DNA from: an uncultured Gammaproteobacteria bacterium
GTDB taxonomy: Bacteria; Patescibacteriota; Microgenomatia; UBA1406; HO2-37-13b
Length of the DNA stretch: 64,000 bases
NCBI GenBank assembly: GCA_964612595.1
Contig: CAZTFB010000001.1
Span: 131,058 to 195,057 of the forward strand
Direction of reading: 5' to 3'
In this document: positions 1-64,000 of the stretch, piece by piece
How the letters are laid out: the number at the start of each line of letters is the position of its first letter
How positions within the stretch are numbered: position 1 is the first letter of the stretch
Made by a program: the position numbers and the translations under genes
Notes under the pieces: model-generated
The model's input: the letters and a program-made list of their open reading frames with translations, nothing else
Told to the model about the DNA's origin: nothing
The model's database searches: none

Positions 1-1992
1 TGTTGACTTCCCTGACCCAGACACGCCAGTAACCCCAATCATCTTCCCTAAGGGGAATGACGCATCGACCTTTTTAAGATTATATTGTGATGCGCCTTTT
101 AAAACTAAGTTTCCATATGTTGCAGATACAGTTTTCTTTCTTTCGAGCTCTTTTTTTCTAAACAAATATTCTGAAGTTAAAGTTTCCGCCGTCTTAAATT
201 CCTCAAGTGTTCCTTTAAAAATAACGTTGCCCCCAAATTTGCCTGCTTTTGGCCCAAAATCAACAATGTAATCAGCATTAAGAATGGTTTCTGTGTCATG
301 TTCAACAACAATTATTGTGTTTCCTAAATCGCGCAGCCGTTTAAGTGAAGCTACTAAAGCTGTCACATCACGAGGGTGTAGTCCTATTGAAGGTTCATCT
401 AATACATAAATAACACCTGATAATCCGCTTCCAATTTGTGATGCAAGTCGAATTCTTTGTGATTCACCACCTGATAGAGTTCTAGATCCCCTATTAAGTG
501 TGAGATATGAGAGCCCCACATTAATAAGAAATTGGAGGCGCTCTTTAATTTCTTGATATATAACACGCGATATCTCTTTTTCATAGTCTGAAACAGCGCC
601 GACTGCTTCAGCAAGAAAGCTTAAAGCTGTTGTAATAGGCATATCACAAAGATCAAAGATATTTTTATCAAGAATCTTTATGTGTAAAACTTCTTTTCGG
701 AGTCGTTTCCCCTCGCATACTTCACACTCCTCTTCATTCATAAACTTCTCAATCTCACGTCTCATAAATTCTGAATCACTTTCACTATGTTTGAGCTCGA
801 GATCTGGAATGAGACCTTGGTACTTTTCGTATATGGTAGTTGGCCTGCCTTGACGATTAACACCATGTACTGCAAAAGTTTTTTCACTACCATTGAGAAT
901 TAACTGTTTACTCTCTTCTGAAAGTTTCCCTATCGGTTTAGTTGTGTCGATTTTGTGTTCTTCGAAAAATGTGTTTAGTAGCCGTGAAAACCATGTATCT
1001 TTATCTAAAATATTTTTATAAGGTAATATGCCGCCTTCGCCGATCGTTAAATTATCATTAAAGACAATGCGAGGATTTATTTTTATTACTGTACCAAGTC
1101 CTTTGCAGTTTTCACATGCTCCTTGTGGGGAGTTAAAGGAAAACATTCGAGGTTCAATTTCAGGAAGCGCGATATTACAATTTGGACATGAGAAATTCTC
1201 AGAGAAAAGATGCGCTTCGTCATTCATGCGAAGATAAACAAGTCCATTGGAAAGGTTTGCAGCTTGCTCAACAGAGTTGAAAAGTCGAGAGCGCATTGAA
1301 GATTTAAAAATATCGTCCTTCACTTGTTTGTATGAAACTGCGAAACTGTCGATGATAGGATCAACAGAGTGTTTATTTGTTTTAATCAGACCCAGATCGT
1401 CATCGAGCGACACTTCTCTATTGTCGATAATTGCTTTCTCATAGCCTTTTGATCTGAGATTATCAAAGAGCCCAGCAAATTCTCCTTTTCGTTCACGGAC
1501 GACGGGTGATGTAATATGAGCTTTAAATGGTCTTGTTTTATTGGCTACAGCATACAAAACAACTTGCTCAAGAATTTTGGTTACCATCTCATCAGTCGTT
1601 AGCTTTGTAATCTCTGTTCCACAGTTTGGGCAGTAAGGATGACCAATACGTGCGTATAGTAGCCGAAGATAGTCATAAATTTCTGTTGTCGTTCCAACGG
1701 TTGACCGACGATTATGACTTACCGATTTTTGATCGATCGATATCGCTGGTGAGAGTCCTTCAATATAGTCCGCGTCAGGTTTGCCGAGAATACCTAAGAA
1801 CTGACGCGCATATGAAGAAAGCGACTCTACATATCTTCGTTGGCCCTCAGCATAGATGGTATCGAATGCCATTGAGGATTTTCCTGATCCAGATACACCA
1901 GTAAAGACAACAAGGCTGTTTTTTGGCAGATCAAGAGACACATTATTTAAGTTGTGTTCTCTAGCTCCTTGTATGCGTATTTTGTCGTTCAC
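1..1992 (-). CDS. uvrA: Excinuclease ABC subunit A, first ~664 codons; 3' end lies beyond the left window edge
   Basis: Missing from the ORF track only because the frame never terminates inside the window. Minus-strand translation from GTG(1992): VNDKIRIQGAREHNLNNVSLDLPKNSLVVFTGVSGSGKSSMAFDT (Walker A 1). Around 420-300: SGVIYVLDEPSIGLHPRD..GNTIIVVEHD (ABC signature/Walker B). At the edge: GVTGVSGSGKST (Walker A 2). Frame checked (1992-420 is a multiple of 3). The GTG overlaps the uvrB stop as GTGA (1989-1992). Confidence 0.93.
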   Translation of the reverse strand, partial: MNDKIRIQGAREHNLNNVSLDLPKNSLVVFTGVSGSGKSSMAFDTIYAEGQRRYVESLSSYARQFLGILGKPDADYIEGLSPAISIDQKSVSHNRRSTVGTTTEIYDYLRLLYARIGHPYCPNCGTEITKLTTDEMVTKILEQVVLYAVANKTRPFKAHITSPVVRERKGEFAGLFDNLRSKGYEKAIIDNREVSLDDDLGLIKTNKHSVDPIIDSFAVSYKQVKDDIFKSSMRSRLFNSVEQAANLSNGLVYLRMNDEAHLFSENFSCPNCNIALPEIEPRMFSFNSPQGACENCKGLGTVIKINPRIVFNDNLTIGEGGILPYKNILDKDTWFSRLLNTFFEEHKIDTTKPIGKLSEESKQLILNGSEKTFAVHGVNRQGRPTTIYEKYQGLIPDLELKHSESDSEFMRREIEKFMNEEECEVCEGKRLRKEVLHIKILDKNIFDLCDMPITTALSFLAEAVGAVSDYEKEISRVIYQEIKERLQFLINVGLSYLTLNRGSRTLSGGESQRIRLASQIGSGLSGVIYVLDEPSIGLHPRDVTALVASLKRLRDLGNTIIVVEHDTETILNADYIVDFGPKAGKFGGNVIFKGTLEEFKTAETLTSEYLFRKKELERKKTVSATYGNLVLKGASQYNLKKVDASFPLGKMIGVTGVSGSGKST

Positions 1993-3989
1993 GATGAAAT
2001 ATCCCGAATTTTGTCTCTAATTAATATGGCGGTCTCAAAATCTAAATTGTCTACATAGCGCTTCATTTCTTTCTCTAGCTGCGATTTCACTTTTTTCTTA
2101 TCTAACGGAGTTAAAGCTTGCTCAGAAATTGTATCCAATTTATTTGCAAGGTCATAGTCTGCACTATGATCGATAACATATTCATTCTTTACAATTTCTT
2201 CTTTAATCGCCTTCTCTATGGAATACGGAGTAATATTGTACTCCTTATTATACGCGAGCTGGTGCCTTCTACGGCGCTCTACCTCGTCCATTGCAGCTTT
2301 CATTGAACGAGTTATCTTGTCCGCATATATTATCACTTCGCCCTCGAGATGTCGAGCCGCACGCCCCATAGTTTGTATGAGCGATGTGCGGCTTCGTAAA
2401 AAGCCTTCTTTATCTCCGTCAAGAATAACAACGAGGGAAACTTCAGGTAAATCTAAGCCCTCGCGCAAGAGGTTGACGCCAACAAGTACGTCATATTCCT
2501 TTTTTCGTAATTTGTGTAAAATGTCAGTTCGCTCCAACGTTTTTATGTCGGAATGTAAATAAACAGCATTAATGCCTTGTTCCTTCATATAGGTCGACAA
2601 ATCTTCTGCTGTACGTTTTGTGAGGGTTGTAACGAGAACACGTTGTTTCTTCTCAACACGCTTCTTTACTTCTATAACACAATCTTTAATATCGCCCTCT
2701 GTTGGGCGAACATCAATATGGGGATCAACTATACCAGTAGGACGCACCAGCTGTTCAACTATATGATGCTCAGCATCTTCAATTTCCCAATCATTAGGTG
2801 TCGCAGAAATATAAAGAACTCTCTTTGCAGTAGCATAAAACTCATCGAATTTAAGTGGACGATTATCGAGTGCTGCCTGTAGCCTAAAGCCATAATCTAT
2901 GAGTGTTTTCTTTCTTGAATGATCACCGTTATACATACCACGAATTTGTGGTATGGTCATATGCGACTCATCGATCATAACTATCCAATCATCTCCGTAC
3001 TGCGCTTGGAAAAAATCTAAAAGACTATGCGGCTTTGCACCTGGTTTTCTTCCATCAAAGTAGCGTGAATAGTTCTCAATGCCATTAATGTAGCCAACTT
3101 CCTTTAGCATTTCAAGGTCATACGTAACCTTCTGTGCCAGGCGCTGTGCTTCTACCATTTTATTTTGATTCTTGAGAGCCGCAACTTCTTTATCTAAATC
3201 TGAACGAATCTGATCTTCGGCGCTTAAATATACTTCTGGTTCAATGAGATAATGCTTTGCTGGGTAAATGACAACCGATGAAAGGGGTTCTGTGTTTATT
3301 ACTTTACCTGTTAATGGATCACGACTAGTTATTTCTTTAATTGTATTATTTTCGATGGTAATGCGAAAACCAGCATCTTCATATGCAAGATACACATCAA
3401 TATGCTCACCCCGAAGACGAAATATTCCACGTTTGTAATCAAATTCTGAGCGATCATATTGTAGCTCAATGAGTCGTCGGGCAATCATATCATGTGTAAT
3501 TGTCTGCCCGACGGCAAGAGGAAGAATAAACTTGCCATACTCTGTTGGAGAGCCGATATTGTATATACATGATACTGAAGCGACGACAACAACATCTTTA
3601 CGTGTCATGATATTGCTCGTCGCAGCAAGGCGCAGCTTATCTATTGTGTCATTTATCTGCGCCTCTTTTTCAATATAGGTGTCTGTTTGCGGAATATATG
3701 CTTCGGGTTGATAATAGTCGTAATACGATACAAAATATGAAACGGCATTTTCAGGAAAGAAATCGCGCATTTCTTGATATAACTGTCCAGCCAGCGTTTT
3801 GTTATGTGATATTACCAGTGCTGGCATCTGTAGCTTCTGGATAACTTCGGCCATAGTAAATGTTTTTCCCGAGCCAGTCACGCCCAACAATACCTGACGA
3901 TCGAGACCGCGTTTATAACCATTGACAAGAGCCGTAACTGCTTTCTCCTGAATGGGAGTTATCTTAAATGGAGCTTTTAGCGTGAACAT
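1989..3989 (-). CDS. uvrB: Excinuclease ABC subunit B
   Basis: 666-aa ORF. GVTGSGKTFTMA Walker A, IDESHMT motif II, YYDYYQPEAYIP beta-hairpin region, GRAARH motif VI, C-terminal UVR domain (LDFETAILIRDKIRDI). Confidence 0.97.
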   Translation of the reverse strand: MFTLKAPFKITPIQEKAVTALVNGYKRGLDRQVLLGVTGSGKTFTMAEVIQKLQMPALVISHNKTLAGQLYQEMRDFFPENAVSYFVSYYDYYQPEAYIPQTDTYIEKEAQINDTIDKLRLAATSNIMTRKDVVVVASVSCIYNIGSPTEYGKFILPLAVGQTITHDMIARRLIELQYDRSEFDYKRGIFRLRGEHIDVYLAYEDAGFRITIENNTIKEITSRDPLTGKVINTEPLSSVVIYPAKHYLIEPEVYLSAEDQIRSDLDKEVAALKNQNKMVEAQRLAQKVTYDLEMLKEVGYINGIENYSRYFDGRKPGAKPHSLLDFFQAQYGDDWIVMIDESHMTIPQIRGMYNGDHSRKKTLIDYGFRLQAALDNRPLKFDEFYATAKRVLYISATPNDWEIEDAEHHIVEQLVRPTGIVDPHIDVRPTEGDIKDCVIEVKKRVEKKQRVLVTTLTKRTAEDLSTYMKEQGINAVYLHSDIKTLERTDILHKLRKKEYDVLVGVNLLREGLDLPEVSLVVILDGDKEGFLRSRTSLIQTMGRAARHLEGEVIIYADKITRSMKAAMDEVERRRRHQLAYNKEYNITPYSIEKAIKEEIVKNEYVIDHSADYDLANKLDTISEQALTPLDKKKVKSQLEKEMKRYVDNLDFETAILIRDKIRDISS

Positions 3990-4087
3990 GTGGATATATT
4001 GTACACTTAATTATATGGTGAATAAAGGTTCACTTATAGGTATAGAGCAAGGTCAGAGAGGAATCTAAACCATGATCTTCAGCAAAA

Positions 4088-4291
4088 TTAGATTGGACTA
4101 AGTTTCGACTTCAGATTGGCCAACTGGTCCTCATCCATTACCACTGGGCTCGTGGAGAGGAGTTTGGAAGATGATCTTCCGATCAGTGTAGGTTCACCAG
4201 CTGAACCTCGAACAGGAAGAGTCGCATATGTGTAATACTCCCCTTCCTTTCCATCATTTGCCCAATACTGGTAGACGTAATAGGTTGGCAC
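4088..4291 (-). CDS. Small hypothetical protein (67 aa)
   Basis: Frame starts at GTG(4291) with AGGAG 6 nt upstream. No recognisable domain. Somewhat GC-richer than its neighbours. Could be spurious. Confidence 0.35.
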   Translation of the reverse strand: MPTYYVYQYWANDGKEGEYYTYATLPVRGSAGEPTLIGRSSSKLLSTSPVVMDEDQLANLKSKLSPI

Positions 4292-4440
4292 TGTCTGCTC
4301 CTACCCTCTCTGACGGACTAATTATACTATAAGACACTAGGTTTTGCTTATATATCTAGGTGCTATCGTGCTTCGATACGCGAAAGCACCTTAGAAGAAG
4401 TGAAATGATGAAAACTATATAAATAGCTTATAATAGCAAC

Positions 4441-5133
4441 ATGCTCTATATAGTCGGAACATCTATCGGAAATATTGAAGACACTTCATATCGTGCAGTA
4501 ACCACACTAACACAAGCAGATATCATTCTTGCTGAGGATACACGAACATTCAGAACATACTATGACCGTCTTCAAGATCTTTTTGAAATACATCCAAACA
4601 AAGAACAGACCGTAAAAAGTTTCTATAAAGACAATGAGTTTGCAATGATGAGCGAGGTACTTGAAATGCTATATCAAGGGAAGCATGTCGTTTTAGTTTC
4701 TGAATCAGGTATGCCTGCTATCTCAGATCCAGGAGCACTACTCATAAAACACGTGCGCATGAACAATCTGCCCTGTACCGTTATTCCGGGGCCAACAGCA
4801 TTTACAACCGCAGCAGTAATTTCGGGTATTCCTCATTCTCAAATAGTCTTTCTGGGCTTCTTACCAAAGAAAGAATCGGAAGTAATTAAGCTTCTAAAAA
4901 ATATTCGCGCTTCACATTATGACAAAAGTATTTTATACACGTGCTACGAGTCACCGCATAGGTATTCTGCGACTGTTGAGCTTATAAAAAAACAACTTAA
5001 CCCTGATAATTTTCTATTGTGCAGAGAGCTGACAAAGAAATTTGAGGAAGTCGTAGATATACTTGCCACTGATAAAGTCCCTACTTCTCTTAAAGGAGAG
5101 ATTGTTCTTGTATTTAGTATTCCTCAAGCGTAG
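4441..5133 (+). CDS. rsmI: 16S rRNA 2'-O-ribose C1402 methyltransferase (tetrapyrrole-methylase fold)
   Basis: 230 aa. LYIVGTSIGNIEDTSYRA..ILAEDTR and SESGMPAISDPG motifs typical of RsmI. Confidence 0.85.
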   Translation: MLYIVGTSIGNIEDTSYRAVTTLTQADIILAEDTRTFRTYYDRLQDLFEIHPNKEQTVKSFYKDNEFAMMSEVLEMLYQGKHVVLVSESGMPAISDPGALLIKHVRMNNLPCTVIPGPTAFTTAAVISGIPHSQIVFLGFLPKKESEVIKLLKNIRASHYDKSILYTCYESPHRYSATVELIKKQLNPDNFLLCRELTKKFEEVVDILATDKVPTSLKGEIVLVFSIPQA

Positions 5134-6838
5134 AGGTGTCGCCAATAGGGAGGCCCATTTCTTGTGCCTTCAGAATACGACGCATAATCTTTCCGGAGCG
5201 CGTCTTTGGTAGTTTCTCTACAAATTCAATCTCACGAGGGTAGGCATGTCCTGCGAGATTTTTCTTCACAAACTGTGATATTTCTTCTTTCTTTTGATCA
5301 TTTCCATTCACACCCTTCTTTAATACAACAAATGCCTTAATAATTTGTCCTCGAAGCTCATCGGGTTTGCCTATAACACCAGCCTCAATTACGTCATGAT
5401 GTGCAACAAGTGCCGACTCAACTTCAAACGGTCCTACACGCTCTCCTGATGTCTTAATAACATCATCGTCGCGTCCAACAAACCACACATATCCCTCTTC
5501 ATCTAAGTAAGCAAGGTCGCCTGTAACATACAGCTTCTTTTTACTCGGTTTCATTTTCATAAAATATGAATCGAATTTTTGAGGTCTGCGCCAAAGTTTC
5601 TTCATTAGCGATGGCCATGTTGGTTCAAAAGTCAGACGCCCAATAGAGTTAGCTGGGAGCTGGTTTCCTTCAGGATCAACAATGTGTATTCTAATTCCCG
5701 GAAAAGGCTTACCCATACTTCCTGGCTTTATGGAAAGCGAAGGATAATTTGCAATCATAATACCTCCTGTTTCTGTTTGAAAGTAGTTGTCATGGAATGG
5801 AAGGCCATATGCTCGTAGACTCCACGATATTATCTCGGGATTGAGTGGTTCGCCGACGCTTGCGAGATGGCGCAAGCTAGAAAGGTCATATTTTTTATGC
5901 AAATCATCAGATTGAGCTGCCAACATACGAACTGCCGTAGGGGCTGAATACCATACATTCACCTTATATTCCTGAATAATTCTGTACCAATCTGCAGGAT
6001 CAAATCGTGCTGCTGTTACGACAGTAGAGGCACCATTTGCCCACGTGCCTAAAATTTCATAAGCTATGCCCGTCACCCATCCCGGATCTGCTGTGCACCA
6101 ATACACATCCTCTTCCTTGAGGTCAAGAACCCACTTTGCAGTTAGATATTGGTGCACAATTGCTTTATGCGCGTGTACTACACCTTTTGGCTTTCCTGTC
6201 GTACCTGAGGTATAGAGCATAAACGCATCATCATCTTCATTGGTTTTTGCGCACTCAAACTCTTTGCTTTTAGACTGATAATTAGCCCCAAAGTCACCGT
6301 CTGTAATAAGTATATGCTTAAGATGTGGCAGTTTTCTTCGTACTGAATCGAGCCGATGAGATAATTCATTGGTAGTAATTAGCACGTGTGCATCAGATTG
6401 ATCTAAACGGTCAAAGAGTGCCTGCGGACCAAAGGCTGAAAACATTGTGCCTGCTACAGCGCCAAGTTTTAAAGTGGCGATAAAAGCAAAATACAACTCT
6501 GGAATGCGTGGCAAAAAAATGAAAACTCGATCCCCTTTTTCTACCCCAAGATCCTTTAAATAATGAGCGATTTGATTTGAGCGCTCCTCTACTTCTTGAA
6601 ATGTAAATTTTTCTTTATGGCCACCCTCACTTTCATAATACAGCGCTACTTTATTCCTTCTCGCTGAATAGGCGTTCTTAGTCACGGCATTATATGCCGC
6701 ATTAATTTTTCCATGATCAAACCACACAAGATCCTGTACATAAGGATCATATTTAAAATTCTTACGCGTATGTTCAATATCTGGAAGATTTGATTTTGTG
6801 ATTGTTTCTTGAGACTTATGAATAAGTTTTTGCGACAT
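5114..6838 (-). CDS. acsA: Acetyl-CoA synthetase (AMP-forming), Bacillus AcsA type
   Basis: YTSGTTGKPKGV AMP-binding motif, GDLAYLDEEGYVWFVGRDDDVIKTSGERVGPFEVES, KTRSGKIMRR. Collinear with AcsA as I recall it. Start placed at ATG 6838 (MSQKL..) rather than the TTG at 6886, which would overlap the divergent kinase gene. Confidence 0.9.
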   Translation of the reverse strand: MSQKLIHKSQETITKSNLPDIEHTRKNFKYDPYVQDLVWFDHGKINAAYNAVTKNAYSARRNKVALYYESEGGHKEKFTFQEVEERSNQIAHYLKDLGVEKGDRVFIFLPRIPELYFAFIATLKLGAVAGTMFSAFGPQALFDRLDQSDAHVLITTNELSHRLDSVRRKLPHLKHILITDGDFGANYQSKSKEFECAKTNEDDDAFMLYTSGTTGKPKGVVHAHKAIVHQYLTAKWVLDLKEEDVYWCTADPGWVTGIAYEILGTWANGASTVVTAARFDPADWYRIIQEYKVNVWYSAPTAVRMLAAQSDDLHKKYDLSSLRHLASVGEPLNPEIISWSLRAYGLPFHDNYFQTETGGIMIANYPSLSIKPGSMGKPFPGIRIHIVDPEGNQLPANSIGRLTFEPTWPSLMKKLWRRPQKFDSYFMKMKPSKKKLYVTGDLAYLDEEGYVWFVGRDDDVIKTSGERVGPFEVESALVAHHDVIEAGVIGKPDELRGQIIKAFVVLKKGVNGNDQKKEEISQFVKKNLAGHAYPREIEFVEKLPKTRSGKIMRRILKAQEMGLPIGDTSTLEEY

Positions 6839-6877
6839 ACTTTCAGTATACATAAAAAATTTTGTATACTGATGAAT

Positions 6878-7783
6878 ATGTATCAACTAATCAGCATTGG
6901 CGACATAACAATCGATCAGTATTTCCAAGGAAAATCATTTACCCAGGAAAACGGTCGCTTCAGCCTCGCCATTGGGGGTAAATACTATTCAGATTATTTT
7001 CATCTCAGCCTTGGCGGAAGTGGTGCCAACATTGCTATCCATGGTGCACACCTTGGACTGGATACGGCGGTTGTTGCGAAAGTTGGTGAAGCTACTTTTA
7101 AAAACGTTATCGTGCAAAATCTCATTAAAAAAACAGTTTCCACTGAATTCCTTTATTTTGATAGAGATCACATCAGCATATCTACCATTCTCCTATCATC
7201 AACAGGTGAGCGTACTATTATAAAACATAGCGACCCTAAAACTTCCATAGAAATTAATGAGACGGCGATTGAACATGTAAAGCAGTGTCCACTCATCTTT
7301 GTAGGAAATATGCCAGACATCTCAGTAGCTGCACGCCATACATTGATTAAGAAAATTAAAACGACGGAAAATTGTGTTGCTATTAACTTTGGTTCAAAAG
7401 ATGCGCAAAAAGGTCTATCATCTCTCTCAACGCTTATTAATGATGTAGATATGTTGTTTTTAAACCGCTTCGAATTGGGTGACCTATTAGGTAAAGACGG
7501 CGAGAAGCTTGACCTTAAAAAAAACCAACTTAAGGAGCTAAATATTGAAAAGACAATGGTCATAGTGACAGATAGTAATAACGGCAGCTATGTCTATACA
7601 CAGGATGCTGTACACCATCAAGAAGCTGTTCCTGTTAATAAAATTGTTGATGCCACGGGTGCAGGCGATGCTTATACAACTGCATATCTTTATAAATACT
7701 CACAGCTTAAGAATATCCAAGAATCAATGGCTTTTGCATCCGAATATGCCTCTCAGATTCTGACAAAGGTAGGTGCAAACTAA
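6878..7783 (+). CDS. PfkB/ribokinase-family carbohydrate kinase
   Basis: Start moved to ATG 6878 (MYQLISIGDITIDQYF). LGGSGANIA and C-terminal DATGAGDAY anion-hole motif. Substrate not inferable. Confidence 0.8.
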   Translation: MYQLISIGDITIDQYFQGKSFTQENGRFSLAIGGKYYSDYFHLSLGGSGANIAIHGAHLGLDTAVVAKVGEATFKNVIVQNLIKKTVSTEFLYFDRDHISISTILLSSTGERTIIKHSDPKTSIEINETAIEHVKQCPLIFVGNMPDISVAARHTLIKKIKTTENCVAINFGSKDAQKGLSSLSTLINDVDMLFLNRFELGDLLGKDGEKLDLKKNQLKELNIEKTMVIVTDSNNGSYVYTQDAVHHQEAVPVNKIVDATGAGDAYTTAYLYKYSQLKNIQESMAFASEYASQILTKVGAN

Positions 7784-9426
7784 ATTTCATTCTTTGTAAA
7801 TTCCTCCAAAAGATTTCTTCCAGTCATATCCTGAGGTTGTGGGATACCTAAAAGAGCAAGTACTGTCGGTGCAACATCAGCAAGAATCCCAATAGGTAAT
7901 GTTAAATTTTTTCCGTGCAACTCATTTGCAACAGCGATAAACGGTACGTTATTTCCTGAGTGTTCAGTAGCAATACCACCAGTTCTTGCATCAAGCATTT
8001 CCTCCACATTGCCATGATCAGCTGTTATTATTACTGCATAATCATGTTTTAGTGCTTCGTCAACGAGCTTTCCAACACACACATCAATAACTTGCACTGC
8101 TCGAATAGCAGCCGGCAAGTTTCCTGTATGCCCAACCATATCAGGATTAGCATAATTTACCAGCATAAATTTATACGTCTCAGTTTGTAGTTTTTCAATA
8201 AGAACTTGTGTCAATTCAAAGGCCGACATCTCTGGCTTCAAATCATAGGTTGCTACTTTAGGTGATGGAACTATAAGCGTATCTTGCAAAGCAAACGGCT
8301 GGTTTCGAAGACCATTAAAATATATAGTTACAAAGCGCTCCTTCTCGCTTTCAGCAAGTCTAATTTGTTGAAAACCAGCATCTGAAATAACTCTTCCTAG
8401 AGGCATTTCGACAATGCGCGGCGGATATGCTACGTGAGCAGGTAAATTATCCTCATATTCCGTCATGGTAACGAAGTACACATTTTTTAATATCTTAGAT
8501 CTCTTAAAAGGCGGAGCAACGGGTGGTTCTTCTGTATCGTCGAGTTGATGTTTAGGGTGATATTTGATTGCGTATGGATCGAATCCGCGCTTATTTGCCT
8601 CAGTTTCGAAGTTATCTAATACAAATGCTTTTGTCAATTCACGTGGACGATCAATACGAAAATTGTAGAAAATAACCGCGTCATTATCATTAATAAGTAA
8701 TGGAGCATTATCAGCACAAATATTTGTAGGTAAGATAAACTCATCAGTCAAACCTTTTTCATACGACGATTCTACAGCACTTTTCCAGTCTTTTGCTTTA
8801 TCACCTATGCCTTCAGTTATACATGTATATGCTTTTTCTATACGCTCCCATCGTCTATCTCTGTCCATTGCATAATATCTGCCCATTACTGTTGCGATGG
8901 TACCAATACCCATTTGTTTAATCTTTGTGTCTAGATCCTGTAGGTATATTTCGGCTGATTTTGGCGGCGAATCTCTTCCATCAGTAATGACATGAAGGTA
9001 CACGTCCATAAATTTTTGTTCTTGACATAAAAAGAGTAATGCAAATAAATGTGCGGTACTCGAATGAACTGTGCCACCACCGAGTAAACCCATGATATGT
9101 AAGCGCGATTTGTTGGTTTTTGCATGATTAATAGCATTCAAGAGCTCCTCATTCTTAAAAAAAGAACCATCTGCGATGCTTAGATTAATTCTTGGTAGAC
9201 TTTGATAGACAATTTTTCCAGCACCTATGTTGAGATGACCAACCTCTGTACTACCTACCTCCTCAGTAGGTAGACCAACAGCTTCACCTGAAGCCTTAAG
9301 TTGTGTGTGTGGGTATGATTGATAATAGCTCCTGAGATTTTGCGGTTCGGCCAAAAAATATGCGTTGCCGGGGCCTGGAAGTGCTATACCCATTCCATCA
9401 AAAATTGCAAGTATGACACCTTTCAT
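7780..9426 (-). CDS. gpmI: 2,3-bisphosphoglycerate-independent phosphoglycerate mutase
   Basis: 548 aa. GSTEVGHLNIGAG and ITADHGNVEEM metal-site motifs. ATGA overlap with the eno stop. Confidence 0.93.
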   Translation of the reverse strand: MKGVILAIFDGMGIALPGPGNAYFLAEPQNLRSYYQSYPHTQLKASGEAVGLPTEEVGSTEVGHLNIGAGKIVYQSLPRINLSIADGSFFKNEELLNAINHAKTNKSRLHIMGLLGGGTVHSSTAHLFALLFLCQEQKFMDVYLHVITDGRDSPPKSAEIYLQDLDTKIKQMGIGTIATVMGRYYAMDRDRRWERIEKAYTCITEGIGDKAKDWKSAVESSYEKGLTDEFILPTNICADNAPLLINDNDAVIFYNFRIDRPRELTKAFVLDNFETEANKRGFDPYAIKYHPKHQLDDTEEPPVAPPFKRSKILKNVYFVTMTEYEDNLPAHVAYPPRIVEMPLGRVISDAGFQQIRLAESEKERFVTIYFNGLRNQPFALQDTLIVPSPKVATYDLKPEMSAFELTQVLIEKLQTETYKFMLVNYANPDMVGHTGNLPAAIRAVQVIDVCVGKLVDEALKHDYAVIITADHGNVEEMLDARTGGIATEHSGNNVPFIAVANELHGKNLTLPIGILADVAPTVLALLGIPQPQDMTGRNLLEEFTKNEI

Positions 9427-10703
9427 GTTGTTGAAGTAGTGGGTAAAAGCGATTCAATTTCTAACAACCTATTGTATTTAGCTATACGCTCACCGCGTGC
9501 AGGTGAACCAAATTTAATAAAGTCAGCCTGAATGCCAACGGCAATATCCGCTATTGTTGCATCAGTGGTTTCTCCAAGGCGGTGTGAAACTATTATTTTC
9601 ATATTATTAGTCCTCAATTCATGGACAAACTTAAGCATTTCAGAAATTGTTGCTGCCTGGTTAAACTTTACCAGTACAGCATTGCATGCTTGCTCTTCTA
9701 TGGCTACATCTAGGCGTTCTATATTTCCTGCAATAAAATCATCTCCAACTACATATGCTTGTTTTCCCACTTCCTGCGTAATGGTTTTCCAACCTTTCAT
9801 ATCATCCTCATCAAGAGGATCTTCAAGTATGAGCATGTTGTACTTTCCAACTAATTCAACAAGAAAATCAATATACTCAGTGGTATTTAATGATGCTCCC
9901 TGATCTTTAACAACATATTGTTTATTGTTGTAATAGTATGCAGGAGCACAATCAACACCCGTAAATACGTCAACACCGATTTTAATTTTCTTTGATATTA
10001 ATACCTCTTTAATAATTTCAAATGCCTCAGTATTCGTAAACAAGTTTGGCGTAAAACCACCTTCTTCTGAGACACTTACATCTGCATTTCTACTTTGAAA
10101 CAAGTCTTTAAGTCCGTTGTAACAAGATACTGCAAATTCTAGCGTATGTGAAAATGGTGTTGAGCTTGAAGGCACGATGTGAAACTCCTGAAATTCAAGA
10201 TTTTTTGTTCCATGTTTACCGCCATTGATCATGTTATAAATGGGTGTTGGAATGCGCGTTAACGGAATAGATTGCTTAAATGTTTCGTTGTAATATTGAT
10301 TAACGTGTTCATATACACTTAAATTCTTCTCAAGTGCATTTGCTTTAAACACAAGCTGTGAAACCAACATAAGCGTGTTGACGCCAAGTTTACTTGAATT
10401 TTGCGTACCATCAGCTTTGACAAGCCACCTATCAATTTCAGGAAAATCATTAGTATTGACCCCTGATAATTTTGGCGCGATTGCTTCATTGATAATACCT
10501 ATTGCTTGGAGTACTCCCATACCTACATATCTACCAGGATCTTTATCACGCATCTCTACCCCCTCATGTTTACCTAAAGATTCACCCGATGGTATTTGGG
10601 CATAGACTACCAAACCATCTTTCGTGGTTAACTTGCCTTCTAGAGTTGGAATGCCGCGAGAATCTAGGATTTCTCGAGCTTTTATTTCTGCAATGAGTGC
10701 CAT
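9423..10703 (-). CDS. eno: Enolase
   Basis: 426 aa. SHRLGETTDATIADIAV and the overall canonical enolase sequence. Stop codon is TGA. Confidence 0.95.
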   Translation of the reverse strand: MALIAEIKAREILDSRGIPTLEGKLTTKDGLVVYAQIPSGESLGKHEGVEMRDKDPGRYVGMGVLQAIGIINEAIAPKLSGVNTNDFPEIDRWLVKADGTQNSSKLGVNTLMLVSQLVFKANALEKNLSVYEHVNQYYNETFKQSIPLTRIPTPIYNMINGGKHGTKNLEFQEFHIVPSSSTPFSHTLEFAVSCYNGLKDLFQSRNADVSVSEEGGFTPNLFTNTEAFEIIKEVLISKKIKIGVDVFTGVDCAPAYYYNNKQYVVKDQGASLNTTEYIDFLVELVGKYNMLILEDPLDEDDMKGWKTITQEVGKQAYVVGDDFIAGNIERLDVAIEEQACNAVLVKFNQAATISEMLKFVHELRTNNMKIIVSHRLGETTDATIADIAVGIQADFIKFGSPARGERIAKYNRLLEIESLLPTTSTT

Positions 10704-13042
10704 AATTTTTTCTCACAGTCGTGGATAAGCGCACGAGTTCTATCCACAGCGTCTGGATTAAGTGAAAGACTTGTAACCCCCCACTCAACAAGTTTTTCAA
10801 CTATGTCGGGATAATCAGAAGGAGCTTGACCACAAACAGAAACGGTAACGTTATGTTTTTTAGCCTTAGTAATAATGCGCTTTAATGCCCAGAGTACGGC
10901 TGGATTTTGTTCTGAGTATATGTGTGACACATAACTACTATCACGATCAACACCAAGGAGAAGCATGGTAAGGTCGTTGGTGCCGATAGAGATACCATCT
11001 ATGCCCATTTCGAGGAACTCGTCGAGAAGGATTACAGCAGATGGTACTTCAACCATCATCCATAGTTTAAAAGAAGGAAGATCGAGCAGATTATGCTCAC
11101 GTAGGATACTTTTAATATGCATTAGCTCAAAGGGTGTTCGCACAAAAGGAATCATTAAATGTAAATTCTTATAGCCGTTGTTGCGCACCTTCTTTATAGC
11201 TTCAAGTTCCATATCAAACACTTCCTTCCACACAATATATCGCGACGCACCTCTAAAGCCTAACATAGGATTCTCCTCGACTGGTTCATATTTTTTTCCA
11301 CCCTCGAGATTTCTATATTCGTTAGATTTAAAATCCGTCGCGCGATACACAACAGGTCGAGGACTAAACGGCTTCACAACCTTCTCTAGCTGAGTAGCAA
11401 GCCTATCGATAAAAGCCCTCTGTTTTCCTTGCTCCACTATCAATTTTGGGTGGATACCAATATCTGCCATAATGAATTCGGCACGCATTAATCCCACACC
11501 TTCGACATCTAGCTTAGCGAGCTCTTCTGCCTCTCCAACTTGAGCAAGATTTATATAGACCTTGGTGTGCGTGTGAATTTTCTTATGAGCAGCATCCTTT
11601 TCAATCTTCTTTTCTGCTGCTGTCTGCAACTTGAGCTTTAGTACACCTTTAAATACCTCACCCGTTGTGCCATTTACTGTCACGTCTTCTTCTTTCGACA
11701 GTATTTTTGTCGCATGTTCCGCACCAACTACTGCTGGAATTCCCAACTCACGCGACACAATAGCTGCGTGAGAGGTTCTGCCACCTAATTCTGTAACGAT
11801 GGCTACTGCTTTCTTCATTGCGGGAACATAATCAGGATCAGTCATAGGAGCTACCAGAACGTCGCCTGGCTTAATTTTATCTATTTCGTCTGGTGAGTGA
11901 ATTATGACTGGTTTGCCTGTTGCAAATCCAGGCGATGCGGGAGAGCCGGCAACGAGAATCTCATGGTTACCAACTTCTAGCGGTGAGAAATTTTTCTCAA
12001 GTTTTTCATCAGCAGTTTCTTTATGAATAGTTGTTATGGGGCGCGATTGCACAATGTAAAGCATCCCTTTTTCATACGCCCATTCAATATCTTGAGGGAA
12101 GTTATAGTGCTTTTCTACGTTAATAATGATGGAGGCAAGTCGTTTTATATCGTCATCCTCAAGTTTTTGCTCAATACCCTCGCTCTTTGGGACAGATACT
12201 TCTTCATTATCAACCCCTTTTTTTATTAATTTAACGTGTTGCTGCTTTATTTCTTTCTTAACTATGCTAAGGTCACTCTTTTTTATCTCATAATGATCTG
12301 GTGTAACCTTTCCTCCTACAATGTACTCACCCAGCCCATATATTGACTCAATCGTGACAACCTCTCTACTGTTGGTCATTGGATCGATAGAAAAGGCAAT
12401 GCCAGATTTTTCAGATTGCACCATACGCTGAACAACAGCCGCAAGCCCAACTTTCATATGATCATACTTCTGATGGTGTCTGTAGTACATAGCCCGCTCA
12501 GTAAACAATGATGCCCAACACGAGCGAACCTTCTCTATTAGATGATTCTCACCGTGCACATTTAAAAATGTTTCTTGCTGCCCGGCAAATGATGCGTCAG
12601 GTAAATCCTCAGCTGTCGCAGACGAACGTACTGCCACCAATGGAGCTTTGAAACTTGAGGCAAGGTGTTGAGCTGCTTGATTAAATGAAGAGTTCTTATA
12701 TATCTGTGCTTCCTTTTCCATAAGGTGCAGATAGTGATGCGTTATGGTGTGCAGTAAATCCTTTGGTACATCAGCAGTCTTGATCATGCGCTTAATGGCG
12801 TCTGAACCTTGGGAAAGTTCCTTTGAGTTTTCAAAATTCAAATAGGACAGGATCTTTGCTATGTCTTTTCTAAGATCGTTATACTCAAGGAGATAAAAGT
12901 AAGCTGCTGAAGTAACTACAAAGCCATAAGGCACTGGAAAATTAGCCTGTAGCATTTCACCAAGATTTGCTCCCTTACCACCAACGATACCGACACTTCC
13001 CTTGTCTACCTCTTCAAACCACACCACATACTTCTTTTGCAT
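10682..13042 (-). CDS. ppsA: Phosphoenolpyruvate synthase (pyruvate, water dikinase)
   Basis: 786 aa. GGKGANLGEM ATP-grasp region, phospho-His loop GGRTSHAAIVSRELGIPAVVG, C-terminal PEP-utilising barrel (GTNDLTMLLLGVDRD). Length fits PpsA rather than PPDK. Confidence 0.9.
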   Translation of the reverse strand: MQKKYVVWFEEVDKGSVGIVGGKGANLGEMLQANFPVPYGFVVTSAAYFYLLEYNDLRKDIAKILSYLNFENSKELSQGSDAIKRMIKTADVPKDLLHTITHHYLHLMEKEAQIYKNSSFNQAAQHLASSFKAPLVAVRSSATAEDLPDASFAGQQETFLNVHGENHLIEKVRSCWASLFTERAMYYRHHQKYDHMKVGLAAVVQRMVQSEKSGIAFSIDPMTNSREVVTIESIYGLGEYIVGGKVTPDHYEIKKSDLSIVKKEIKQQHVKLIKKGVDNEEVSVPKSEGIEQKLEDDDIKRLASIIINVEKHYNFPQDIEWAYEKGMLYIVQSRPITTIHKETADEKLEKNFSPLEVGNHEILVAGSPASPGFATGKPVIIHSPDEIDKIKPGDVLVAPMTDPDYVPAMKKAVAIVTELGGRTSHAAIVSRELGIPAVVGAEHATKILSKEEDVTVNGTTGEVFKGVLKLKLQTAAEKKIEKDAAHKKIHTHTKVYINLAQVGEAEELAKLDVEGVGLMRAEFIMADIGIHPKLIVEQGKQRAFIDRLATQLEKVVKPFSPRPVVYRATDFKSNEYRNLEGGKKYEPVEENPMLGFRGASRYIVWKEVFDMELEAIKKVRNNGYKNLHLMIPFVRTPFELMHIKSILREHNLLDLPSFKLWMMVEVPSAVILLDEFLEMGIDGISIGTNDLTMLLLGVDRDSSYVSHIYSEQNPAVLWALKRIITKAKKHNVTVSVCGQAPSDYPDIVEKLVEWGVTSLSLNPDAVDRTRALIHDCEKKLWHSLQK

Positions 13043-13083
13043 ATACCTTCACTATAGCTGGAAACACCCTCTTTTTGCAAGCT

Positions 13084-14259
13084 CTATTTAGACGAAATAT
13101 AGGTACGGAGTAAGGTGGAAGAGATTGATGGAACAATCTTATAAGAACGACACGAATAAGGTATAAAGGCTGAATGACCTGCATGCAACACCAAACTCGC
13201 ACCATTGGATTCAATTGATACTTTTCCTGACTTAATATAGATATGTTCGAATGAATCAATAATGTCTATTTGTTTAGGTTGACTTAATGCATACTTATCA
13301 AGATTATAAAATGGTGTTGACAGGAGATTGTTACCAGATTGCACGTGTACTGCATTATGTGGATCGTTAATCAACGGGTCGGTATCAATATTGTCGAAAT
13401 AATCTTCTATGTGAATGGTTCTTATTGAACCATCATCCTTTATCTTACCTTGATCAAAAGATCGAATCGTACATTGAGGATCCATCACATCGTGTTGCAC
13501 CTCGTACACTATATTTCCCTCAGGACAGTGTTCTACATCTTCTTCCCATGAATGGTGAATGCCGCCAGAGCTTAAGTCTATGACCTCATCTTTTTGTATT
13601 TTGAGCGTGTTAACAAACTGTGAAGGGTTGGCATTTTTAATGAATTTTTTAGCCTCATTTCGAGCTGTTACAAGGTCGGTTTGGCCTGATAAGACGCTCT
13701 GGCTAAGCTGTTGCATAAAATTAGCAATCTCATTACAAGTCTGCTTATAGGCGTTTAGATCGGTACCAGGCTTTAAACCATATGTAACAACCCCATCTTC
13801 AAAGTAGTACCACGATTCTGGCTTTGGCAGCCACCTCCCATCTGGTGTGGGTTTTTTTACATGAAGCTGATACGAATTGCCTTTGGATTGGTTAATTTTA
13901 ATCAGTAGGGGCATTTTATGGTAATTTTCCCACACCTTCGGGCCGACGAGAGTTGCTTTATGTTCAGCTACAAGGTCGCTGAGCGTGAGGTGCTCTTTTC
14001 CAGAATAAAATAATGGATTGTTGTCGATAATGTTGTCATTGTCCGGATTTCCTAGCTCAGGAAGATAATCTGTTGAGCTTGTATCATACACATTCGTAAG
14101 CAGCTTGCTTCCGCTGAATAGCTCATAGGATTGCCCAATAGTATAGTCAGCATAACCCGCAATTTTTCCCCATCCCTTTGAATTTATTATGTACGTGCCG
14201 CCCCAGGTTGGCTGGAGAATGAGTTTAGGGATAATAAGAAAAGGTCTATTGGTCTCCAT
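13084..14259 (-). CDS. Class I mannose-6-phosphate isomerase-like cupin (divergent)
   Basis: 391 aa. N-terminal LQPTWGGTYI. Candidate Zn ligands in SYQLHV, PESWYY and GGIHHSW, in the order expected for type I PMI. Assignment is from motif memory only. Confidence 0.55.
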   Translation of the reverse strand: METNRPFLIIPKLILQPTWGGTYIINSKGWGKIAGYADYTIGQSYELFSGSKLLTNVYDTSSTDYLPELGNPDNDNIIDNNPLFYSGKEHLTLSDLVAEHKATLVGPKVWENYHKMPLLIKINQSKGNSYQLHVKKPTPDGRWLPKPESWYYFEDGVVTYGLKPGTDLNAYKQTCNEIANFMQQLSQSVLSGQTDLVTARNEAKKFIKNANPSQFVNTLKIQKDEVIDLSSGGIHHSWEEDVEHCPEGNIVYEVQHDVMDPQCTIRSFDQGKIKDDGSIRTIHIEDYFDNIDTDPLINDPHNAVHVQSGNNLLSTPFYNLDKYALSQPKQIDIIDSFEHIYIKSGKVSIESNGASLVLHAGHSAFIPYSCRSYKIVPSISSTLLRTYISSK

Positions 14260-14267
14260 AAAGCATA

Positions 14268-15053
14268 TTAGTAATTCAGCAAAGTAAGAATCTCTTTGAT
14301 TTTGGTAAATGAGTTTTCATAACCAGCTATTCTTACTCTTCCTATATTGCTTACCTCTGAATACTCTATCATCACCCCAGCCTCGCTTTCCACAATGTCA
14401 TGGGGCGCATAATCATACACATTAATCTTACCCATAGTAAGTGTACCATCAAGAGCGCCAGTCACCATATAATTTCCATAAATCCCCGCAAACATACGTA
14501 CTCGATAAAACGATTCTATTAACTTTTCTAGTACTTCAATTCTTTCTTTGAGGGTTGGTGAGTTACCTCCAAAATCTATATCGATAATAGATTCAGTTGC
14601 CTTACGATTAAGAGACGGATGCACATCTATTCCATTGATGCGAACGCCGTTACCCCTACTTGCACTAAAGAGCTGTTTAGAAACAGGGTTATATATCCCA
14701 CCCAGTACAGGTTCGTTTTGATAAAGAAGTGCAAACTGTGTGTTGAAAAGTGGCATTTGGCTTACGAACTGCTTTGTCCCATCAATGGGATCAATTACCC
14801 AGTTGTAGTCTTCATGCTGCATACTTTGACCTTCCTCAACAATAAATCCTGCGGCCGGATATATTGCTCCAAGTAGCTTTCTCAACATCTCTTCTGCCTG
14901 AACATCGATTTCCGTTGCACTATCACGCTGGTTTTTGTAGGAGATTTTATGGGGATCGAGCCAATGCTTCATTATGTATTCACCTGTCGCTACAAGTCCT
15001 TGTGACGCCTCGGCTTCTAATTTCCTCAGCTCTTCACTCGATAACATAAGCAT
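14268..15053 (-). CDS. Inositol monophosphatase / FBPase-family phosphatase
   Basis: 261 aa. NWVIDPIDGTKQF signature. Confidence 0.8.
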   Translation of the reverse strand: MLMLSSEELRKLEAEASQGLVATGEYIMKHWLDPHKISYKNQRDSATEIDVQAEEMLRKLLGAIYPAAGFIVEEGQSMQHEDYNWVIDPIDGTKQFVSQMPLFNTQFALLYQNEPVLGGIYNPVSKQLFSASRGNGVRINGIDVHPSLNRKATESIIDIDFGGNSPTLKERIEVLEKLIESFYRVRMFAGIYGNYMVTGALDGTLTMGKINVYDYAPHDIVESEAGVMIEYSEVSNIGRVRIAGYENSFTKIKEILTLLNY

Positions 15054-15057
15054 GCAG

Positions 15058-16452
15058 TTAATGCACGTAAGGCTCGGCCTCGTGTTTCAAAATAATAGCT
15101 TTTACTTCTTCGAGTCTCTGGTCAAGAACCTCTTGTGTAGTCGCCTCAAGATTAAGTCTTAGAAGTGGCTCCGTGTTTGACGTACGTACATTAAACCTCC
15201 AATCAGGATACTCTATTGATACTCCATCTAAGGTAGAAATCTCACCGTCACTGAACACGGTTTTAAGGTCCTCAAGTATTTCTTGAGCTTTATCAGTCTT
15301 GAAGTTGAATTCTCCTGACTCCTCACTACGCTTCAGATCTTTAATCAGTTCTGACATTGTCATCCCCGACTCACTTAAGGCTTTAAGTACAATTAAGATA
15401 ATTCCTACTTGTGATTCGGCTCCTCCTGTTGCTTCAAGAAACATATGGCCTGAAGATTCGCCTCCGAAGATTGCGTTTTCTTCTTGTAACTGCTTGGTAA
15501 TAAAAGCATGTCCAACGCGGGTTATCCCTGATACACCACCCATCTCTTCAATAATCTTTTTTGGGGTCATTGTATAGCGAATATCATAAAGAATTTTTCT
15601 CCCAGGGTACTTTTTAAGAAGTTCTTTTGCTACTAATGCTGTAATTATTGAACCAGGGATCATATGACCCTTCTCATCCACAAAAAACATGCGATCACCA
15701 TCTCCATCAGGGGCTAAACCAAGATCAGCCTTCTCTTCGACAACTCTTTTGTAAAGTTCTGAATAATTCTCAAAGACCAATGGATCGGGTTGGTGTGCTG
15801 GAAATGTTCCATCGAGCTCAAAGTTCATGCGAACGAGCTGGCATTGCTCCAGATCATTGAATAATGCATCAATGTACGTTGCTGCCATTGCATTTGCAGC
15901 ATCCGCAACAACCTTTAAAGGTTTGATTCCATCCTTAGAAAAAAGTGTATAGGCATTTTCAAGCTCATCTCTAACCACTCCCTCTACTTTTTCTTCGCTA
16001 CCACCCTCAAACACAACCTTAACACCATCCAGAGCATTCTGCTTTACCTCTTCCATACCACTATTGCCGCCGATTTTGCATACATTGTCGCCCTCGCGAA
16101 TGACAAACTTCATTCCGGAATACTGTGGAGGGTTGTGTGACGCTGTTAACTGAATTCCTGCATCAGCCTTATGGTGCAAAACCGCAAAATAAAATGTTGG
16201 GGTTGATGCCAAACCAATATCTAGAACATGTGCGCCTCCGTCTACAAGGGCCTTTTTGAGAATTGGATATAATTCTGGTGCAGAAACACGCATATCATGA
16301 CCGGTCACAATAGTAATATCTGTCCTACCTAGTTTTGTGTGATAAAAATGAAGAATAGCTTGTGCAATTTGATAGAGGTTGTCTTTGTTGATTTCTGAAG
16401 GAACAATACCCCTAATGTCGTAACTTTTGAAAATCCCCGGAACTATATTCAT
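15058..16452 (-). CDS. Phosphomannomutase/phosphoglucomutase (alpha-D-phosphohexomutase)
   Basis: 464 aa. TASHNPPQYSGMKF phosphoserine loop, APDGDGDRMFF Mg loop, GGESSGH sugar loop. Confidence 0.9.
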   Translation of the reverse strand: MNIVPGIFKSYDIRGIVPSEINKDNLYQIAQAILHFYHTKLGRTDITIVTGHDMRVSAPELYPILKKALVDGGAHVLDIGLASTPTFYFAVLHHKADAGIQLTASHNPPQYSGMKFVIREGDNVCKIGGNSGMEEVKQNALDGVKVVFEGGSEEKVEGVVRDELENAYTLFSKDGIKPLKVVADAANAMAATYIDALFNDLEQCQLVRMNFELDGTFPAHQPDPLVFENYSELYKRVVEEKADLGLAPDGDGDRMFFVDEKGHMIPGSIITALVAKELLKKYPGRKILYDIRYTMTPKKIIEEMGGVSGITRVGHAFITKQLQEENAIFGGESSGHMFLEATGGAESQVGIILIVLKALSESGMTMSELIKDLKRSEESGEFNFKTDKAQEILEDLKTVFSDGEISTLDGVSIEYPDWRFNVRTSNTEPLLRLNLEATTQEVLDQRLEEVKAIILKHEAEPYVH

Positions 16453-16467
16453 GGTATTGTGTGTAAT

Positions 16468-17136
16468 TTATAAATAGAACGTGAATGTTATTTCTAGAGC
16501 TTTATTGAGCTCGTAAACCATTGTACCACTTTTAGTTTGCATTTCAATTTCAACCAGTTTTTTAAAACAGCTTTCAAGCATTTCCGGTTTCCATGCCTTA
16601 GCTTGCGATTTTAGCTTTCCCACTTGCCAGGTGGCAAGCTTTGCTGGTTGACCACCATGTGCCACAATAATTAGCTCTTTGAGCCTGCGCATAAGCATAA
16701 AGTGAATGAGATGAATATCGTTTGTAGCTTGGATAGAACGCAAGGTCTGAATGGTTGACTGTAGGTTGCCGGGTTGGAAGTTATCGAGCAACTTCCATAT
16801 GGAGCTTGATAGCTTGGTTGCAATAATTTTTGCTTTTGGAAAAGCACGTTTCAGCGTACGCTCATCAGTTGTTTCTTCCCAAAATACAACCTCGGGGGTT
16901 GTTTGGAGTGTCACTTCGGCCTGCTTAAGCGTCTCACTTACCATATCTCTCTGCGTCTTCTTACCAAGAGCGTTCTCAAGTACAAAAGCACGCTTTGTGT
17001 CGAATAAAGACGAAGTGTAGCCTATGTCATCTAAACTGTATGAGATTTCGTAACCTTTATCTCGAAGTGATAAAACGTGCGCGGAAAAGAGTTTTCGTGA
17101 TGCTGCTGGATCTTCTCCACAATAAACAGTAATCAT
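16468..17136 (-). CDS. holA: DNA polymerase III delta subunit-like (short form)
   Basis: 222 aa. N-terminal ITVYCGEDPAASRKLF and C-terminal HLIHFMLMRRLKELI..WQVGKLKSQAKAWKPEMLESCFKKLVEIEMQTKSG resemble HolA domains I and III. Recall-based. Confidence 0.55.
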   Translation of the reverse strand: MITVYCGEDPAASRKLFSAHVLSLRDKGYEISYSLDDIGYTSSLFDTKRAFVLENALGKKTQRDMVSETLKQAEVTLQTTPEVVFWEETTDERTLKRAFPKAKIIATKLSSSIWKLLDNFQPGNLQSTIQTLRSIQATNDIHLIHFMLMRRLKELIIVAHGGQPAKLATWQVGKLKSQAKAWKPEMLESCFKKLVEIEMQTKSGTMVYELNKALEITFTFYL

Positions 17137-17639
17137 CCAGATATTCTACTGCATGAGATAGAAATATGACATTCATCTACTCATTTACGTAAAGCTGTCT
17201 ATCTATCGGGATTCTAAACGATCTCGTAATTTCGTGGTACACATTCATAGTTGCTTGATCATCAACAAGAGGGTTTTGAAAATTTGAAAACATCCTCTCC
17301 GAAGTCAATGGGTTACAAAGTGATGCCAAATATCACCTAAATGAAGAGAAGAGATGTTCCTTACACTTGAATAAGTAATATAAAGCCTATAAAAATTTCT
17401 TGCTTGGTATACAACTGGGGTGAATTCTCGAACCGCCTATATCTTGCTTAAGGCGTATGGCTTATGCAATGGAATTTCACTATCCCTCAACAATTATTAA
17501 TATGTGTTTGCTCAGTGACAAGAATAGGACCTATTTTGTGTAAACATTACACGTTTTACCTATCTTTGGACTTCTCAATAAGGAATTTTTAGCCAGAAGA
17601 AAGCCAGAAGATTTTAACTATAAAGAAGTTGAGTATAGG

Positions 17640-18170
17640 CATGAGCGAGGGCTCAAGTTACGGCGAGTTGCCTTGCTGCAATGACCACTTCTCATTTCTT
17701 TCTGACTTCAGGCGCTATCTGCACTTCTTAGCGCTGTGGCCAAATCCACATTAGAGGATTTACTGAAAGTTTGACTCCTTTAGGAAATTGCTTGTTGCGC
17801 CCAAGCAAGATAACGAAGATGATAACGTCATACAATCCAACAACGATGAATTACTGCGTTGAATTGAGGTCTATCAACCCGCCAGTGCCAAGGCCCCTCC
17901 CGACAATGATTGGACAACCATCCCCAGGATCAGCTTGTTGAGCGGCTTGGTAACGAGTACCCAAGCGATGAAAAAAAGGCCAGCTGCGGTTACCTGCTGT
18001 CAAGCGCTCGGGGCGATAGAACTCGTAGCCGTCAGGCAGCCTACAACTACAGCCTGCGTTGCCATCCCGACAAGAAATCAGATGATGTCCTTCATTGTTT
18101 CTCTCCTTGTTCCGAGTTTAAACGCGCTTGCGTCCTACTATCCGAATGGACAGCCTTCTAGACACTATTG
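17640..18170. other. GC-rich (about 50-56%) non-coding or decayed patch in an AT-rich background
   Basis: Composition visibly different from flanking DNA. No intact ORF of 60 aa or more with a credible start on either strand. Contains an RBS+ATG frame (18095 down to 17871, minus strand) interrupted only by three TGA codons. Confidence 0.5.
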
Positions 18171-18255
18171 GTTAATGTTCAAAAGTTACCCATTCAGCTT
18201 GGAAGTGTAGCTTTCCATATATTATTAAAGTTTATAAGTAGGCTTTACTTCTTGT

Positions 18256-18294
18256 CAAAGCAGAATGTTAAAATCAATTTTTAATTCTGCTTTG
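18256..18294. repeat. 39-bp near-palindrome: perfect 11-bp arms CAAAGCAGAAT / ATTCTGCTTTG around a 17-nt AT-rich core
   Basis: Read directly. Arms at 18256-18266 and 18284-18294. Confidence 0.85.
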
Positions 18295-18627
18295 CTCAAG
18301 ACTTGCAGCGATGTTAAAAAATTGAATCAAAAGAAACTGAGTAAAAATATCGATAAGACTGATGTTGTGGTGGTTGCCCCCAAATATGTAGTCATGGAGA
18401 ATGTGTCGCCTATTCTGAATCTGGCTTTAGGCAGTTTGCGAAGAAATATTTGCAAATATATCCAAGTATGCTACCAGGATGAGGCCAATATTCTAATCGC
18501 CAGATTCTTCGTAGGCCACAAGAGAGAAAAGGGCCCTTGACAAATTTCTAACTTTTTGTAAGAATAAGTGACAGTGTTAGTATACTTCGTATTTCTCGTT
18601 GGACAGTATTGATATCACTACATTAAT

Positions 18628-19356
18628 ATGGAACATATAGAGACTTCAGCAACACAACCTACAGAGACTCCAACAACACCAGAACCTGTTTATGATTACA
18701 CCACGCTTCGTGACTTGTCTAGTGAAGATTTGGCTGGCCTTGTAGCTCCTGGACTGAGAATTACTGGTTTTAGAACAGTTGATGACGGTGAAATTTTTAT
18801 TAATGCATGCACTTCAGCTGTGTTCAGAGGACACCTTGATCGAGATGGAGAACCTGCCGCTGACGTTGATCAAGGCCCAATAGCTTTGCATGGAACTGGA
18901 GCTTTAGACACTATACTTAGACGAAGGAGGCGTATGACAAGCAAAAGTATACCTTTTGAAACTGAAGTACTTTCTCCACTCGTGTTCGAACTTTTACCAG
19001 AAAGCACAGATGGATTGACTAATCCCGATAGTATTGTGGGACCACAAATAAGAATCAAAGTTTCGGGAAGAGTTATGACTCATAGACCGGAATTGATGAA
19101 AACGTCCTTTGGAGTTCCGACTAAAACGATTATATTGAATGACGAGGTTATAATCTACATTAGATTAAAAAGAACTAATAGAGGTGCTGAAGAACCTCAT
19201 GTGTATGTAGCTACCAGGCCTCTTGATAAAAATGAAGAGGATCCCAAATTCGATAAAAGAAAAAGGGAATCATCAGAGAGGTGGTTCGGTGCTATTGTAC
19301 AAGCATTGCAGAATCCCTATAGCGCAGGCGCCTTTGGTCAAGGTAAAAAAAGTTAG
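18628..19356 (+). CDS. Hypothetical protein (242 aa), no recognisable domain
   Basis: ATG ORF preceded by a TTGACA (18537-18542) N17 AAGAAT promoter-like sequence. T/P/E-rich N-terminus, RRRRR stretch, basic C-terminus. Confidence 0.5.
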   Translation: MEHIETSATQPTETPTTPEPVYDYTTLRDLSSEDLAGLVAPGLRITGFRTVDDGEIFINACTSAVFRGHLDRDGEPAADVDQGPIALHGTGALDTILRRRRRMTSKSIPFETEVLSPLVFELLPESTDGLTNPDSIVGPQIRIKVSGRVMTHRPELMKTSFGVPTKTIILNDEVIIYIRLKRTNRGAEEPHVYVATRPLDKNEEDPKFDKRKRESSERWFGAIVQALQNPYSAGAFGQGKKS

Positions 19357-19675
19357 ATATATGGCTCGTTTCGAAGATGCCTCCACACGTATTCATTTGC
19401 GCACTCGCTTCAAGTCTACCCTGCCATTTAAAACATTGCGACTCTAGAATAGAGAGCTATTACACCTATTGAGCCAAGTATTTTTTTGGAATCTTGGATA
19501 CACATCAATCAAACGCCATAAACTATGTTATCTCATAGAATTGGAGATCATATAGTGCAAGTGCAACTCACTTTCTGGAGTAGATATGCCGAATTTATTT
19601 CATTCTCTACCATTGCGTCTATAATGTTACATACTTAACAAGCAATGCGATCTTATGTAGTTAATCGGTATTTAC

Positions 19676-20282
19676 ATGCGTCTTATACAAAGGCACTTGA
19701 CATATAGAATCGCAAGATACATTCAAACCCGATATTTAATAAAAAGGGGAGTGGGGATCGATGATTTTCCATATAAGAGGTATGTACTATGTCCACATTG
19801 CGTGAAACCCTTGTTTGGGAGCGCCTCTGAGGGAAGATGCCCAAGTATTACTCTGTCTACCATTACAATAAGCGTGACCATTACTACAGAATGGCTCATA
19901 AAGGCTTTAATGATTATATCTACAAGTTTTTGTTAAAGGACTTTTTTTCCACAGAAACATTGAAAAGCTTATGATTGCTGTTGTGGGTCGTGGAATAAAC
20001 ATCAAATACCAGTGACGAATTATAGGATAATCTAAATAATGAGATTATTCGGCTACAAATGGAAGCCCAATTGACGGCAAGAAAAATCAAAATACTGACA
20101 TCCGAGACCACATTGAATACATGGAGGCAGACCTGATTGAGGTAAAGAGTAATATAAAAGAGTTAACGAAAAGCGCTAATCCGTTTCAAGACGCCTCATT
20201 ATTTGGATTAGTTTTTAACGAACAACCGACTTATGAAGAAATAATTAATAGAACCCTTGATTTAGCCCCTATATTCAAGTAA
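19676..20282 (+). pseudogene. Decayed C-terminal half of a large serine recombinase
   Basis: Fragments in three frames align to the 36982-38703 recombinase. FPYKRYVLCPHCVKPLFGSA matches FPYKKYVLCPSCKNPFLGSA. NPFQDASLFGLVFNEQPTYEEIINRTLDLAPIFK matches NPLVNGAIFGLLFDERPTYQDLLNGTPKLSPLFK. Multiple frameshifts and stops; the catalytic N-terminal domain is absent. Confidence 0.8.
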
Positions 20283-20461
20283 ATCAGCAGTTTGCTTTAT
20301 AAAAAACACTTTCTGTGACCCAAAGGTTCACGCAACCGAACCAAACTTATATAAAGCAGTCCTGAACTTGCAAGACTTATATTTAACCTTCAACAAGGAG
20401 TTGTATGCGCACTATAGTTACTCCGTCTAGGCATACAAACCGAATACGGGACTACTAAAAC

Positions 20462-20926
20462 TTATTTTGACTTCTTACCTGTAGACTCTTTGTAAATGAA
20501 TCTAGACACCTCTGGATCAATTCCAAGACCTAAGAATTGAGCCACTATGTTACGAGCCGAAACTTCATTTGTTATACCATGATCATCTTTCCATATTTTC
20601 GCACCTAGGGCACTACCAAGTTGTTCGTAATGCTTATTAAAGTCATCAACTGCCATATTATTACTGTCCCAGTTATACACATCGACTGCACCCTCAATGA
20701 CTTTCAAAGGTTCTACTTTTGACAATGCCAACTTAATCCTTTCCGAGTGTCTCCAAGCAAGGTAAATAGAACTTATTTGATGACTCAAGGTTTGAAGAGA
20801 GTAGGAAATTCCCCACAACATCCAAAAGAAAATTACATCCTTGAAAGTGTATGAAGCATATAAATAAACTGTAAATACTACCCAAACAATCAGATTGATC
20901 GCTATTTTAAGTTTAGAAAACATCAT
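20462..20926 (-). CDS. Small membrane protein: two N-terminal TM helices plus a ~100-aa soluble tail
   Basis: 154 aa. Hydrophobic segments IAINLIVWVVFTVYLYA and VIFFWMLWGISYSL. Last gene of a co-directional trio. Confidence 0.6.
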   Translation of the reverse strand: MMFSKLKIAINLIVWVVFTVYLYASYTFKDVIFFWMLWGISYSLQTLSHQISSIYLAWRHSERIKLALSKVEPLKVIEGAVDVYNWDSNNMAVDDFNKHYEQLGSALGAKIWKDDHGITNEVSARNIVAQFLGLGIDPEVSRFIYKESTGKKSK

Positions 20927-20967
20927 GTTAATATTACATGTCAGCTTTTTTGATTGCGAACTTATTT

Positions 20968-21216
20968 CTAGTCTTGATCTATATATGTTTCAAACATAAT
21001 CTTAGATGCATGTTCTACTGTTGAGTCTTTGCCGACCTCTCCACCAACTCCCAAGACCTTAATCCCAAGCTTTCCACCAGCCATGTCTTTTTTTGTTACC
21101 GCAATTTCAAAGCGAACAATTCCTTTATCAACTTTTAGCTTGTCAGTATGTGCCTCCCGAATCTGTCTAAGGCTTTCCGAGATAAAATCATTTAATTCAT
21201 TATTATCTTCTGCCAT
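20968..21216 (-). CDS. trypco2-like small protein
   Basis: 82 aa. N-terminal helix LNDFISESLRQIREA followed by VRFEIAVTKKDMAGGKLGIKVLGVGGEVGKDSTVEHASKIMFE. This is the pattern I associate with the trypco2 family (helix plus G-rich beta hairpins). Not database-verified. Confidence 0.55.
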   Translation of the reverse strand: MAEDNNELNDFISESLRQIREAHTDKLKVDKGIVRFEIAVTKKDMAGGKLGIKVLGVGGEVGKDSTVEHASKIMFETYIDQD

Positions 21217-21239
21217 ATATCTATTTATTAAACGTTTAA

Positions 21240-22133
21240 CTAGCCAGTTGCTTCTTTATCAGGCTCAATTCTAAAGTCTCCATCTTCTTTGTAATTCTTT
21301 TCGTTGTAAATTTCAATAAGGTCGGCAATTACCAAATACGTATATAAAACAACATCTTCTGCTTGCTTTTTTAGTGGTCGACTTTGATGAGCTCCACCTT
21401 GTGTTAAATCAACTGTATACTCTATTCTTTTCTTTAACTCCTCTAGATAAGTTTTTACAAGTTTTGATCTAGTTTTACTAGAAGTATCGACAAATTCCTT
21501 CAGTCTGTTAATATACTTTTGCTTATCTTGAGTGTCTTTAATAGGTGAAAGTAAATCAGAAATATCCATTAGCAAAGTCCGACATGAAGTAACTGCATTT
21601 TTCCAATCTTCTGAACTACTACCTCGTAGGTTTTGTTCAATAGAATTTAATCTATTTTCAACATCTGGAAATATTGTTCTAAGGGTTTCCTCTGTTCTTG
21701 ATCTCTTCATCTCGAAGATTGTCTGAGCAATATTTCCAAACTGCCACTTTTGAAATATATTAGATGCGAAGCCATATGCCTGAGAACGATAATTCGCCAT
21801 GGTTGAAACTAGATTTGACGTACTTGCTCTTAGAGAACTACGCTCGAAACTATTTCCAAAGCCGCTATTTATATACTGAGAGGGGTTTGCACTAGCTAAT
21901 GATACATTCGGATCTTTTGCTGATTCCATACTCACATTAAATGAACCAACGATGAAGGAGTTTGTTTCGGAGTATTTTGCCCAATCCTGAAATAACTTGA
22001 CATTGTGAGGCAGATTAACTAAAAGGGACAATCTAGAACATTTAAGTAGAATATTGTGAAGTGGAATCCTATTGTCTGTAATATCAACCATTATTTCTTT
22101 AGATAAGATTGTAATTTCCTCATTCTTCTCCAT
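21240..22133 (-). CDS. AbiTii-like N-terminal domain protein with helical C-terminal half (putative abortive-infection component)
   Basis: 297 aa. N-terminus ITILSKEIMVDITDNRIPLHNILLKCSRLSLLVNLPHNVKLFQDWAKYSE resembles the AbiTii domain layout. The C-terminal half is predicted helical (WKNAVTSCRTLLMDISDLL). The ORF is solid; the functional call is weak. Confidence 0.45.
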   Translation of the reverse strand: MEKNEEITILSKEIMVDITDNRIPLHNILLKCSRLSLLVNLPHNVKLFQDWAKYSETNSFIVGSFNVSMESAKDPNVSLASANPSQYINSGFGNSFERSSLRASTSNLVSTMANYRSQAYGFASNIFQKWQFGNIAQTIFEMKRSRTEETLRTIFPDVENRLNSIEQNLRGSSSEDWKNAVTSCRTLLMDISDLLSPIKDTQDKQKYINRLKEFVDTSSKTRSKLVKTYLEELKKRIEYTVDLTQGGAHQSRPLKKQAEDVVLYTYLVIADLIEIYNEKNYKEDGDFRIEPDKEATG

Positions 22134-22195
22134 ATTTTCTAAGAAATTTAAAGAGTAACATTTAACTTGAGTAAGTAATTGATGCCTATTATACC

Positions 22196-22387
22196 CTACT
22201 CATGCTTCCTTGAATACGCCGAAATGAAGACCACAAACAGGATGATGAAAATACCAGAATGAGCAAAATTTGGAATATCCTTGAGAATTTTTTCGTACAA
22301 AACCGTATAAAACCAAATAAAGCTTGTAAAGGGATTAAAGAATACTAGTTCTACGATTTCTTTGTAAAGTTGAACTAGTTTATTCAC
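22196..22387 (-). CDS. Small hydrophobic protein (63 aa, ~2 TM)
   Basis: 8-nt overlap with the upstream 218-aa gene suggests coupling. Strongly hydrophobic. Confidence 0.4.
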   Translation of the reverse strand: MNKLVQLYKEIVELVFFNPFTSFIWFYTVLYEKILKDIPNFAHSGIFIILFVVFISAYSRKHE

Positions 22388-23036
22388 AGTGTTCTTGTAC
22401 TAAACTATTTAATCGTAATTGAGAGCTATCGTACAATTCTTTTTTAGGCGCACAGACTACTTCACCCATTGGTGCCAGACAGCTGCTTCTACACGATTCA
22501 TACTGGGGGTTTATTTCATTTGCATCAGCACCACCTGAAAGCTTTTCCGAATACCAATCAGAACATCGCCCCAAACAGTTTCCTTTCTCAATACCGTGCT
22601 CGGCAAGACAATTAATGTACAGCTGAGAAAGTACGTTAGTATTATTGTTTGCCGTTTGAATTTGGCCTGCCTTCTCTTCTTTACACATTCGAACACTTGT
22701 ACCAACATTAACTAAGGATGTTTTGTTATCAACGTCAATCTGAGCTTGAATTGTCGTAGTAGTTGGTACAAGAGCCAATGTAGGTCGTTTAACTACTTTG
22801 TTGGGCTTTTCAGAAGGTGAGAGAGTTGGTTCCTTTGTAACAGTAGTTTCAAGGTTTTGACCTGAGGTTGGAGTGATTGGAGTTACACTTATGTCACTTT
22901 CAATTTCTAAAGGCTTGCTATGTGTTTGAATAGCATAACCGCCAACTCCAATACCAACTGCAGTTAAAATGATAATGATGAGAATAGATTTAGCTTGAGT
23001 AAGGACTAACTGTTGTAAGTATATCAATGCATTCAT
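22380..23036 (-). CDS. Membrane-anchored, Cys-rich exported protein (218 aa)
   Basis: N-terminal TM anchor (ILIIIILTAVGIGVGGYAI), T/P-rich linker, C-terminal domain with 8 Cys. Confidence 0.6.
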   Translation of the reverse strand: MNALIYLQQLVLTQAKSILIIIILTAVGIGVGGYAIQTHSKPLEIESDISVTPITPTSGQNLETTVTKEPTLSPSEKPNKVVKRPTLALVPTTTTIQAQIDVDNKTSLVNVGTSVRMCKEEKAGQIQTANNNTNVLSQLYINCLAEHGIEKGNCLGRCSDWYSEKLSGGADANEINPQYESCRSSCLAPMGEVVCAPKKELYDSSQLRLNSLVQEHCE

Positions 23037-23129
23037 GCCAGATTAATAATTCATTGCTGGCTGAAAACATAAGCTCTCCGCCAACACGACTTGTCCTTTC
23101 GGACTCATCCATAAGAGTTTCCCCTTATG

Positions 23130-23174
23130 ACCTACACAAGGTTGCTGGACGGAGAGCTTCCGTCCCTTGTGTAG
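23130..23174. repeat. Nested 45-nt hairpin: 11-bp outer stem CCTACACAAGG/CCTTGTGTAGG enclosing a 6-7 bp GC-rich inner stem
   Basis: Read directly. No flanking T-run on either strand, so it is not an intrinsic terminator. Confidence 0.8.
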
Positions 23175-23363
23175 GGTTTACTGCCATGCCCCAAGCAATA
23201 AATGCTTAGAGTTTAGGCATACTAATTAGAAGTTATTATATCAGAGCAATCCTAAGGGGGGGTACTATAGCGATGGGATGGGTCATAAATAAGTTGGGGG
23301 TAAAACACCTCACTAAATCGCACAAATTTTTTCTACGAAATATTGCTTGTTATACTAAGGAGT

Positions 23364-23744
23364 ATGCCAACTATAGCTGTTAAGTCACACAATCCTTTTG
23401 GTCTTACCTTAAAGCAAAAGCTTTTTATTGCTCATTTAGTGACCGATATACACAACGGAAAGCCTATCAGACCCAAAGACTCAGTAAAGAAAGTATATAC
23501 CGTTAAAAACGATTCTACAGCTCGTGTGATTGCATCGCAGAACTTAACAAAACTTAATATACAACAAGCATTGCAATATGAGCTTAAAAAGATCGGGATA
23601 ATCGGAGATGACTCAAAAACACAACTACGATTAATCGAAGGCCTTGACGCCGTGAACAATACAGGGGAAGTAGATTACATGACACGCCTACAGTACTTAC
23701 AAGAAATACATAAAGTAATTGGCTTATATGATGCGAACCATTAG
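23364..23744 (+). CDS. Terminase small subunit-like HTH protein
   Basis: ATG 23364 with AAGGAG upstream. LTLKQKLFIAHLV..(N)..ARVIASQNLTKLNIQQAL resembles the Terminase_2/P27 N-terminal HTH pattern. Recall-based. Confidence 0.5.
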   Translation: MPTIAVKSHNPFGLTLKQKLFIAHLVTDIHNGKPIRPKDSVKKVYTVKNDSTARVIASQNLTKLNIQQALQYELKKIGIIGDDSKTQLRLIEGLDAVNNTGEVDYMTRLQYLQEIHKVIGLYDANH

Positions 23745-23826
23745 ATAGCGGGACTTTTGCGGGGCGTTACACAAGTCGCCAGTCCTTTGTTGCTATTTAA
23801 TACTAATTTGATATATTTGGAAGCAC

Positions 23827-23855
23827 TTGACTTGATCCACTGTATCGCCTATGCT
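23827..23855 (+). promoter_or_regulatory. Sigma70-like promoter TTGACT-N17-TATGCT
   Basis: -35 at 23827-23832, -10 at 23850-23855. About 250 nt upstream of the small ORF and recombinase 1. Confidence 0.4.
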
Positions 23856-24102
23856 CCTAAGTTAACAAAACAATTAAATGACTAATCTGCGGACGAAGTC
23901 ATTTTAACTACATAGTTTTGGTAATCCTGTTTAACTTTATATTAGCTCAAATAAAGCGACAACAGAACTCCAAGATATATAAGGGTTAAAAGAGTCCAAA
24001 GGAGTCCTAGGTAATTGATGAGCCGCATCTTAATGATGTGATTATCAAGTTCCGGGACTCTTTTTTGTTGAGTGTAAAACTCGGTAATAATCAATTATTA
24101 CC

Positions 24103-24261
24103 ATGCTTACAGTTAAGCAAGCTAGGAAAGTACTAGGTATCGAATCTAGTGATTTATCAGATGAGGAAATCGAAGTAGAAATCGAGATAGCTTCGTACTT
24201 AAAAGAACTCTTTTTTGAAACACTATTGAAGAATAGCAATCACTTAATTCATGAAAAATAG
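24103..24261 (+). CDS. Small ORF (52 aa) immediately upstream of serine recombinase 1
   Basis: MLTVKQARKVLGIESSDLSDEEIEVEIEIASYLKELFFETLLKNSNHLIHEK. Below the ORF-track length cut-off. Ends 12 nt before recombinase 1. The listed antisense ORF 24045-24239 is its shadow. Confidence 0.35.
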   Translation: MLTVKQARKVLGIESSDLSDEEIEVEIEIASYLKELFFETLLKNSNHLIHEK

Positions 24262-24273
24262 TATTATCTTTCT

Positions 24274-25803
24274 ATGCTAAAACGAGCAGTAATCTACATT
24301 AGAGTCTCTGATCCTTCGCAGGTTGATAATAATAGTCTTGAGACACAGGAAGAAATATGTCGAAAGTACGCTGAGAGGAATGGATATGAAACAATATATG
24401 TATTTAAGGAAAAAGGGATAACAGGAAAACATACCAATAGAGATGAACTTAAAAAATTACTAATTTTCTGTTATCAAAAAAGGAATCAGGTAGACGCTGT
24501 CATTGTATACAAACTATGGCGTTTTTCGAGAAACACAGAGAATGGATTAGAATTAGAGAGCTATCTCAGTAAAAAAGGTATTCAAGTTCTATCCGCCTCA
24601 GAACCCATTTCGGATGATCCAATAGGAAGATTTGTAAGAACGATGATCTATGCAAGTGGTCAACTCGATAACGAAATAAAAGGAGCTATAGTCAAAGATA
24701 ATATGCAATCAGTATTTAGAAATGGCATCTGGTGCTGGAAGTGTCCAATGGGATATAAACGACCATTTAACACTAAGGAAGAAAATAAAGGTAAGCCTCC
24801 TGTAAAAATAATCGAATTAGAAGAGATTATTGCTTCTCTATTTCGGGAAGCATCCAAAGGAATATACTCTAGACAACAGCTTGCTAATAACATGAATATA
24901 AAGGGATATAAAAAATTCTCAGATTCAGAAGCAAGTAGCAAGATGGTAGAAAAAATTGTTAAGAATTCATTTTATTACGGATATATGTATGCTAAAAAAT
25001 GGAACGAATTTTCGTGGGGCAAACATGAACCCATGATAGATGAGAATACTTGGCGTGAAGCTAATATAAAGCTTTTTGGTAAGCATAGAAAATACAATAC
25101 GCAAGATAGTTTGCTGTTTCCGTTAAAAGGATTTTTAAAGTGCCAAATTTGTAACCACGAAATGACTTCAAGTAACCCTAAAGGGAGAAGCAAGCACTAC
25201 TTGCATTATGAATGTGGAAATAGAAATTGCAGGAAACTAAGGATTGATAAAGATAAAGCTCACGCAATGTTCATAGAGCTTCTGCATAGAGTTAAACCTA
25301 CTTCAAGAGTACAAAAGCTCTTTATGCATATGGTCTTCAGCGAATGGGACAAAACAATAGACACTTCAAAAGCTGAAATTAGTAAGCTGGATCAGCAGAT
25401 TAACTACTGCGAAAGCGAGTTACGACGTATAAGCCGCTCCTTTGAGAAACGTATTTATACTGAAGAAATGGCACAAAAGGAAGCTGATAAAATAAACCTC
25501 GAAATAGCTGTCCTCAGAGTAAGCAAATCGGATCTTAAAATTGATCAGTATGATGCTGAAAAAATTAGGAACTTTACAGAGCATTTTCTAGGAAACTTAG
25601 ACAATCTTTGGCTACGATTAGATAACCTTGCATTGAAGCAAACACTTCAGAATAAAATATTTCCTCTGGGAGTAATACTTACTAAGGATAAAGAAATTCG
25701 AACCACTACTTTATCGCCTGCTTTTGCTCTAATCAATACTCTTGGTGACGGTAATCTGACGCTTGGTGAGCCAGTTAAGTTTAGATTGGAACTCTGTAAT
25801 TGA
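24274..25803 (+). CDS. Large serine recombinase 1
   Basis: 509 aa. AVIYIRVSDPSQ catalytic-Ser motif, resolvase domain, recombinase domain, Cys-rich zinc-ribbon (CQICNHEM..YECGNRNC), coiled-coil C-terminus. Confidence 0.92.
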   Translation: MLKRAVIYIRVSDPSQVDNNSLETQEEICRKYAERNGYETIYVFKEKGITGKHTNRDELKKLLIFCYQKRNQVDAVIVYKLWRFSRNTENGLELESYLSKKGIQVLSASEPISDDPIGRFVRTMIYASGQLDNEIKGAIVKDNMQSVFRNGIWCWKCPMGYKRPFNTKEENKGKPPVKIIELEEIIASLFREASKGIYSRQQLANNMNIKGYKKFSDSEASSKMVEKIVKNSFYYGYMYAKKWNEFSWGKHEPMIDENTWREANIKLFGKHRKYNTQDSLLFPLKGFLKCQICNHEMTSSNPKGRSKHYLHYECGNRNCRKLRIDKDKAHAMFIELLHRVKPTSRVQKLFMHMVFSEWDKTIDTSKAEISKLDQQINYCESELRRISRSFEKRIYTEEMAQKEADKINLEIAVLRVSKSDLKIDQYDAEKIRNFTEHFLGNLDNLWLRLDNLALKQTLQNKIFPLGVILTKDKEIRTTTLSPAFALINTLGDGNLTLGEPVKFRLELCN

Positions 25804-25869
25804 CTTCTTCCAGCGCTTAAACACTACTTTCCAGCAACTTAGAATAGAAGTGCCTAATTATTATACCGT

Positions 25870-26493
25870 ATGAGTAACGACGCTGTTGTAAAAACCAGAG
25901 TAGGATTTGTTGAGGAAATTACCAAGGCTACCGACACTAAAGCTATTAAAACGAGCTTCCATGAGTTAGTTGCTTCTCTCTTGGGTAAGGAGGACAAAAA
26001 ACTAGAGCATATTCAGGAACTTGCAAAGAATTGGATAGGTGGAGACACAGAAGCAAGTAAGGCATTTAATGACGAAATAGAGGCATATTGTGAGCAGTTT
26101 CCCGTAGAAGTGGGTATACAACTCCGTAGCTCCCTCCATGTACTAGACAAAGACGCTAGCCTTGCCCTCCGAAGCAATTTAATTAAAGAGCATGGCATTA
26201 CTAAAATTACCGATAAGTTATTCCTAGACATAGCACTTAATGCCTATTTTAGAGCGCTTAGGTGTTCTGCTATTTATCATGCACTAATACAAAACAAGGA
26301 TGGAGAAATACAAATATCACAAGTCCGTACCAACTTCTTAAAAGAGCTAAGTAAGCAAATAGAAATGGCAAACGAGCAGTTTTATAGATTTATAAAGCAA
26401 CTTGAGAAAAATGACAGTCCACCCGTGAATGTAAAGATAAATACCAAGTCTACATTTATCGGTCAAAACCAACAATTTAACAAAAACGCCTAA
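25870..26493 (+). CDS. Hypothetical protein (207 aa, helical)
   Basis: Clean ATG ORF, no recognisable motif. Confidence 0.6.
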   Translation: MSNDAVVKTRVGFVEEITKATDTKAIKTSFHELVASLLGKEDKKLEHIQELAKNWIGGDTEASKAFNDEIEAYCEQFPVEVGIQLRSSLHVLDKDASLALRSNLIKEHGITKITDKLFLDIALNAYFRALRCSAIYHALIQNKDGEIQISQVRTNFLKELSKQIEMANEQFYRFIKQLEKNDSPPVNVKINTKSTFIGQNQQFNKNA

Positions 26494-26512
26494 TGATTTA
26501 GGAAAAAATGCT

Positions 26513-26830
26513 ATGAAAAAAAATCTTGTGGAAAACACACCTAGACTTACAACTAATATAGTTAGCAACTTAGGCTTGGCAGAAATGGAAAGTATTGTTA
26601 TAGAAAATCAAAAGGTAAACTTAACGACTACCAGTTGTAATTTTGGTGGTAAAAGATATTGGTTTACTTGTCCTAGGTGTACTTCCAGAGTTGGTACGCT
26701 TTTTTGTCCCTATGGAGAAGATTTATACGAGTGTAGGGTGTGTAAGGGTCTTAGGTATGAACTATCTATAAATCGGAGGTCAAAAAATGAACACTTTATT
26801 AAACTTTTGCACCAAATTAAGTCTCTATGA
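26513..26830 (+). CDS. Zinc-ribbon protein (105 aa)
   Basis: CNFGGKRYWFTCPRCTSRVGTLFCP..YECRVCKGLRY: two CxxC pairs. Confidence 0.6.
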   Translation: MKKNLVENTPRLTTNIVSNLGLAEMESIVIENQKVNLTTTSCNFGGKRYWFTCPRCTSRVGTLFCPYGEDLYECRVCKGLRYELSINRRSKNEHFIKLLHQIKSL

Positions 26831-28177
26831 GTTGCTAGGTGGTGGCGGGTTAGTTTGAGGTGGCTCTACTAGCCATCCATTCTGTTTTAAGAAAGCCTTT
26901 AATAAGTCGTCACTTACATCCTCATACCCCAAGCTCCAGTAAATCTCTTTGATAAAACTAATAGTGTGGTCTTGTAGGGATTGGTCGTTATGGAGCAACG
27001 AGGTTTCTATTTCTACTTTCCATAGGTATTTGTTTTTTAATGGTACTTCTTCATCCTCATGCCAGAACATCCCACCTCTATATCCGTTAGGGACGATACG
27101 TTTTAATTGCGCTCCATTTATTCCATCCAATTCTACGTATCCATAAATTGCACCTTGGTAGTTAAATTTTGTGTAGAAATTCTTTAGAGCTTTAAGAAAC
27201 ATAACGTAATAAACCGCTAGCGTCTCAATATAAATATGTTTTCTTCTCTCATCTACACGCAATACGTCATCTGCTAAAAAGAGTAATCCAGTAGAAAATA
27301 CTTGTTGGCAACTCAACCCACCGTCAAAAGAGTGCTGGAAGCGGAATACCCCCTCTTGGATAGGCTTTACGTTTAAGTCTGGAAAATCTGTACTCCCTTT
27401 CCTATACCTAATTTGCTCCATGTTTGTTTTAATATCCAACGGGGTACAAAGTGCTTTTTGAGGATAATAGGGCTGGGCTAATATGGTCAACATTGAAGTC
27501 TCACTACCAAGGGGCTTTTGGTAGTATTGTGAGTGATATGCTGGTGGTTGTTGTCCTTGTGCCTTAGCATTTTCAATCTGTTCTTGAAATTTTGCTTTTT
27601 CTACAGCGATAAGTTTTAGACGCTTTCTTTCTTCTGCTTTTAGCCCATCGTCGTAGTTTTCTTTGGCTATCCTTATATAATTCTCTCTAGCCAACCGTGC
27701 TTTATCTTTTTTACCAACCAATAGCTCAACTGCTTCTGGACTGGCAAGGCTAATTGGGTCTGTAATGTTTCCACTACGAACATAGATATTAGCCTCATTA
27801 TGGACATAATACGGCGTCCTATCTCCCTCATAAATCCTTACTAATATAAAAACTTTTCCATTTACTTCATTGGTTACGTGCAAGTCGTAGAGCGGTCTTG
27901 GGTCTACGGAAGTAGCGTATTGATGTATTTTATCCGCTAGCTTGCTATCAAAAGTAATGCCGTCAAAAACTACTGGTTTACCAGATTTGTCTTCTTCTAC
28001 TCCTATTATGATTACGCCACCTCTGCTATTGGAGAATGAGGCAAAATGCTTGGCGAGACCTTTACTTGGAAGTTCTTTTTTGTAATCTAACTGAAATCCC
28101 TCAATGTAACCCTGTTTACAGAACTCAACAACCTTTTCAAATGTGAAAGTGTCTATAGGTTTGCTTAGTATTTGCAT
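26825..28177 (-). CDS. AlbA_2 (Schlafen-type divergent AAA_4) domain protein with coiled coil and unknown C-terminal domain
   Basis: 450 aa. N-terminus FEKVVEFCKQGYIEGFQLDYKKELP..FASFSNSRGGVIIIGVEED matches the AlbA_2 pattern. Residues ~150-215 are K/E-rich coiled coil. The last ~230 aa are unrecognised. Confidence 0.75.
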   Translation of the reverse strand: MQILSKPIDTFTFEKVVEFCKQGYIEGFQLDYKKELPSKGLAKHFASFSNSRGGVIIIGVEEDKSGKPVVFDGITFDSKLADKIHQYATSVDPRPLYDLHVTNEVNGKVFILVRIYEGDRTPYYVHNEANIYVRSGNITDPISLASPEAVELLVGKKDKARLARENYIRIAKENYDDGLKAEERKRLKLIAVEKAKFQEQIENAKAQGQQPPAYHSQYYQKPLGSETSMLTILAQPYYPQKALCTPLDIKTNMEQIRYRKGSTDFPDLNVKPIQEGVFRFQHSFDGGLSCQQVFSTGLLFLADDVLRVDERRKHIYIETLAVYYVMFLKALKNFYTKFNYQGAIYGYVELDGINGAQLKRIVPNGYRGGMFWHEDEEVPLKNKYLWKVEIETSLLHNDQSLQDHTISFIKEIYWSLGYEDVSDDLLKAFLKQNGWLVEPPQTNPPPPSNS

Positions 28178-28205
28178 AATTTATTGTCATGTAATTGAGT
28201 TAGAT

Positions 28206-30461
28206 TTAGCTTCTAAACCGTAGCTTAATATAATCCTGTGCTTGTGAGCCTTGCAATTCAGACGTAGAGTTACCAGCACGGACATAAAAGCGCTGACTTT
28301 GACCATCTTTAACGTAGATAGGTACTCTAGATGGCAAGCAATCTATGGCGAGCATACGCTTGCCCTCATGGTCTTCAAATCTTGGATGGAGGTATACCGT
28401 CCAATGTGAGCCTATTCTGTCATTAAGCAGATTTACTAAATGTAAATGTAATTTATCGTCATTCTCAAAGCCATCTACACTTAGTCCTAATGCTTCTTTA
28501 TCATCCGAAACACCAATTAAGAGTGTCCCGCCTTTGCTATTTAGAAAACCTGCAATAGTTTTTAGTACGCTTAGTTCAATTCTTGGGTCTGGCTGTCCAG
28601 TATGTAAATTTGTTCTTAGAGTGGACTTGAACTCTACAGCTCCTGTCTCTCCTTGCGCAATAATATCAGCGATAGATAAGTGAGATATCTCATCTTCTTG
28701 TTTTAGGTCTGATTTTAATTTGTGATAGGCGTCTGCAATAATTTGTGAAATACGCTCTCTTCTTCTCATTAAAAATTCTTTGTAATCCATTTCTTCCCAA
28801 TTGTCAGGGAGACCATGCCAGTAATACATCTTTTTAATTTCTTGTGGTGAGAAGCGGGATACTATTTGTGGTACGTACTCTTTAGGGTCTGTATCAGAAA
28901 TTGCGGAGTTATCATTCCATTCCACTATCGCATAGTTAGCAATTTGGTTAGTGTCTCTAAGGTCTATTATGCCTTGGGTTTTAAGGTATGCTTTGGGGTA
29001 TAGATGGTGTCTCTCCAGCGCCGAGCGAGTGGATTTGATAGAAGCGTCTATTAAATCTGCAACTTTTAGCTTTGAAAATAGTGCGTCTGCCTCTAGTAGA
29101 ACTAGCGAAGCATAAAAGGCAAAAAGAGACGGGCTACGTGGTGAGGAAGTCGCAAGGCTGTTTGGTAAATTGATAGACCAATAGTCGTCTGTAAATACCT
29201 CTGCACAAATACGCTCTAACTCACCGACAAACTCATCTGCTTCTGTTACGTTTCTAAATCGTGCTAAGTCAAACTCCATAGCGCTCTCTGGAGAGCCTGT
29301 AAATCGTCCTGTTAAGCTGGACATAAAGAACCAACGGGCGATTACCTGTCGCAACTTAAACTCTTCTACTTTGTACTCTGTGCGCCCGATAAGGTAGAGA
29401 GTATAGGCAAACATTAAGTTAGTCTGGGAGCTAATGTAGTCGCTATTACGGTAGCCAGATAGTCCAATAGCTTTGAGGAAATCGTGCCAGTAGGTGAGGT
29501 TTAGCACACGGGATTGAGCATTTTTAAGTATCTCAAATTGGTCAATTCTTCTTTGCTCACTAAACTCACCTGTTTCTAAGTCCTTACCTCTTAAAATTGA
29601 ATAAACGTAGTGCAATCTGGCTCTCTTGAAACCTAAACCAACACTTACTCTAAGTAATTGGTCTGGGTCTGGTTGAGAAACTAAGTTATATGGCGATGGC
29701 TGACCAGTTGAGGGAGTTTTAGCCATACGGCAAAAATCCTCTAGCATAGTCCTTCCCTCATCCCAGAATACGGACATTAGGGTAAGGATAAAGTCCGATT
29801 GGTTAAGTGGTTTACCCTCGCTATTTATACGGACAAATATCTCTGCAACTTGCTCCTCTGTAATAGCGGACGATAATTCCAATGCCGTAAAAGGGAAATT
29901 AAGCAGGTTAGATAAGCGTGTAATAGACTGTCGTATCTTCTTTACGTCTTCTGGAGTAAGGCTTGCTACATCTTGATTATTTTGGATATACGTATCTACA
30001 AGTTCAAAAATATCTGTAGATTTATTCCAAAGCATGGAGATATTGGGGATATAAGACCTGTCTTTTTTTATGGCGGCGTCCGATACTGCAAAGCGTTCAG
30101 TAATGGGGTTAAACGATATTTCTATCTTTTCTTTTTGATAGTTTTCTCTAACGACCTCTACGCCTTGGATAACGGCAAAGAGTGATGTAAGTCTTTGCTG
30201 ACCATCTACTATAAGTAATCTCGCAGGTTTTTGCTTCGCTTCTGCTCCGATTTGTCTTGCTTCCTCTACAAAGGCATTTTGCCAAAAAAGTAAGTATCCA
30301 ATTGGGTAGCCCCGATACATACTGTCAAATAGGTCTCTAACTTTCGTATCTTTCCAAACAAAAGGGCGCTGAATGTCTGGTAAACCTATCTCACCCATCT
30401 CTATGTAGTTGACCAGAGTGCCTAAATCGTAGCGTACTTCTTTGAATAATCTATCTGCCAT
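28206..30461 (-). CDS. GmrSD-like DUF262-DUF1524 nuclease fused to a C-terminal AlbA_2 domain
   Basis: 751 aa. LPDIQRPFVW and IVDGQQRLTSL (DUF262/ParB-like), ERHHLYPKAYL..IANYAIVEWNDNSAISD (DUF1524 His-Me finger-like), C-terminal GETGAVEFKSTL..IAGFLNSKGGTLLIGVSDD (AlbA_2). Confidence 0.82.
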   Translation of the reverse strand: MADRLFKEVRYDLGTLVNYIEMGEIGLPDIQRPFVWKDTKVRDLFDSMYRGYPIGYLLFWQNAFVEEARQIGAEAKQKPARLLIVDGQQRLTSLFAVIQGVEVVRENYQKEKIEISFNPITERFAVSDAAIKKDRSYIPNISMLWNKSTDIFELVDTYIQNNQDVASLTPEDVKKIRQSITRLSNLLNFPFTALELSSAITEEQVAEIFVRINSEGKPLNQSDFILTLMSVFWDEGRTMLEDFCRMAKTPSTGQPSPYNLVSQPDPDQLLRVSVGLGFKRARLHYVYSILRGKDLETGEFSEQRRIDQFEILKNAQSRVLNLTYWHDFLKAIGLSGYRNSDYISSQTNLMFAYTLYLIGRTEYKVEEFKLRQVIARWFFMSSLTGRFTGSPESAMEFDLARFRNVTEADEFVGELERICAEVFTDDYWSINLPNSLATSSPRSPSLFAFYASLVLLEADALFSKLKVADLIDASIKSTRSALERHHLYPKAYLKTQGIIDLRDTNQIANYAIVEWNDNSAISDTDPKEYVPQIVSRFSPQEIKKMYYWHGLPDNWEEMDYKEFLMRRRERISQIIADAYHKLKSDLKQEDEISHLSIADIIAQGETGAVEFKSTLRTNLHTGQPDPRIELSVLKTIAGFLNSKGGTLLIGVSDDKEALGLSVDGFENDDKLHLHLVNLLNDRIGSHWTVYLHPRFEDHEGKRMLAIDCLPSRVPIYVKDGQSQRFYVRAGNSTSELQGSQAQDYIKLRFRS

Positions 30462-30529
30462 ATTTATATTTATAACTATAGTCCAAAGTCTTTAGCTTTT
30501 GTATTTAATCAGTTGATTTTTTGTAACAA

Positions 30530-30724
30530 ATGCTAAATAATGATAAGTACAATTATATGGCAAAAGATGACCTTTTTTCAATAGAAGAAGTGGCTAAGAC
30601 GCTCAAAGTTTCGTATATCACCGTTTACAGGTGGATTAGGGCTAATAAATTGCCGTCTTTCAAGGCGGGTAAGCAGTATAGAATAAAAAAAATAGACCTA
30701 GATACTTTTCTAAAAGTTAAATAA
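30530..30724 (+). CDS. Excisionase/MerR-type HTH DNA-binding protein
   Basis: 64 aa (or 55 aa from ATG 30557). FSIEEVAKTLKVSYITVYRWIRANKLPSFKAGKQYRIKKIDLDTFL. Confidence 0.75.
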   Translation: MLNNDKYNYMAKDDLFSIEEVAKTLKVSYITVYRWIRANKLPSFKAGKQYRIKKIDLDTFLKVK

Positions 30725-30732
30725 AGATAAAT

Positions 30733-32718
30733 ATGAGCGACCAAAATAACAAAATTAACAAAAAAGTTGAAATTGACTTGAGTGAGCTACTTAAAAAAGA
30801 CGCTCCTTATATCGTAGAGGATGGGAAAGTAAACGTAGATAAGTTAAAAGGCTTACTAACGGGCAAAACTACCGAAAAAGAAGATGACAGATTTTATTTT
30901 AACTGGGCTGGCAAAGATAAAGTTTTCCAAGCTATCCAAGCCCCCGCATACTCAACCCTAACCCCTCACAAAGATAAATCTATCGGATGGGATGAGACTG
31001 AGAACTTAATGATAGTAGGAGAAAATCTAGAGACCTTAAAACTCCTCCTCAAGCCCTACTTTGGCAAGGTCAAAGTTATTTATATTGACCCACCCTACAA
31101 CACAGGTAAAGATTTTATCTATCGGGATGACTTTTCCTCTCCATTGAAAGATTATTTAGTCAAAACGGGACAAAAGGACGCTAATGGAACAGGATTAACT
31201 ACTAATACAGAGACTAATGGACGTTATCACTCTGATTGGTTGAATTTTATGTATCCAAGGATATTTATGGCAAGAAATTTGTTAAAAGAAAATGGTTTAA
31301 TTTTCATCTCTATAGATGACCACGAGGTTCACCATCTAAGGATGGTAATGGATGATATTTTTGGAGAAGAAAATTTTATTACCCAATTTATTTGGAATAC
31401 AGAGGGACATACTGATAATCAGCTAGATGTAAAAGTAAACCATGAGTATGTAATTCTTTATGCTAGAAATTCCAAAGACGCTTCTCTTGAACAAGTCATA
31501 GACCCAAATACTAGAGAAAATAGTAATTTATGGAAAGGTTTTGCTGAAAATTCCATAACAAAAAACGGTTCTGGCAACCCTCCTAGTGAAGTAGAACTTC
31601 CTATAGGGTTTCCATGTAAAAGTGAAAGTCTGACACTTTCTCGTACCGATATTAGTGAGGATTTTTTTGATGCAGTGAATAAACAAAAGTACATTTCAAG
31701 AATAATTACGGATAAGTGGTCTGTTTCATACCCTGTAAGAGTAGACGAAATGATTGTGAACAACTACAAATTAGAGAAACCATGCAGAGTTTTTAGTGGA
31801 TGGGCAAATTTGAATAAGTTAAAAGAATTTATAAAAAATGATTGTAATCCTATAAAAGACGGGGATGACGATATTTCATTTTTTTTATCAGAGAACGGCG
31901 TTATTTACTACCACAGAAATAGAGAGAAAGCTAGAAATATAGTGTCTGTCCTCCGAAATTTAGGAACTACAGAAAAAATGCGTTCTGAATTAGAAAGTGA
32001 TGGCATAATTTTTCAGTATCCAAAACCTAAGGAGTTACTAAGCTACCTGTTTAAGATAAGTACAAGTGGTGAAGATTTAATTCTTGATTTTTTTGCTGGT
32101 TCTGGCACAACGGCACAGTCTATTTTTGAACTTAATCGTGAAGATGACCAGAAAAGAAAGTTTATTCTTGTTCAAATCCCAGAAAAGATTGATGAAAAAA
32201 GTCATGCAATAGATTTAGGATTTAAGTACGTATCGGAGATTTGTTTAGCTAGATTGAAAAAACTATCTGAGAAAAATAACAACTCGCTGAGTTACAAAGT
32301 ATTTGAGTTAACGCCTTCTAATTTCAATCTCAAGGAAGAGTTTGAACTAACCGAGAATAAAGACCTTGGAGAGCTTAAAACTAACTACCTAAAGGAACTA
32401 GGGCTATACGTAGACCAGCCCACCGTGGCTACCGCAAGTACTTTGGATATTGTCTACGAGATAATTCTAAAAAATGGTTTTTCACTTAACTCAAAAATTG
32501 AGCAGTTAAAACTAGGGTCAAATAATTTCTATAAAGTAAGCGACACCGAAAACGAGCTTGAGATACATGTATCCCTAGACGCCAAGATTGAGGACGGGTC
32601 GGTAGAGGCTATACGCACCACAGAGTACAAGGGAAAGACGTTTGCTTTTTACGACAATGCCCTCACCGATAGCCAAAAGATAAACCTCAATACCTTTGTG
32701 AAATTGCAGGTAATTTAA
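30733..32718 (+). CDS. mod: Type III restriction-modification methyltransferase (Mod), beta-class N6A/N4C
   Basis: 661 aa. VIYIDPPYNTGKDF (motif IV) precedes DFFAGSGTTAQS (motif I). Variable central target-recognition region. Confidence 0.92.
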   Translation: MSDQNNKINKKVEIDLSELLKKDAPYIVEDGKVNVDKLKGLLTGKTTEKEDDRFYFNWAGKDKVFQAIQAPAYSTLTPHKDKSIGWDETENLMIVGENLETLKLLLKPYFGKVKVIYIDPPYNTGKDFIYRDDFSSPLKDYLVKTGQKDANGTGLTTNTETNGRYHSDWLNFMYPRIFMARNLLKENGLIFISIDDHEVHHLRMVMDDIFGEENFITQFIWNTEGHTDNQLDVKVNHEYVILYARNSKDASLEQVIDPNTRENSNLWKGFAENSITKNGSGNPPSEVELPIGFPCKSESLTLSRTDISEDFFDAVNKQKYISRIITDKWSVSYPVRVDEMIVNNYKLEKPCRVFSGWANLNKLKEFIKNDCNPIKDGDDDISFFLSENGVIYYHRNREKARNIVSVLRNLGTTEKMRSELESDGIIFQYPKPKELLSYLFKISTSGEDLILDFFAGSGTTAQSIFELNREDDQKRKFILVQIPEKIDEKSHAIDLGFKYVSEICLARLKKLSEKNNNSLSYKVFELTPSNFNLKEEFELTENKDLGELKTNYLKELGLYVDQPTVATASTLDIVYEIILKNGFSLNSKIEQLKLGSNNFYKVSDTENELEIHVSLDAKIEDGSVEAIRTTEYKGKTFAFYDNALTDSQKINLNTFVKLQVI

Positions 32719-32721
32719 TCT

Positions 32722-35334
32722 ATGCTAAAGCTCAAGTTTAACCCCAACCTAGACTACCAGCAGGACGCCATAAAGGCGGTAACTGATATCTTTGAGGGAC
32801 AGATAAAGGTAGAAAAAAAACATATTTTTCAAGTCATACCTAACAAACTCACTCTAGAGAAAGACGCACTTCTAACAAACCTCCAGACCGTACAGGAAAA
32901 CAGTAGTCTTACAAAAAGCCCAGACTTTACAGCACCCCTTAATGTAACTCTAGAGATGGAAACGGGTACGGGTAAGACCTACGTTTACCTCCGCTCTATT
33001 TTAGAGTTATATCAAAAATACGGATTTTCTAAGTTTATTATCGTCGTCCCTACGGTAGCCATTAAAGAGGGCGTGATGAAGTCCCTAGCTATCACTAAAG
33101 ACCATTTTAAGGGTCTGTACAACAACCTGTCCTATGAGTACTACGAGTATGTATCTACTAAGCTAATGACCGTCCGAATGTTTGCGCAGTCCTCTCACCT
33201 GCAAATTATGGTCATTACAAAAGACGCTTTTAATAAAGATAAAAATATAATCCATAGTCAACCTGACAAAATGTATGGTGAAAAGCCTATTTCACTAATA
33301 CAAAAATCTAACCCCATCGTTATCCTAGACGAACCACAAAAGATGGGCGGAGAGGCTACCCAATGGGGCATAAAAGAACTTAATCCCCTAATCGTACTTA
33401 GATACTCTGCAACGCATAGGGATATTGAAAATCTAGTCTACAAACTCACCCCTTTTGACGCTTATGCAAAAGGATTAGTAAAAAAGATTGAGCTAGCCAC
33501 CGTCGTAGAGGAAAGCGACCCAAACACAAAAAAGATTATTCTAGAAAACATTTATTCCTCTGGTAGTAGCCTAAAGGCAAAGCTTAAGGTTTTTATCAAG
33601 AAAGCCACATCCGTGCAATTAAAAACCATTACCGTAGGCTCTGGCGATAATTTAGCTACTAAGTCAAAAAATCCTTACTACGATGGGTTTACCGTAAATG
33701 AAATTAACTCAGGTAATAACTATATCCGCTTCTCAAACGGTCTAAAAGTATACGTAGGGCAATCGTCCGTAAATGAGGATGAAATAGTGCGGATGATGGT
33801 ACGAGAGATAGTTTTAGAACACTTGGAAAAAAAGCGAAAGTTTAACCCTTTGGGAATTAAGACCCTTTCTCTCTTTTTTATCCACCGTGTAGACGACTAT
33901 AAACCCGCCGACGGGTGGCTCCGAAAAATGTTTGAGGAAGAATACCAAAAGGCTACTAGTACCGACTATCAAGAGTTTATGACCGCTAGACCAGACAAGG
34001 TACACTCTGGGTACTTCTCTGAGATGAAAAAAAACTCCTCAATAGAGAATGACGAGAAAGCATACGAATTGATTATGAAAGATAAGGAAGAGTTACTTTC
34101 CTTAGATAATCCCGTGGAGTTTATCTTTTCCCATTCTGCCCTACGTGAGGGGTGGGACAACCCCAATATCTTTAATATCTGTACCTTAGCCTACTCAACC
34201 TCTGATATTAAAAAAAGACAGGAAATCGGACGTGGATTACGTCTGGTAGTAAATCAGCAAGGAGACCGCATTTACGACCGAGATATAAACGTTCTTACCG
34301 TAGTTACAAACGAAAGTTACCAAAATTATGTATCAGAGCTACAAACCGAGTTTAGGGACGAGGCGGGAGAAAGCGCCCCACCTGTAGAGCATAAGAAAAA
34401 ACGTGTTAGCCTAACCCTAAAAGATGACGCATTAGCTAACAAGAGCTTTCAGAGCCTTTGGATATTACTATCAAAACGAGCTAAGTTTGTTGTCTCTATG
34501 CAAGAAGAGGAAATAATAAGTAAGTGCGTAGATGAAATTAACAAAATCGATGAAAGTAATATTAGAGAAATACGGGTACGCATTACTAAAAGAGGAATAG
34601 AGACTTTATTACTTGATGATATAAGAGGAGGAAATGTTGTAACCGACCGTAGTTATGGAATTGATGCCTCTAAGCAACTACCGAACATTATTTCCCTCCT
34701 CCAAGCCGATACTAAGCTCACCAAGAAAACTTTATTAGCCATACTGCAAAAAGTAAATAATTTTGACTTGTTTTTCAAAAACTCCTACCAGTATGCAAGC
34801 CTCGTTTCCTACGCCATTAAAACCGTCATATCAGACCTAGCCTCTAAAGGAATTAGCTACGTAGAGATTAGCGACGATTACGGGCTATCGCTTTTTAATA
34901 AGGAAGTCCAGACCTACGAAAAATACCTAGTAAAACTAGAGAGTGCCAAAACCCTCTATAAAACAGCCAATAATGGACAGGTGGACGCCGTGATTATTGA
35001 CCCTAGCCCATCCGTAGAGGGCGTATCACAGCCAGAGAAAAGGTTTGCCGAGAACGCAGACCGTAATGATACGGTTAAGTTTTTCTTTAAGCTCCCAGAC
35101 ACCTATTCTATTGCAACTCCAGCAGGGCAATATACGCCAGACTGGGCGGTAGTAGTAGAAAATGGCGACCACAACCAAGTCTATTTTGTAGCAGAAACTA
35201 AGGATACTAATAACATTAGTAGTCTCCGCCAAGAGGAGCAAATTAAAATACTCTCTGCACGGGCTATGTTTAAGGAGGTCATGCCGGAGGTTATTTTCAA
35301 AGCTCCCGTAAGCGAGTTTAGCGACCTTGCATGA
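32722..35334 (+). CDS. res: Type III restriction endonuclease (Res) helicase-nuclease subunit
   Basis: 870 aa. METGTGKTYVY (Walker A), ILDEPQK (DEAD-like), SHSALREGWDNPN, C-terminal PD..E.K nuclease (YTPDWAVVV..YFVAETKDT). Confidence 0.92.
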   Translation: MLKLKFNPNLDYQQDAIKAVTDIFEGQIKVEKKHIFQVIPNKLTLEKDALLTNLQTVQENSSLTKSPDFTAPLNVTLEMETGTGKTYVYLRSILELYQKYGFSKFIIVVPTVAIKEGVMKSLAITKDHFKGLYNNLSYEYYEYVSTKLMTVRMFAQSSHLQIMVITKDAFNKDKNIIHSQPDKMYGEKPISLIQKSNPIVILDEPQKMGGEATQWGIKELNPLIVLRYSATHRDIENLVYKLTPFDAYAKGLVKKIELATVVEESDPNTKKIILENIYSSGSSLKAKLKVFIKKATSVQLKTITVGSGDNLATKSKNPYYDGFTVNEINSGNNYIRFSNGLKVYVGQSSVNEDEIVRMMVREIVLEHLEKKRKFNPLGIKTLSLFFIHRVDDYKPADGWLRKMFEEEYQKATSTDYQEFMTARPDKVHSGYFSEMKKNSSIENDEKAYELIMKDKEELLSLDNPVEFIFSHSALREGWDNPNIFNICTLAYSTSDIKKRQEIGRGLRLVVNQQGDRIYDRDINVLTVVTNESYQNYVSELQTEFRDEAGESAPPVEHKKKRVSLTLKDDALANKSFQSLWILLSKRAKFVVSMQEEEIISKCVDEINKIDESNIREIRVRITKRGIETLLLDDIRGGNVVTDRSYGIDASKQLPNIISLLQADTKLTKKTLLAILQKVNNFDLFFKNSYQYASLVSYAIKTVISDLASKGISYVEISDDYGLSLFNKEVQTYEKYLVKLESAKTLYKTANNGQVDAVIIDPSPSVEGVSQPEKRFAENADRNDTVKFFFKLPDTYSIATPAGQYTPDWAVVVENGDHNQVYFVAETKDTNNISSLRQEEQIKILSARAMFKEVMPEVIFKAPVSEFSDLA

Positions 35335-35501
35335 TAAGCAAAAAAAGTGCTGATAATCTGAAAAAGATATTTAAGGAGGAGTACAAAGCCGACTTAACAG
35401 ACGAGGAGGCAAAGGAAGCGGGTCAAAAGTTGGTTGACTACTTTAGTCTTTTAATTGAGATTGATAAGAAAGCCAAAATTGTAAGAAAAAATGAAAAATG
35501 A
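35331..35501 (+). CDS. Small ORF (56 aa) translationally coupled to res
   Basis: ATGA overlap with the res stop. MISKKSADNLKKIFKEEYKADLTDEEAKEAGQKLVDYFSLLIEIDKKAKIVRKNEK. Below the track cut-off. Confidence 0.35.
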   Translation: MISKKSADNLKKIFKEEYKADLTDEEAKEAGQKLVDYFSLLIEIDKKAKIVRKNEK

Positions 35502-35790
35502 AGATGGAATTACTATTACGTGTCCTAAGTGTGGAAGAATAAAATTAGAAGCCTATCAAAACGAGGGCGTGCTTGCTGGCTTAGTGCAGACTAAATGCGA
35601 AAGGTGTAAAACTATAACAGATTTTCTTATGCTCCAAGATAAAGTGTATATCTACGACGATAAATTAAGGAATAACCCTAAACGAATTAAGAAATTACTT
35701 AACGAGTTCAAAAACAAATTGCCTAACGATAGAAAAATTGATATACTAGAAGCAATAACGGAGACGTTATTAGGAAACGAAAAATCATAG
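35491..35790 (+). CDS. Zinc-ribbon protein (99 aa)
   Basis: CPKCGR..(N)..CERCK. Confidence 0.6.
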   Translation: MKNEDGITITCPKCGRIKLEAYQNEGVLAGLVQTKCERCKTITDFLMLQDKVYIYDDKLRNNPKRIKKLLNEFKNKLPNDRKIDILEAITETLLGNEKS

Positions 35791-35834
35791 CCATTGTCTT
35801 CTGGCTCTAAAGTTGAAGATTTGAGGCTCACGAA

Positions 35835-35873
35835 GCCCTAACCAATTGCGAAATTGGTGGAGGGCTTTTTTTT
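35835..35873 (+). terminator. Rho-independent terminator
   Basis: GCCCT..CCAATT-GCGA-AATTGG..AGGGC compound stem followed by T8 (35866-35873). Confidence 0.7.
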
Positions 35874-35893
35874 ATGCCCCAAATCAAAAAACT

Positions 35894-36145
35894 ATGAGTA
35901 CAATGACTATGAAAAATGAGCTTTATTCTACTTCTGATTTACCCCTTGTAGCGACGCTATCCCTCTATTTTCCCGTAGAGAAAATTGACACAACTAACCC
36001 ACGTCGCACTTCTTTCTTATTTCTCCAAACCACCGAACTAAACGACTTGATAACCAAGTATTGGCGAAAGGAACTACGCATAGAACCCTTAGCCTTTTTT
36101 AATCAGTTAAAAACGGTCAAAACCATGCTTTATTCAAGAGTTTAG
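35894..36145 (+). CDS. DUF5659-like small protein
   Basis: From ATG 35894: MSTMTMKNELYSTSDLPLVATLSLYFPVEKIDTTNPRRTSFLFLQTTELNDLITKYWRKELRIEPLAFFNQLKTVKTMLY. Matches my recollection of the DUF5659 pattern. Confidence 0.6.
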   Translation: MSTMTMKNELYSTSDLPLVATLSLYFPVEKIDTTNPRRTSFLFLQTTELNDLITKYWRKELRIEPLAFFNQLKTVKTMLYSRV

Positions 36146-36156
36146 CTATGTAACCT

Positions 36157-36798
36157 ATGAGAAATAATGAAGATGTAAATAAGAAATTAGGAGGTTATTA
36201 CCCCACTTATAGGGGCAAATTACTATTGCTTAAATCTAAGGCACTAACTTTTCAAGAGTATGTATTGTATGACGCTAGTATCGCACTTGCTGACTGGGAT
36301 AAAAAACATGGAGACCGCTACGGGACATTAAAACTATCGCAGGAGGAAATTGAGGTAGTGCTGGGATGTAGCAAAGGGTTTGTATCCCGTCATGGAAAGG
36401 AGCTATATAAAAAGGGCTTCTGGGAAAAAGACGAGTATGGCAGAACTCGTGTAGTAGGCTTTGAGCTAATTGAAACTGGGCTACTTAAAACAATTACCAA
36501 AAAAGATAAGGTAGTAAATCTACAAAATTATATTGCAAATAAGCAAATCTATGACGCATTACTACAACAAGATATTGCAGAAAAGCAACTGATAAGCTCT
36601 AAAGAAGAGAGTACTTTTCAAGGCAAAAGTGTTGCAGATATACAACCTCCCCGTCCTATATCTGATTTAGTTTCCTCTAAGGGTGAATATAGTTTTAGAG
36701 ATACTAGTACTGGTTTATCAGATGAAGATATTAGATTAATTGAGGAAAGTTTAGCCGAAAGTACGCAAGTTAAGGGTAAGGAGGGTGGCTATGATTAA
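36157..36798 (+). CDS. Hypothetical protein with probable wHTH (213 aa)
   Basis: LSQEEIEVVLGCSKGFVSRHGKELYKKGF looks like an HTH. Otherwise unrecognised. Confidence 0.55.
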   Translation: MRNNEDVNKKLGGYYPTYRGKLLLLKSKALTFQEYVLYDASIALADWDKKHGDRYGTLKLSQEEIEVVLGCSKGFVSRHGKELYKKGFWEKDEYGRTRVVGFELIETGLLKTITKKDKVVNLQNYIANKQIYDALLQQDIAEKQLISSKEESTFQGKSVADIQPPRPISDLVSSKGEYSFRDTSTGLSDEDIRLIEESLAESTQVKGKEGGYD

Positions 36799-36985
36799 GC
36801 CGACACCTCCTGCTCCAACAACAACATTTTCCAAGGACGAAATTATTGAGCAGAAAATGAGGCTCTTGGCTAATTTTATGATTGACCGAATTTTGGAAAA
36901 CAAGGAAATTAAACCATCTATAGAAATCCCTAAAAATGCTATTATTAAAGTAACTCCATCTCGCAAGGATGGAACACAATTATGA
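36791..36985 (+). CDS. Small ORF (64 aa) coupled to serine recombinase 2
   Basis: ATG 36791 overlaps the upstream stop by 8 nt, and its stop forms ATGA with the recombinase start (36982). Confidence 0.4.
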   Translation: MIKPTPPAPTTTFSKDEIIEQKMRLLANFMIDRILENKEIKPSIEIPKNAIIKVTPSRKDGTQL

Positions 36986-38703
36986 GCATTACAATGAAAA
37001 AAGCTGTTATTGCAGTTAGGGTGTCTTCCACAAAGCAAGGCTTGGTTGGTGATAGTCCAGAAGACCAGAAAATGCTACTTGATAAGCTGGCGATTACTCT
37101 TAATGCAAAGGCTCTAAAAGTCTTCAAATTCGTGCAATCTGCCTCTGGCGATATACAGCCGAACCAAGAAGCCATAGATTATTGTAAAAACCATAAGGTA
37201 GATTACTTTCTAATCAAATCCATAGACCGCTTTACTCGTGGCGGAGCTTACCAATATGAGTTTTTGAAGTCTCAACTTACCAAATACGGTGTTCAGTTGG
37301 TTGACGCCTACGGTATCGTAGGTAGGCAATCCATCAATACGCTAGACCATTTAGATATTGAATATAAATGGTCTAGGTATAGCCCTACCAAGAACTCTGA
37401 AATACTAGAGGCAGAACGAGCAAAAGATGAAATAAGGGATATCTTAAGCCGTTTAATTGGAGCAGAAATACGTTATACACGGTTAGGCTACGCAGTATTT
37501 AATTCTCAATTTGGACTTATGAACAAAAAGGTGGAAACGGTACACGGCAAGCGAGTTATACGGGTAAAACATCCCAAAGAGGGCGAATGGGTAATAAAAA
37601 TGTTTAATTTACGTGCTGAGGGGCGTCTAAAGGACTACGAAATTGTAAACGAACTAAACCTAGATGGCTTTAGAACCAGACAAACTAAAATTAGAAGTAG
37701 TGAAAACCCAAACATAACAATTGGCTATAAGGATGGAAAACAACTTACGGTTAAAATGCTCCAAAATTATATAAAAAACCCAATTTATGCGGGAGTTATA
37801 GTTGGCAAGTGGACGAACGGACTACCTATTAAAGCGCAATTTGACGGCATAGTAGATATAGACACGTTTAATAAGGCTAACAGAGGCAAAATCACCTTAA
37901 TAAAAGATGGTAACGAGATAACGATGTATAGAGGAAAAGTACCGCTCTGGCGAACCGCTAAAAATAGAGATAATCCATTATTTCCGTATAAAAAGTATGT
38001 GCTTTGCCCTAGCTGTAAAAATCCATTTCTGGGGAGCGCACCTAGAAGCAAAAGTGGAAAACATATACCTATTTACCATTGTGGAAGCAAATCAAGCAGT
38101 ATACGAAAGCACGATTATTTAGGCATAAACAAAAAAGAATTTGAGGAAACTATTAGTAATCTATTGGCTCACGTCCATTTTAATGACGATTTTAAGCAAA
38201 AGTTTATAAACATATTTTTTGAAGAATGGGAGAAAAGACGCAAAGAGGCGTCCCAAAAGACCATAGATTATGGTAAGCAGATAAGTGATTTATCTATAGA
38301 AATTAACTCGTTAATTGAAAAAATCTCGCTACTATCCTTACCAGAGGCTATACAGTCCATAGAGGAAAAGATTGGTGAGAAGAAAGCACGAAAAGCACAA
38401 CTTATCCAAGCACGAGATAAAGGCGAGGATGAAGAGCTAAAAATTGACGGTTTAATGAACCAAGCAAAATACTTTATGGAACACCTAGAAGAATTGTTGA
38501 CTGGAGGCTCAAATCCTCTTGTTAATGGGGCTATATTTGGTCTGCTTTTTGATGAGCGACCAACCTACCAAGATTTACTTAATGGAACACCGAAATTATC
38601 GCCTCTATTCAAGCTAAACGATACTTTCGTCTCTTCAAAAGAAGAGTTTGTGACCCTGATGCCTCTCTATTCGAACTTTTTATATCACATTTTTATAGTT
38701 TGA
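36982..38703 (+). CDS. Large serine recombinase 2
   Basis: 573 aa. AVIAVRVSSTKQ catalytic motif, recombinase domain, zinc-ribbon (CPSCKNPF..YHCGS), coiled coil. Confidence 0.92.
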   Translation: MSITMKKAVIAVRVSSTKQGLVGDSPEDQKMLLDKLAITLNAKALKVFKFVQSASGDIQPNQEAIDYCKNHKVDYFLIKSIDRFTRGGAYQYEFLKSQLTKYGVQLVDAYGIVGRQSINTLDHLDIEYKWSRYSPTKNSEILEAERAKDEIRDILSRLIGAEIRYTRLGYAVFNSQFGLMNKKVETVHGKRVIRVKHPKEGEWVIKMFNLRAEGRLKDYEIVNELNLDGFRTRQTKIRSSENPNITIGYKDGKQLTVKMLQNYIKNPIYAGVIVGKWTNGLPIKAQFDGIVDIDTFNKANRGKITLIKDGNEITMYRGKVPLWRTAKNRDNPLFPYKKYVLCPSCKNPFLGSAPRSKSGKHIPIYHCGSKSSSIRKHDYLGINKKEFEETISNLLAHVHFNDDFKQKFINIFFEEWEKRRKEASQKTIDYGKQISDLSIEINSLIEKISLLSLPEAIQSIEEKIGEKKARKAQLIQARDKGEDEELKIDGLMNQAKYFMEHLEELLTGGSNPLVNGAIFGLLFDERPTYQDLLNGTPKLSPLFKLNDTFVSSKEEFVTLMPLYSNFLYHIFIV

Positions 38704-38780
38704 GGCAGTATTATATAGACGAAAATGATAATTTGACTCTTACAACTAAGGACTGAATTTGTTCATTCTTTTCACTGAAA

Positions 38781-38981
38781 TCATAAAGGAAGATCTATTC
38801 GTAATGCTTTCGCTATTTGTTTAACAATATCATAACGAGGCATCGCCTCACTGCGCTCTATTCTGGCATAGTAGTTTACATGGATCTCGGCTTTTTCAGC
38901 TACTTCCTCTTGAGTAAGTTTGGCTTTTTTGCGAGCTTGCTTTAATTTATTACCTAATCCCTTTGGAATTTGTTTTTCCAT
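38781..38981 (-). CDS. XRE-family HTH transcriptional regulator
   Basis: 66 aa. LKQARKKAKLTQEEVAEKAEIHVNYYARIERSE. Confidence 0.8.
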   Translation of the reverse strand: MEKQIPKGLGNKLKQARKKAKLTQEEVAEKAEIHVNYYARIERSEAMPRYDIVKQIAKALRIDLPL

Positions 38982-39131
38982 ACTAAAAGTATACCAAATT
39001 GCTATAAAACCTCATTTTTTCGATTTGTCTTCTTTCATGATACCACTAATCTCTTTCCAACTAATGTCCTCTCTCTTTCTACCGACATTTTTTAGCAAAT
39101 ACATCAGATTTTCAAATAATCTGCGTAACAT

Positions 39132-39902
39132 TTATTTATGTAAGATAACTTTACTATCTTTTTGCTCTATAACACTACTGTCATTAATTTCATAGTAAGA
39201 TTCCTTTTGTTGATTCAATGCGCTTTTGAATGAAGCAAAGTATGGTTTCCCTTGTATAACATAAATCATACTGACTAAATTAGGAACAGCTATTTGCTCA
39301 TTATCCACAACGAGAAAGTTTTTCTGGCTATCTAGGGTAATTTCTCCTAAGTAATTCTTGCCATCAATAACATTCATTTCTGTGATGAGATTTTTAGAGA
39401 TATACAGATCTTTCTTCTTGTTTGATTTAATATCGATTGATATTAATTTGTTTTGCATACTATTTGGATCAATTTTTACAATACAAAGTATTTCTTTTTC
39501 GCTTTTTATAACTCCCTTTTCACATAAAACACCTAAATCTTGGTCATTGATAAATGTGCTTGCCCCTCTAACAGAGAGTATCTTATTATTCTGATAGTCC
39601 AAAACAACCTCGCGGACTTCTTTGACTTTCTTTTTTTGATCAAGGTTATAAATGAGTGTTGTTTGACTATCCGGCTTTACTACTAGAAAATATGGGTAAT
39701 GTATTGATAATCGGTCAGGATAGGCAAATGTCATTGACTCATCAAATATATGCAGATTCTGGTTTTCAAAATAAACTGTCGTATTTTTCTTATTTACAAG
39801 GAAGAAGTAACCAATAAGAAATGCACAAAGCATTAAAACTACTCCAAATTGGAGTAGTTTTCGCTGATTTTTATCTAATGGATTAAGTTCAATATCTTTC
39901 AT
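39132..39902 (-). CDS. Membrane-anchored hypothetical protein, last gene of the T4SS block
   Basis: Start at ATG 39902 (MKDIELNPL..), 2 nt after the M23 gene stop. Single TM (LLQFGVVLMLCAFLIGYFFL) followed by a beta-rich ectodomain. Confidence 0.6.
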   Translation of the reverse strand: MKDIELNPLDKNQRKLLQFGVVLMLCAFLIGYFFLVNKKNTTVYFENQNLHIFDESMTFAYPDRLSIHYPYFLVVKPDSQTTLIYNLDQKKKVKEVREVVLDYQNNKILSVRGASTFINDQDLGVLCEKGVIKSEKEILCIVKIDPNSMQNKLISIDIKSNKKKDLYISKNLITEMNVIDGKNYLGEITLDSQKNFLVVDNEQIAVPNLVSMIYVIQGKPYFASFKSALNQQKESYYEINDSSVIEQKDSKVILHK

Positions 39903-39904
39903 AG

Positions 39905-40663
39905 TTATTGTATATATTGTAATGGATTTGTAATGCCCCAAGAATTACCATTTTTTAGCCGTATTTCATAGTGAACATGCTCTCCGGTTGCAAATCCCGT
40001 CTTACCCATAATACCAATTGGCGTGCCTGCTTTAACAGTATCTCCGCTATTAACAAATACTTTACTGAAATGAACAAATATCGCCCGTAATGAACTCTCG
40101 CTATTGATTATCTCTACCGTTTCACCTCCATACTCATCAATAAAATGGGTCACTGTTCCATTTATAGTTGAAAATATGACAACTTGATGTGTCTCTTTAT
40201 ATGTTTTACTGTTTTTGTAATAGGTATCGGTCGGCACTAAATCAACTCCTGTGTGTATTTTCCCAAACTGCAAAAAATAATTTGGATCAAGAAAATAGGC
40301 GCTTATTGCGGTGTAGCTCATACCCGACCCCCCAAAGGGATTTTGCACGGGAATTGAGGTTTCTATAAAACTATCATCGGCCGCAATATTCGAGGGAACA
40401 GTTAAGTTTGAAGCTATCTGTTGAAGAAAAGCTGAACTAACTAGAAAAGGTGACATGATAATTGTTCCGATGGTTACGATCATGAATATCCCAAGAAGTA
40501 CGAGAGAGATAAGGCATCCTATTGCGGGCCCTCGCAAACTACTTACAAGATTTCCGGCAAGTGGAATGGGTATGACAAGGTTGACAACAATCGTAATGAG
40601 CGTATCAATTATGAAGCCAAACGGATCGTTTTTGAATGCATGAAGATTAGCTAGTTTCTTCAT
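39905..40663 (-). CDS. M23-family metallopeptidase with N-terminal TM region (T4SS-associated cell-wall hydrolase)
   Basis: 252 aa. HTGVDLVP and GEHVHYEIRL zinc-ligand motifs. Confidence 0.85.
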   Translation of the reverse strand: MKKLANLHAFKNDPFGFIIDTLITIVVNLVIPIPLAGNLVSSLRGPAIGCLISLVLLGIFMIVTIGTIIMSPFLVSSAFLQQIASNLTVPSNIAADDSFIETSIPVQNPFGGSGMSYTAISAYFLDPNYFLQFGKIHTGVDLVPTDTYYKNSKTYKETHQVVIFSTINGTVTHFIDEYGGETVEIINSESSLRAIFVHFSKVFVNSGDTVKAGTPIGIMGKTGFATGEHVHYEIRLKNGNSWGITNPLQYIQ

Positions 40664-42806
40664 GGCTTTCTGTTTGCGAAGTAAATACTAAGGGTTGCTC
40701 ATGGGGCAAAACTAATATATTAAGCCGTACATGCTCACCTTCTCGAAACAAAACAACCTCACCAATCTCCAAATGTCCGAGTTGCTGCTTTTCTTCATCA
40801 GTCATCGGATAGATAGTTCCAATTTCAGAAAGAGTCGCATATGACTGTTTTAAGAGTATTTTTGTTTCAGAGTTGGTAATAATAGCTTTTCCATACTCAT
40901 TGTTAAGAAAATCTTCAACATCTTGAGTAATGGATACCACACCAACATTTCGCTTTCGTGCTTGTTTTACAAGCTCTCGATAAAATACGGCCACTTCAGG
41001 ATCAACAAGGAGCTTATGTGCCTCATCAATAAAGAGCATTCGCTTTTTATCATTATTCTTATTCACTAAATTCCATATAAGTGAGGTCAAAAGATAAATA
41101 GCAGGATCTCTCTTTTCATCCTTTTTCAAATCATGCAAATCAAGGACAATCACATCATTATCCAGCTCAAGTCGTCGTGTTGAGTTAAACACTCCTCGCA
41201 AACTTCCCGCAGATAATACGCTGAGGTCTTTTTGCATAGGACTGCCTGCTAGTAGTTCAAGTAAACTTTCAAAATTGGGCGAACCTGAATCGTAAAGTTT
41301 GATGAGCTTTTCATCAAGTAGAGCTCCATCATAATGTGGTGTAGGAATAAAGAACTTGAAAAACGTCTTGAGCGTGGAAATATGATCAAGAATATCGTTC
41401 TCCTCGGTGCTATTGATATAAAAAGGATTAATTCCATTCTCTCGTGAGAATGAGATAACTTCGCCACCCAGTGAACGTGCCAAATTAACATACTCTCCCT
41501 CAGGATCAATGGCAATAATCTGAACACCTCGCATATAAAGCCTATTCATCAGAGTCTTTGATGTTACGCTTTTTCCTGATCCTGAAACTCCAAGGATATT
41601 TATATTATTGTTTCGTGAGGTAAACGGATCAATGAAAACGAGACTATTGTTATATGCGTTAACACCCATAAATATTCCTTCAGGATCATTTAATTGTTTT
41701 GAGACAAAAGGCATAAGATATGAAGCTGCAGTTGACTGCAAGATTCTGTTTTCTTTGACGTGATCAATATTGAATGGCAAAAAGTTCTTGAATGCCTTTT
41801 TATGACCAAACGTATACTGATTAAACGTAATATCCATAGCTCCGGTGATATTTTGGAGCTCTTTTTGTAGATGAGTTAATTCTGCCTCGTTTTTTCCTTC
41901 GAGTTGCAGATATAAAGAATACAGGATACCTTTTTCGGCCTCATGGACAAGTTCATCAATAAAACTCATGACTTCCTCAATATTCTTATCAGTTTGTTGG
42001 TCGCGAATTTTTCCTACCTTCAATCGATCATTTTGTTGCATCTCAAGAACGGAGAGTCTTTGTCGTGCCTTTTTTAGCAGTTCGCTGCTTGGTGTTGGCT
42101 GGATAAAAACACTTAAGGTAAACGGCAACGATGAAGTTAATAGTCTAAAGAAAACATAGGGACTTAGGTAAGCGGGAATATCAGCAAGGTAATAAAATCG
42201 TCGATATTTTTCGCCTACTTGCAAATGGGAACCATGCTCTTTCAAATATTCGCTTTTGTATGCCTTGGTTCCATCTCGTTCAACTGCTATTCCATTGTCA
42301 TCCTTTTCAATAACAAAATGGAAATCTGACTTTCCTGCATTATGGATAGTTTCTTCATATGCCTTAACCTCTTTTTTGTATTCTCGATTAAGCTTGAACG
42401 CTTTTAAGGGATTTTTACTTCTGGGTTGCTTTGGTTTTTGAATATTGGGTAACTGATTACTTAAAAATGGCTTTTGTGAAATTACTTCCTGTTGTGTATT
42501 CACAATATCCATAAGTCGCCGTATTTCCTCTCTCAGAGCCAACGTGAGTGCATTCTGATGTAGCTTTGGTTCACCATTAAAGAAATGCTTTTCAATGTCT
42601 TTGAGTCCCTCATTTTTCTTTGTGTAATGCTCGTATTCCCTCATCACCTTGTTTAACTCAAATGTGTGCTTAGCCTTACTATCTGAAAGAGTTTTAACTT
42701 CTTCTCGGAGTTTTCGCCCCATCTGAAAGTTAATTAGTGCCGGCATGAGACCTTCTTGTTGTTTTATGGCTTTTCCCTTAGTTGCTCGTTTATTTATAGT
42801 TTTCAT
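40647..42806 (-). CDS. VirB4/TraE-like type IV secretion ATPase
   Basis: 719 aa. GVSGSGKSVT Walker A, RMLFIDEAHKLL Walker B, VirB4-like N-domain (YRRFYYLADIPAYLSPYVFFRLL). Extra ~150-aa K/E-rich N-terminal extension. Confidence 0.88.
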   Translation of the reverse strand: MKTINKRATKGKAIKQQEGLMPALINFQMGRKLREEVKTLSDSKAKHTFELNKVMREYEHYTKKNEGLKDIEKHFFNGEPKLHQNALTLALREEIRRLMDIVNTQQEVISQKPFLSNQLPNIQKPKQPRSKNPLKAFKLNREYKKEVKAYEETIHNAGKSDFHFVIEKDDNGIAVERDGTKAYKSEYLKEHGSHLQVGEKYRRFYYLADIPAYLSPYVFFRLLTSSLPFTLSVFIQPTPSSELLKKARQRLSVLEMQQNDRLKVGKIRDQQTDKNIEEVMSFIDELVHEAEKGILYSLYLQLEGKNEAELTHLQKELQNITGAMDITFNQYTFGHKKAFKNFLPFNIDHVKENRILQSTAASYLMPFVSKQLNDPEGIFMGVNAYNNSLVFIDPFTSRNNNINILGVSGSGKSVTSKTLMNRLYMRGVQIIAIDPEGEYVNLARSLGGEVISFSRENGINPFYINSTEENDILDHISTLKTFFKFFIPTPHYDGALLDEKLIKLYDSGSPNFESLLELLAGSPMQKDLSVLSAGSLRGVFNSTRRLELDNDVIVLDLHDLKKDEKRDPAIYLLTSLIWNLVNKNNDKKRMLFIDEAHKLLVDPEVAVFYRELVKQARKRNVGVVSITQDVEDFLNNEYGKAIITNSETKILLKQSYATLSEIGTIYPMTDEEKQQLGHLEIGEVVLFREGEHVRLNILVLPHEQPLVFTSQTESHEETS

Positions 42807-43612
42807 CGTAGTGTGGTTTGTCCAACTTGTAACAATTGATCATCAACTAATGGTCGAACGGTAATATTGCATGCAGAGAGTGATGAAGCAAAGCGCATTC
42901 CCAAATCTGATACTTTTTTGATGGCTTTTACCTTTTCATGTGGTTTGCTCGTATCGCAAGACACTGAGAAAACTGCATAATGGCGCATTGCTACAAACGA
43001 GTGATTAGTTACAAGACCCGAAAGGTCATCAATATAGTTACTAATGAGTGATTCTCTTTTGGTATTAGCACTGTTGTATAGAGAGAAAAAGTGTTTCGAG
43101 TAGTCCTCAACTCGAGCTCTCTCTTTACGTACTATAAATTGAACTTGTGAGGGGAGCACATGAATCATTTGCTTAAGCTTGGCAAAGAAATGTTCACGGT
43201 CCTGATTGTTAAGTAAGGCTATATCAAACGGTTCTACTTCATACATCTTTACAATCGCGTTTTTTCGCACAATGAGATTATCTTGTATCTTAAAATCAAC
43301 AAAGTATGGTTCAAGATCACCGTGCCTGTGTTCTTTTGAGCCTAATTTAAACTTTATGGCTCGTGGTACTATTTTGTAGATTGGTTGATTATCAACTTTT
43401 TGAGTGATAATGCCAATGAAAAATATTTCTGCAACAAGCACAGTCGTACCAAAGGCTCCCCAGCTAAAAAAGTGGAGTACAAAGTGAAAAACGCCAAATA
43501 CAACAGCTGCAATAACACCTGCACCGGCAAGAGCCAAAACAGTATCGGTAAAGAAAAGACTTCTTAACACATGTTCGCGAATATCATCCTTATAGATGCG
43601 TACGTTTTTCAT
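42803..43612 (-). CDS. PrgI/VirB3-like T4SS membrane protein
   Basis: 269 aa. Two TM helices near the N-terminus, then a soluble domain. Position directly upstream of VirB4 and ATGA-type coupling, as in Gram-positive T4SS loci. Confidence 0.5.
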   Translation of the reverse strand: MKNVRIYKDDIREHVLRSLFFTDTVLALAGAGVIAAVVFGVFHFVLHFFSWGAFGTTVLVAEIFFIGIITQKVDNQPIYKIVPRAIKFKLGSKEHRHGDLEPYFVDFKIQDNLIVRKNAIVKMYEVEPFDIALLNNQDREHFFAKLKQMIHVLPSQVQFIVRKERARVEDYSKHFFSLYNSANTKRESLISNYIDDLSGLVTNHSFVAMRHYAVFSVSCDTSKPHEKVKAIKKVSDLGMRFASSLSACNITVRPLVDDQLLQVGQTTLR

Positions 43613-45354
43613 GATTTTTTGTTTTTAGTATTCGGTGAATACAAACGAATAATGTGATCACTGCTATCTTTACCTTGTCGTCTGACTACAACTCCTTTTA
43701 TGCCATATGCTTCATTTCTGGCTTTTGACATCTCAAAAAACTGCTGTACTTTCTGAGGTGGGCTTGATTCATTTACATAGGCATAGTTAATATCTTTTCC
43801 TTTTCGTTTTGCCTCCTGCATTGCATTAAAGTTATGAGGATTCGGGTTATCTTTCGTGAATGTTGAAAGATCAATAAATTTCTCTTGGTCAAGCGCCACC
43901 TTTTCAAGGTGACTCTCTTGCACGCCATCTCGTATTGCGTCTGATCGAGTTGGGTAGTAGGAGGTTAATCCACTTTTGGCGTCATCATGCTTATATGCTT
44001 CACCTGAAACTGACACGACTCCCTGCTTATAGTTCTCCATCTGAACATTCATTCCTCGATTACCTAAATCCTTTGAAAATCGTGGTCTACTATCAGTCTG
44101 AGAAAGGTTGTATAAGCCTCCTTTTGAGCCACTGTTACCATTCCCTGAATATGACTTGTAACCACTTGTAGGCATATCGCCTCCACCACTGTCAGAACCT
44201 CTTTGTTGCCACTTGTTTCGTATAGCCTGTCCCGCCATAGTGCTCATACTTCCGTTTCCGCCAAGAAGTCCTCGTTTGAAATTATCTACCTTTGATTGAA
44301 TTGGAGAGCTCACCGCCCGTGATCCCACCGCTGCTCCCATATTGGTTGAAAATGCAGTCCATGTATCACCAAATATTCGAGCAACTAACACATTTACACC
44401 TCCAAGGAAAAATAGGAAGCCGGTATAAAAGAACAGCATCCCGACACTGGGGCCTTTAGCATTTAAAATGCTATTAAAAATATCAGTAGCAATAGAAAAT
44501 CCTAGTACAAAAGCTGGTTGTTGGATAAGAAAGGTGAACCAAGACTTAAAATATGTCATGGGGATACCTTGTGTTTTTTCTGAAAGCATAAAGGGAATGA
44601 CAATGGGATAGATCACACCCAAGAAAAGCAGCGCGGCAAAGCGTATTACAAATTGAAATCCTAAGTACACAAAACCGAGAAGTAGAAATAAGAAAGTCAG
44701 AATAAACAAGAAAATCTGTACAATAAATTTGCCAAGAGAATTAAATATTCCTGCCTTTAGGGATATATCAAACGCCGGAATTCCAAACTTTTCTGAACTT
44801 TCATTATTCTGAATTCCTTCCTTTGTTTTATCAAGATAATCATCTAAAAACGTGGTGAACTTTTGTGTTGAAGAAATTTTAGTAACCAGTAGATTGTTTG
44901 CCTGAATACTGTATGACAAAACTGAAGGAACCGTAATAAATAGGATTATTGTTATAAGAAAACGCACGGCAAAAGATTTCAATTCCTGTGCATTGTCAGA
45001 TCCCAACTTTGAAACAGCAATGCCCGCAATAACAATTGCAAGAATTGGAAGTGAAATATGATAAAACATATCACGGTATTTGGTAATACCTGGTATTTCT
45101 GACTTATCCTTTAGGACGATTTTATCGCCTAAAGGATCGGGTGTATAGAAAATAAAGCCGCCAATAAATGAATCAAAACCTTGAATAAAACCTTGTAATA
45201 GTTCAACAATCGAAGAAGGTTGATTGTCGACAGTGAATTCGTTTGTATATTGAACTTGGGGAGCAGATGTGGGCGTAGGAGTCGGAGCAGCAAAAGCAGG
45301 TAAGGTATTAGTTAGAAATACAATACATATAAGTACGCTTAAGATTAGCTTCAT
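43609..45354 (-). CDS. VirB6/TrbL-like polytopic T4SS membrane protein
   Basis: 581 aa. Signal peptide (LPAFAAPTP), at least 6 TM segments, G/S-rich linker and soluble C-terminus. Confidence 0.6.
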   Translation of the reverse strand: MKLILSVLICIVFLTNTLPAFAAPTPTPTSAPQVQYTNEFTVDNQPSSIVELLQGFIQGFDSFIGGFIFYTPDPLGDKIVLKDKSEIPGITKYRDMFYHISLPILAIVIAGIAVSKLGSDNAQELKSFAVRFLITIILFITVPSVLSYSIQANNLLVTKISSTQKFTTFLDDYLDKTKEGIQNNESSEKFGIPAFDISLKAGIFNSLGKFIVQIFLFILTFLFLLLGFVYLGFQFVIRFAALLFLGVIYPIVIPFMLSEKTQGIPMTYFKSWFTFLIQQPAFVLGFSIATDIFNSILNAKGPSVGMLFFYTGFLFFLGGVNVLVARIFGDTWTAFSTNMGAAVGSRAVSSPIQSKVDNFKRGLLGGNGSMSTMAGQAIRNKWQQRGSDSGGGDMPTSGYKSYSGNGNSGSKGGLYNLSQTDSRPRFSKDLGNRGMNVQMENYKQGVVSVSGEAYKHDDAKSGLTSYYPTRSDAIRDGVQESHLEKVALDQEKFIDLSTFTKDNPNPHNFNAMQEAKRKGKDINYAYVNESSPPQKVQQFFEMSKARNEAYGIKGVVVRRQGKDSSDHIIRLYSPNTKNKKS

Positions 45355-45380
45355 ACATATTTACTGTTGCTCCTCAGTTT

Positions 45381-45659
45381 TTAGGCTGATCCGCCGACAA
45401 ATGTTTTAATGATTTGCGCGAGTGAAGCAGCTCCAAAAACCAATAAGCCTCCAACCAGTATGTTAATGATCCATCCCTTTAGCTTTGACTTTCGATCAGT
45501 ATCATCGCCACTCATTACAAGAAATACACCGAGTGTTGCGATTGCGATTGCCATAGCAGGAAGAGAGTAATATTGAAGTGTTTTAACGATACCCCACAAA
45601 AGCTGGTCAAGGTTTGCAAATTGCAGTGGTTGAGCACTGTTGTATTCTGATGGACCCAT
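45381..45659 (-). CDS. VirB2/TrbC-like pilin-type small membrane protein
   Basis: 92 aa with two hydrophobic helices (LPAMAIAIATLGVFLVM; IINILVGGLLVFGAASLA). First gene of the T4SS block. Confidence 0.5.
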   Translation of the reverse strand: MGPSEYNSAQPLQFANLDQLLWGIVKTLQYYSLPAMAIAIATLGVFLVMSGDDTDRKSKLKGWIINILVGGLLVFGAASLAQIIKTFVGGSA

Positions 45660-45711
45660 ATGTTTTTAGTTAGAGATACTAATTTCTAATAAATCACTAA
45701 TGTGATTGGGA

Positions 45712-45740
45712 AGTATATACTATTTGAGTGTAGAAGTCAA
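45712..45740 (-). promoter_or_regulatory. Sigma70-like promoter TTGACT-N17-TATACT for the T4SS block
   Basis: -35 at 45740-45735, -10 at 45717-45712 (minus strand). Confidence 0.4.
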
Positions 45741-45862
45741 TATTATATGGGTTGCATGAATAATTTAATATTTACTTATATAACAGGCTATATTGTTGCT
45801 ATTAAGATAGCTATAAGTCTTATGAAGAGCGGTAAGTTAATAAGGATGGTTATGTATTTAGA

Positions 45863-46492
45863 TTACGATTTAGCACCTCTTATATGAATCAATGATTCTC
45901 TAATTATTTGTATAGACGATTGAAGTACGAGATAAGCTATGCCCATACCAACAATAATGTCTGGCCACATAGAATTAAATCTAATAACAAAAAATCCTGC
46001 CGCAATTACACTAATATTCGCAATCACATCATTTCTTGAACAAATCCATGCTGATCTGACATTTAAACCCCCGTCTTTGTGTTTTGCAAGCAATAAGAAG
46101 CAAATTAAGTTAGCAAGTAAGGCTAAAACTCCAAATATAGTCATACTATCTCCAAATGGTAAAGTTGGGTTCAGAATTTTATAGAACACATCTCCAATCA
46201 CCGTCACCCCCAAAAGTAACATTACCACACCCTTCAATAGAGAAGCTTTATCGCTTGCTTTATCTCCCATTGGAAGAACATATAAGCTAATACCATATAC
46301 AAACGTATCGCCGAGCATATCAAGTGAATCTGCAAGTAGGGAAGATGAGTGAGCTGTCCACCCAGCAACAAATTCCACCACAAACATAACAAGGTTAATA
46401 ATGAATACAGCAATAAAGATATTCCTGAGCTTCGATACTTCTTGAGGATTCAGACAACCGACTTCATCACATACGTTACAATGGTCATTCAT
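45863..46492 (-). CDS. Cation diffusion facilitator (CDF) transporter, short form lacking the cytoplasmic C-terminal domain
   Basis: 209 aa. VEFVAGWTAHSSSLLADSLDMLGD (TM2 HxxxD-type site), six TM segments, Cys-rich N-terminus (CNVCDEVGC). Confidence 0.82.
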   Translation of the reverse strand: MNDHCNVCDEVGCLNPQEVSKLRNIFIAVFIINLVMFVVEFVAGWTAHSSSLLADSLDMLGDTFVYGISLYVLPMGDKASDKASLLKGVVMLLLGVTVIGDVFYKILNPTLPFGDSMTIFGVLALLANLICFLLLAKHKDGGLNVRSAWICSRNDVIANISVIAAGFFVIRFNSMWPDIIVGMGIAYLVLQSSIQIIRESLIHIRGAKS

Positions 46493-46558
46493 ACTTTTTT
46501 AGCTAAACTGATTGAATTACTTTTATTACTGAGATAGTTTTTACACATAGGGGTGCTT

Positions 46559-46575
46559 TGTATAATAATTATACA
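46559..46575. promoter_or_regulatory. Perfect 17-bp palindrome TGTATAAT-A-ATTATACA upstream of the CDF gene
   Basis: Read directly. Contains TATAAT on both strands. Candidate operator overlapping a -10 element. Confidence 0.5.
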
Positions 46576-46694
46576 TTCCAATCTTACCTTAAAAACGAAG
46601 ATTTTTTTCTGAAGAGAAACTTCTGTCAGTTTTTCCTGATTGCCCTAGAAGTTTTCTTCACATTTTTATCTTGATGAAGATGTATGTCTTCTCT

Positions 46695-47849
46695 TTAGCA
46701 ATCAGAGCCTAATGCCCCTACGCAATTTTCTGTTGGTGGTTTGCCCCGTTCAGGACATTTTTCTGAATAAAGACAGGCATCATCGCTAATCGAGTTAATT
46801 TGAGATTTAATGACCTCATCCTTAGGTCCGTAACTAATTAGAATTTTGTCCAAGTCAGAGATCTCATAATTTCCGAACTTGTCATTCGGCTTACCATTGA
46901 CGTTGAATTTAAGAGAGTTTTTATCATCATTACAATATTTTTTGCCGTCGTCTGTAATAAAACACTGGTTATCAAAACTTATTCCAATACTTTTGAAAAA
47001 GTAGCCAAGCGTTACACCTTGGCGATGTTTGTGAGTCACTTCTCCATTCCCATCATGTACATGGGTATAAGGGTCCTTTGAGTCTTGATACTGATCGGAT
47101 GTGAAATCAAAAATCTTACCGTTCAAATAAACCTTAAAATCTGCATGCTCATGAACCTTATCTCCAAGTTTTGGTTCGTCTGCCTTAGGCGCTTTCAAGA
47201 TTGCGGCTTTGATAAGGGTCTTGAAATCTTCTGGAGTTTTGGGATTCTGCAATTTTTCGCCATTTAGAAAAAATGATGGAGTTCCACTTACACCAAGGCT
47301 CTGTCCAGATGCTTTATCTCGCTCAACTCGATCTTTGACTTCTTTGGAAGATACATCTTTCTTAAACTGTTCAAGATTTAAACCAATTTGTTTTGCATAG
47401 CCTTCAAATATAGTAGGATCGGCAAATTGCTTCTCTCCCCAACTACTTTGGTTTTCAAAAAGCACATCATGCATTTCCCAATATTTCCCTTGCTTGCTTG
47501 CTGCCTCAACACTTAGGGCAGCCTGCATGCCATTTTTATGCCCCGGAAGAGGAAAGTATCTACTCACAAAACGAACTTCTGTTTTGAACTCCTCTGACAG
47601 CTGTTTTACAAGTGGATAGTAGGCACCACAGGCTTCACATTCAAAATCAAGATATTCAATAAGTGTTACGGAGGAGTCTTTATTTCCTTTGATATGGTCA
47701 TCGGAAACAATGTCAATGAGTTCTTTTTGAGCGTCAGATGGTACTTGTGTGGAAGTCGATCCAGTTTTGTTTATCAATAAATATCCGGCGACAATAATAG
47801 CAAGTGATACAGCTGTGATTATTGAAATTAGTTTTTTATCTCCTGTCAT
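46695..47849 (-). CDS. Membrane-anchored DsbA-family thioredoxin fused to a His/Cys-rich C-terminal domain
   Basis: 384 aa. TM anchor, DFECEACGAYYP (CxxC), then ~170 aa with HEHADFKVYLNG..THVHDGNGEVTHKH and 6 Cys. Confidence 0.8.
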   Translation of the reverse strand: MTGDKKLISIITAVSLAIIVAGYLLINKTGSTSTQVPSDAQKELIDIVSDDHIKGNKDSSVTLIEYLDFECEACGAYYPLVKQLSEEFKTEVRFVSRYFPLPGHKNGMQAALSVEAASKQGKYWEMHDVLFENQSSWGEKQFADPTIFEGYAKQIGLNLEQFKKDVSSKEVKDRVERDKASGQSLGVSGTPSFFLNGEKLQNPKTPEDFKTLIKAAILKAPKADEPKLGDKVHEHADFKVYLNGKIFDFTSDQYQDSKDPYTHVHDGNGEVTHKHRQGVTLGYFFKSIGISFDNQCFITDDGKKYCNDDKNSLKFNVNGKPNDKFGNYEISDLDKILISYGPKDEVIKSQINSISDDACLYSEKCPERGKPPTENCVGALGSDC

Positions 47850-47857
47850 GGTAGGTC

Positions 47858-47885
47858 ATTATACTATGTTTTGTAGTAAGTGTAA
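47858..47885 (-). promoter_or_regulatory. Promoter TTACAC-N16-TATAAT with a degenerate ACTACA-AAA-CATAGT box in the spacer
   Basis: -35 at 47885-47880, -10 at 47863-47858, box at 47863-47877. Two mismatches to the palindrome seen at three other promoters. Confidence 0.4.
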
Positions 47886-47911
47886 ATTACTGTTTTAAGA
47901 TCTCCCCACTT

Positions 47912-48235
47912 CTAAAAAGTAATTACCTTATCATAAACTGCAATTAGGCGATATAAATCTGCGATTCCTCCTGCTGGACAGGCTTTACTATCGACTTGAT
48001 GTCTGGTTATCATGCAGGTTTCACAAGCAATAATCCTACTTTGTTCATATGAAAGAAACTTTTTAACCTGCCCTTTGATGTTAAATTGATCTGAACTATT
48101 TGATTCGTATTCAACACCTTCGCCGATAAGGAAAATACTCACTTCATCCTCCTTCTTCAGAGCTAAGTTGGCAAGGCGTAAGGCATTCCAATTCTTTTCA
48201 GCGTTGTTGGTTGATAGAATAATAGCTAGTTTCAT
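47912..48235 (-). CDS. DsrE/DsrF-like family protein
   Basis: Start at ATG 48235 (MKLAIILSTNNAEKNWNALRLANLAL..) with AAGGAA upstream. Conserved Cys pair region (ACETCM..ACPAGG). Confidence 0.7.
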   Translation of the reverse strand: MKLAIILSTNNAEKNWNALRLANLALKKEDEVSIFLIGEGVEYESNSSDQFNIKGQVKKFLSYEQSRIIACETCMITRHQVDSKACPAGGIADLYRLIAVYDKVITF

Positions 48236-48272
48236 ATTAGTTCCTTGTTTATAACATTTTATGATCAATACA

Positions 48273-50486
48273 TTATATTTTGACTAAGTCCTTTTCTATT
48301 CGCTTAAGCAATACTGCATTTGTTGCAACAATAATTGATGAGATACTCATCAAAAGTGCTGATATTTCAGGACGCAGTGATATTCCAAAATTTGGATATA
48401 AGACACCCGCAGCAACAGGTATAGCAAGCAGATTATAAATTGACGCCCAAAAGAGGTTTTGCTTCATTTTTCTTACTGTTGCCTTACTTAATCTGATAGC
48501 TCGTAAAATATCTGCTGGATCAGATTTCATTAAAACCACTTTTGCAGTCTCTATCGCTACATCAGTGCCAGCTCCTATGGCGATGCCTATATCAGCAGTT
48601 GCAAGGGCAGGAGCATCATTAACTCCATCCCCAACCATTGCAACAAATTTTCCTTCTTTTTGGAGCTTTTTAACATATGAAGCTTTCTCTTCGGGTAGAA
48701 CTTCAGCAAATATTCTATCTATACCAAGCTGTTTTCCAATAGCTTCTGCAGTTACTTTGTTGTCTCCGGTAATCATTGCTACTTCTAGACCTAATTCCTT
48801 CATTTTCTCAATTGCACGCTTAGCTGTTTCTTTAACAGGATCTTGAGCAGCCACGATTCCAGCCAGTTTTCCATTTATGGCAACAAGCATTAATGTTTTA
48901 CCCTCAGAAAGCAGTCGATCAATATCATTTTGGAGCAAAACCATGTCAATCCCACCATCTTTGATAAGCTTTATATTCCCGACAAGCACTTGTTTCCCTT
49001 CTACGATAGCTTTAACACCATGTCCTGAGATAGATTGAAATTTTTCTACCTGCTGTGGGATCGTAATTTTTCTTCTTTTAGCTTCCTCAAGGATAGCGCC
49101 GCTTAGAGGATGGCCTGATTTAGCTTCAGCGGCGGCATTTAATCGTAATACTTCTTCTTTTAAAAATCCATGCGCTGCAATAACATCAGTAACCTTAGGT
49201 TTTCCTTGTGTAAGCGTGCCCGTTTTATCAAGCACTACAGCCTGAATTTTTGACACCTGTTCAAGAGTTGGTGCATCCTTAATTAAGATGTTATGCTTGG
49301 CCCCGAGTCCCGTACCAACCGCTACTGCCGTTGGTGTCGCCAAGCCTAATGCATCAGGGCAGGCAATTACTACAGTTGAGATGGCAAAGGTTAGGGCAAA
49401 TAAAAACGATTCTCCCATAACGAAAAACCAGATGGCAAAGGTTAGGATTCCTCCTCCAACAGCGACAATAACCAAATATTTTGCAAACTTATCAGCAAGT
49501 TTTTGACCAGGGGCTTTTGAGTTTTGGGCCGTCTCGACCATTTTAACAATTTGAGCAAGGGCAGTATCTCCACCTACTTTTGTTGCTCTAAACATGATTG
49601 ACCCTGAAGTATTGATTGAGCCACCGATAACCATGTCGCCCTTTTTCTTAGAGACAGGAATAGACTCACCAGTAACCAAGGATTCGTCAATTGCAGTCTC
49701 TCCTTCAATAATTTCACCATCAACAGCTACTTTATCTCCTGGCTTAAGGACAAGAATATCTCCAACTATTACATCAGATGTTGGAATTAATTGTTCTTTT
49801 CCATTTCGAATTACTCTCGCCTGTGGTGGAACGAGATTAAATAGTGCTTGCAATGCGTCAGTTGTTCCTCGCCTAGACTTCATCTCCATCCAGTGCCCAA
49901 ACAAAACAAATGTTGTCAACATTGCTGCTGCTTCATAAAACGACTCCATACTTCCCAGTAATGTCAAAACAATACTAAAGACATATGCTGCGGTGATCCC
50001 AACAGCAATAAGTACGGCCATATTAAGGGTTTTCAGTTTTAAGGCAATATAGCTTGAATAGAGGAATATCCAACCGCAATAAAAATAAACGGGGGTTGTT
50101 AATAGCAACATTAACCAATTCTCAGAAATCGGCGTTGGCAGATTAAGTCCAAAGATATTTTTTCCAAGTGGTGAGTATGCAACAATTGGAATGGTTAAAA
50201 TAAGTGATACAAAAAATTTATTTCTAATATCTTCTTCCATTAGCTTTGCCATCTCTCTACCTGCGAGTCCGGTGTGATCCATCCCCATAGCCATTGTCAT
50301 GCTCATTTTGAATTTTTCCCATACCGTCATTTCTTCAGACGGCTTCATCGTGTGGCCCCTGTGCTTATTATGATTCATATCGTTGCGATCCATCTTCACT
50401 TCTACTTCAACGAGTTTCATGCCACATCTATGACAACTACCAGGTTTATCTTGTTGAACTTCAGGATGCATTGGACAGGTATACAT
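48273..50486 (-). CDS. copB: CopB-type (P1B-3-like) heavy-metal P-type ATPase with N-terminal YTCPMHPE zinc-ribbon-like metal-binding domain and a CPD transmembrane motif
   Basis: 737 aa. MYTCPMHPEV..CHRCGMKL; DKTGTLT; GDGVNDAP; TM6 MSISSIIVATNA as in CopB. The TM4 motif reads ACPDALGLATP (codons TGC CCT GAT at 49361-49353) instead of CPH/CPC. Confidence 0.9.
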   Translation of the reverse strand: MYTCPMHPEVQQDKPGSCHRCGMKLVEVEVKMDRNDMNHNKHRGHTMKPSEEMTVWEKFKMSMTMAMGMDHTGLAGREMAKLMEEDIRNKFFVSLILTIPIVAYSPLGKNIFGLNLPTPISENWLMLLLTTPVYFYCGWIFLYSSYIALKLKTLNMAVLIAVGITAAYVFSIVLTLLGSMESFYEAAAMLTTFVLFGHWMEMKSRRGTTDALQALFNLVPPQARVIRNGKEQLIPTSDVIVGDILVLKPGDKVAVDGEIIEGETAIDESLVTGESIPVSKKKGDMVIGGSINTSGSIMFRATKVGGDTALAQIVKMVETAQNSKAPGQKLADKFAKYLVIVAVGGGILTFAIWFFVMGESFLFALTFAISTVVIACPDALGLATPTAVAVGTGLGAKHNILIKDAPTLEQVSKIQAVVLDKTGTLTQGKPKVTDVIAAHGFLKEEVLRLNAAAEAKSGHPLSGAILEEAKRRKITIPQQVEKFQSISGHGVKAIVEGKQVLVGNIKLIKDGGIDMVLLQNDIDRLLSEGKTLMLVAINGKLAGIVAAQDPVKETAKRAIEKMKELGLEVAMITGDNKVTAEAIGKQLGIDRIFAEVLPEEKASYVKKLQKEGKFVAMVGDGVNDAPALATADIGIAIGAGTDVAIETAKVVLMKSDPADILRAIRLSKATVRKMKQNLFWASIYNLLAIPVAAGVLYPNFGISLRPEISALLMSISSIIVATNAVLLKRIEKDLVKI

Positions 50487-50500
50487 TTTTATATTATTTT

Positions 50501-50995
50501 TTATTTTCCACTAAAATGTTCAGTGACACCATTTATCATCTGTCGCACACACCACTTGGCATACATTTTGCCAAATAATTGACCAAGTAATCGTGAAATT
50601 ATTGCTTCGGGAAGTTCGTAATCAATAAATACCCTCAATTGAGATACGCTATCCTTGGCGTTTATTTTAAAGCCCATTTTATAATTGCCGATAACCAAAA
50701 GTTTGGGAGCTCCTACTGTCTCCCATTCTTTCCGACGAGGTGGTTCATGATGTGTTACGACTTCGTCAAGATATAGATTAATTCCAAAAACCTTTCCTTT
50801 CATTTGAATGTGTGAACCAACCGTTTTACCCTGCCCTTCATCTAATTCAGTTTTCATGCTTCCACCACCCATCATCCATGAAGACTTATTCATATGCGAT
50901 GAAAAATGTTTATGATCATCAGCATAGTTAAAGACATCTTCTGGAGAAGCTTGTATGAGCGAAGTTTCCTCATCGTGGTGTATTTTACTTTTCAT
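50501..50995 (-). CDS. SRPBCC (START/polyketide-cyclase-like) family protein
   Basis: 164 aa. The overall pattern (..SPEDVFNYADDHKHFSSHM.. to a C-terminal helix) resembles SRPBCC. Recall-based. Confidence 0.55.
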   Translation of the reverse strand: MKSKIHHDEETSLIQASPEDVFNYADDHKHFSSHMNKSSWMMGGGSMKTELDEGQGKTVGSHIQMKGKVFGINLYLDEVVTHHEPPRRKEWETVGAPKLLVIGNYKMGFKINAKDSVSQLRVFIDYELPEAIISRLLGQLFGKMYAKWCVRQMINGVTEHFSGK

Positions 50996-50996
50996 G

Positions 50997-51851
50997 TTAT
51001 TTAGGCATACATAGTTGGTTAACTTCTTTCATAATAGATGAAATTTTTGAATCTTGCAGTCCGAGTGATTGAAGTGCACTCCTACTGTCTAACAAATCTT
51101 TACAAAGAACAATTCCACGTTCTAGAAGCTGTTGTTTTTGAAAATTACTTAATTGCATTAGACATGTAATTGGATGTAACCCTGTTTGATCTATGAGTAC
51201 TTCCAAACCTTCTTTGGGGGGATGGTTCCAACCAATTGTTTTCATTCCAGAGCACCTTGCATATTTTATGGCGTCGCTTGTGAGCTTAGTGTTTGTAACA
51301 AGCCATGCTTCATGGAATTTGTTGGTGTGACCAGGATTTTGTTGCCATGCCTTTTCAACATCCCTAAATCGTGCTTCAATATAGAGAGCTACTTTTACAT
51401 CTGTTTTAATCCCTGACTGATTGTGGAACTTACACTCAACCATTAGGTGACGATTATCCTTTAGGGCAATAACGTCTATTTCATGAGTAACACAAAAACC
51501 TGAAACGACCCTTCCTACTTCAATTGCATATCCTTTCGATGCGAGAATTTTGCCAACTAGCTTTTCAAATGGATGACCACTTGGACCAAACTGCATTATG
51601 GCACGTTTCAGCGAATATCGACTAGCCACAGAACGCTCATATTTTTTAAGTAAAGTGAATGCTTTTTGATAAATATCACGGGTTTCATCACCATTTTTAA
51701 GCCCACCTTCAACATGAGCAATAACTTTTTCTATACTCTCTGCAGAGGCATGAACTCGTTCAAGTGAGAGTCGCAGCTTGGTTTGCGAAAACGGCTCCAT
51801 TTCTCCCGAGGCTTTTTTTATTAATATTTTTTTCCAATTAATGTCTGTCAT
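50997..51851 (-). CDS. ATP-cone domain fused to a restriction-endonuclease-like (Mrr_cat-type) domain
   Basis: 284 aa. N-terminal ILIKKASGEMEPFSQTKLRLSLERV (ATP-cone), then FEKLVGKILASKGYAIEV..EIDVIALKDNRHLMVECKFH (PD-(D/E)xK core). Confidence 0.7.
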   Translation of the reverse strand: MTDINWKKILIKKASGEMEPFSQTKLRLSLERVHASAESIEKVIAHVEGGLKNGDETRDIYQKAFTLLKKYERSVASRYSLKRAIMQFGPSGHPFEKLVGKILASKGYAIEVGRVVSGFCVTHEIDVIALKDNRHLMVECKFHNQSGIKTDVKVALYIEARFRDVEKAWQQNPGHTNKFHEAWLVTNTKLTSDAIKYARCSGMKTIGWNHPPKEGLEVLIDQTGLHPITCLMQLSNFQKQQLLERGIVLCKDLLDSRSALQSLGLQDSKISSIMKEVNQLCMPK

Positions 51852-51869
51852 ATTTTATTTCGTTTTCAA

Positions 51870-52538
51870 TTAGCTCTTCATCTTTTGTATCATGCTTTTA
51901 GCGTTTGAAATTAATACTATCTGAATTATACCCATCCAGTTTGACTCATTTTTCACAGATAAGCCGGCTTCACCTACAATGCTTGTAAGGCCACTTTTTA
52001 TAAAAGGCATATAGTAGGGGGTTTCAAACAACCTGATAAATGGGGAAAGCAGGCGAGCCACTATATGTTTACTTGGCTCCATATGTTCAACGATTAAAAT
52101 ACAGCCATTCTTTTTGACGACTCTTTTTACTTCTAAAAGAGTTGCAAGTTCAATCTCATGTGGCATGTCGTGCAGACCCAAGGATATCGAAGCTCCATCA
52201 AACTCATTATCCTTGAATGGTAATTCTGTAGCATCCGCCTGTATAAATTTAAGCTTAAGAGATCTATTCTCTAGTTTTTTTCTGGCCTGTTCTAGCATGA
52301 GGGGAGACAGATCTACCCCAATTACATCAAACCCGCACCTGGCTAATGTATACGCCTGCGCACCTGTCCCAGTCGCTACATCAATGATTCTTGCTGGCGG
52401 CTTTATAGGTAAAAATGCAGCTGCTCTTTGCCTTATGGGAAACAGGAAATACTTCTCGTAATCATATATTTTAGCCAATTTTCCAAAGTGCTGGTTATTG
52501 AATTGCTCATGTTTTTTAAAAAGATCGATGTGCTTCAT
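51870..52538 (-). CDS. Class I SAM-dependent methyltransferase (UbiE/COQ5-like)
   Basis: 222 aa. IIDVATGTGAQA motif I, DVIGVDLS, FDGASISLGLHDM. Confidence 0.85.
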   Translation of the reverse strand: MKHIDLFKKHEQFNNQHFGKLAKIYDYEKYFLFPIRQRAAAFLPIKPPARIIDVATGTGAQAYTLARCGFDVIGVDLSPLMLEQARKKLENRSLKLKFIQADATELPFKDNEFDGASISLGLHDMPHEIELATLLEVKRVVKKNGCILIVEHMEPSKHIVARLLSPFIRLFETPYYMPFIKSGLTSIVGEAGLSVKNESNWMGIIQIVLISNAKSMIQKMKS

Positions 52539-52568
52539 ATAAGGCCTACTAGGATTTTTGTATTTTTT

Positions 52569-54167
52569 TCATTGATCAATAACTTTAAATCTACTCATCA
52601 TTCCTGACTCCATGTGTTCAGGGATATGGCAGTGGACAACCCAGTCCCCAGGATTGTCCATTTGAACTAGAAGCTCAACCGTGTCTCCCGTTTGGATGAG
52701 TGTGGTATCTTTCCAAACCAGATTTTGATTTTTTTGTCCGTTGGTAGACAGCACTAGAAAACGCTGTCCATGAATGTGGACGGGGTGCTGCATCGGATGC
52801 ATCGACTGATCATCGTTGAAGATTTTAAACTTAACAATATCACCCTTCTTAAATTGCCAATTAATGTCCATATTAGCGTTTTGAGTTTCGTCATCAATGA
52901 TCATCCACTTGAGAGTATCCGTTGTTGAATTGGCATTCATCATACCCATATCGTCATCCCACTCGATTTTCTGTACATTGCCCATCGCCATCTGGCGGTT
53001 TCGCATCATTTGGCTTGTACCCATCTTGTGTCCACCCATTGAGTCATTTTGCGTCGTTGACTTCTCGTTTCCCATTTGCATACTCAAAGTAACATTTTTA
53101 TCTGCGGTCTTATCAAACAGGGAACGTAGTGCAGTAATTGAGGCTATAAAGTCGTTGTTGATCCTTGGTGAAACTACAAAAGGAGTTATGTCAGCATTTG
53201 CGCTTACAGCAATTGTCCCTAATGTATACGATTTGTCGGGAGTATTGTTAACCATTTCATAATTCCCAGCTTTGTCGAACCAAATCTCAACTATTTGTCG
53301 TTCAGATGGACCGATAATCACTGAATCCACCCATTCCTCACGCTCATATTTTCCGTTATCGCTACCCACTAACTTCATCTGAGTATTGGGAATTGTAAAA
53401 TTAAACGTCCTCGTATTGGCTGAATTTGTAATATAGAGACGTACACGCTCACCTTGTATAATTGATAATCTGTAATCGTCGTCGCCATTAACAAGCATGG
53501 TATTGCCGAATCTTCCCATAAGCGTGTGGTTCACAGTTGATTTGTCAAATGTGGCAATTTGCCCGTTTTCAATCAAAATATCGTCCAGAAAAAGGGTTTC
53601 TTCACGATCAACTTCCGCCCAATAGTCCGATGTATTAGGGGTAACTAAAAAGTTTCCATACAACCCTAATTCCTGAGCATAATCTTCACGAACATGGGGA
53701 TGATACCAGTAAATTCCTGCATCAGGAAACTTAAGTTCATAAGTAAATGATTGACCTGGTTTAACTGCATTTTGTGTTACGTCAGGTACACCATCAAACT
53801 TGTTTTCAACCCTGATGCCGTGAGAGTGGACAGTGCTATCAACGTCAGTGTCGTTTTTGAAGTTCAGAGTTATTTGTGCTCCCTGAGACACTTTGATCAA
53901 AGGACCAGGAATTGAGCCATTGTAAGCGAGCATTTTCATTTCTTGCCCATTAATAGTCTTTTTGACAATGCTGGCAGTAAGGTTATAGATATCACCATCT
54001 TTAAGTATCACAATTTCCTGAGGTTTGACTGTATTCATTTGTTGGGCTGAAGTAGAAAATTTTCCACTCGTACGAGAACGATTAGGGTACATAAGTAAGC
54101 TGAATATAACTATCAATGCACCTATGATGACAATGGTTGCTGCAATATAAAAATGTTTTTTATTCAT
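52569..54167 (-). CDS. Multicopper oxidase with Met-rich insert
   Basis: 532 aa. HSHG, WYHPH, HPVHIHG and HCHIPEHMESGMM copper-ligand motifs. Met-rich segment MGGHKMGTSQMMRNRQMAMG..MGMM. N-terminal TM/signal anchor. Confidence 0.92.
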   Translation of the reverse strand: MNKKHFYIAATIVIIGALIVIFSLLMYPNRSRTSGKFSTSAQQMNTVKPQEIVILKDGDIYNLTASIVKKTINGQEMKMLAYNGSIPGPLIKVSQGAQITLNFKNDTDVDSTVHSHGIRVENKFDGVPDVTQNAVKPGQSFTYELKFPDAGIYWYHPHVREDYAQELGLYGNFLVTPNTSDYWAEVDREETLFLDDILIENGQIATFDKSTVNHTLMGRFGNTMLVNGDDDYRLSIIQGERVRLYITNSANTRTFNFTIPNTQMKLVGSDNGKYEREEWVDSVIIGPSERQIVEIWFDKAGNYEMVNNTPDKSYTLGTIAVSANADITPFVVSPRINNDFIASITALRSLFDKTADKNVTLSMQMGNEKSTTQNDSMGGHKMGTSQMMRNRQMAMGNVQKIEWDDDMGMMNANSTTDTLKWMIIDDETQNANMDINWQFKKGDIVKFKIFNDDQSMHPMQHPVHIHGQRFLVLSTNGQKNQNLVWKDTTLIQTGDTVELLVQMDNPGDWVVHCHIPEHMESGMMSRFKVIDQ

Positions 54168-54276
54168 ATCTTTTATTTTGACTAATTATTGATGTTAATT
54201 TCATAAATACTACCTTGATATCCGCATTCTGTTACAAAATCTAATACACGACGCGACTATTTATCGAAACTACCTA

Positions 54277-56556
54277 TCAAATTTGACGTTTTTTAAGTAG
54301 CAGTGAGTTGGTTACAACAGAAACACTACTAAATGCCATTGCCGCTCCGGCTATAGCGGGGTTTAACAAAATTCCTGTAAACGGGTAGAGTGCTCCGGCA
54401 GCCACAGGAATACCGATAATGTTATAAAAAAATGCCCAGAATAAATTCTGTTTTATCACTCTCATAGTAGCTCTGGCAAGTCTCACGGCCTTTGGCAGTT
54501 TTGAGATATGACCGCCAAGCAGGGTAATTCCTGCCGATTCTATGGCTACATCAGTTCCTGTCCCCATTGCAACGCCCACATCAGCAGTCACAAGAGCTGG
54601 CGCATCGTTGATCCCATCTCCCACCATGGCCACTTTAAATCCTTCACTCTGGAGTTTCTTAATCTCTTTCGCTTTGTCCGCTGGCAATACTTCAGCTAGA
54701 ACGCGATCTATCCCAACTTGTTTGGCAATGTACTCAGCAGTCCTGTGGTTATCACCGGTAAGCATAGCTACCTTTATTCCCAGTTTATGAAGTTCTGATA
54801 TTGTTTCTTTGGCGTCTTCTTTAATCGTATCAGCGATAGCTATGTATGCTAGAATTGTTTTTTTGGTGGCAAATACAACTGGAGTTTTACCTTGAGAGGC
54901 ATATTTTTTTACCAGTGAGTCATCTACCTCAAGTCCAAAATCTGCTGCCAGTTTAAGATTGCCCACCACATAATGCGTGCCTAAAATATCCCCTTCGAGT
55001 CCTTTTCCTTCGATCGCTTTAAAGTCAGTAACCGAGAGTAAACTAAGTTCTTCCTCCTTAGCCTTATTTACCACCGCCTGAGCCAGAGGATGCTCTGAAT
55101 GCTTCTCAAGTGAAGCTAGTAGTTGTAAAATATTCTCTTGTGTATTTTCAACGATTGTTACAATATCGGTTACTACCGGAGTTCCATTGGTAATGGTTCC
55201 AGTTTTATCTAATACCATAAAATTAACGCTTTGAAACTTTTCCAAACTTTCTGCATTTTTAATGAGAATTCCATTCTGTGCTGCCTTACCAACTCCTACG
55301 ATCACGGCAGTCGGGGTAGCCAAACCCATAGCACAGGGACAGGCGATAACCAAAATGCCTACAAAGCTAATCAGTCCTAAGGATACCGCCTGAGACACGG
55401 CCATAAATTGAGAACCCACAATGAGCCATAACAGAAACACAATGACAGATAAAATTAAGACTACCGGCACAAAAACCCCTGATACTTGATCGGCAATTCG
55501 CTCAATTGGTGCTTTGGAACCCTGTGCTGATTCAACCATTTTAATAATCTGAGAGAGCATGGTCTGATCACCGATTTGGGTGGCCTTCATTTGAAAAGAG
55601 CCTTGCTTATTAATAGTCGAGCCAATTACCTTGTCTCCTACAACTTTATCTACCGGAATCGACTCACCGGTAATCATTGACTCGTCAATTGAGGAGTTGC
55701 CTAAAATTATTTCCCCATCCACAGGAATCTTAGCGCCTGGTTTTACGATAAGAATATCTCCTTCAATTACTTCGTCAATTGGAATCTCGATTTCACGACC
55801 ATCCCGCACAACAATCGCTGATTTAGCGGCGAGCCCTAATAATTTTTCTATGGCCTCTCCGGTTTTAAGTTTTGATTTTGCTTCAAGGTACTTCCCTAAA
55901 GTAATAAAACCTATTACTACGATTGTTACATCATAGTAAAGTCCTTCGGGAGCATTCAGGAGTGTTTTTATTGTCGGGAAAAGAAGCAATATGCTGCTAT
56001 AAGTAAAAGCAATCAGTGTTCCTATTCCCACCAGCGTATCCATGTTGGCAGCTCTATATTTGATAAAGCGCACAACGCCTTTGATAAATGGTTGACCAAT
56101 CCAGAACATGATCGGGGCAGCAAGGATAAATGAAGCTCGGTTAAATGCATCCATTGACAAAGGAAAGATAGGAATGAAGCTCAAGCGGTGTGAAAGTAGC
56201 TCCCAAATCATCAGGACAAATACAACTGCTGCAATTGGCATTGCGAAAGCAGTTTTTTGCCTCATTTCTTCAAGCTCTTTAAGCTTTTGTTCTTTAGTGC
56301 TATCTTGTAATATTGATGTATCTTTTTTTGCCTGGCCAACAACCTGAATATCTTCCAGTGAATATCCAAGTGGTGAAACTTGATTATTCATTATCGGAAG
56401 AGATACCTTAGTATTGTCAAAAATTACATCAGCTTTTTCCGTAGCCATGTTCACAGCACATGATGTGACGCCATCAAGCTTCTCCAGTTTTCGTTTGATG
56501 ATAGATGCACAAGATGCACAGTGCATACCAATTACTTTAAAAGTTTGAGTTTTCAT
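54277..56556 (-). CDS. copA: Copper-translocating P1B-1 ATPase
   Basis: Start at ATG 56556 ([17 protein letters not shown]) with GGAGG upstream. HMA domain, [37 protein letters not shown]. Confidence 0.95.
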
Positions 56557-56561
56557 AGGCT

Positions 56562-57716
56562 TTAGGGTGTTCCTCCTAGCTGACGAGACCAAAGACTTAT
56601 ACCATTTGGCATCTTCCCGACATTAATTTTGGCAATTTCTTTATCTGTCGCAGAATCAATCACAGAAACGTCATTACTTAATAAATTAGTAAGGTATGCT
56701 CGCTTACCATCATAAGAGACAACTACGCCATGTGGAGCAACACCCGCTTGAATACGTTGGACAACTTCTCTATTTTGAACATCAATCTTATATACATAAT
56801 CACTGGTCGGTTTGCCAAAATAATATCCCTGGTCAGCGACATAAAGATATTTACCATCGGGAGTTGCGTATAATTGGATAGGACCCTCGGCTTCAGGAGG
56901 CAACTGTGCATAGTAAATTTCTTGCGTTACTGTATTGTAGAACGCCACTTGTTTTGTATCATAAACCGACGCGGCAATATATGAACTATTGGGAATTATT
57001 GCAGTTTGGACAACGATTCCACCAAGCGGAACCGTCTTTACCGTATTCGATTCGGTATCAATTATTCCAAGCCCTTTTCCTTCGATAAAAGCTACATACG
57101 CTGTTGCATCATCTGGAGCAAGCCTCAATCCGTGAGGTTGTGAATCTTTTGTTAGGGGAATGGTTTTCTCGATTTCAAATGTTGTACCATTTATCCGATA
57201 TACCAATCCTGTTTCTTGGGCGGTGGCAAAAATGCTATCTCCAGCGCGAGTTACCACAATGTGTGCTAAATGCTGATCTGATCCAACATCAATCCGTTTC
57301 ATAATTGCATCTTTTTGAGGATCAATAACGATTATTTGGTCTGGAAAGAGTTTTTTCTCAACTATTTTCTCAGGCATCGCTTGCTCATTATGATCACCAA
57401 AACCAGTAAAATTAGCAGTCACCCAAACAGATTTTCCGTCAGGGGCGACCTGCACATTGTGTGCCGAGTAACTGATCATTTGCCCGTCCTTATTCTCAGT
57501 CAGATCAATCTCTCCAAGCAGTGAATTATCACTTGTGTCGACTACCGCTATTGCGCCATCTTCCTCTAAAGCAATATACAATTTTTCTGTGGATTGACTA
57601 CTCTTAACTGTAGATGAGTTTAGACTTGATATCTGATCAGACAAAAAAACGAATGAGAAAACAATCACAATGAAGATAATTGATAAGACTAAAAAGGGAG
57701 ATTTGAATTGATTCAT
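56562..57716 (-). CDS. YVTN/YncE-like beta-propeller repeat protein, exported
   Basis: 384 aa. N-terminal TM/signal sequence, repeated ..YVA/YLTN..VSVID.. units. Confidence 0.75.
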
Positions 57717-57985
57717 TGTGATTTTTTGAATACTTGCATAACTTCTTTTATAGCGATATCTTTTTTACCTTTGCCAATAGCATCAGCTACACATTTCTGT
57801 AAATGATTCTCAAGCATCAGATTATCTGCCTCTTTAAGAGCCTTCTGAATGGCCTGGGACTGATGAAGCACATCAATACAGTATTCATTTTCTTCGACCA
57901 TCTTAATGACTTTGGAAAGATGTCCCCGTGTTATTTTAAGCCGGTGAAGTATTCGCTCTTGTGTGTCTTTAGGTCTGTATGTCAT
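57713..57985 (-). CDS. csoR: CsoR-family copper-sensing repressor
   Basis: 90 aa. RLKITRGHLSKVIKMVEENEYCIDVLHQSQAIQKAL..LQKCV, with the C-H-C ligand positions. Confidence 0.88.
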   Translation of the reverse strand: MTYRPKDTQERILHRLKITRGHLSKVIKMVEENEYCIDVLHQSQAIQKALKEADNLMLENHLQKCVADAIGKGKKDIAIKEVMQVFKKSQ

Positions 57986-57988
57986 ATA

Positions 57989-58007
57989 TATCCCCCTTAT
58001 GGGGATA
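57989..58007. promoter_or_regulatory. CsoR-type operator: TATCCCC-N5-GGGGATA
   Basis: G/C tracts in an AT-rich pseudo-palindrome between the -10 element and the csoR ATG (57985), as in described CsoR operators. Confidence 0.6.
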
Positions 58008-58036
58008 ATATACTACATATTGTAGTTAGATGTCAA
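58007..58036 (-). promoter_or_regulatory. csoR promoter TTGACA-N18-TATATT with a perfect palindrome ACTACATATTGTAGT (58012-58026) in the spacer
   Basis: -35 at 58036-58031, -10 at 58012-58007. The palindrome shares a 14-mer with the site at 61529-61543. Confidence 0.6.
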
Positions 58037-58051
58037 GTATGCTATCTTGCA

Positions 58052-58267
58052 TTAGTTAACGGCCTCAGCAGTATACTCGAGAGATTCAAATACAAGAAGA
58101 ATTTTTTCGAGGGTAGTCTTTTGGGGATCAAACGAAACAACTGTTTGTTGTTTTGCGTAGTTTGTCGTTGCGTTTGAAACTCCGTCTATATCTTCCAGCT
58201 CAAAATCGATATTCATGGCGCAGCTCGTACAATGCATACCCGTGATTTTAAGAGTGACTGTTTTCAT
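58052..58267 (-). CDS. copZ: CopZ-like copper chaperone (HMA domain)
   Basis: 71 aa. MKTVTLKITGMHCTSCAMNI. Confidence 0.9.
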   Translation of the reverse strand: MKTVTLKITGMHCTSCAMNIDFELEDIDGVSNATTNYAKQQTVVSFDPQKTTLEKILLVFESLEYTAEAVN

Positions 58268-58272
58268 ATCTC

Positions 58273-59310
58273 TTAAATAACATTTATTGATCCTCGATAC
58301 ATTCCCATGCTACACATAAAAGCGAGTGGTCCGGGAGTAGAGGGGGCCGTAAATTCTATCGTATCTGATTTACCAATAGGAATAACTGATTGTAAGTTCA
58401 TTGTGGGAATAGTAAATGACTGTATACATCCGCCGCCACCCTGGTTTACAATATTAAACTTTACCTTAGAACCGGCTTTTACATTCACCGTTTCCGGTTC
58501 TGTTCGGTAGCCACCTTGGGTGATAATAATTTTTGCTTCACTCACTGTATCTGTAGCTGTTGCAGCTCCTGCGATTGCATCATTGTCACAAATACTGATT
58601 GTGCATTTTACCTCAGCAAATATGTTTTCAAGCGTAAACGAGCTTCCTGTGAGTGCAATGGCACCATTAAGATTGTAAATGGCAATGAGGATAATGGCTG
58701 CGGCTGCGATTTTGTTAAACGTCTGGCTCGCAGATGTTCCGAGTCGTTTTGCTGCGTATCCTAAAATAAAGAACAAAGGTGATGTTCCCAGTATAAAAGT
58801 AAACATGGTAACTGCTCCCGCCAGTGGCGAACCTGTCGTTATGGCGTAAGCCATCATGGCTTGTGTTGCCCCGCAGGGAATAAGTACCGTCATCGCCCCA
58901 AGAATAGCCGGTCCAAACAGCGCTTTACTTTTTGACTGGTTCTTTATTAATCGAGTCAGGAATTTTGGTGGTTGGATTACAAAGTAGCGAAAAATCGGAT
59001 GAGCGTTGAGCAAGTTTAGCGCAGTGCCGATCATAAATAGTGCCACAACGAACTGTAAGATTACTCGGGTAGAAAGCGATAACTGGAATACCGATCCCAG
59101 TGACCCGAGTAATAATCCTAGTAATGTGTAGGCGATCAGGCGAGTTACGAGAAATGAAAGAATAGGAACTGCGTGTCCTTTCATAGCCTCATCCTTTAAC
59201 TTATCTGACTCTTGCTGAGCTATTGAGGAGGCAAGGAGTCCTCCCTGCACAGCTAAGCAGGTGAGTCCTCCTGCAAACAGTCCGGTTATAAAAATTGTCG
59301 TAATATCCAT
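58273..59310 (-). CDS. TauE/SafE-like permease fused to a C-terminal cupredoxin-like domain
   Basis: 345 aa. Polytopic N-terminal 230 aa, then ..KAGSKVKFNIVNQGGGGCIQSFTIP..LAFMCSMGMYRGSINV (C..C..M ligand-like pattern). Confidence 0.72.
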   Translation of the reverse strand: MDITTIFITGLFAGGLTCLAVQGGLLASSIAQQESDKLKDEAMKGHAVPILSFLVTRLIAYTLLGLLLGSLGSVFQLSLSTRVILQFVVALFMIGTALNLLNAHPIFRYFVIQPPKFLTRLIKNQSKSKALFGPAILGAMTVLIPCGATQAMMAYAITTGSPLAGAVTMFTFILGTSPLFFILGYAAKRLGTSASQTFNKIAAAAIILIAIYNLNGAIALTGSSFTLENIFAEVKCTISICDNDAIAGAATATDTVSEAKIIITQGGYRTEPETVNVKAGSKVKFNIVNQGGGGCIQSFTIPTMNLQSVIPIGKSDTIEFTAPSTPGPLAFMCSMGMYRGSINVI

Positions 59311-59332
59311 AGGTTATATATTATATCGTATC

Positions 59333-60085
59333 TTACGATCCCAATGCCTTATCGATCATTGGTTTTACCTGATCGAATGGCAATGCACCATTAATAAATT
59401 GGGTTTCACCTTTCCCATCTATAATGATAGTACCAGGTGTTCCGGAAACTCCTTCTTCTGTCCCTTTTGCCATCTGATCCTTTACTTTTTGTGCCATTTC
59501 ATCGCTGTCTAGACAACTCTGAACTGCTTGTTTGCTTGCTCCAGCTTCAGCACCGAGATCTGCAAGTTTATCCAGTGCGAACCCAGTTCCATTTGATGTT
59601 GTTCGCTCGTAGTACAGATCTGTAAATTTCCAAAATGCTTCATTTCCTGCTAACTTTCCAACACACTCTGAGGCCTCTGCAGCTTTCTGGGCATTAGCAT
59701 GGAATGAAAGAGGAAAATGCCTGTATACCCACTTGACTTTATCTCCGTATTCTTTCATGACTTGTGTCATAGTGGGGTGAAACCGCTGACAAAACGGACA
59801 CTCAAAATCGGAATATTCAACTAAAGTGACTTTTGCATTTTCACCACCACGAAACCAGTCCTTATCTGTAACTTCGGGCTTTTTCGCAGCCTTTTGAGGA
59901 GCTTCTGGTTGCGTACCACTATCGGGAGCATTACCGGCCTGTTGTGGGTTAGTTCCACCAGCTGACCCACCTTTTTCAAGATAATTTACTTTTGTCCACA
60001 AGGAACCAATAACGAATGCCGCCACAATAAGCATGACGACAATAATAGTATTACTGTTAACACGAATTTTCTTCTGTTCTGACAT
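59333..60085 (-). CDS. Membrane-anchored DsbA-family thiol:disulfide oxidoreductase
   Basis: 250 aa. TM anchor, DFECPFCQRFHP. Confidence 0.85.
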   Translation of the reverse strand: MSEQKKIRVNSNTIIVVMLIVAAFVIGSLWTKVNYLEKGGSAGGTNPQQAGNAPDSGTQPEAPQKAAKKPEVTDKDWFRGGENAKVTLVEYSDFECPFCQRFHPTMTQVMKEYGDKVKWVYRHFPLSFHANAQKAAEASECVGKLAGNEAFWKFTDLYYERTTSNGTGFALDKLADLGAEAGASKQAVQSCLDSDEMAQKVKDQMAKGTEEGVSGTPGTIIIDGKGETQFINGALPFDQVKPMIDKALGS

Positions 60086-60110
60086 AATTATTTATAAAAC
60101 TAATAAAGTT

Positions 60111-60146
60111 ACTACAAAATGTAGTAAATTTATTCCTCAATGTCAA
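60111..60146 (-). promoter_or_regulatory. Promoter TTGACA-N17-TACATT overlapped by the perfect palindrome TTACTACA-AAA-TGTAGTAA
   Basis: -35 at 60146-60141, -10 at 60123-60118, 15-bp core box at 60111-60125. Upstream of the dsbA-tauE/cupredoxin-copZ genes. Confidence 0.65.
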
Positions 60147-60158
60147 GGGGTCAAATTA

Positions 60159-61160
60159 CTATAGTACCGACGCTGGACTATAGGGAATTGATTTATTTAG
60201 AGCTGGGCTCATGCGTTGCATTTCTTGTATGTTCGCCTTGCACTGCGTGACACATTGCTCGTTATTTGCACATACCATAATTGCATCCTGCCCGTTTTCA
60301 TGAAATTCAATAGCATGTACTGGCGCTACTATCAGACCTAGTAAAACAAGAATTGAAAAAAGACTCAGGGCACTATTTTTTAGTGAATATTGCGAAATAA
60401 ATTGCTTTTTCAAGAATAGTGACTCTATTCTTGCCTGTAGGGTGTCTTCTGCAGCAAGTGTTGGAAAATACGCAAATGCAGGTTGTGGATTTCTTAGAAG
60501 TTTCTTAAGAACTGCAGATACAACCTGGTGATTACCTCCCTCAGATGCATATTCATCAGCTGCAATTTCACGTTCTATTCTAAAATTATTGACTAAATTA
60601 GAGAGTATAGGAATTAATGGAAATGTACTCTGAACAATATGAGCGAACAGAATTGATCGATTATCATTGTGCATGAGGTGATGTTTTTCGTGCTTAAGAA
60701 TAACCTCAAGTTCACGAGTAGAGGTTATGGAAAGAAGGCCTGTTGAAATATATATTTCTGGTTTTAGTAGCCCGTAACACAATGCCAATGGCTGCTTATT
60801 TTTAATGATGTGTACTCTACTTAGTAAACCAAGCTTTTGTATAAGTTTGTCCAATCTGGATGAGTGTTGTGTTATTTTTTGCTGTGTTAAATTTCTAGCA
60901 ACAATTATGAGTTGGACGATTGTCATAGTAAACCTCACACCAACTAGCGTAAGAACAAAAATTACTGGTACAAGGAAGACAACATTAGAATTTTGGGGTA
61001 AACTGTGATTGGTAAACGACTTAATAATTTCTTGACAGTAAAAAATAGTTGAATGAAAAAGAAATGGTGCGTATTTTTGCACCAGTATCCCAAGAAGCCC
61101 GACAAGCACTAAGAAAAGTAAAACTATTTGAAGAATATGATTATTTGCTTTCTTTTTCAT
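60159..61160 (-). CDS. BlaR1-like M56 peptidase lacking a penicillin-binding sensor domain
   Basis: Start probably at ATG 61160 (MKKKANNHIL..). HEKHH zinc motif (ILKHEKHHLMHND), 4-5 TM segments. Only ~55 aa follow the last TM segment, containing C-x5-C-x3-C. Confidence 0.8.
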   Translation of the reverse strand: MKKKANNHILQIVLLFLVLVGLLGILVQKYAPFLFHSTIFYCQEIIKSFTNHSLPQNSNVVFLVPVIFVLTLVGVRFTMTIVQLIIVARNLTQQKITQHSSRLDKLIQKLGLLSRVHIIKNKQPLALCYGLLKPEIYISTGLLSITSTRELEVILKHEKHHLMHNDNRSILFAHIVQSTFPLIPILSNLVNNFRIEREIAADEYASEGGNHQVVSAVLKKLLRNPQPAFAYFPTLAAEDTLQARIESLFLKKQFISQYSLKNSALSLFSILVLLGLIVAPVHAIEFHENGQDAIMVCANNEQCVTQCKANIQEMQRMSPALNKSIPYSPASVL

Positions 61161-61524
61161 ATTGTTCAAGTTGTTGTATAAAATAGTCTCTTTTTTTCTT
61201 AGGGAGTTGATCGACGGATTGCGCAAATGAAGCGATCGCAGCGTCTCCAAATGATCGAATAAATTTAGTTAAAAAAGACTGCGCAACGGTTTTACTCATT
61301 GTCTCTTTTGAGAGAGTTGGAACATACGTTGCGGCAAATTTCTCACCCTGTTTTCTTATAGCTCCCTTTTCACTGAGGCGTGTGATTATTGTAGCAACTG
61401 TAGTATATGCCAAGGATTTTTCTTTACTTACCCGATTCACAACATCACGTATCGTACACTCACCCAACTCCCAAATAATTTCCATTACCTCCAATTCCAG
61501 TTTGCTAAGTGGTTTTATTTTCAT
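61141..61524 (-). CDS. BlaI/MecI/CopY-family winged-helix repressor
   Basis: 127 aa. LSKLELEVMEIIWELGECTIRDVVNRV..AYTTVATIITRLSEKGAIRK. No C-terminal CxCxxxxCxC copper motif. Confidence 0.88.
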   Translation of the reverse strand: MKIKPLSKLELEVMEIIWELGECTIRDVVNRVSKEKSLAYTTVATIITRLSEKGAIRKQGEKFAATYVPTLSKETMSKTVAQSFLTKFIRSFGDAAIASFAQSVDQLPKKKRDYFIQQLEQYEKESK

Positions 61525-61528
61525 GGTT

Positions 61529-61564
61529 ACTACATATTGTAGATAAGAATAATTGTGATTGCAA
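61529..61564 (-). promoter_or_regulatory. blaI-like gene promoter TTGCAA-N17-TACAAT overlapped by the ACTACATATTGTAGA box
   Basis: -35 at 61564-61559, -10 at 61541-61536, box at 61529-61543. Only 11 nt lie between the -10 element and the ATG, implying a very short or absent leader. Confidence 0.65.
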
Positions 61565-61575
61565 GTTAGAACTGT

Positions 61576-62019
61576 ATGTTACCTAATTTTTATTTCACAA
61601 AAATTCTTAAAGATAATTATGACTTGCTAAGTGGGATAAAAAAGCAAGCTGAGTTGTATAATAAATACATGACAAACTTGGAGATGTTCGCTTCATATAT
61701 TTTTGTAATTCAACTCGCTCATTCATTTGAAGAACTTATTACAGGATTTCATAAAAGATGGTATTTATTTAAAATGCCATTTAGATTATTTCTTGGATTC
61801 GAGTTGTTGTTTAATTTATTCTGGGCTTTGGTACTATTTTCAAGACAATTTCCAGCCCGAGAGCAATTATTAGCCTTTTTTATCGTATTAATGTTTGCAA
61901 ATGGAATTCAACATATTGTTTGGTTTGCTTTAGAAAAGAAATATGTGCCGGGTCTGATAACAGCACCTATGCACGTTATTTTGTTTCTGGTTTACTACTA
62001 TCAAGTGATTTTTGGATAA
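61576..62019 (+). CDS. HXXEE-domain membrane protein
   Basis: 147 aa. AHSFEELITGFHK, 4 hydrophobic segments. Confidence 0.65.
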   Translation: MLPNFYFTKILKDNYDLLSGIKKQAELYNKYMTNLEMFASYIFVIQLAHSFEELITGFHKRWYLFKMPFRLFLGFELLFNLFWALVLFSRQFPAREQLLAFFIVLMFANGIQHIVWFALEKKYVPGLITAPMHVILFLVYYYQVIFG

Positions 62020-62037
62020 GAAAATAAATTTTCGAAA

Positions 62038-62766
62038 TCACGAAATAACTATTTCATTTTGCTTCATTTCTTCGACTAATTTAACCAATAATTCCGGAAG
62101 GCTCTCGTCTGTCTCTTTTAATTTTTTGATATATCTAGATACATAGTCAAATGGTTTCTCCAGACATATGATTACCACCCCGGCATTAAGATTAGATCCC
62201 TCATCATCAAAAAATTCGAGGTATGCAGAAATTCTTTTTCTGATTGCATAACGAGGGGTAGATTCGTCAATAAGCTCGTGTAATGTATATGAGTTTTGTT
62301 TTAAGTCTACAATGACGTAATCAGGCTTAAGATCACGCATAAGACTGTTTGGACTAAAGTCCGACTGCGTGTAGAACTGGTACTCAGAGGCTGTATTTGA
62401 GGTTTTTAGTAAGAATTGGATATACCTGTCAGCAATAAACAAACAGTATTCAATAAATGCCAGTGAGCGTGTACGGTCTTTGTATAATCGTCTGATGTCA
62501 GGCTTATGGATCTCAGGCAACGTACGCAAGTATTTTATCCCTTGTTTGGATAGGTAGTATCGAGCTGGAATCGTATTTTCTGTCCATGACCGTTTGAATA
62601 TACGACCGATATATTGTTTTTCTGTGAGGTCTTTGAGCCAGTTGTTTATGGTGATGGGTGTTTTGTGATGAAGGAGTGTTTGGATGTGGTATCTGTTTAA
62701 GAATCTGAATCGGTAGAGTAGTCGAATGATCTCTTGTTGTTTTTTACTAATATGAGTTTGTAGCAT
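62038..62766 (-). CDS. Replication-relaxation family protein
   Basis: From ATG 62766: MLQTHISKKQQEIIRLLYRFRFLNRYHIQTLL.. is the typical N-terminal wHTH of this family. The track start at 62805 is a GTG extension. Confidence 0.7.
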   Translation of the reverse strand: MLQTHISKKQQEIIRLLYRFRFLNRYHIQTLLHHKTPITINNWLKDLTEKQYIGRIFKRSWTENTIPARYYLSKQGIKYLRTLPEIHKPDIRRLYKDRTRSLAFIEYCLFIADRYIQFLLKTSNTASEYQFYTQSDFSPNSLMRDLKPDYVIVDLKQNSYTLHELIDESTPRYAIRKRISAYLEFFDDEGSNLNAGVVIICLEKPFDYVSRYIKKLKETDESLPELLVKLVEEMKQNEIVIS

Positions 62767-63045
62767 AGTGATAACCCACCTGTAATCCTCCCTATTATAT
62801 AGCACTATGGAGGATTTGTATGTCTTTCCTTATTTATAAGAATAAAGAGGAGAAGAAATAATAACGATTCGTGCGTGAGATGAGAGTATTTTTACTATAA
62901 AGGGCTATAGCAAAGTAACTCGATTGTTGGTATAGCTTGAAAGGGTAATTTAGCCTCCTTAAAAAGAAAAGATAAATTTATCAGTCGATCATTCTGCTAT
63001 CAAATCGGCCGTCTTTGTAATATAATCCATACCAAATAAATACCT

Positions 63046-64000
63046 ATGGAGGGAAAAATAATCAATGGATATAAAATAGAGGAATTTATCGGAAAAGGTC
63101 ATTTCGGCGAGGTGTATCGTGCTGTTAAGGGAACAGATGTGTATGCAATAAAATTTATCCGTAGTGATTTCATATACAAAGATATTCAGGATAAAAGGTT
63201 TACAAGAGAAGTCTCTGCACTACAAAAGGTGAATAGCCAATATGCGGTCAAGATCTTTGAAGATGGGGAACATGTAGAAGGAAATACACCCTATAGAATG
63301 ATAGTAATGGAATATGTATCAGGAGAAACCCTTAGAGAAATAAGAAACAAAGATGGACAACCTTGGAAACAACAAGCGTCAGTGGATCTGATTACAGAGA
63401 TCTTGAATGGACTTCGCGATATCCATCAAGCTGGAATAATACACAGAGATCTTAAACCTGAAAATATTAAAATCAGCAGCAAAGGGCATATAAAAATACT
63501 AGATTATGGTCTAGCTAAGATAATTGACTATTCATCCATTACTCAGACTGGTGTACCTTTGGGGACCTTCTTTTACATGTCGCCTGAGCAAGCAAAAGGC
63601 GATAAACCTCTTCAACCTGGTACAGACTTTTATTCGATAGGTGTAATGCTCTACGAACTTCTTACTGGGAAGATCTTGTTTTACCCATCAACGGACGCTC
63701 AAATTATTCACAAAACTATAAATGTTAAGCCTCCTTATCCTTCATTAATCAACCCTTCTATACCCAATTATGTTGAGAATGTAATCTTAAAGCTTCTAAG
63801 CAAAGAGGTTTTCCAAAGATATAGCTCGATTGATGAGATTATTCATGCATTAACACATGAGCCCAGTGAAAGAACTGCCGAATTGGCTGAGAGAGTTGAA
63901 TTTTACCCAAGAATTATTCCGAATGATACTGCAATTTTAGAAGATTATCTTATTCATAATAAGCTGGATGGCGTTGATTTTCCAACTAATTTACACTTTT
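63046..64000 (+). CDS. Ser/Thr protein kinase (Hanks-type), 3' end beyond the right window edge
   Basis: Not in the track because the frame stays open to the edge. IGKGHFGEVYRA, AIKFI, HRDLKPENIKI, DYG (in place of DFG), SPE. The kinase domain ends near 63830 and is followed by an unrecognised extension. Confidence 0.9.
   Translation, partial: MEGKIINGYKIEEFIGKGHFGEVYRAVKGTDVYAIKFIRSDFIYKDIQDKRFTREVSALQKVNSQYAVKIFEDGEHVEGNTPYRMIVMEYVSGETLREIRNKDGQPWKQQASVDLITEILNGLRDIHQAGIIHRDLKPENIKISSKGHIKILDYGLAKIIDYSSITQTGVPLGTFFYMSPEQAKGDKPLQPGTDFYSIGVMLYELLTGKILFYPSTDAQIIHKTINVKPPYPSLINPSIPNYVENVILKLLSKEVFQRYSSIDEIIHALTHEPSERTAELAERVEFYPRIIPNDTAILEDYLIHNKLDGVDFPTNLHF

Follow-up and report, generated by a model that had tools for sequence, protein, structure and literature searches.

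A putative repressor-protease pair in a copper and disulfide gene island

The window analysed here is a 64-kb stretch of the genome of an ultra-small (CPR) bacterium, and our scan of that genome covered this window. The genes of interest all lie on the minus strand:

61141..61524, minus strand: 127-aa BlaI/MecI/CopY-family winged-helix repressor (Pfam PF03965 Penicillinase_R, 6.8e-26)
60159..61160, minus strand: 333-aa M56 BlaR1-like membrane zinc protease (Pfam PF05569, 3.4e-13; HEKHH at residues 157-161)
59333..60085, minus strand: membrane-anchored DsbA-like thiol-disulfide oxidoreductase, CPFC (Thioredoxin_4 1e-25, DSBA 8.9e-17)
58273..59310, minus strand: DsbD_2/CcdA-like membrane domain with C-terminal cupredoxin (PF13386 4.5e-35, PF13473 1.9e-11)
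58052..58267, minus strand: CopZ-like HMA copper chaperone, last gene of the dsbA operon (Pfam HMA 8.6e-14)
57713..57985, minus strand: CsoR copper-sensing repressor (PF02583 1.1e-22; C36, H61 and C65 present)
56562..57716, minus strand: YNCE-like beta-propeller protein (PF21783 1.3e-12)
54277..56592, minus strand: CopA-type P1B copper ATPase with N-terminal HMA (E1-E2_ATPase 9e-56, HMA 2.1e-13)
46695..47849, minus strand: 384-aa DsbA-fusion protein, DsbA-like domain (CEAC) plus His/Cys-rich C-terminal domain of unknown family

Pfam searches confirmed the gene calls of the first-pass annotation except for the 'tauE' part of 58273..59310, an identity that we rejected because this protein matches the DsbD_2/CcdA-like family PF13386 (4.5e-35) and not TauE. 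The dsbA gene is the first of its operon, behind box 2 (listed below). The YNCE-like gene overlaps both csoR and copA and probably shares an operon with them, in which copA would be the distal gene; the order csoR-YNCE-copA was also seen in five related loci (L007, L014, L017, L034 and L050). In the DsbA-fusion protein, the match to Thioredoxin_4 (7.7e-27) is confined to residues 50-215.

A 15-bp palindrome, ACTACA-N3-TGTAGT, is perfect at 58012-58026 and 60111-60125 and carries one mismatch at 61529-61543. The first-pass annotation had reported these three sites and a degenerate fourth; the coordinates and sequences of all four were borne out, as were the extension of the 60111 copy to 8-bp arms (TTACTACA/TGTAGTAA at 60109-60127) and the claim that the boxes coincide with promoters, since all four fall in the best minus-strand promoter-like sites of the 45.5-63 kb region:

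61529..61543: putative operator box 1, gene orientation TCTACAATATGTAGT; overlaps the blaI -10 and ends 4 nt before the ATG
61536..61564, minus strand: blaI-M56 promoter-like site, TTGCAA-17-TACAAT, 9/12 matches; -10 within the left arm of the box
60109..60127: putative operator box 2, perfect, 8-bp arms TTACTACA-AAA-TGTAGTAA; over the dsbA operon -10
60118..60146, minus strand: dsbA operon promoter-like site, TTGACA-17-TACATT, 10/12 matches
58012..58026: putative operator box 3, perfect palindrome; fills the space between -35 and -10 at csoR
58007..58036, minus strand: csoR promoter-like site, TTGACA-18-TATATT, 11/12 matches
57989..58007: CsoR-type GC-rich palindrome TATCCCCATAAGGGGGATA; lies between the csoR -10 and ATG and shares bases with the ribosome-binding site
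47863..47877: degenerate box 4, minus strand ACTACAAAACATAGT, two mismatches in the right arm; in the DsbA-fusion promoter spacer
47858..47886, minus strand: DsbA-fusion promoter-like site, TTTACA-17-TATAAT, 11/12 matches

The blaI-M56 transcript would be nearly leaderless, and the DsbA-fusion mRNA is probably leaderless, as its ATG lies 8 nt past the -10. The CsoR-type palindrome is the sole such site in the window and lies immediately 3' of box 3 and the -10 at csoR.

Allowing at most one mismatch, we found exactly three boxes in the window against 0.12 expected, a number reached by none of 100 dinucleotide shuffles. Raising the limit to two mismatches gave seven matches, where 2.8 were expected and 4 of 100 shuffles reached that number, so that box 4 alone is not significant. 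A search across the window for the classical N2 cop box (TACANNTGTA) found none.

The box is conserved in promoters of related CPR loci

The related set comprised 61 unique Patescibacteria (CPR) loci (869,358 nt), in which we counted 115 boxes. Boxes were found near starts and hardly ever in coding DNA: 106 of the 115 fall in the interval from -30 to +160 nt around a blaI, dsbA, csoR, multicopper oxidase (MCO) or second ATPase start, intervals that make up about 3.4% of the CPR sequence scanned, and one lies inside a recognised CDS. No boxes were found in 17 non-CPR BlaI loci (333,086 nt). A box stands upstream of blaI in 48 of 61 loci and of dsbA in 48 of 51, confirming its conservation in homologous islands; the corresponding counts are 6/15 for csoR, 3/11 for the MCO and 1/18 for the second P-type ATPase. 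The copper and disulfide regulon proposed in the first-pass annotation is supported, with blaI and dsbA as its universal targets; the csoR/copA link was seen in a minority of genomes only.

At blaI, the box lies 4-7 nt 5' of the start in the 48 loci, most of the others carrying a 2-mismatch copy there, and these boxes share with box 1 both the position and the form with a non-A first base. The promoter architecture is kept across 49 unique blaI promoters, and the 49 unique dsbA promoters have the consensus TTGACA-N15-box. At csoR, the box is arranged as in the window in six loci (L014, L017, L034, L038, L041 and L045); the CsoR-type palindrome is kept in 7/7 box-bearing csoR promoters, and its tandem arrangement with the box in six other genomes bears out the earlier proposal that the boxes are layered on CsoR control. 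Three other genomes (L024, L027 and L046) carry the exact 15-mer of box 4, between different flanks, upstream of their DsbA-fusion orthologues, the chance of a 2-mismatch box being 0.0076 per 170 nt; none of 17 DsbA-fusion homologues has a box with at most one mismatch. Box 4 is thus conserved, but degenerate.

In a reverse scan of metagenomes, the pattern TTGACA-N15-ACTACA-N3-TGTAGTA was matched at least 120 times. Among 81 matches examined in 80 loci, the downstream gene encoded DsbA in 20 cases, the DsbD_2-cupredoxin protein in 13, BlaI in seven, CsoR and the DsbA-fusion protein in two each and CopA in one, and at least one gene homologous to the copper/disulfide set of the window occurs in 67 of the 80 loci. 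Synteny of blaI-M56-dsbA with copper genes extends through Microgenomates, WWE3 and other Patescibacteria.

In the related loci, the box occupies two fixed promoter registers, and its arms stay fixed while flanks and spacers diverge, even where protein identity has fallen to about 35-50%. This pattern argues against the idea that the palindrome is a shared promoter element, for example an unusual -10, or the site of another factor that has spread with a mobile copper island. At blaI and dsbA, the left arm does also serve as -10 hexamer (TACAnT), and the island has conjugative-element-like surroundings. However, the two arms are symmetric and equally conserved, the csoR and DsbA-fusion boxes sit in the spacer and not on the -10, the TACA/TGTA core is the known recognition element of the BlaI/CopY family, CsoR has a separate site of its own alongside, and in almost every locus a box stands before blaI itself, as is usual for autoregulated genes. 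We consider this explanation very improbable, and favour the box as the operator of the 127-aa protein, which very probably binds it.

The repressor is likely inactivated by its partner protease

Using tblastn, we detected a single BlaI-family gene in the window, and alignment showed that the 127-aa repressor has no CopY motif (CxCx4CxC), in agreement with the first-pass annotation on both counts; the one Cys of the protein is not conserved. The protein scores below the NCBIfam cut-offs for CopY and for BlaI. Its proposed pairing with the M56 protease is supported by the PF05569 match, by the 20-nt overlap of the M56 gene with blaI, for which the M56 start agrees with public gene calls, and by related loci: an M56 homologue was detected in 60 of the 61 unique CPR loci, and in every one of these its gene adjoins and overlaps blaI. 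In a motif census, HExxH was kept in 57/57 M56 homologues. The protein has the transmembrane-plus-protease architecture of BlaR1, but no penicillin-binding domain, the sensor of BlaR1 being replaced by a short His/Asp/Cys tail. Foldseek searches with an AF2 model (pLDDT 76) returned S. aureus BlaR1 structures as top matches (8EXQ/8EXS/8EXR, E 4.5e-7). On the repressor side, residues S99-F100-A101 are invariant among homologues and align with the N101-F102 scissile bond of BlaI (1SD4/1XSD), the published cleavage site being Asn101-Phe102 (PMC1935004).

Gene overlap, HExxH, the BlaR1 structural match and the S99-F100-A101 alignment make proteolysis of the repressor plausible, and we regard the M56 protein as the likely protease. 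Alternatively, the repressor might be released from the boxes by a ligand or metal, in the manner of CopY-like allostery, or by another protease, while the M56 protein would have another role, for instance in the quality control of membrane proteins, as in its HtpX/M48 relatives. The M56 protein has a further match to Peptidase_M48 (2.4e-08) and a weak one to HtpX models, and CopY-type factors of the same Pfam family use metal allostery. Such a mechanism appears improbable to us, since the repressor is without the CxC motif and a conserved Cys, the residues at the BlaI scissile bond are invariant, the two genes remain linked wherever the protease homologue was detected, and BlaR1, not HtpX, is the best structural match.

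Candidate signals for the M56 protein

Alignments and the model delimit a C-terminal extracytoplasmic tail of about 55 aa in the M56 protein, with E285, H287, D292, C297, C303 and C307. The model places this tail after the last membrane helix; tail and extracytoplasmic loop are of low confidence (pLDDT 40-60). The tail is Cys-rich in 47/57 homologues, and the three-Cys motif is absent from the other 10, which mostly retain the first Cys alone.

Since it is blaI and dsbA, not copper exporters, that are targeted universally, copper as the signal is argued from neighbouring genes and from tail-residue chemistry, and we only slightly favour it as the trigger. The same circuit and operator could instead respond to the redox state of envelope thiols. 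In that case, DsbA would act on extracytoplasmic cysteines of the very protease that controls it: reduced or mis-oxidised cysteines would make the protease fire, DsbA would rise and the sensor would be re-oxidised, giving a homeostatic loop for oxidative protein folding, and the copper genes would lie nearby because disulfide stress has copper among its causes. This fits the near-universal dsbA target (48/51) beside sporadic csoR, MCO and ATPase targets, the three conserved Cys of the tail and another conserved one in the outer loop, and the products of further box-preceded genes from the reverse scan, which have a thioredoxin fold or are rich in Cys, their family being unknown. On the other hand, the 10/57 homologues without the CxxxC pair keep E-x-H-x4-D-x4-C, which resembles metal ligands more than a disulfide switch; copper-specific genes (CopZ, CopA, cupredoxins, MCO, CsoR) lie beside the pair in almost every locus; and the sole characterised sensor-less M56/BlaI pair answers to copper. 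Weighing these points, we think a redox signal in place of copper unlikely.

Discussion

Collectively, these data lead us to propose, with reasonable but limited confidence, that the box is the operator of an autoregulated BlaI-type repressor/M56 protease switch that responds to copper or thiol stress in the envelope and acts on top of CsoR control. The repressor would recognise nCTACA-N3-TGTAGT(A), and its dimer, seated on the -10 hexamer (blaI, dsbA) or in the -35/-10 spacer (csoR, DsbA-fusion), would block RNA polymerase, so repressing blaI-M56, dsbA/DsbD_2-cupredoxin/copZ, csoR-YNCE-copA and, more weakly, the DsbA-fusion gene. The co-translated M56 protein would detect envelope copper, or copper-induced thiol damage, through a short extracytoplasmic module, in which loop residues H36/Y41/C42 are combined with a C-terminal beta-hairpin/helix bearing E285, H287, D292, C297, C303 and C307. 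Its cytoplasmic protease domain would then cut the repressor at or near S99-F100, which would split the DNA-binding from the dimerisation domain and derepress the regulon. For csoR-copA, cytoplasmic Cu(I) would additionally be required to free the adjacent GC palindrome of CsoR, and this operon would therefore integrate copper signals from outside and inside the cell.

The N3 spacing of the box differs from the TACA-N2-TGTA of BlaI/MecI and CopY operators with known structures, and the binding geometry is therefore not directly transferable from these proteins. It is the same as in the site of cyanobacterial PetR (GACA-N3-TGTC), which lies between -35 and -10. PetR/PetP is a published copper-responsive BlaI/BlaR-type pair, in which PetR, a BlaI-family factor, is degraded in a copper-dependent manner by PetP, an M56 protease without a sensor domain. 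This pair is the closest precedent for the CPR switch, which would instead be wired to copper and disulfide defence genes.

A palindromic box lies in the promoters of a copper/disulfide island

All genes of the region lie on the minus strand. Read downwards from 61524, they begin with the gene for a 127-aa Penicillinase_R protein (61141-61524; here the repressor gene, or blaI), the overlapping gene for an M56 protease (60159-61160), and the genes for a DsbA-like protein, a DsbD_2/CcdA-like-cupredoxin fusion and a CopZ-like HMA protein, followed by CsoR, a YNCE-type beta-propeller, CopA and a multicopper oxidase. Three unrelated genes come next, and the series ends with a second P-type ATPase, DsrE, a 384-aa DsbA-fusion protein and a CDF transporter. 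Pfam searches upheld the gene calls of the first-pass annotation, except that the part it had labelled 'tauE' is a DsbD_2/CcdA-like membrane domain fused to cupredoxin; its claim of a single BlaI-family gene also held, with no second one found in the window. Homologues point to Microgenomates-group Patescibacteria (CPR), near Roizmanbacteria. The three unrelated genes are:

51870-52538, minus strand, methyltransferase
50997-51851, minus strand, Mrr-like nuclease with a weak, sub-threshold ATP-cone match
50501-50995, minus strand, SRPBCC protein

Together they occupy 50501-52538, after the multicopper oxidase and before the second P-type ATPase, and this stretch resembles an insertion in the metal island. 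The DsbA-fusion protein (46695-47849, minus strand) has a His-/Cys-rich C-terminal part of ~170 aa (residues ~216-384), for which no Pfam family match was found; orthologues of 389 aa lie beside CopA and a CDF transporter in two of the relatives' loci described below (L005 and L006).

The box ACTACANNNTGTAGT, a 15-bp palindrome of the form ACTACA-N3-TGTAGT, is perfect at 58012-58026 and at 60111-60125, where its arms can be extended to 8 bp as previously described, and has one mismatch at 61529-61543. With at most one mismatch allowed, the 64-kb window contains no match besides these three; 0.12 are expected from shuffled sequence, and none of 100 dinucleotide shuffles reached three. With up to two mismatches, there were seven matches against 2.8 expected. 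At the blaI, dsbA and csoR promoters, including the regulator's own, the putative operator dyad reads TACA-N3-TGTA, with a spacing of N3 and not the classical N2, and the classical N2 cop box TACANNTGTA had no match in the window. The first-pass annotation had placed the boxes within promoters, and each of them indeed falls inside a promoter-like site; these sites are the best minus-strand ones of the 17.5-kb region.

Promoter-like sites containing a box
csoR, minus strand: TTGACA-18-TATATT, 11/12 matches
DsbA-fusion gene, minus strand: TTTACA-17-TATAAT, 11/12 matches
dsbA, minus strand: TTGACA-17-TACATT, 10/12 matches
blaI-like gene, minus strand: TTGCAA-17-TACAAT, 9/12 matches

At the DsbA-fusion and blaI promoters (47849-47886 and 61524-61564), only 8-11 nt separate the end of the predicted -10 from the ATG, with no visible Shine-Dalgarno sequence, and both mRNAs are probably leaderless; at csoR, in contrast, the GGGGGA of the CsoR operator serves as the ribosome-binding site. 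Divergently from blaI runs the gene for a 147-aa HXXEE-family membrane protein (61576-62019, plus strand). Since the two start codons are 51 nt apart, the blaI box also lies 33 nt upstream of the HXXEE ATG. HXXEE genes were seen again near the blaI-M56 pair in L014, L015, L041, L043 and L213-L215. Scans of the window for tRNAs and Rfam families returned nothing bearing on the box system; a LOOT RNA (RF03000; 23088-23219, minus strand; 72 bits against a gathering score of 46.4, complete model) is unrelated to it.

The box is conserved at regulator and dsbA promoters across CPR genomes

We retrieved the surroundings of BlaI homologues (34-80% identity) and scanned these loci for boxes with at most one mismatch, which yielded 115 boxes in 61 unique CPR loci (869,358 nt). 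At blaI, 48 of the 61 loci had a box upstream of the gene, and most of the others had a two-mismatch box at the same position; for the remaining genes, the proportions with an upstream box were 48/51 (dsbA), 6/15 (csoR), 3/11 (multicopper oxidase) and 1/18 (second ATPase). As many as 106 of the boxes fell in 190-nt stretches at these gene starts, which make up ~3.4% of the sequence, and a single one of the 115 lay within a recognised coding region. The boxes are thus conserved in homologous islands, a point that the first-pass annotation had left to be checked. Outside the CPR, 17 loci of the BlaI family (333,086 nt, from Legionella and other bacteria) contained no box.

Across the CPR loci the arms are kept and the 3-nt spacer and flanks are variable, all conserved boxes being of the N3 type. 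The position relative to the promoter is also conserved: at blaI and dsbA the layout is TTGACA-N15-box, so that the -10 (TACAnT) is the left arm of the box, and at csoR it is TTGACA-N4-box, so that the box occupies the spacer and the -10 begins with its final T. A first base other than A, scored as the mismatch of the window's blaI box, is the usual form at blaI promoters.

One-mismatch boxes, ACTACAAGAAGTAGT (L010, 5777-5791) and ACTACAATAAGTAGT (L042, 6204-6218), were also seen before a gene for a ~235-aa double-cupredoxin protein (Copper-bind, PF00127), and blue-copper proteins would therefore be occasional regulon members, a faint echo of the control of plastocyanin by cyanobacterial PetR. 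Many MAG records among L014-L060 are titled 'uncultured Gammaproteobacteria bacterium' and have the blaI-M56-dsbA order; their BlaI proteins are 46-72% identical to that of the window, like those of named Microgenomates records, and the titles are apparently placeholders or taxonomically wrong.

In the reverse direction, a metagenome collection was scanned for the promoter and box together (TTGACA-N15-ACTACA-N3-TGTAGTA, 19 specified bases), and at least 120 stretches matched. Among the 81 matches within the 80 loci analysed, the first downstream gene encoded a DsbA homologue in 20 cases, the DsbD_2-cupredoxin fusion in 13 and BlaI in seven, and more rarely CsoR (two), the DsbA-fusion protein (two) or CopA (one). 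Of the 80 loci, 67 had one or more homologues of the copper/disulfide genes of the window, although many contigs are short. The other downstream genes included some for thioredoxin-fold proteins and a few for seemingly unrelated products. A membrane protein of ~485-510 aa (~490), with a GCxxC motif, a conserved ATGC(S/P)VC and a C-terminal Cys cluster, is encoded directly downstream in about eight loci, including the following:

L069, 3960
L092, 1396
L093, L097, L128, L132 and L152

This protein has no Pfam match; it may belong to the regulon as a so far unrecognised membrane protein of thiol-redox function. The promoter and box also precede a Cys-rich, secreted or anchored protein of ~250 aa with the motif CE(Y/F)CCG...DG.AACGCAHSQAMRGL in L100, L127, L151 and L164, again with no Pfam match. 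Genes for VTT-domain and DUF6941 proteins downstream of the pattern were not accepted as regulon members; they have no link to the system and are regarded as chance matches or unrelated users of a similar site.

A probable variant operator upstream of the DsbA-fusion gene

The first-pass annotation had counted a degenerate copy at 47863-47877 as a fourth box. This site is one of four two-mismatch matches in the window and on its own is not significant, and none of 17 DsbA-fusion homologues is preceded by a box of one mismatch or fewer. The exact window 15-mer, ACTACAAAACATAGT, followed by A(T/A)AAT, nevertheless recurs upstream of DsbA-fusion orthologues in L024 (the complete WWE3 genome CP006914), L027 and L046, whose proteins are 58-61% identical to the window's; the flank in L046 is unrelated. 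Because of this recurrence in three orthologue loci, against a background of 0.0076 two-mismatch boxes per 170 nt, the site is probably a conserved variant operator, weaker than the others, in which one half-site is perfect and the other degenerate.

The csoR promoter combines two predicted operators

A GC-rich perfect palindrome, TATCCCCATAAGGGGGATA, lies at 57989-58007, directly after the box and the -10 of the csoR promoter. It is the only site of its type in the window, and all seven box-bearing csoR promoters conserve it; the csoR promoter therefore has two different predicted operators in tandem, consistent with the earlier proposal that the regulon is layered on CsoR control. In CsoR itself (PF02583, 1.1e-22), the Cu(I) ligands are present as C36, H61 and C65. 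We rejected CsoR as the box-binding factor, since its own GC palindrome adjoins the box and many boxed loci have no csoR.

A BlaI-type repressor paired with a sensor-less BlaR1-like protease

The repressor matches PF03965 (Penicillinase_R) with 91.3 bits against a cut-off of 22.6, over profile positions 1-114 of 115, and can be aligned to the crystal-structure sequences of BlaI (1SD4, residues 8-110) and MecI (1OKR, 7-107). As the first-pass annotation had noted, it lacks the CopY Cys motif: neither a C-terminal CxC nor CxCx4CxC is present, and the single Cys23 is not conserved among homologues. Its score against TIGR02698 (CopY/TcrY) is 52.1 bits, below the cut-off of 121.95, and it also falls below the NCBIfam BlaI/MecI cut-off. 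Given the absent Cys motif, the sub-cut-off TIGR02698 score and the lack of an N2 cop box in the window, we rejected CopY membership. In S. aureus BlaI, the scissile bond is Asn101-Phe102, in the dimerisation domain (PMC1935004). It aligns with S99-F100 of the repressor, and S99-F100-A101 is invariant in 10 homologues of 50-100% identity.

The pairing of the repressor with an M56 protease was likewise borne out. The protease gene has its true start at 61160, encodes 333 aa and overlaps blaI by 20 nt; the product matches PF05569 (3.4e-13) with an invariant HEKHH, and HExxH is present in 57/57 complete homologues. In an AlphaFold model (pLDDT 76), residues 7-35, 60-93 and 260-278 form membrane helices and 94-250 a confident protease domain; past the last helix follow a beta-hairpin (281-298) and a helix (301-317), with loop and tail modelled at low confidence. 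A sequence search against PDB chains gave only a spurious designed-repeat match, so that a fold search was needed to tie the protein to BlaR1: the top five PDB matches of the model in Foldseek were S. aureus BlaR1 cryo-EM structures (8EXQ/8EXS/8EXT/8EXR; probability 1.0, E down to 4.5e-7).

By homology with BlaR1, the protease domain would be cytoplasmic and the 36-59 loop and the tail would face outward. The C-terminus extends ~55 aa beyond the last membrane helix and contains no penicillin-binding (class D beta-lactamase-like) sensor domain; in agreement, the NCBIfam blaR1_generic profile scored 32 against a cut-off of 400, with a match confined to positions 103-248 of 585. BlaR1 senses beta-lactams through its C-terminal domain, and genuine BlaR1 beta-lactam sensing was rejected here for want of that domain. 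Instead, the tail has E285, H287, D292, C297, C303 and C307, and the loop H36, Y41, C42 and Q43. The pattern C-x4-7-C-x3-C is found in 47 of 57 homologues, and most of the others keep only E-x-H-x4-D-x4-C.

A proposed circuit and its signal

Overall, the reading of these genes as one regulon is supported by strong comparative evidence at the level of sequence. In the circuit that we propose, an autoregulated BlaI-type repressor would occlude RNA polymerase at four promoters, an outward His/Asp/Cys module would detect envelope copper or copper-induced thiol damage, and the co-expressed M56 protease would then cleave and inactivate the repressor; at the csoR-YNCE-copA operon, cytoplasmic Cu(I), sensed by CsoR, would be required in addition. 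Beyond the sites, their conservation and the protein features, which are direct observations, we infer that the box is very probably bound by the 127-aa repressor and that cleavage of the repressor by the M56 protease is likely. For the signal, we lean slightly towards copper. Thiol-redox state could instead act on the same circuit, an option favoured by dsbA being the universal target, but some homologues keep only one tail Cys and copper genes are pervasive in the neighbourhood, and we regard this main alternative as unlikely.

A wider reading, which we consider less likely than not, would be that loop residues H36/Y41/C42 and the beta-hairpin/helix tail E-x-H-x4-D-x4-C-x5-C-x3-C form a previously undescribed extracytoplasmic sensor of copper or thiol-redox state, and that sensor-less BlaR-type proteases paired with BlaI-type repressors are a general mobile envelope-stress device of CPR bacteria that directly controls oxidative protein folding through DsbA, DsbA possibly feeding back on the sensor cysteines.

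Relation to known systems

The closest published system, compared here by its published description, is PetR/PetP (Slr0240/Slr0241) of Synechocystis, in which a BlaI/CopY-family factor is degraded by an M48/M56 membrane protease in a copper- and PetP-dependent manner; the PetR repressor site at petE is GACA-N3-TGTC between -35 and -10, petRP mRNA is unchanged on copper addition, and two Met in the TM2-TM3 loop of PetP are the proposed copper sensor (bioRxiv 10.1101/2020.07.31.226407, published in PNAS 2021). PetRP targets only petE, petJ and two small genes and does not control copper homeostasis (PMC10141476). Both pairs have a regulator gene directly before an overlapping M56 gene, an HExxH protease without a beta-lactam sensor domain, a regulator without the CopY Cys motif and with the cleavage-site Phe of BlaI conserved, an inverted repeat of 3-nt spacing between -35 and -10 (here at the csoR and DsbA-fusion promoters) and a copper context. 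The outer half-site base is G in the PetR site (GACA) and T in the window box (TACA). Unlike the plastocyanin/cytochrome c6 switch (petE/petJ), the predicted targets in the window are dsbA, DsbD_2-cupredoxin, copZ and csoR-copA; the window pair has a putative operator on its own promoter; its protease ends in a conserved tail of ~55 aa containing E/H/D and three Cys, compared with the two Met proposed to sense copper in PetP; and the hosts are non-photosynthetic CPR bacteria of a different phylum, with the genes often on conjugative elements. The CPR system would accordingly be a PetRP-like repressor/protease switch with new targets, its own operator, a Cys-rich tail and a home in another phylum.

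With BlaI/BlaR1 and MecI/MecR1 of Staphylococcus and Bacillus, the pair shares the families PF03965 and PF05569 (BlaR1 being the best structural match of the M56 model), the TACA/TGTA operator core, an operator on the regulator's own promoter and the alignment of the scissile N101-F102 with the invariant S99-F100. It differs in the missing penicillin-binding sensor, the spacer (N3 versus N2), the order of blaI before the protease, and copper/disulfide targets in place of beta-lactamase or PBP2a. The spacer in operators of BlaI, MecI and CopY is 2 nt long (TACANNTGTA, in the CopY form RNYKACANNYGTMRNY), and the CopY/TcrY consensus RNYKACANNYGTMRNY is unmatched by the window boxes, all N3. CopY/CopR/TcrY of Lactobacillales belong to the same Pfam family, and there too a TACA..TGTA dyad over the promoter represses copper ATPase/chaperone genes, CopR of L. 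lactis having a multi-operon regulon; however, CopY senses Cu(I)/Zn(II) directly via a C-terminal CxCx4CxC, absent from the window repressor, and has no partner protease gene. For the main target operon, the proteobacterial Scs (suppressor of copper sensitivity) systems, with the envelope thiol-oxidoreductases ScsB/ScsC (e.g. PMC8900818), offer a functional analogy only, in that a DsbA/DsbC-like protein is likewise combined with a DsbD-like membrane electron transporter for envelope copper stress; the regulators differ, the window's DsbD_2 is fused to cupredoxin and its operon ends with CopZ. Literature searches on copper with BlaI/BlaR1/M56 and on CPR copper/CopY regulators listed no description of the CPR system and led to PetRP instead.

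Mobility and significance

The island is flanked by genes of a conjugative type:

43609-45354, TrbL/VirB6-like
45381-45659, TrbC/VirB2 pilin-like
62038-62805, Replic_Relax

The blaI-M56 pair also lies near relaxase and T4SS genes in L009 and L012, and these flanks and recurring associations suggest that a conjugative element carries the copper/disulfide cassette as cargo in CPR bacteria. The conjugation-type genes around the island lie within 39132-45659 and 62038-62805.

Patescibacteria make up a large, almost wholly uncultured share of bacterial diversity, and to our knowledge few regulatory circuits have been described in them. Here a putative operator, regulator, candidate sensor and regulon can all be read from sequence, and the predicted arrangement, conserved across ~60 genomes and over 100 metagenome contigs, is testable in a heterologous host. 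We know of a copper-responsive BlaI/BlaR-type proteolytic switch so far from PetR/PetP only, and the window system would extend it beyond cyanobacteria. It also bears on what sensor-less BlaR homologues do in heterotrophs, a role that a 2023 review regarded as open (PMC10141476). The tandem operators suggest a two-compartment copper logic, in which an envelope signal via the protease and cytoplasmic Cu(I) via CsoR meet at one promoter. The M56 tail and loop are a candidate new metal or redox sensing motif, and the system would matter more if the tail turned out to be a new extracytoplasmic sensor of copper or redox state; should the wider reading of sensor and device hold, this would be among the first defined CPR transcriptional circuits with operator, regulator, sensor and regulon. 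Since conjugative elements often carry the module, it may serve as a transferable copper/disulfide-stress cassette within groundwater communities.
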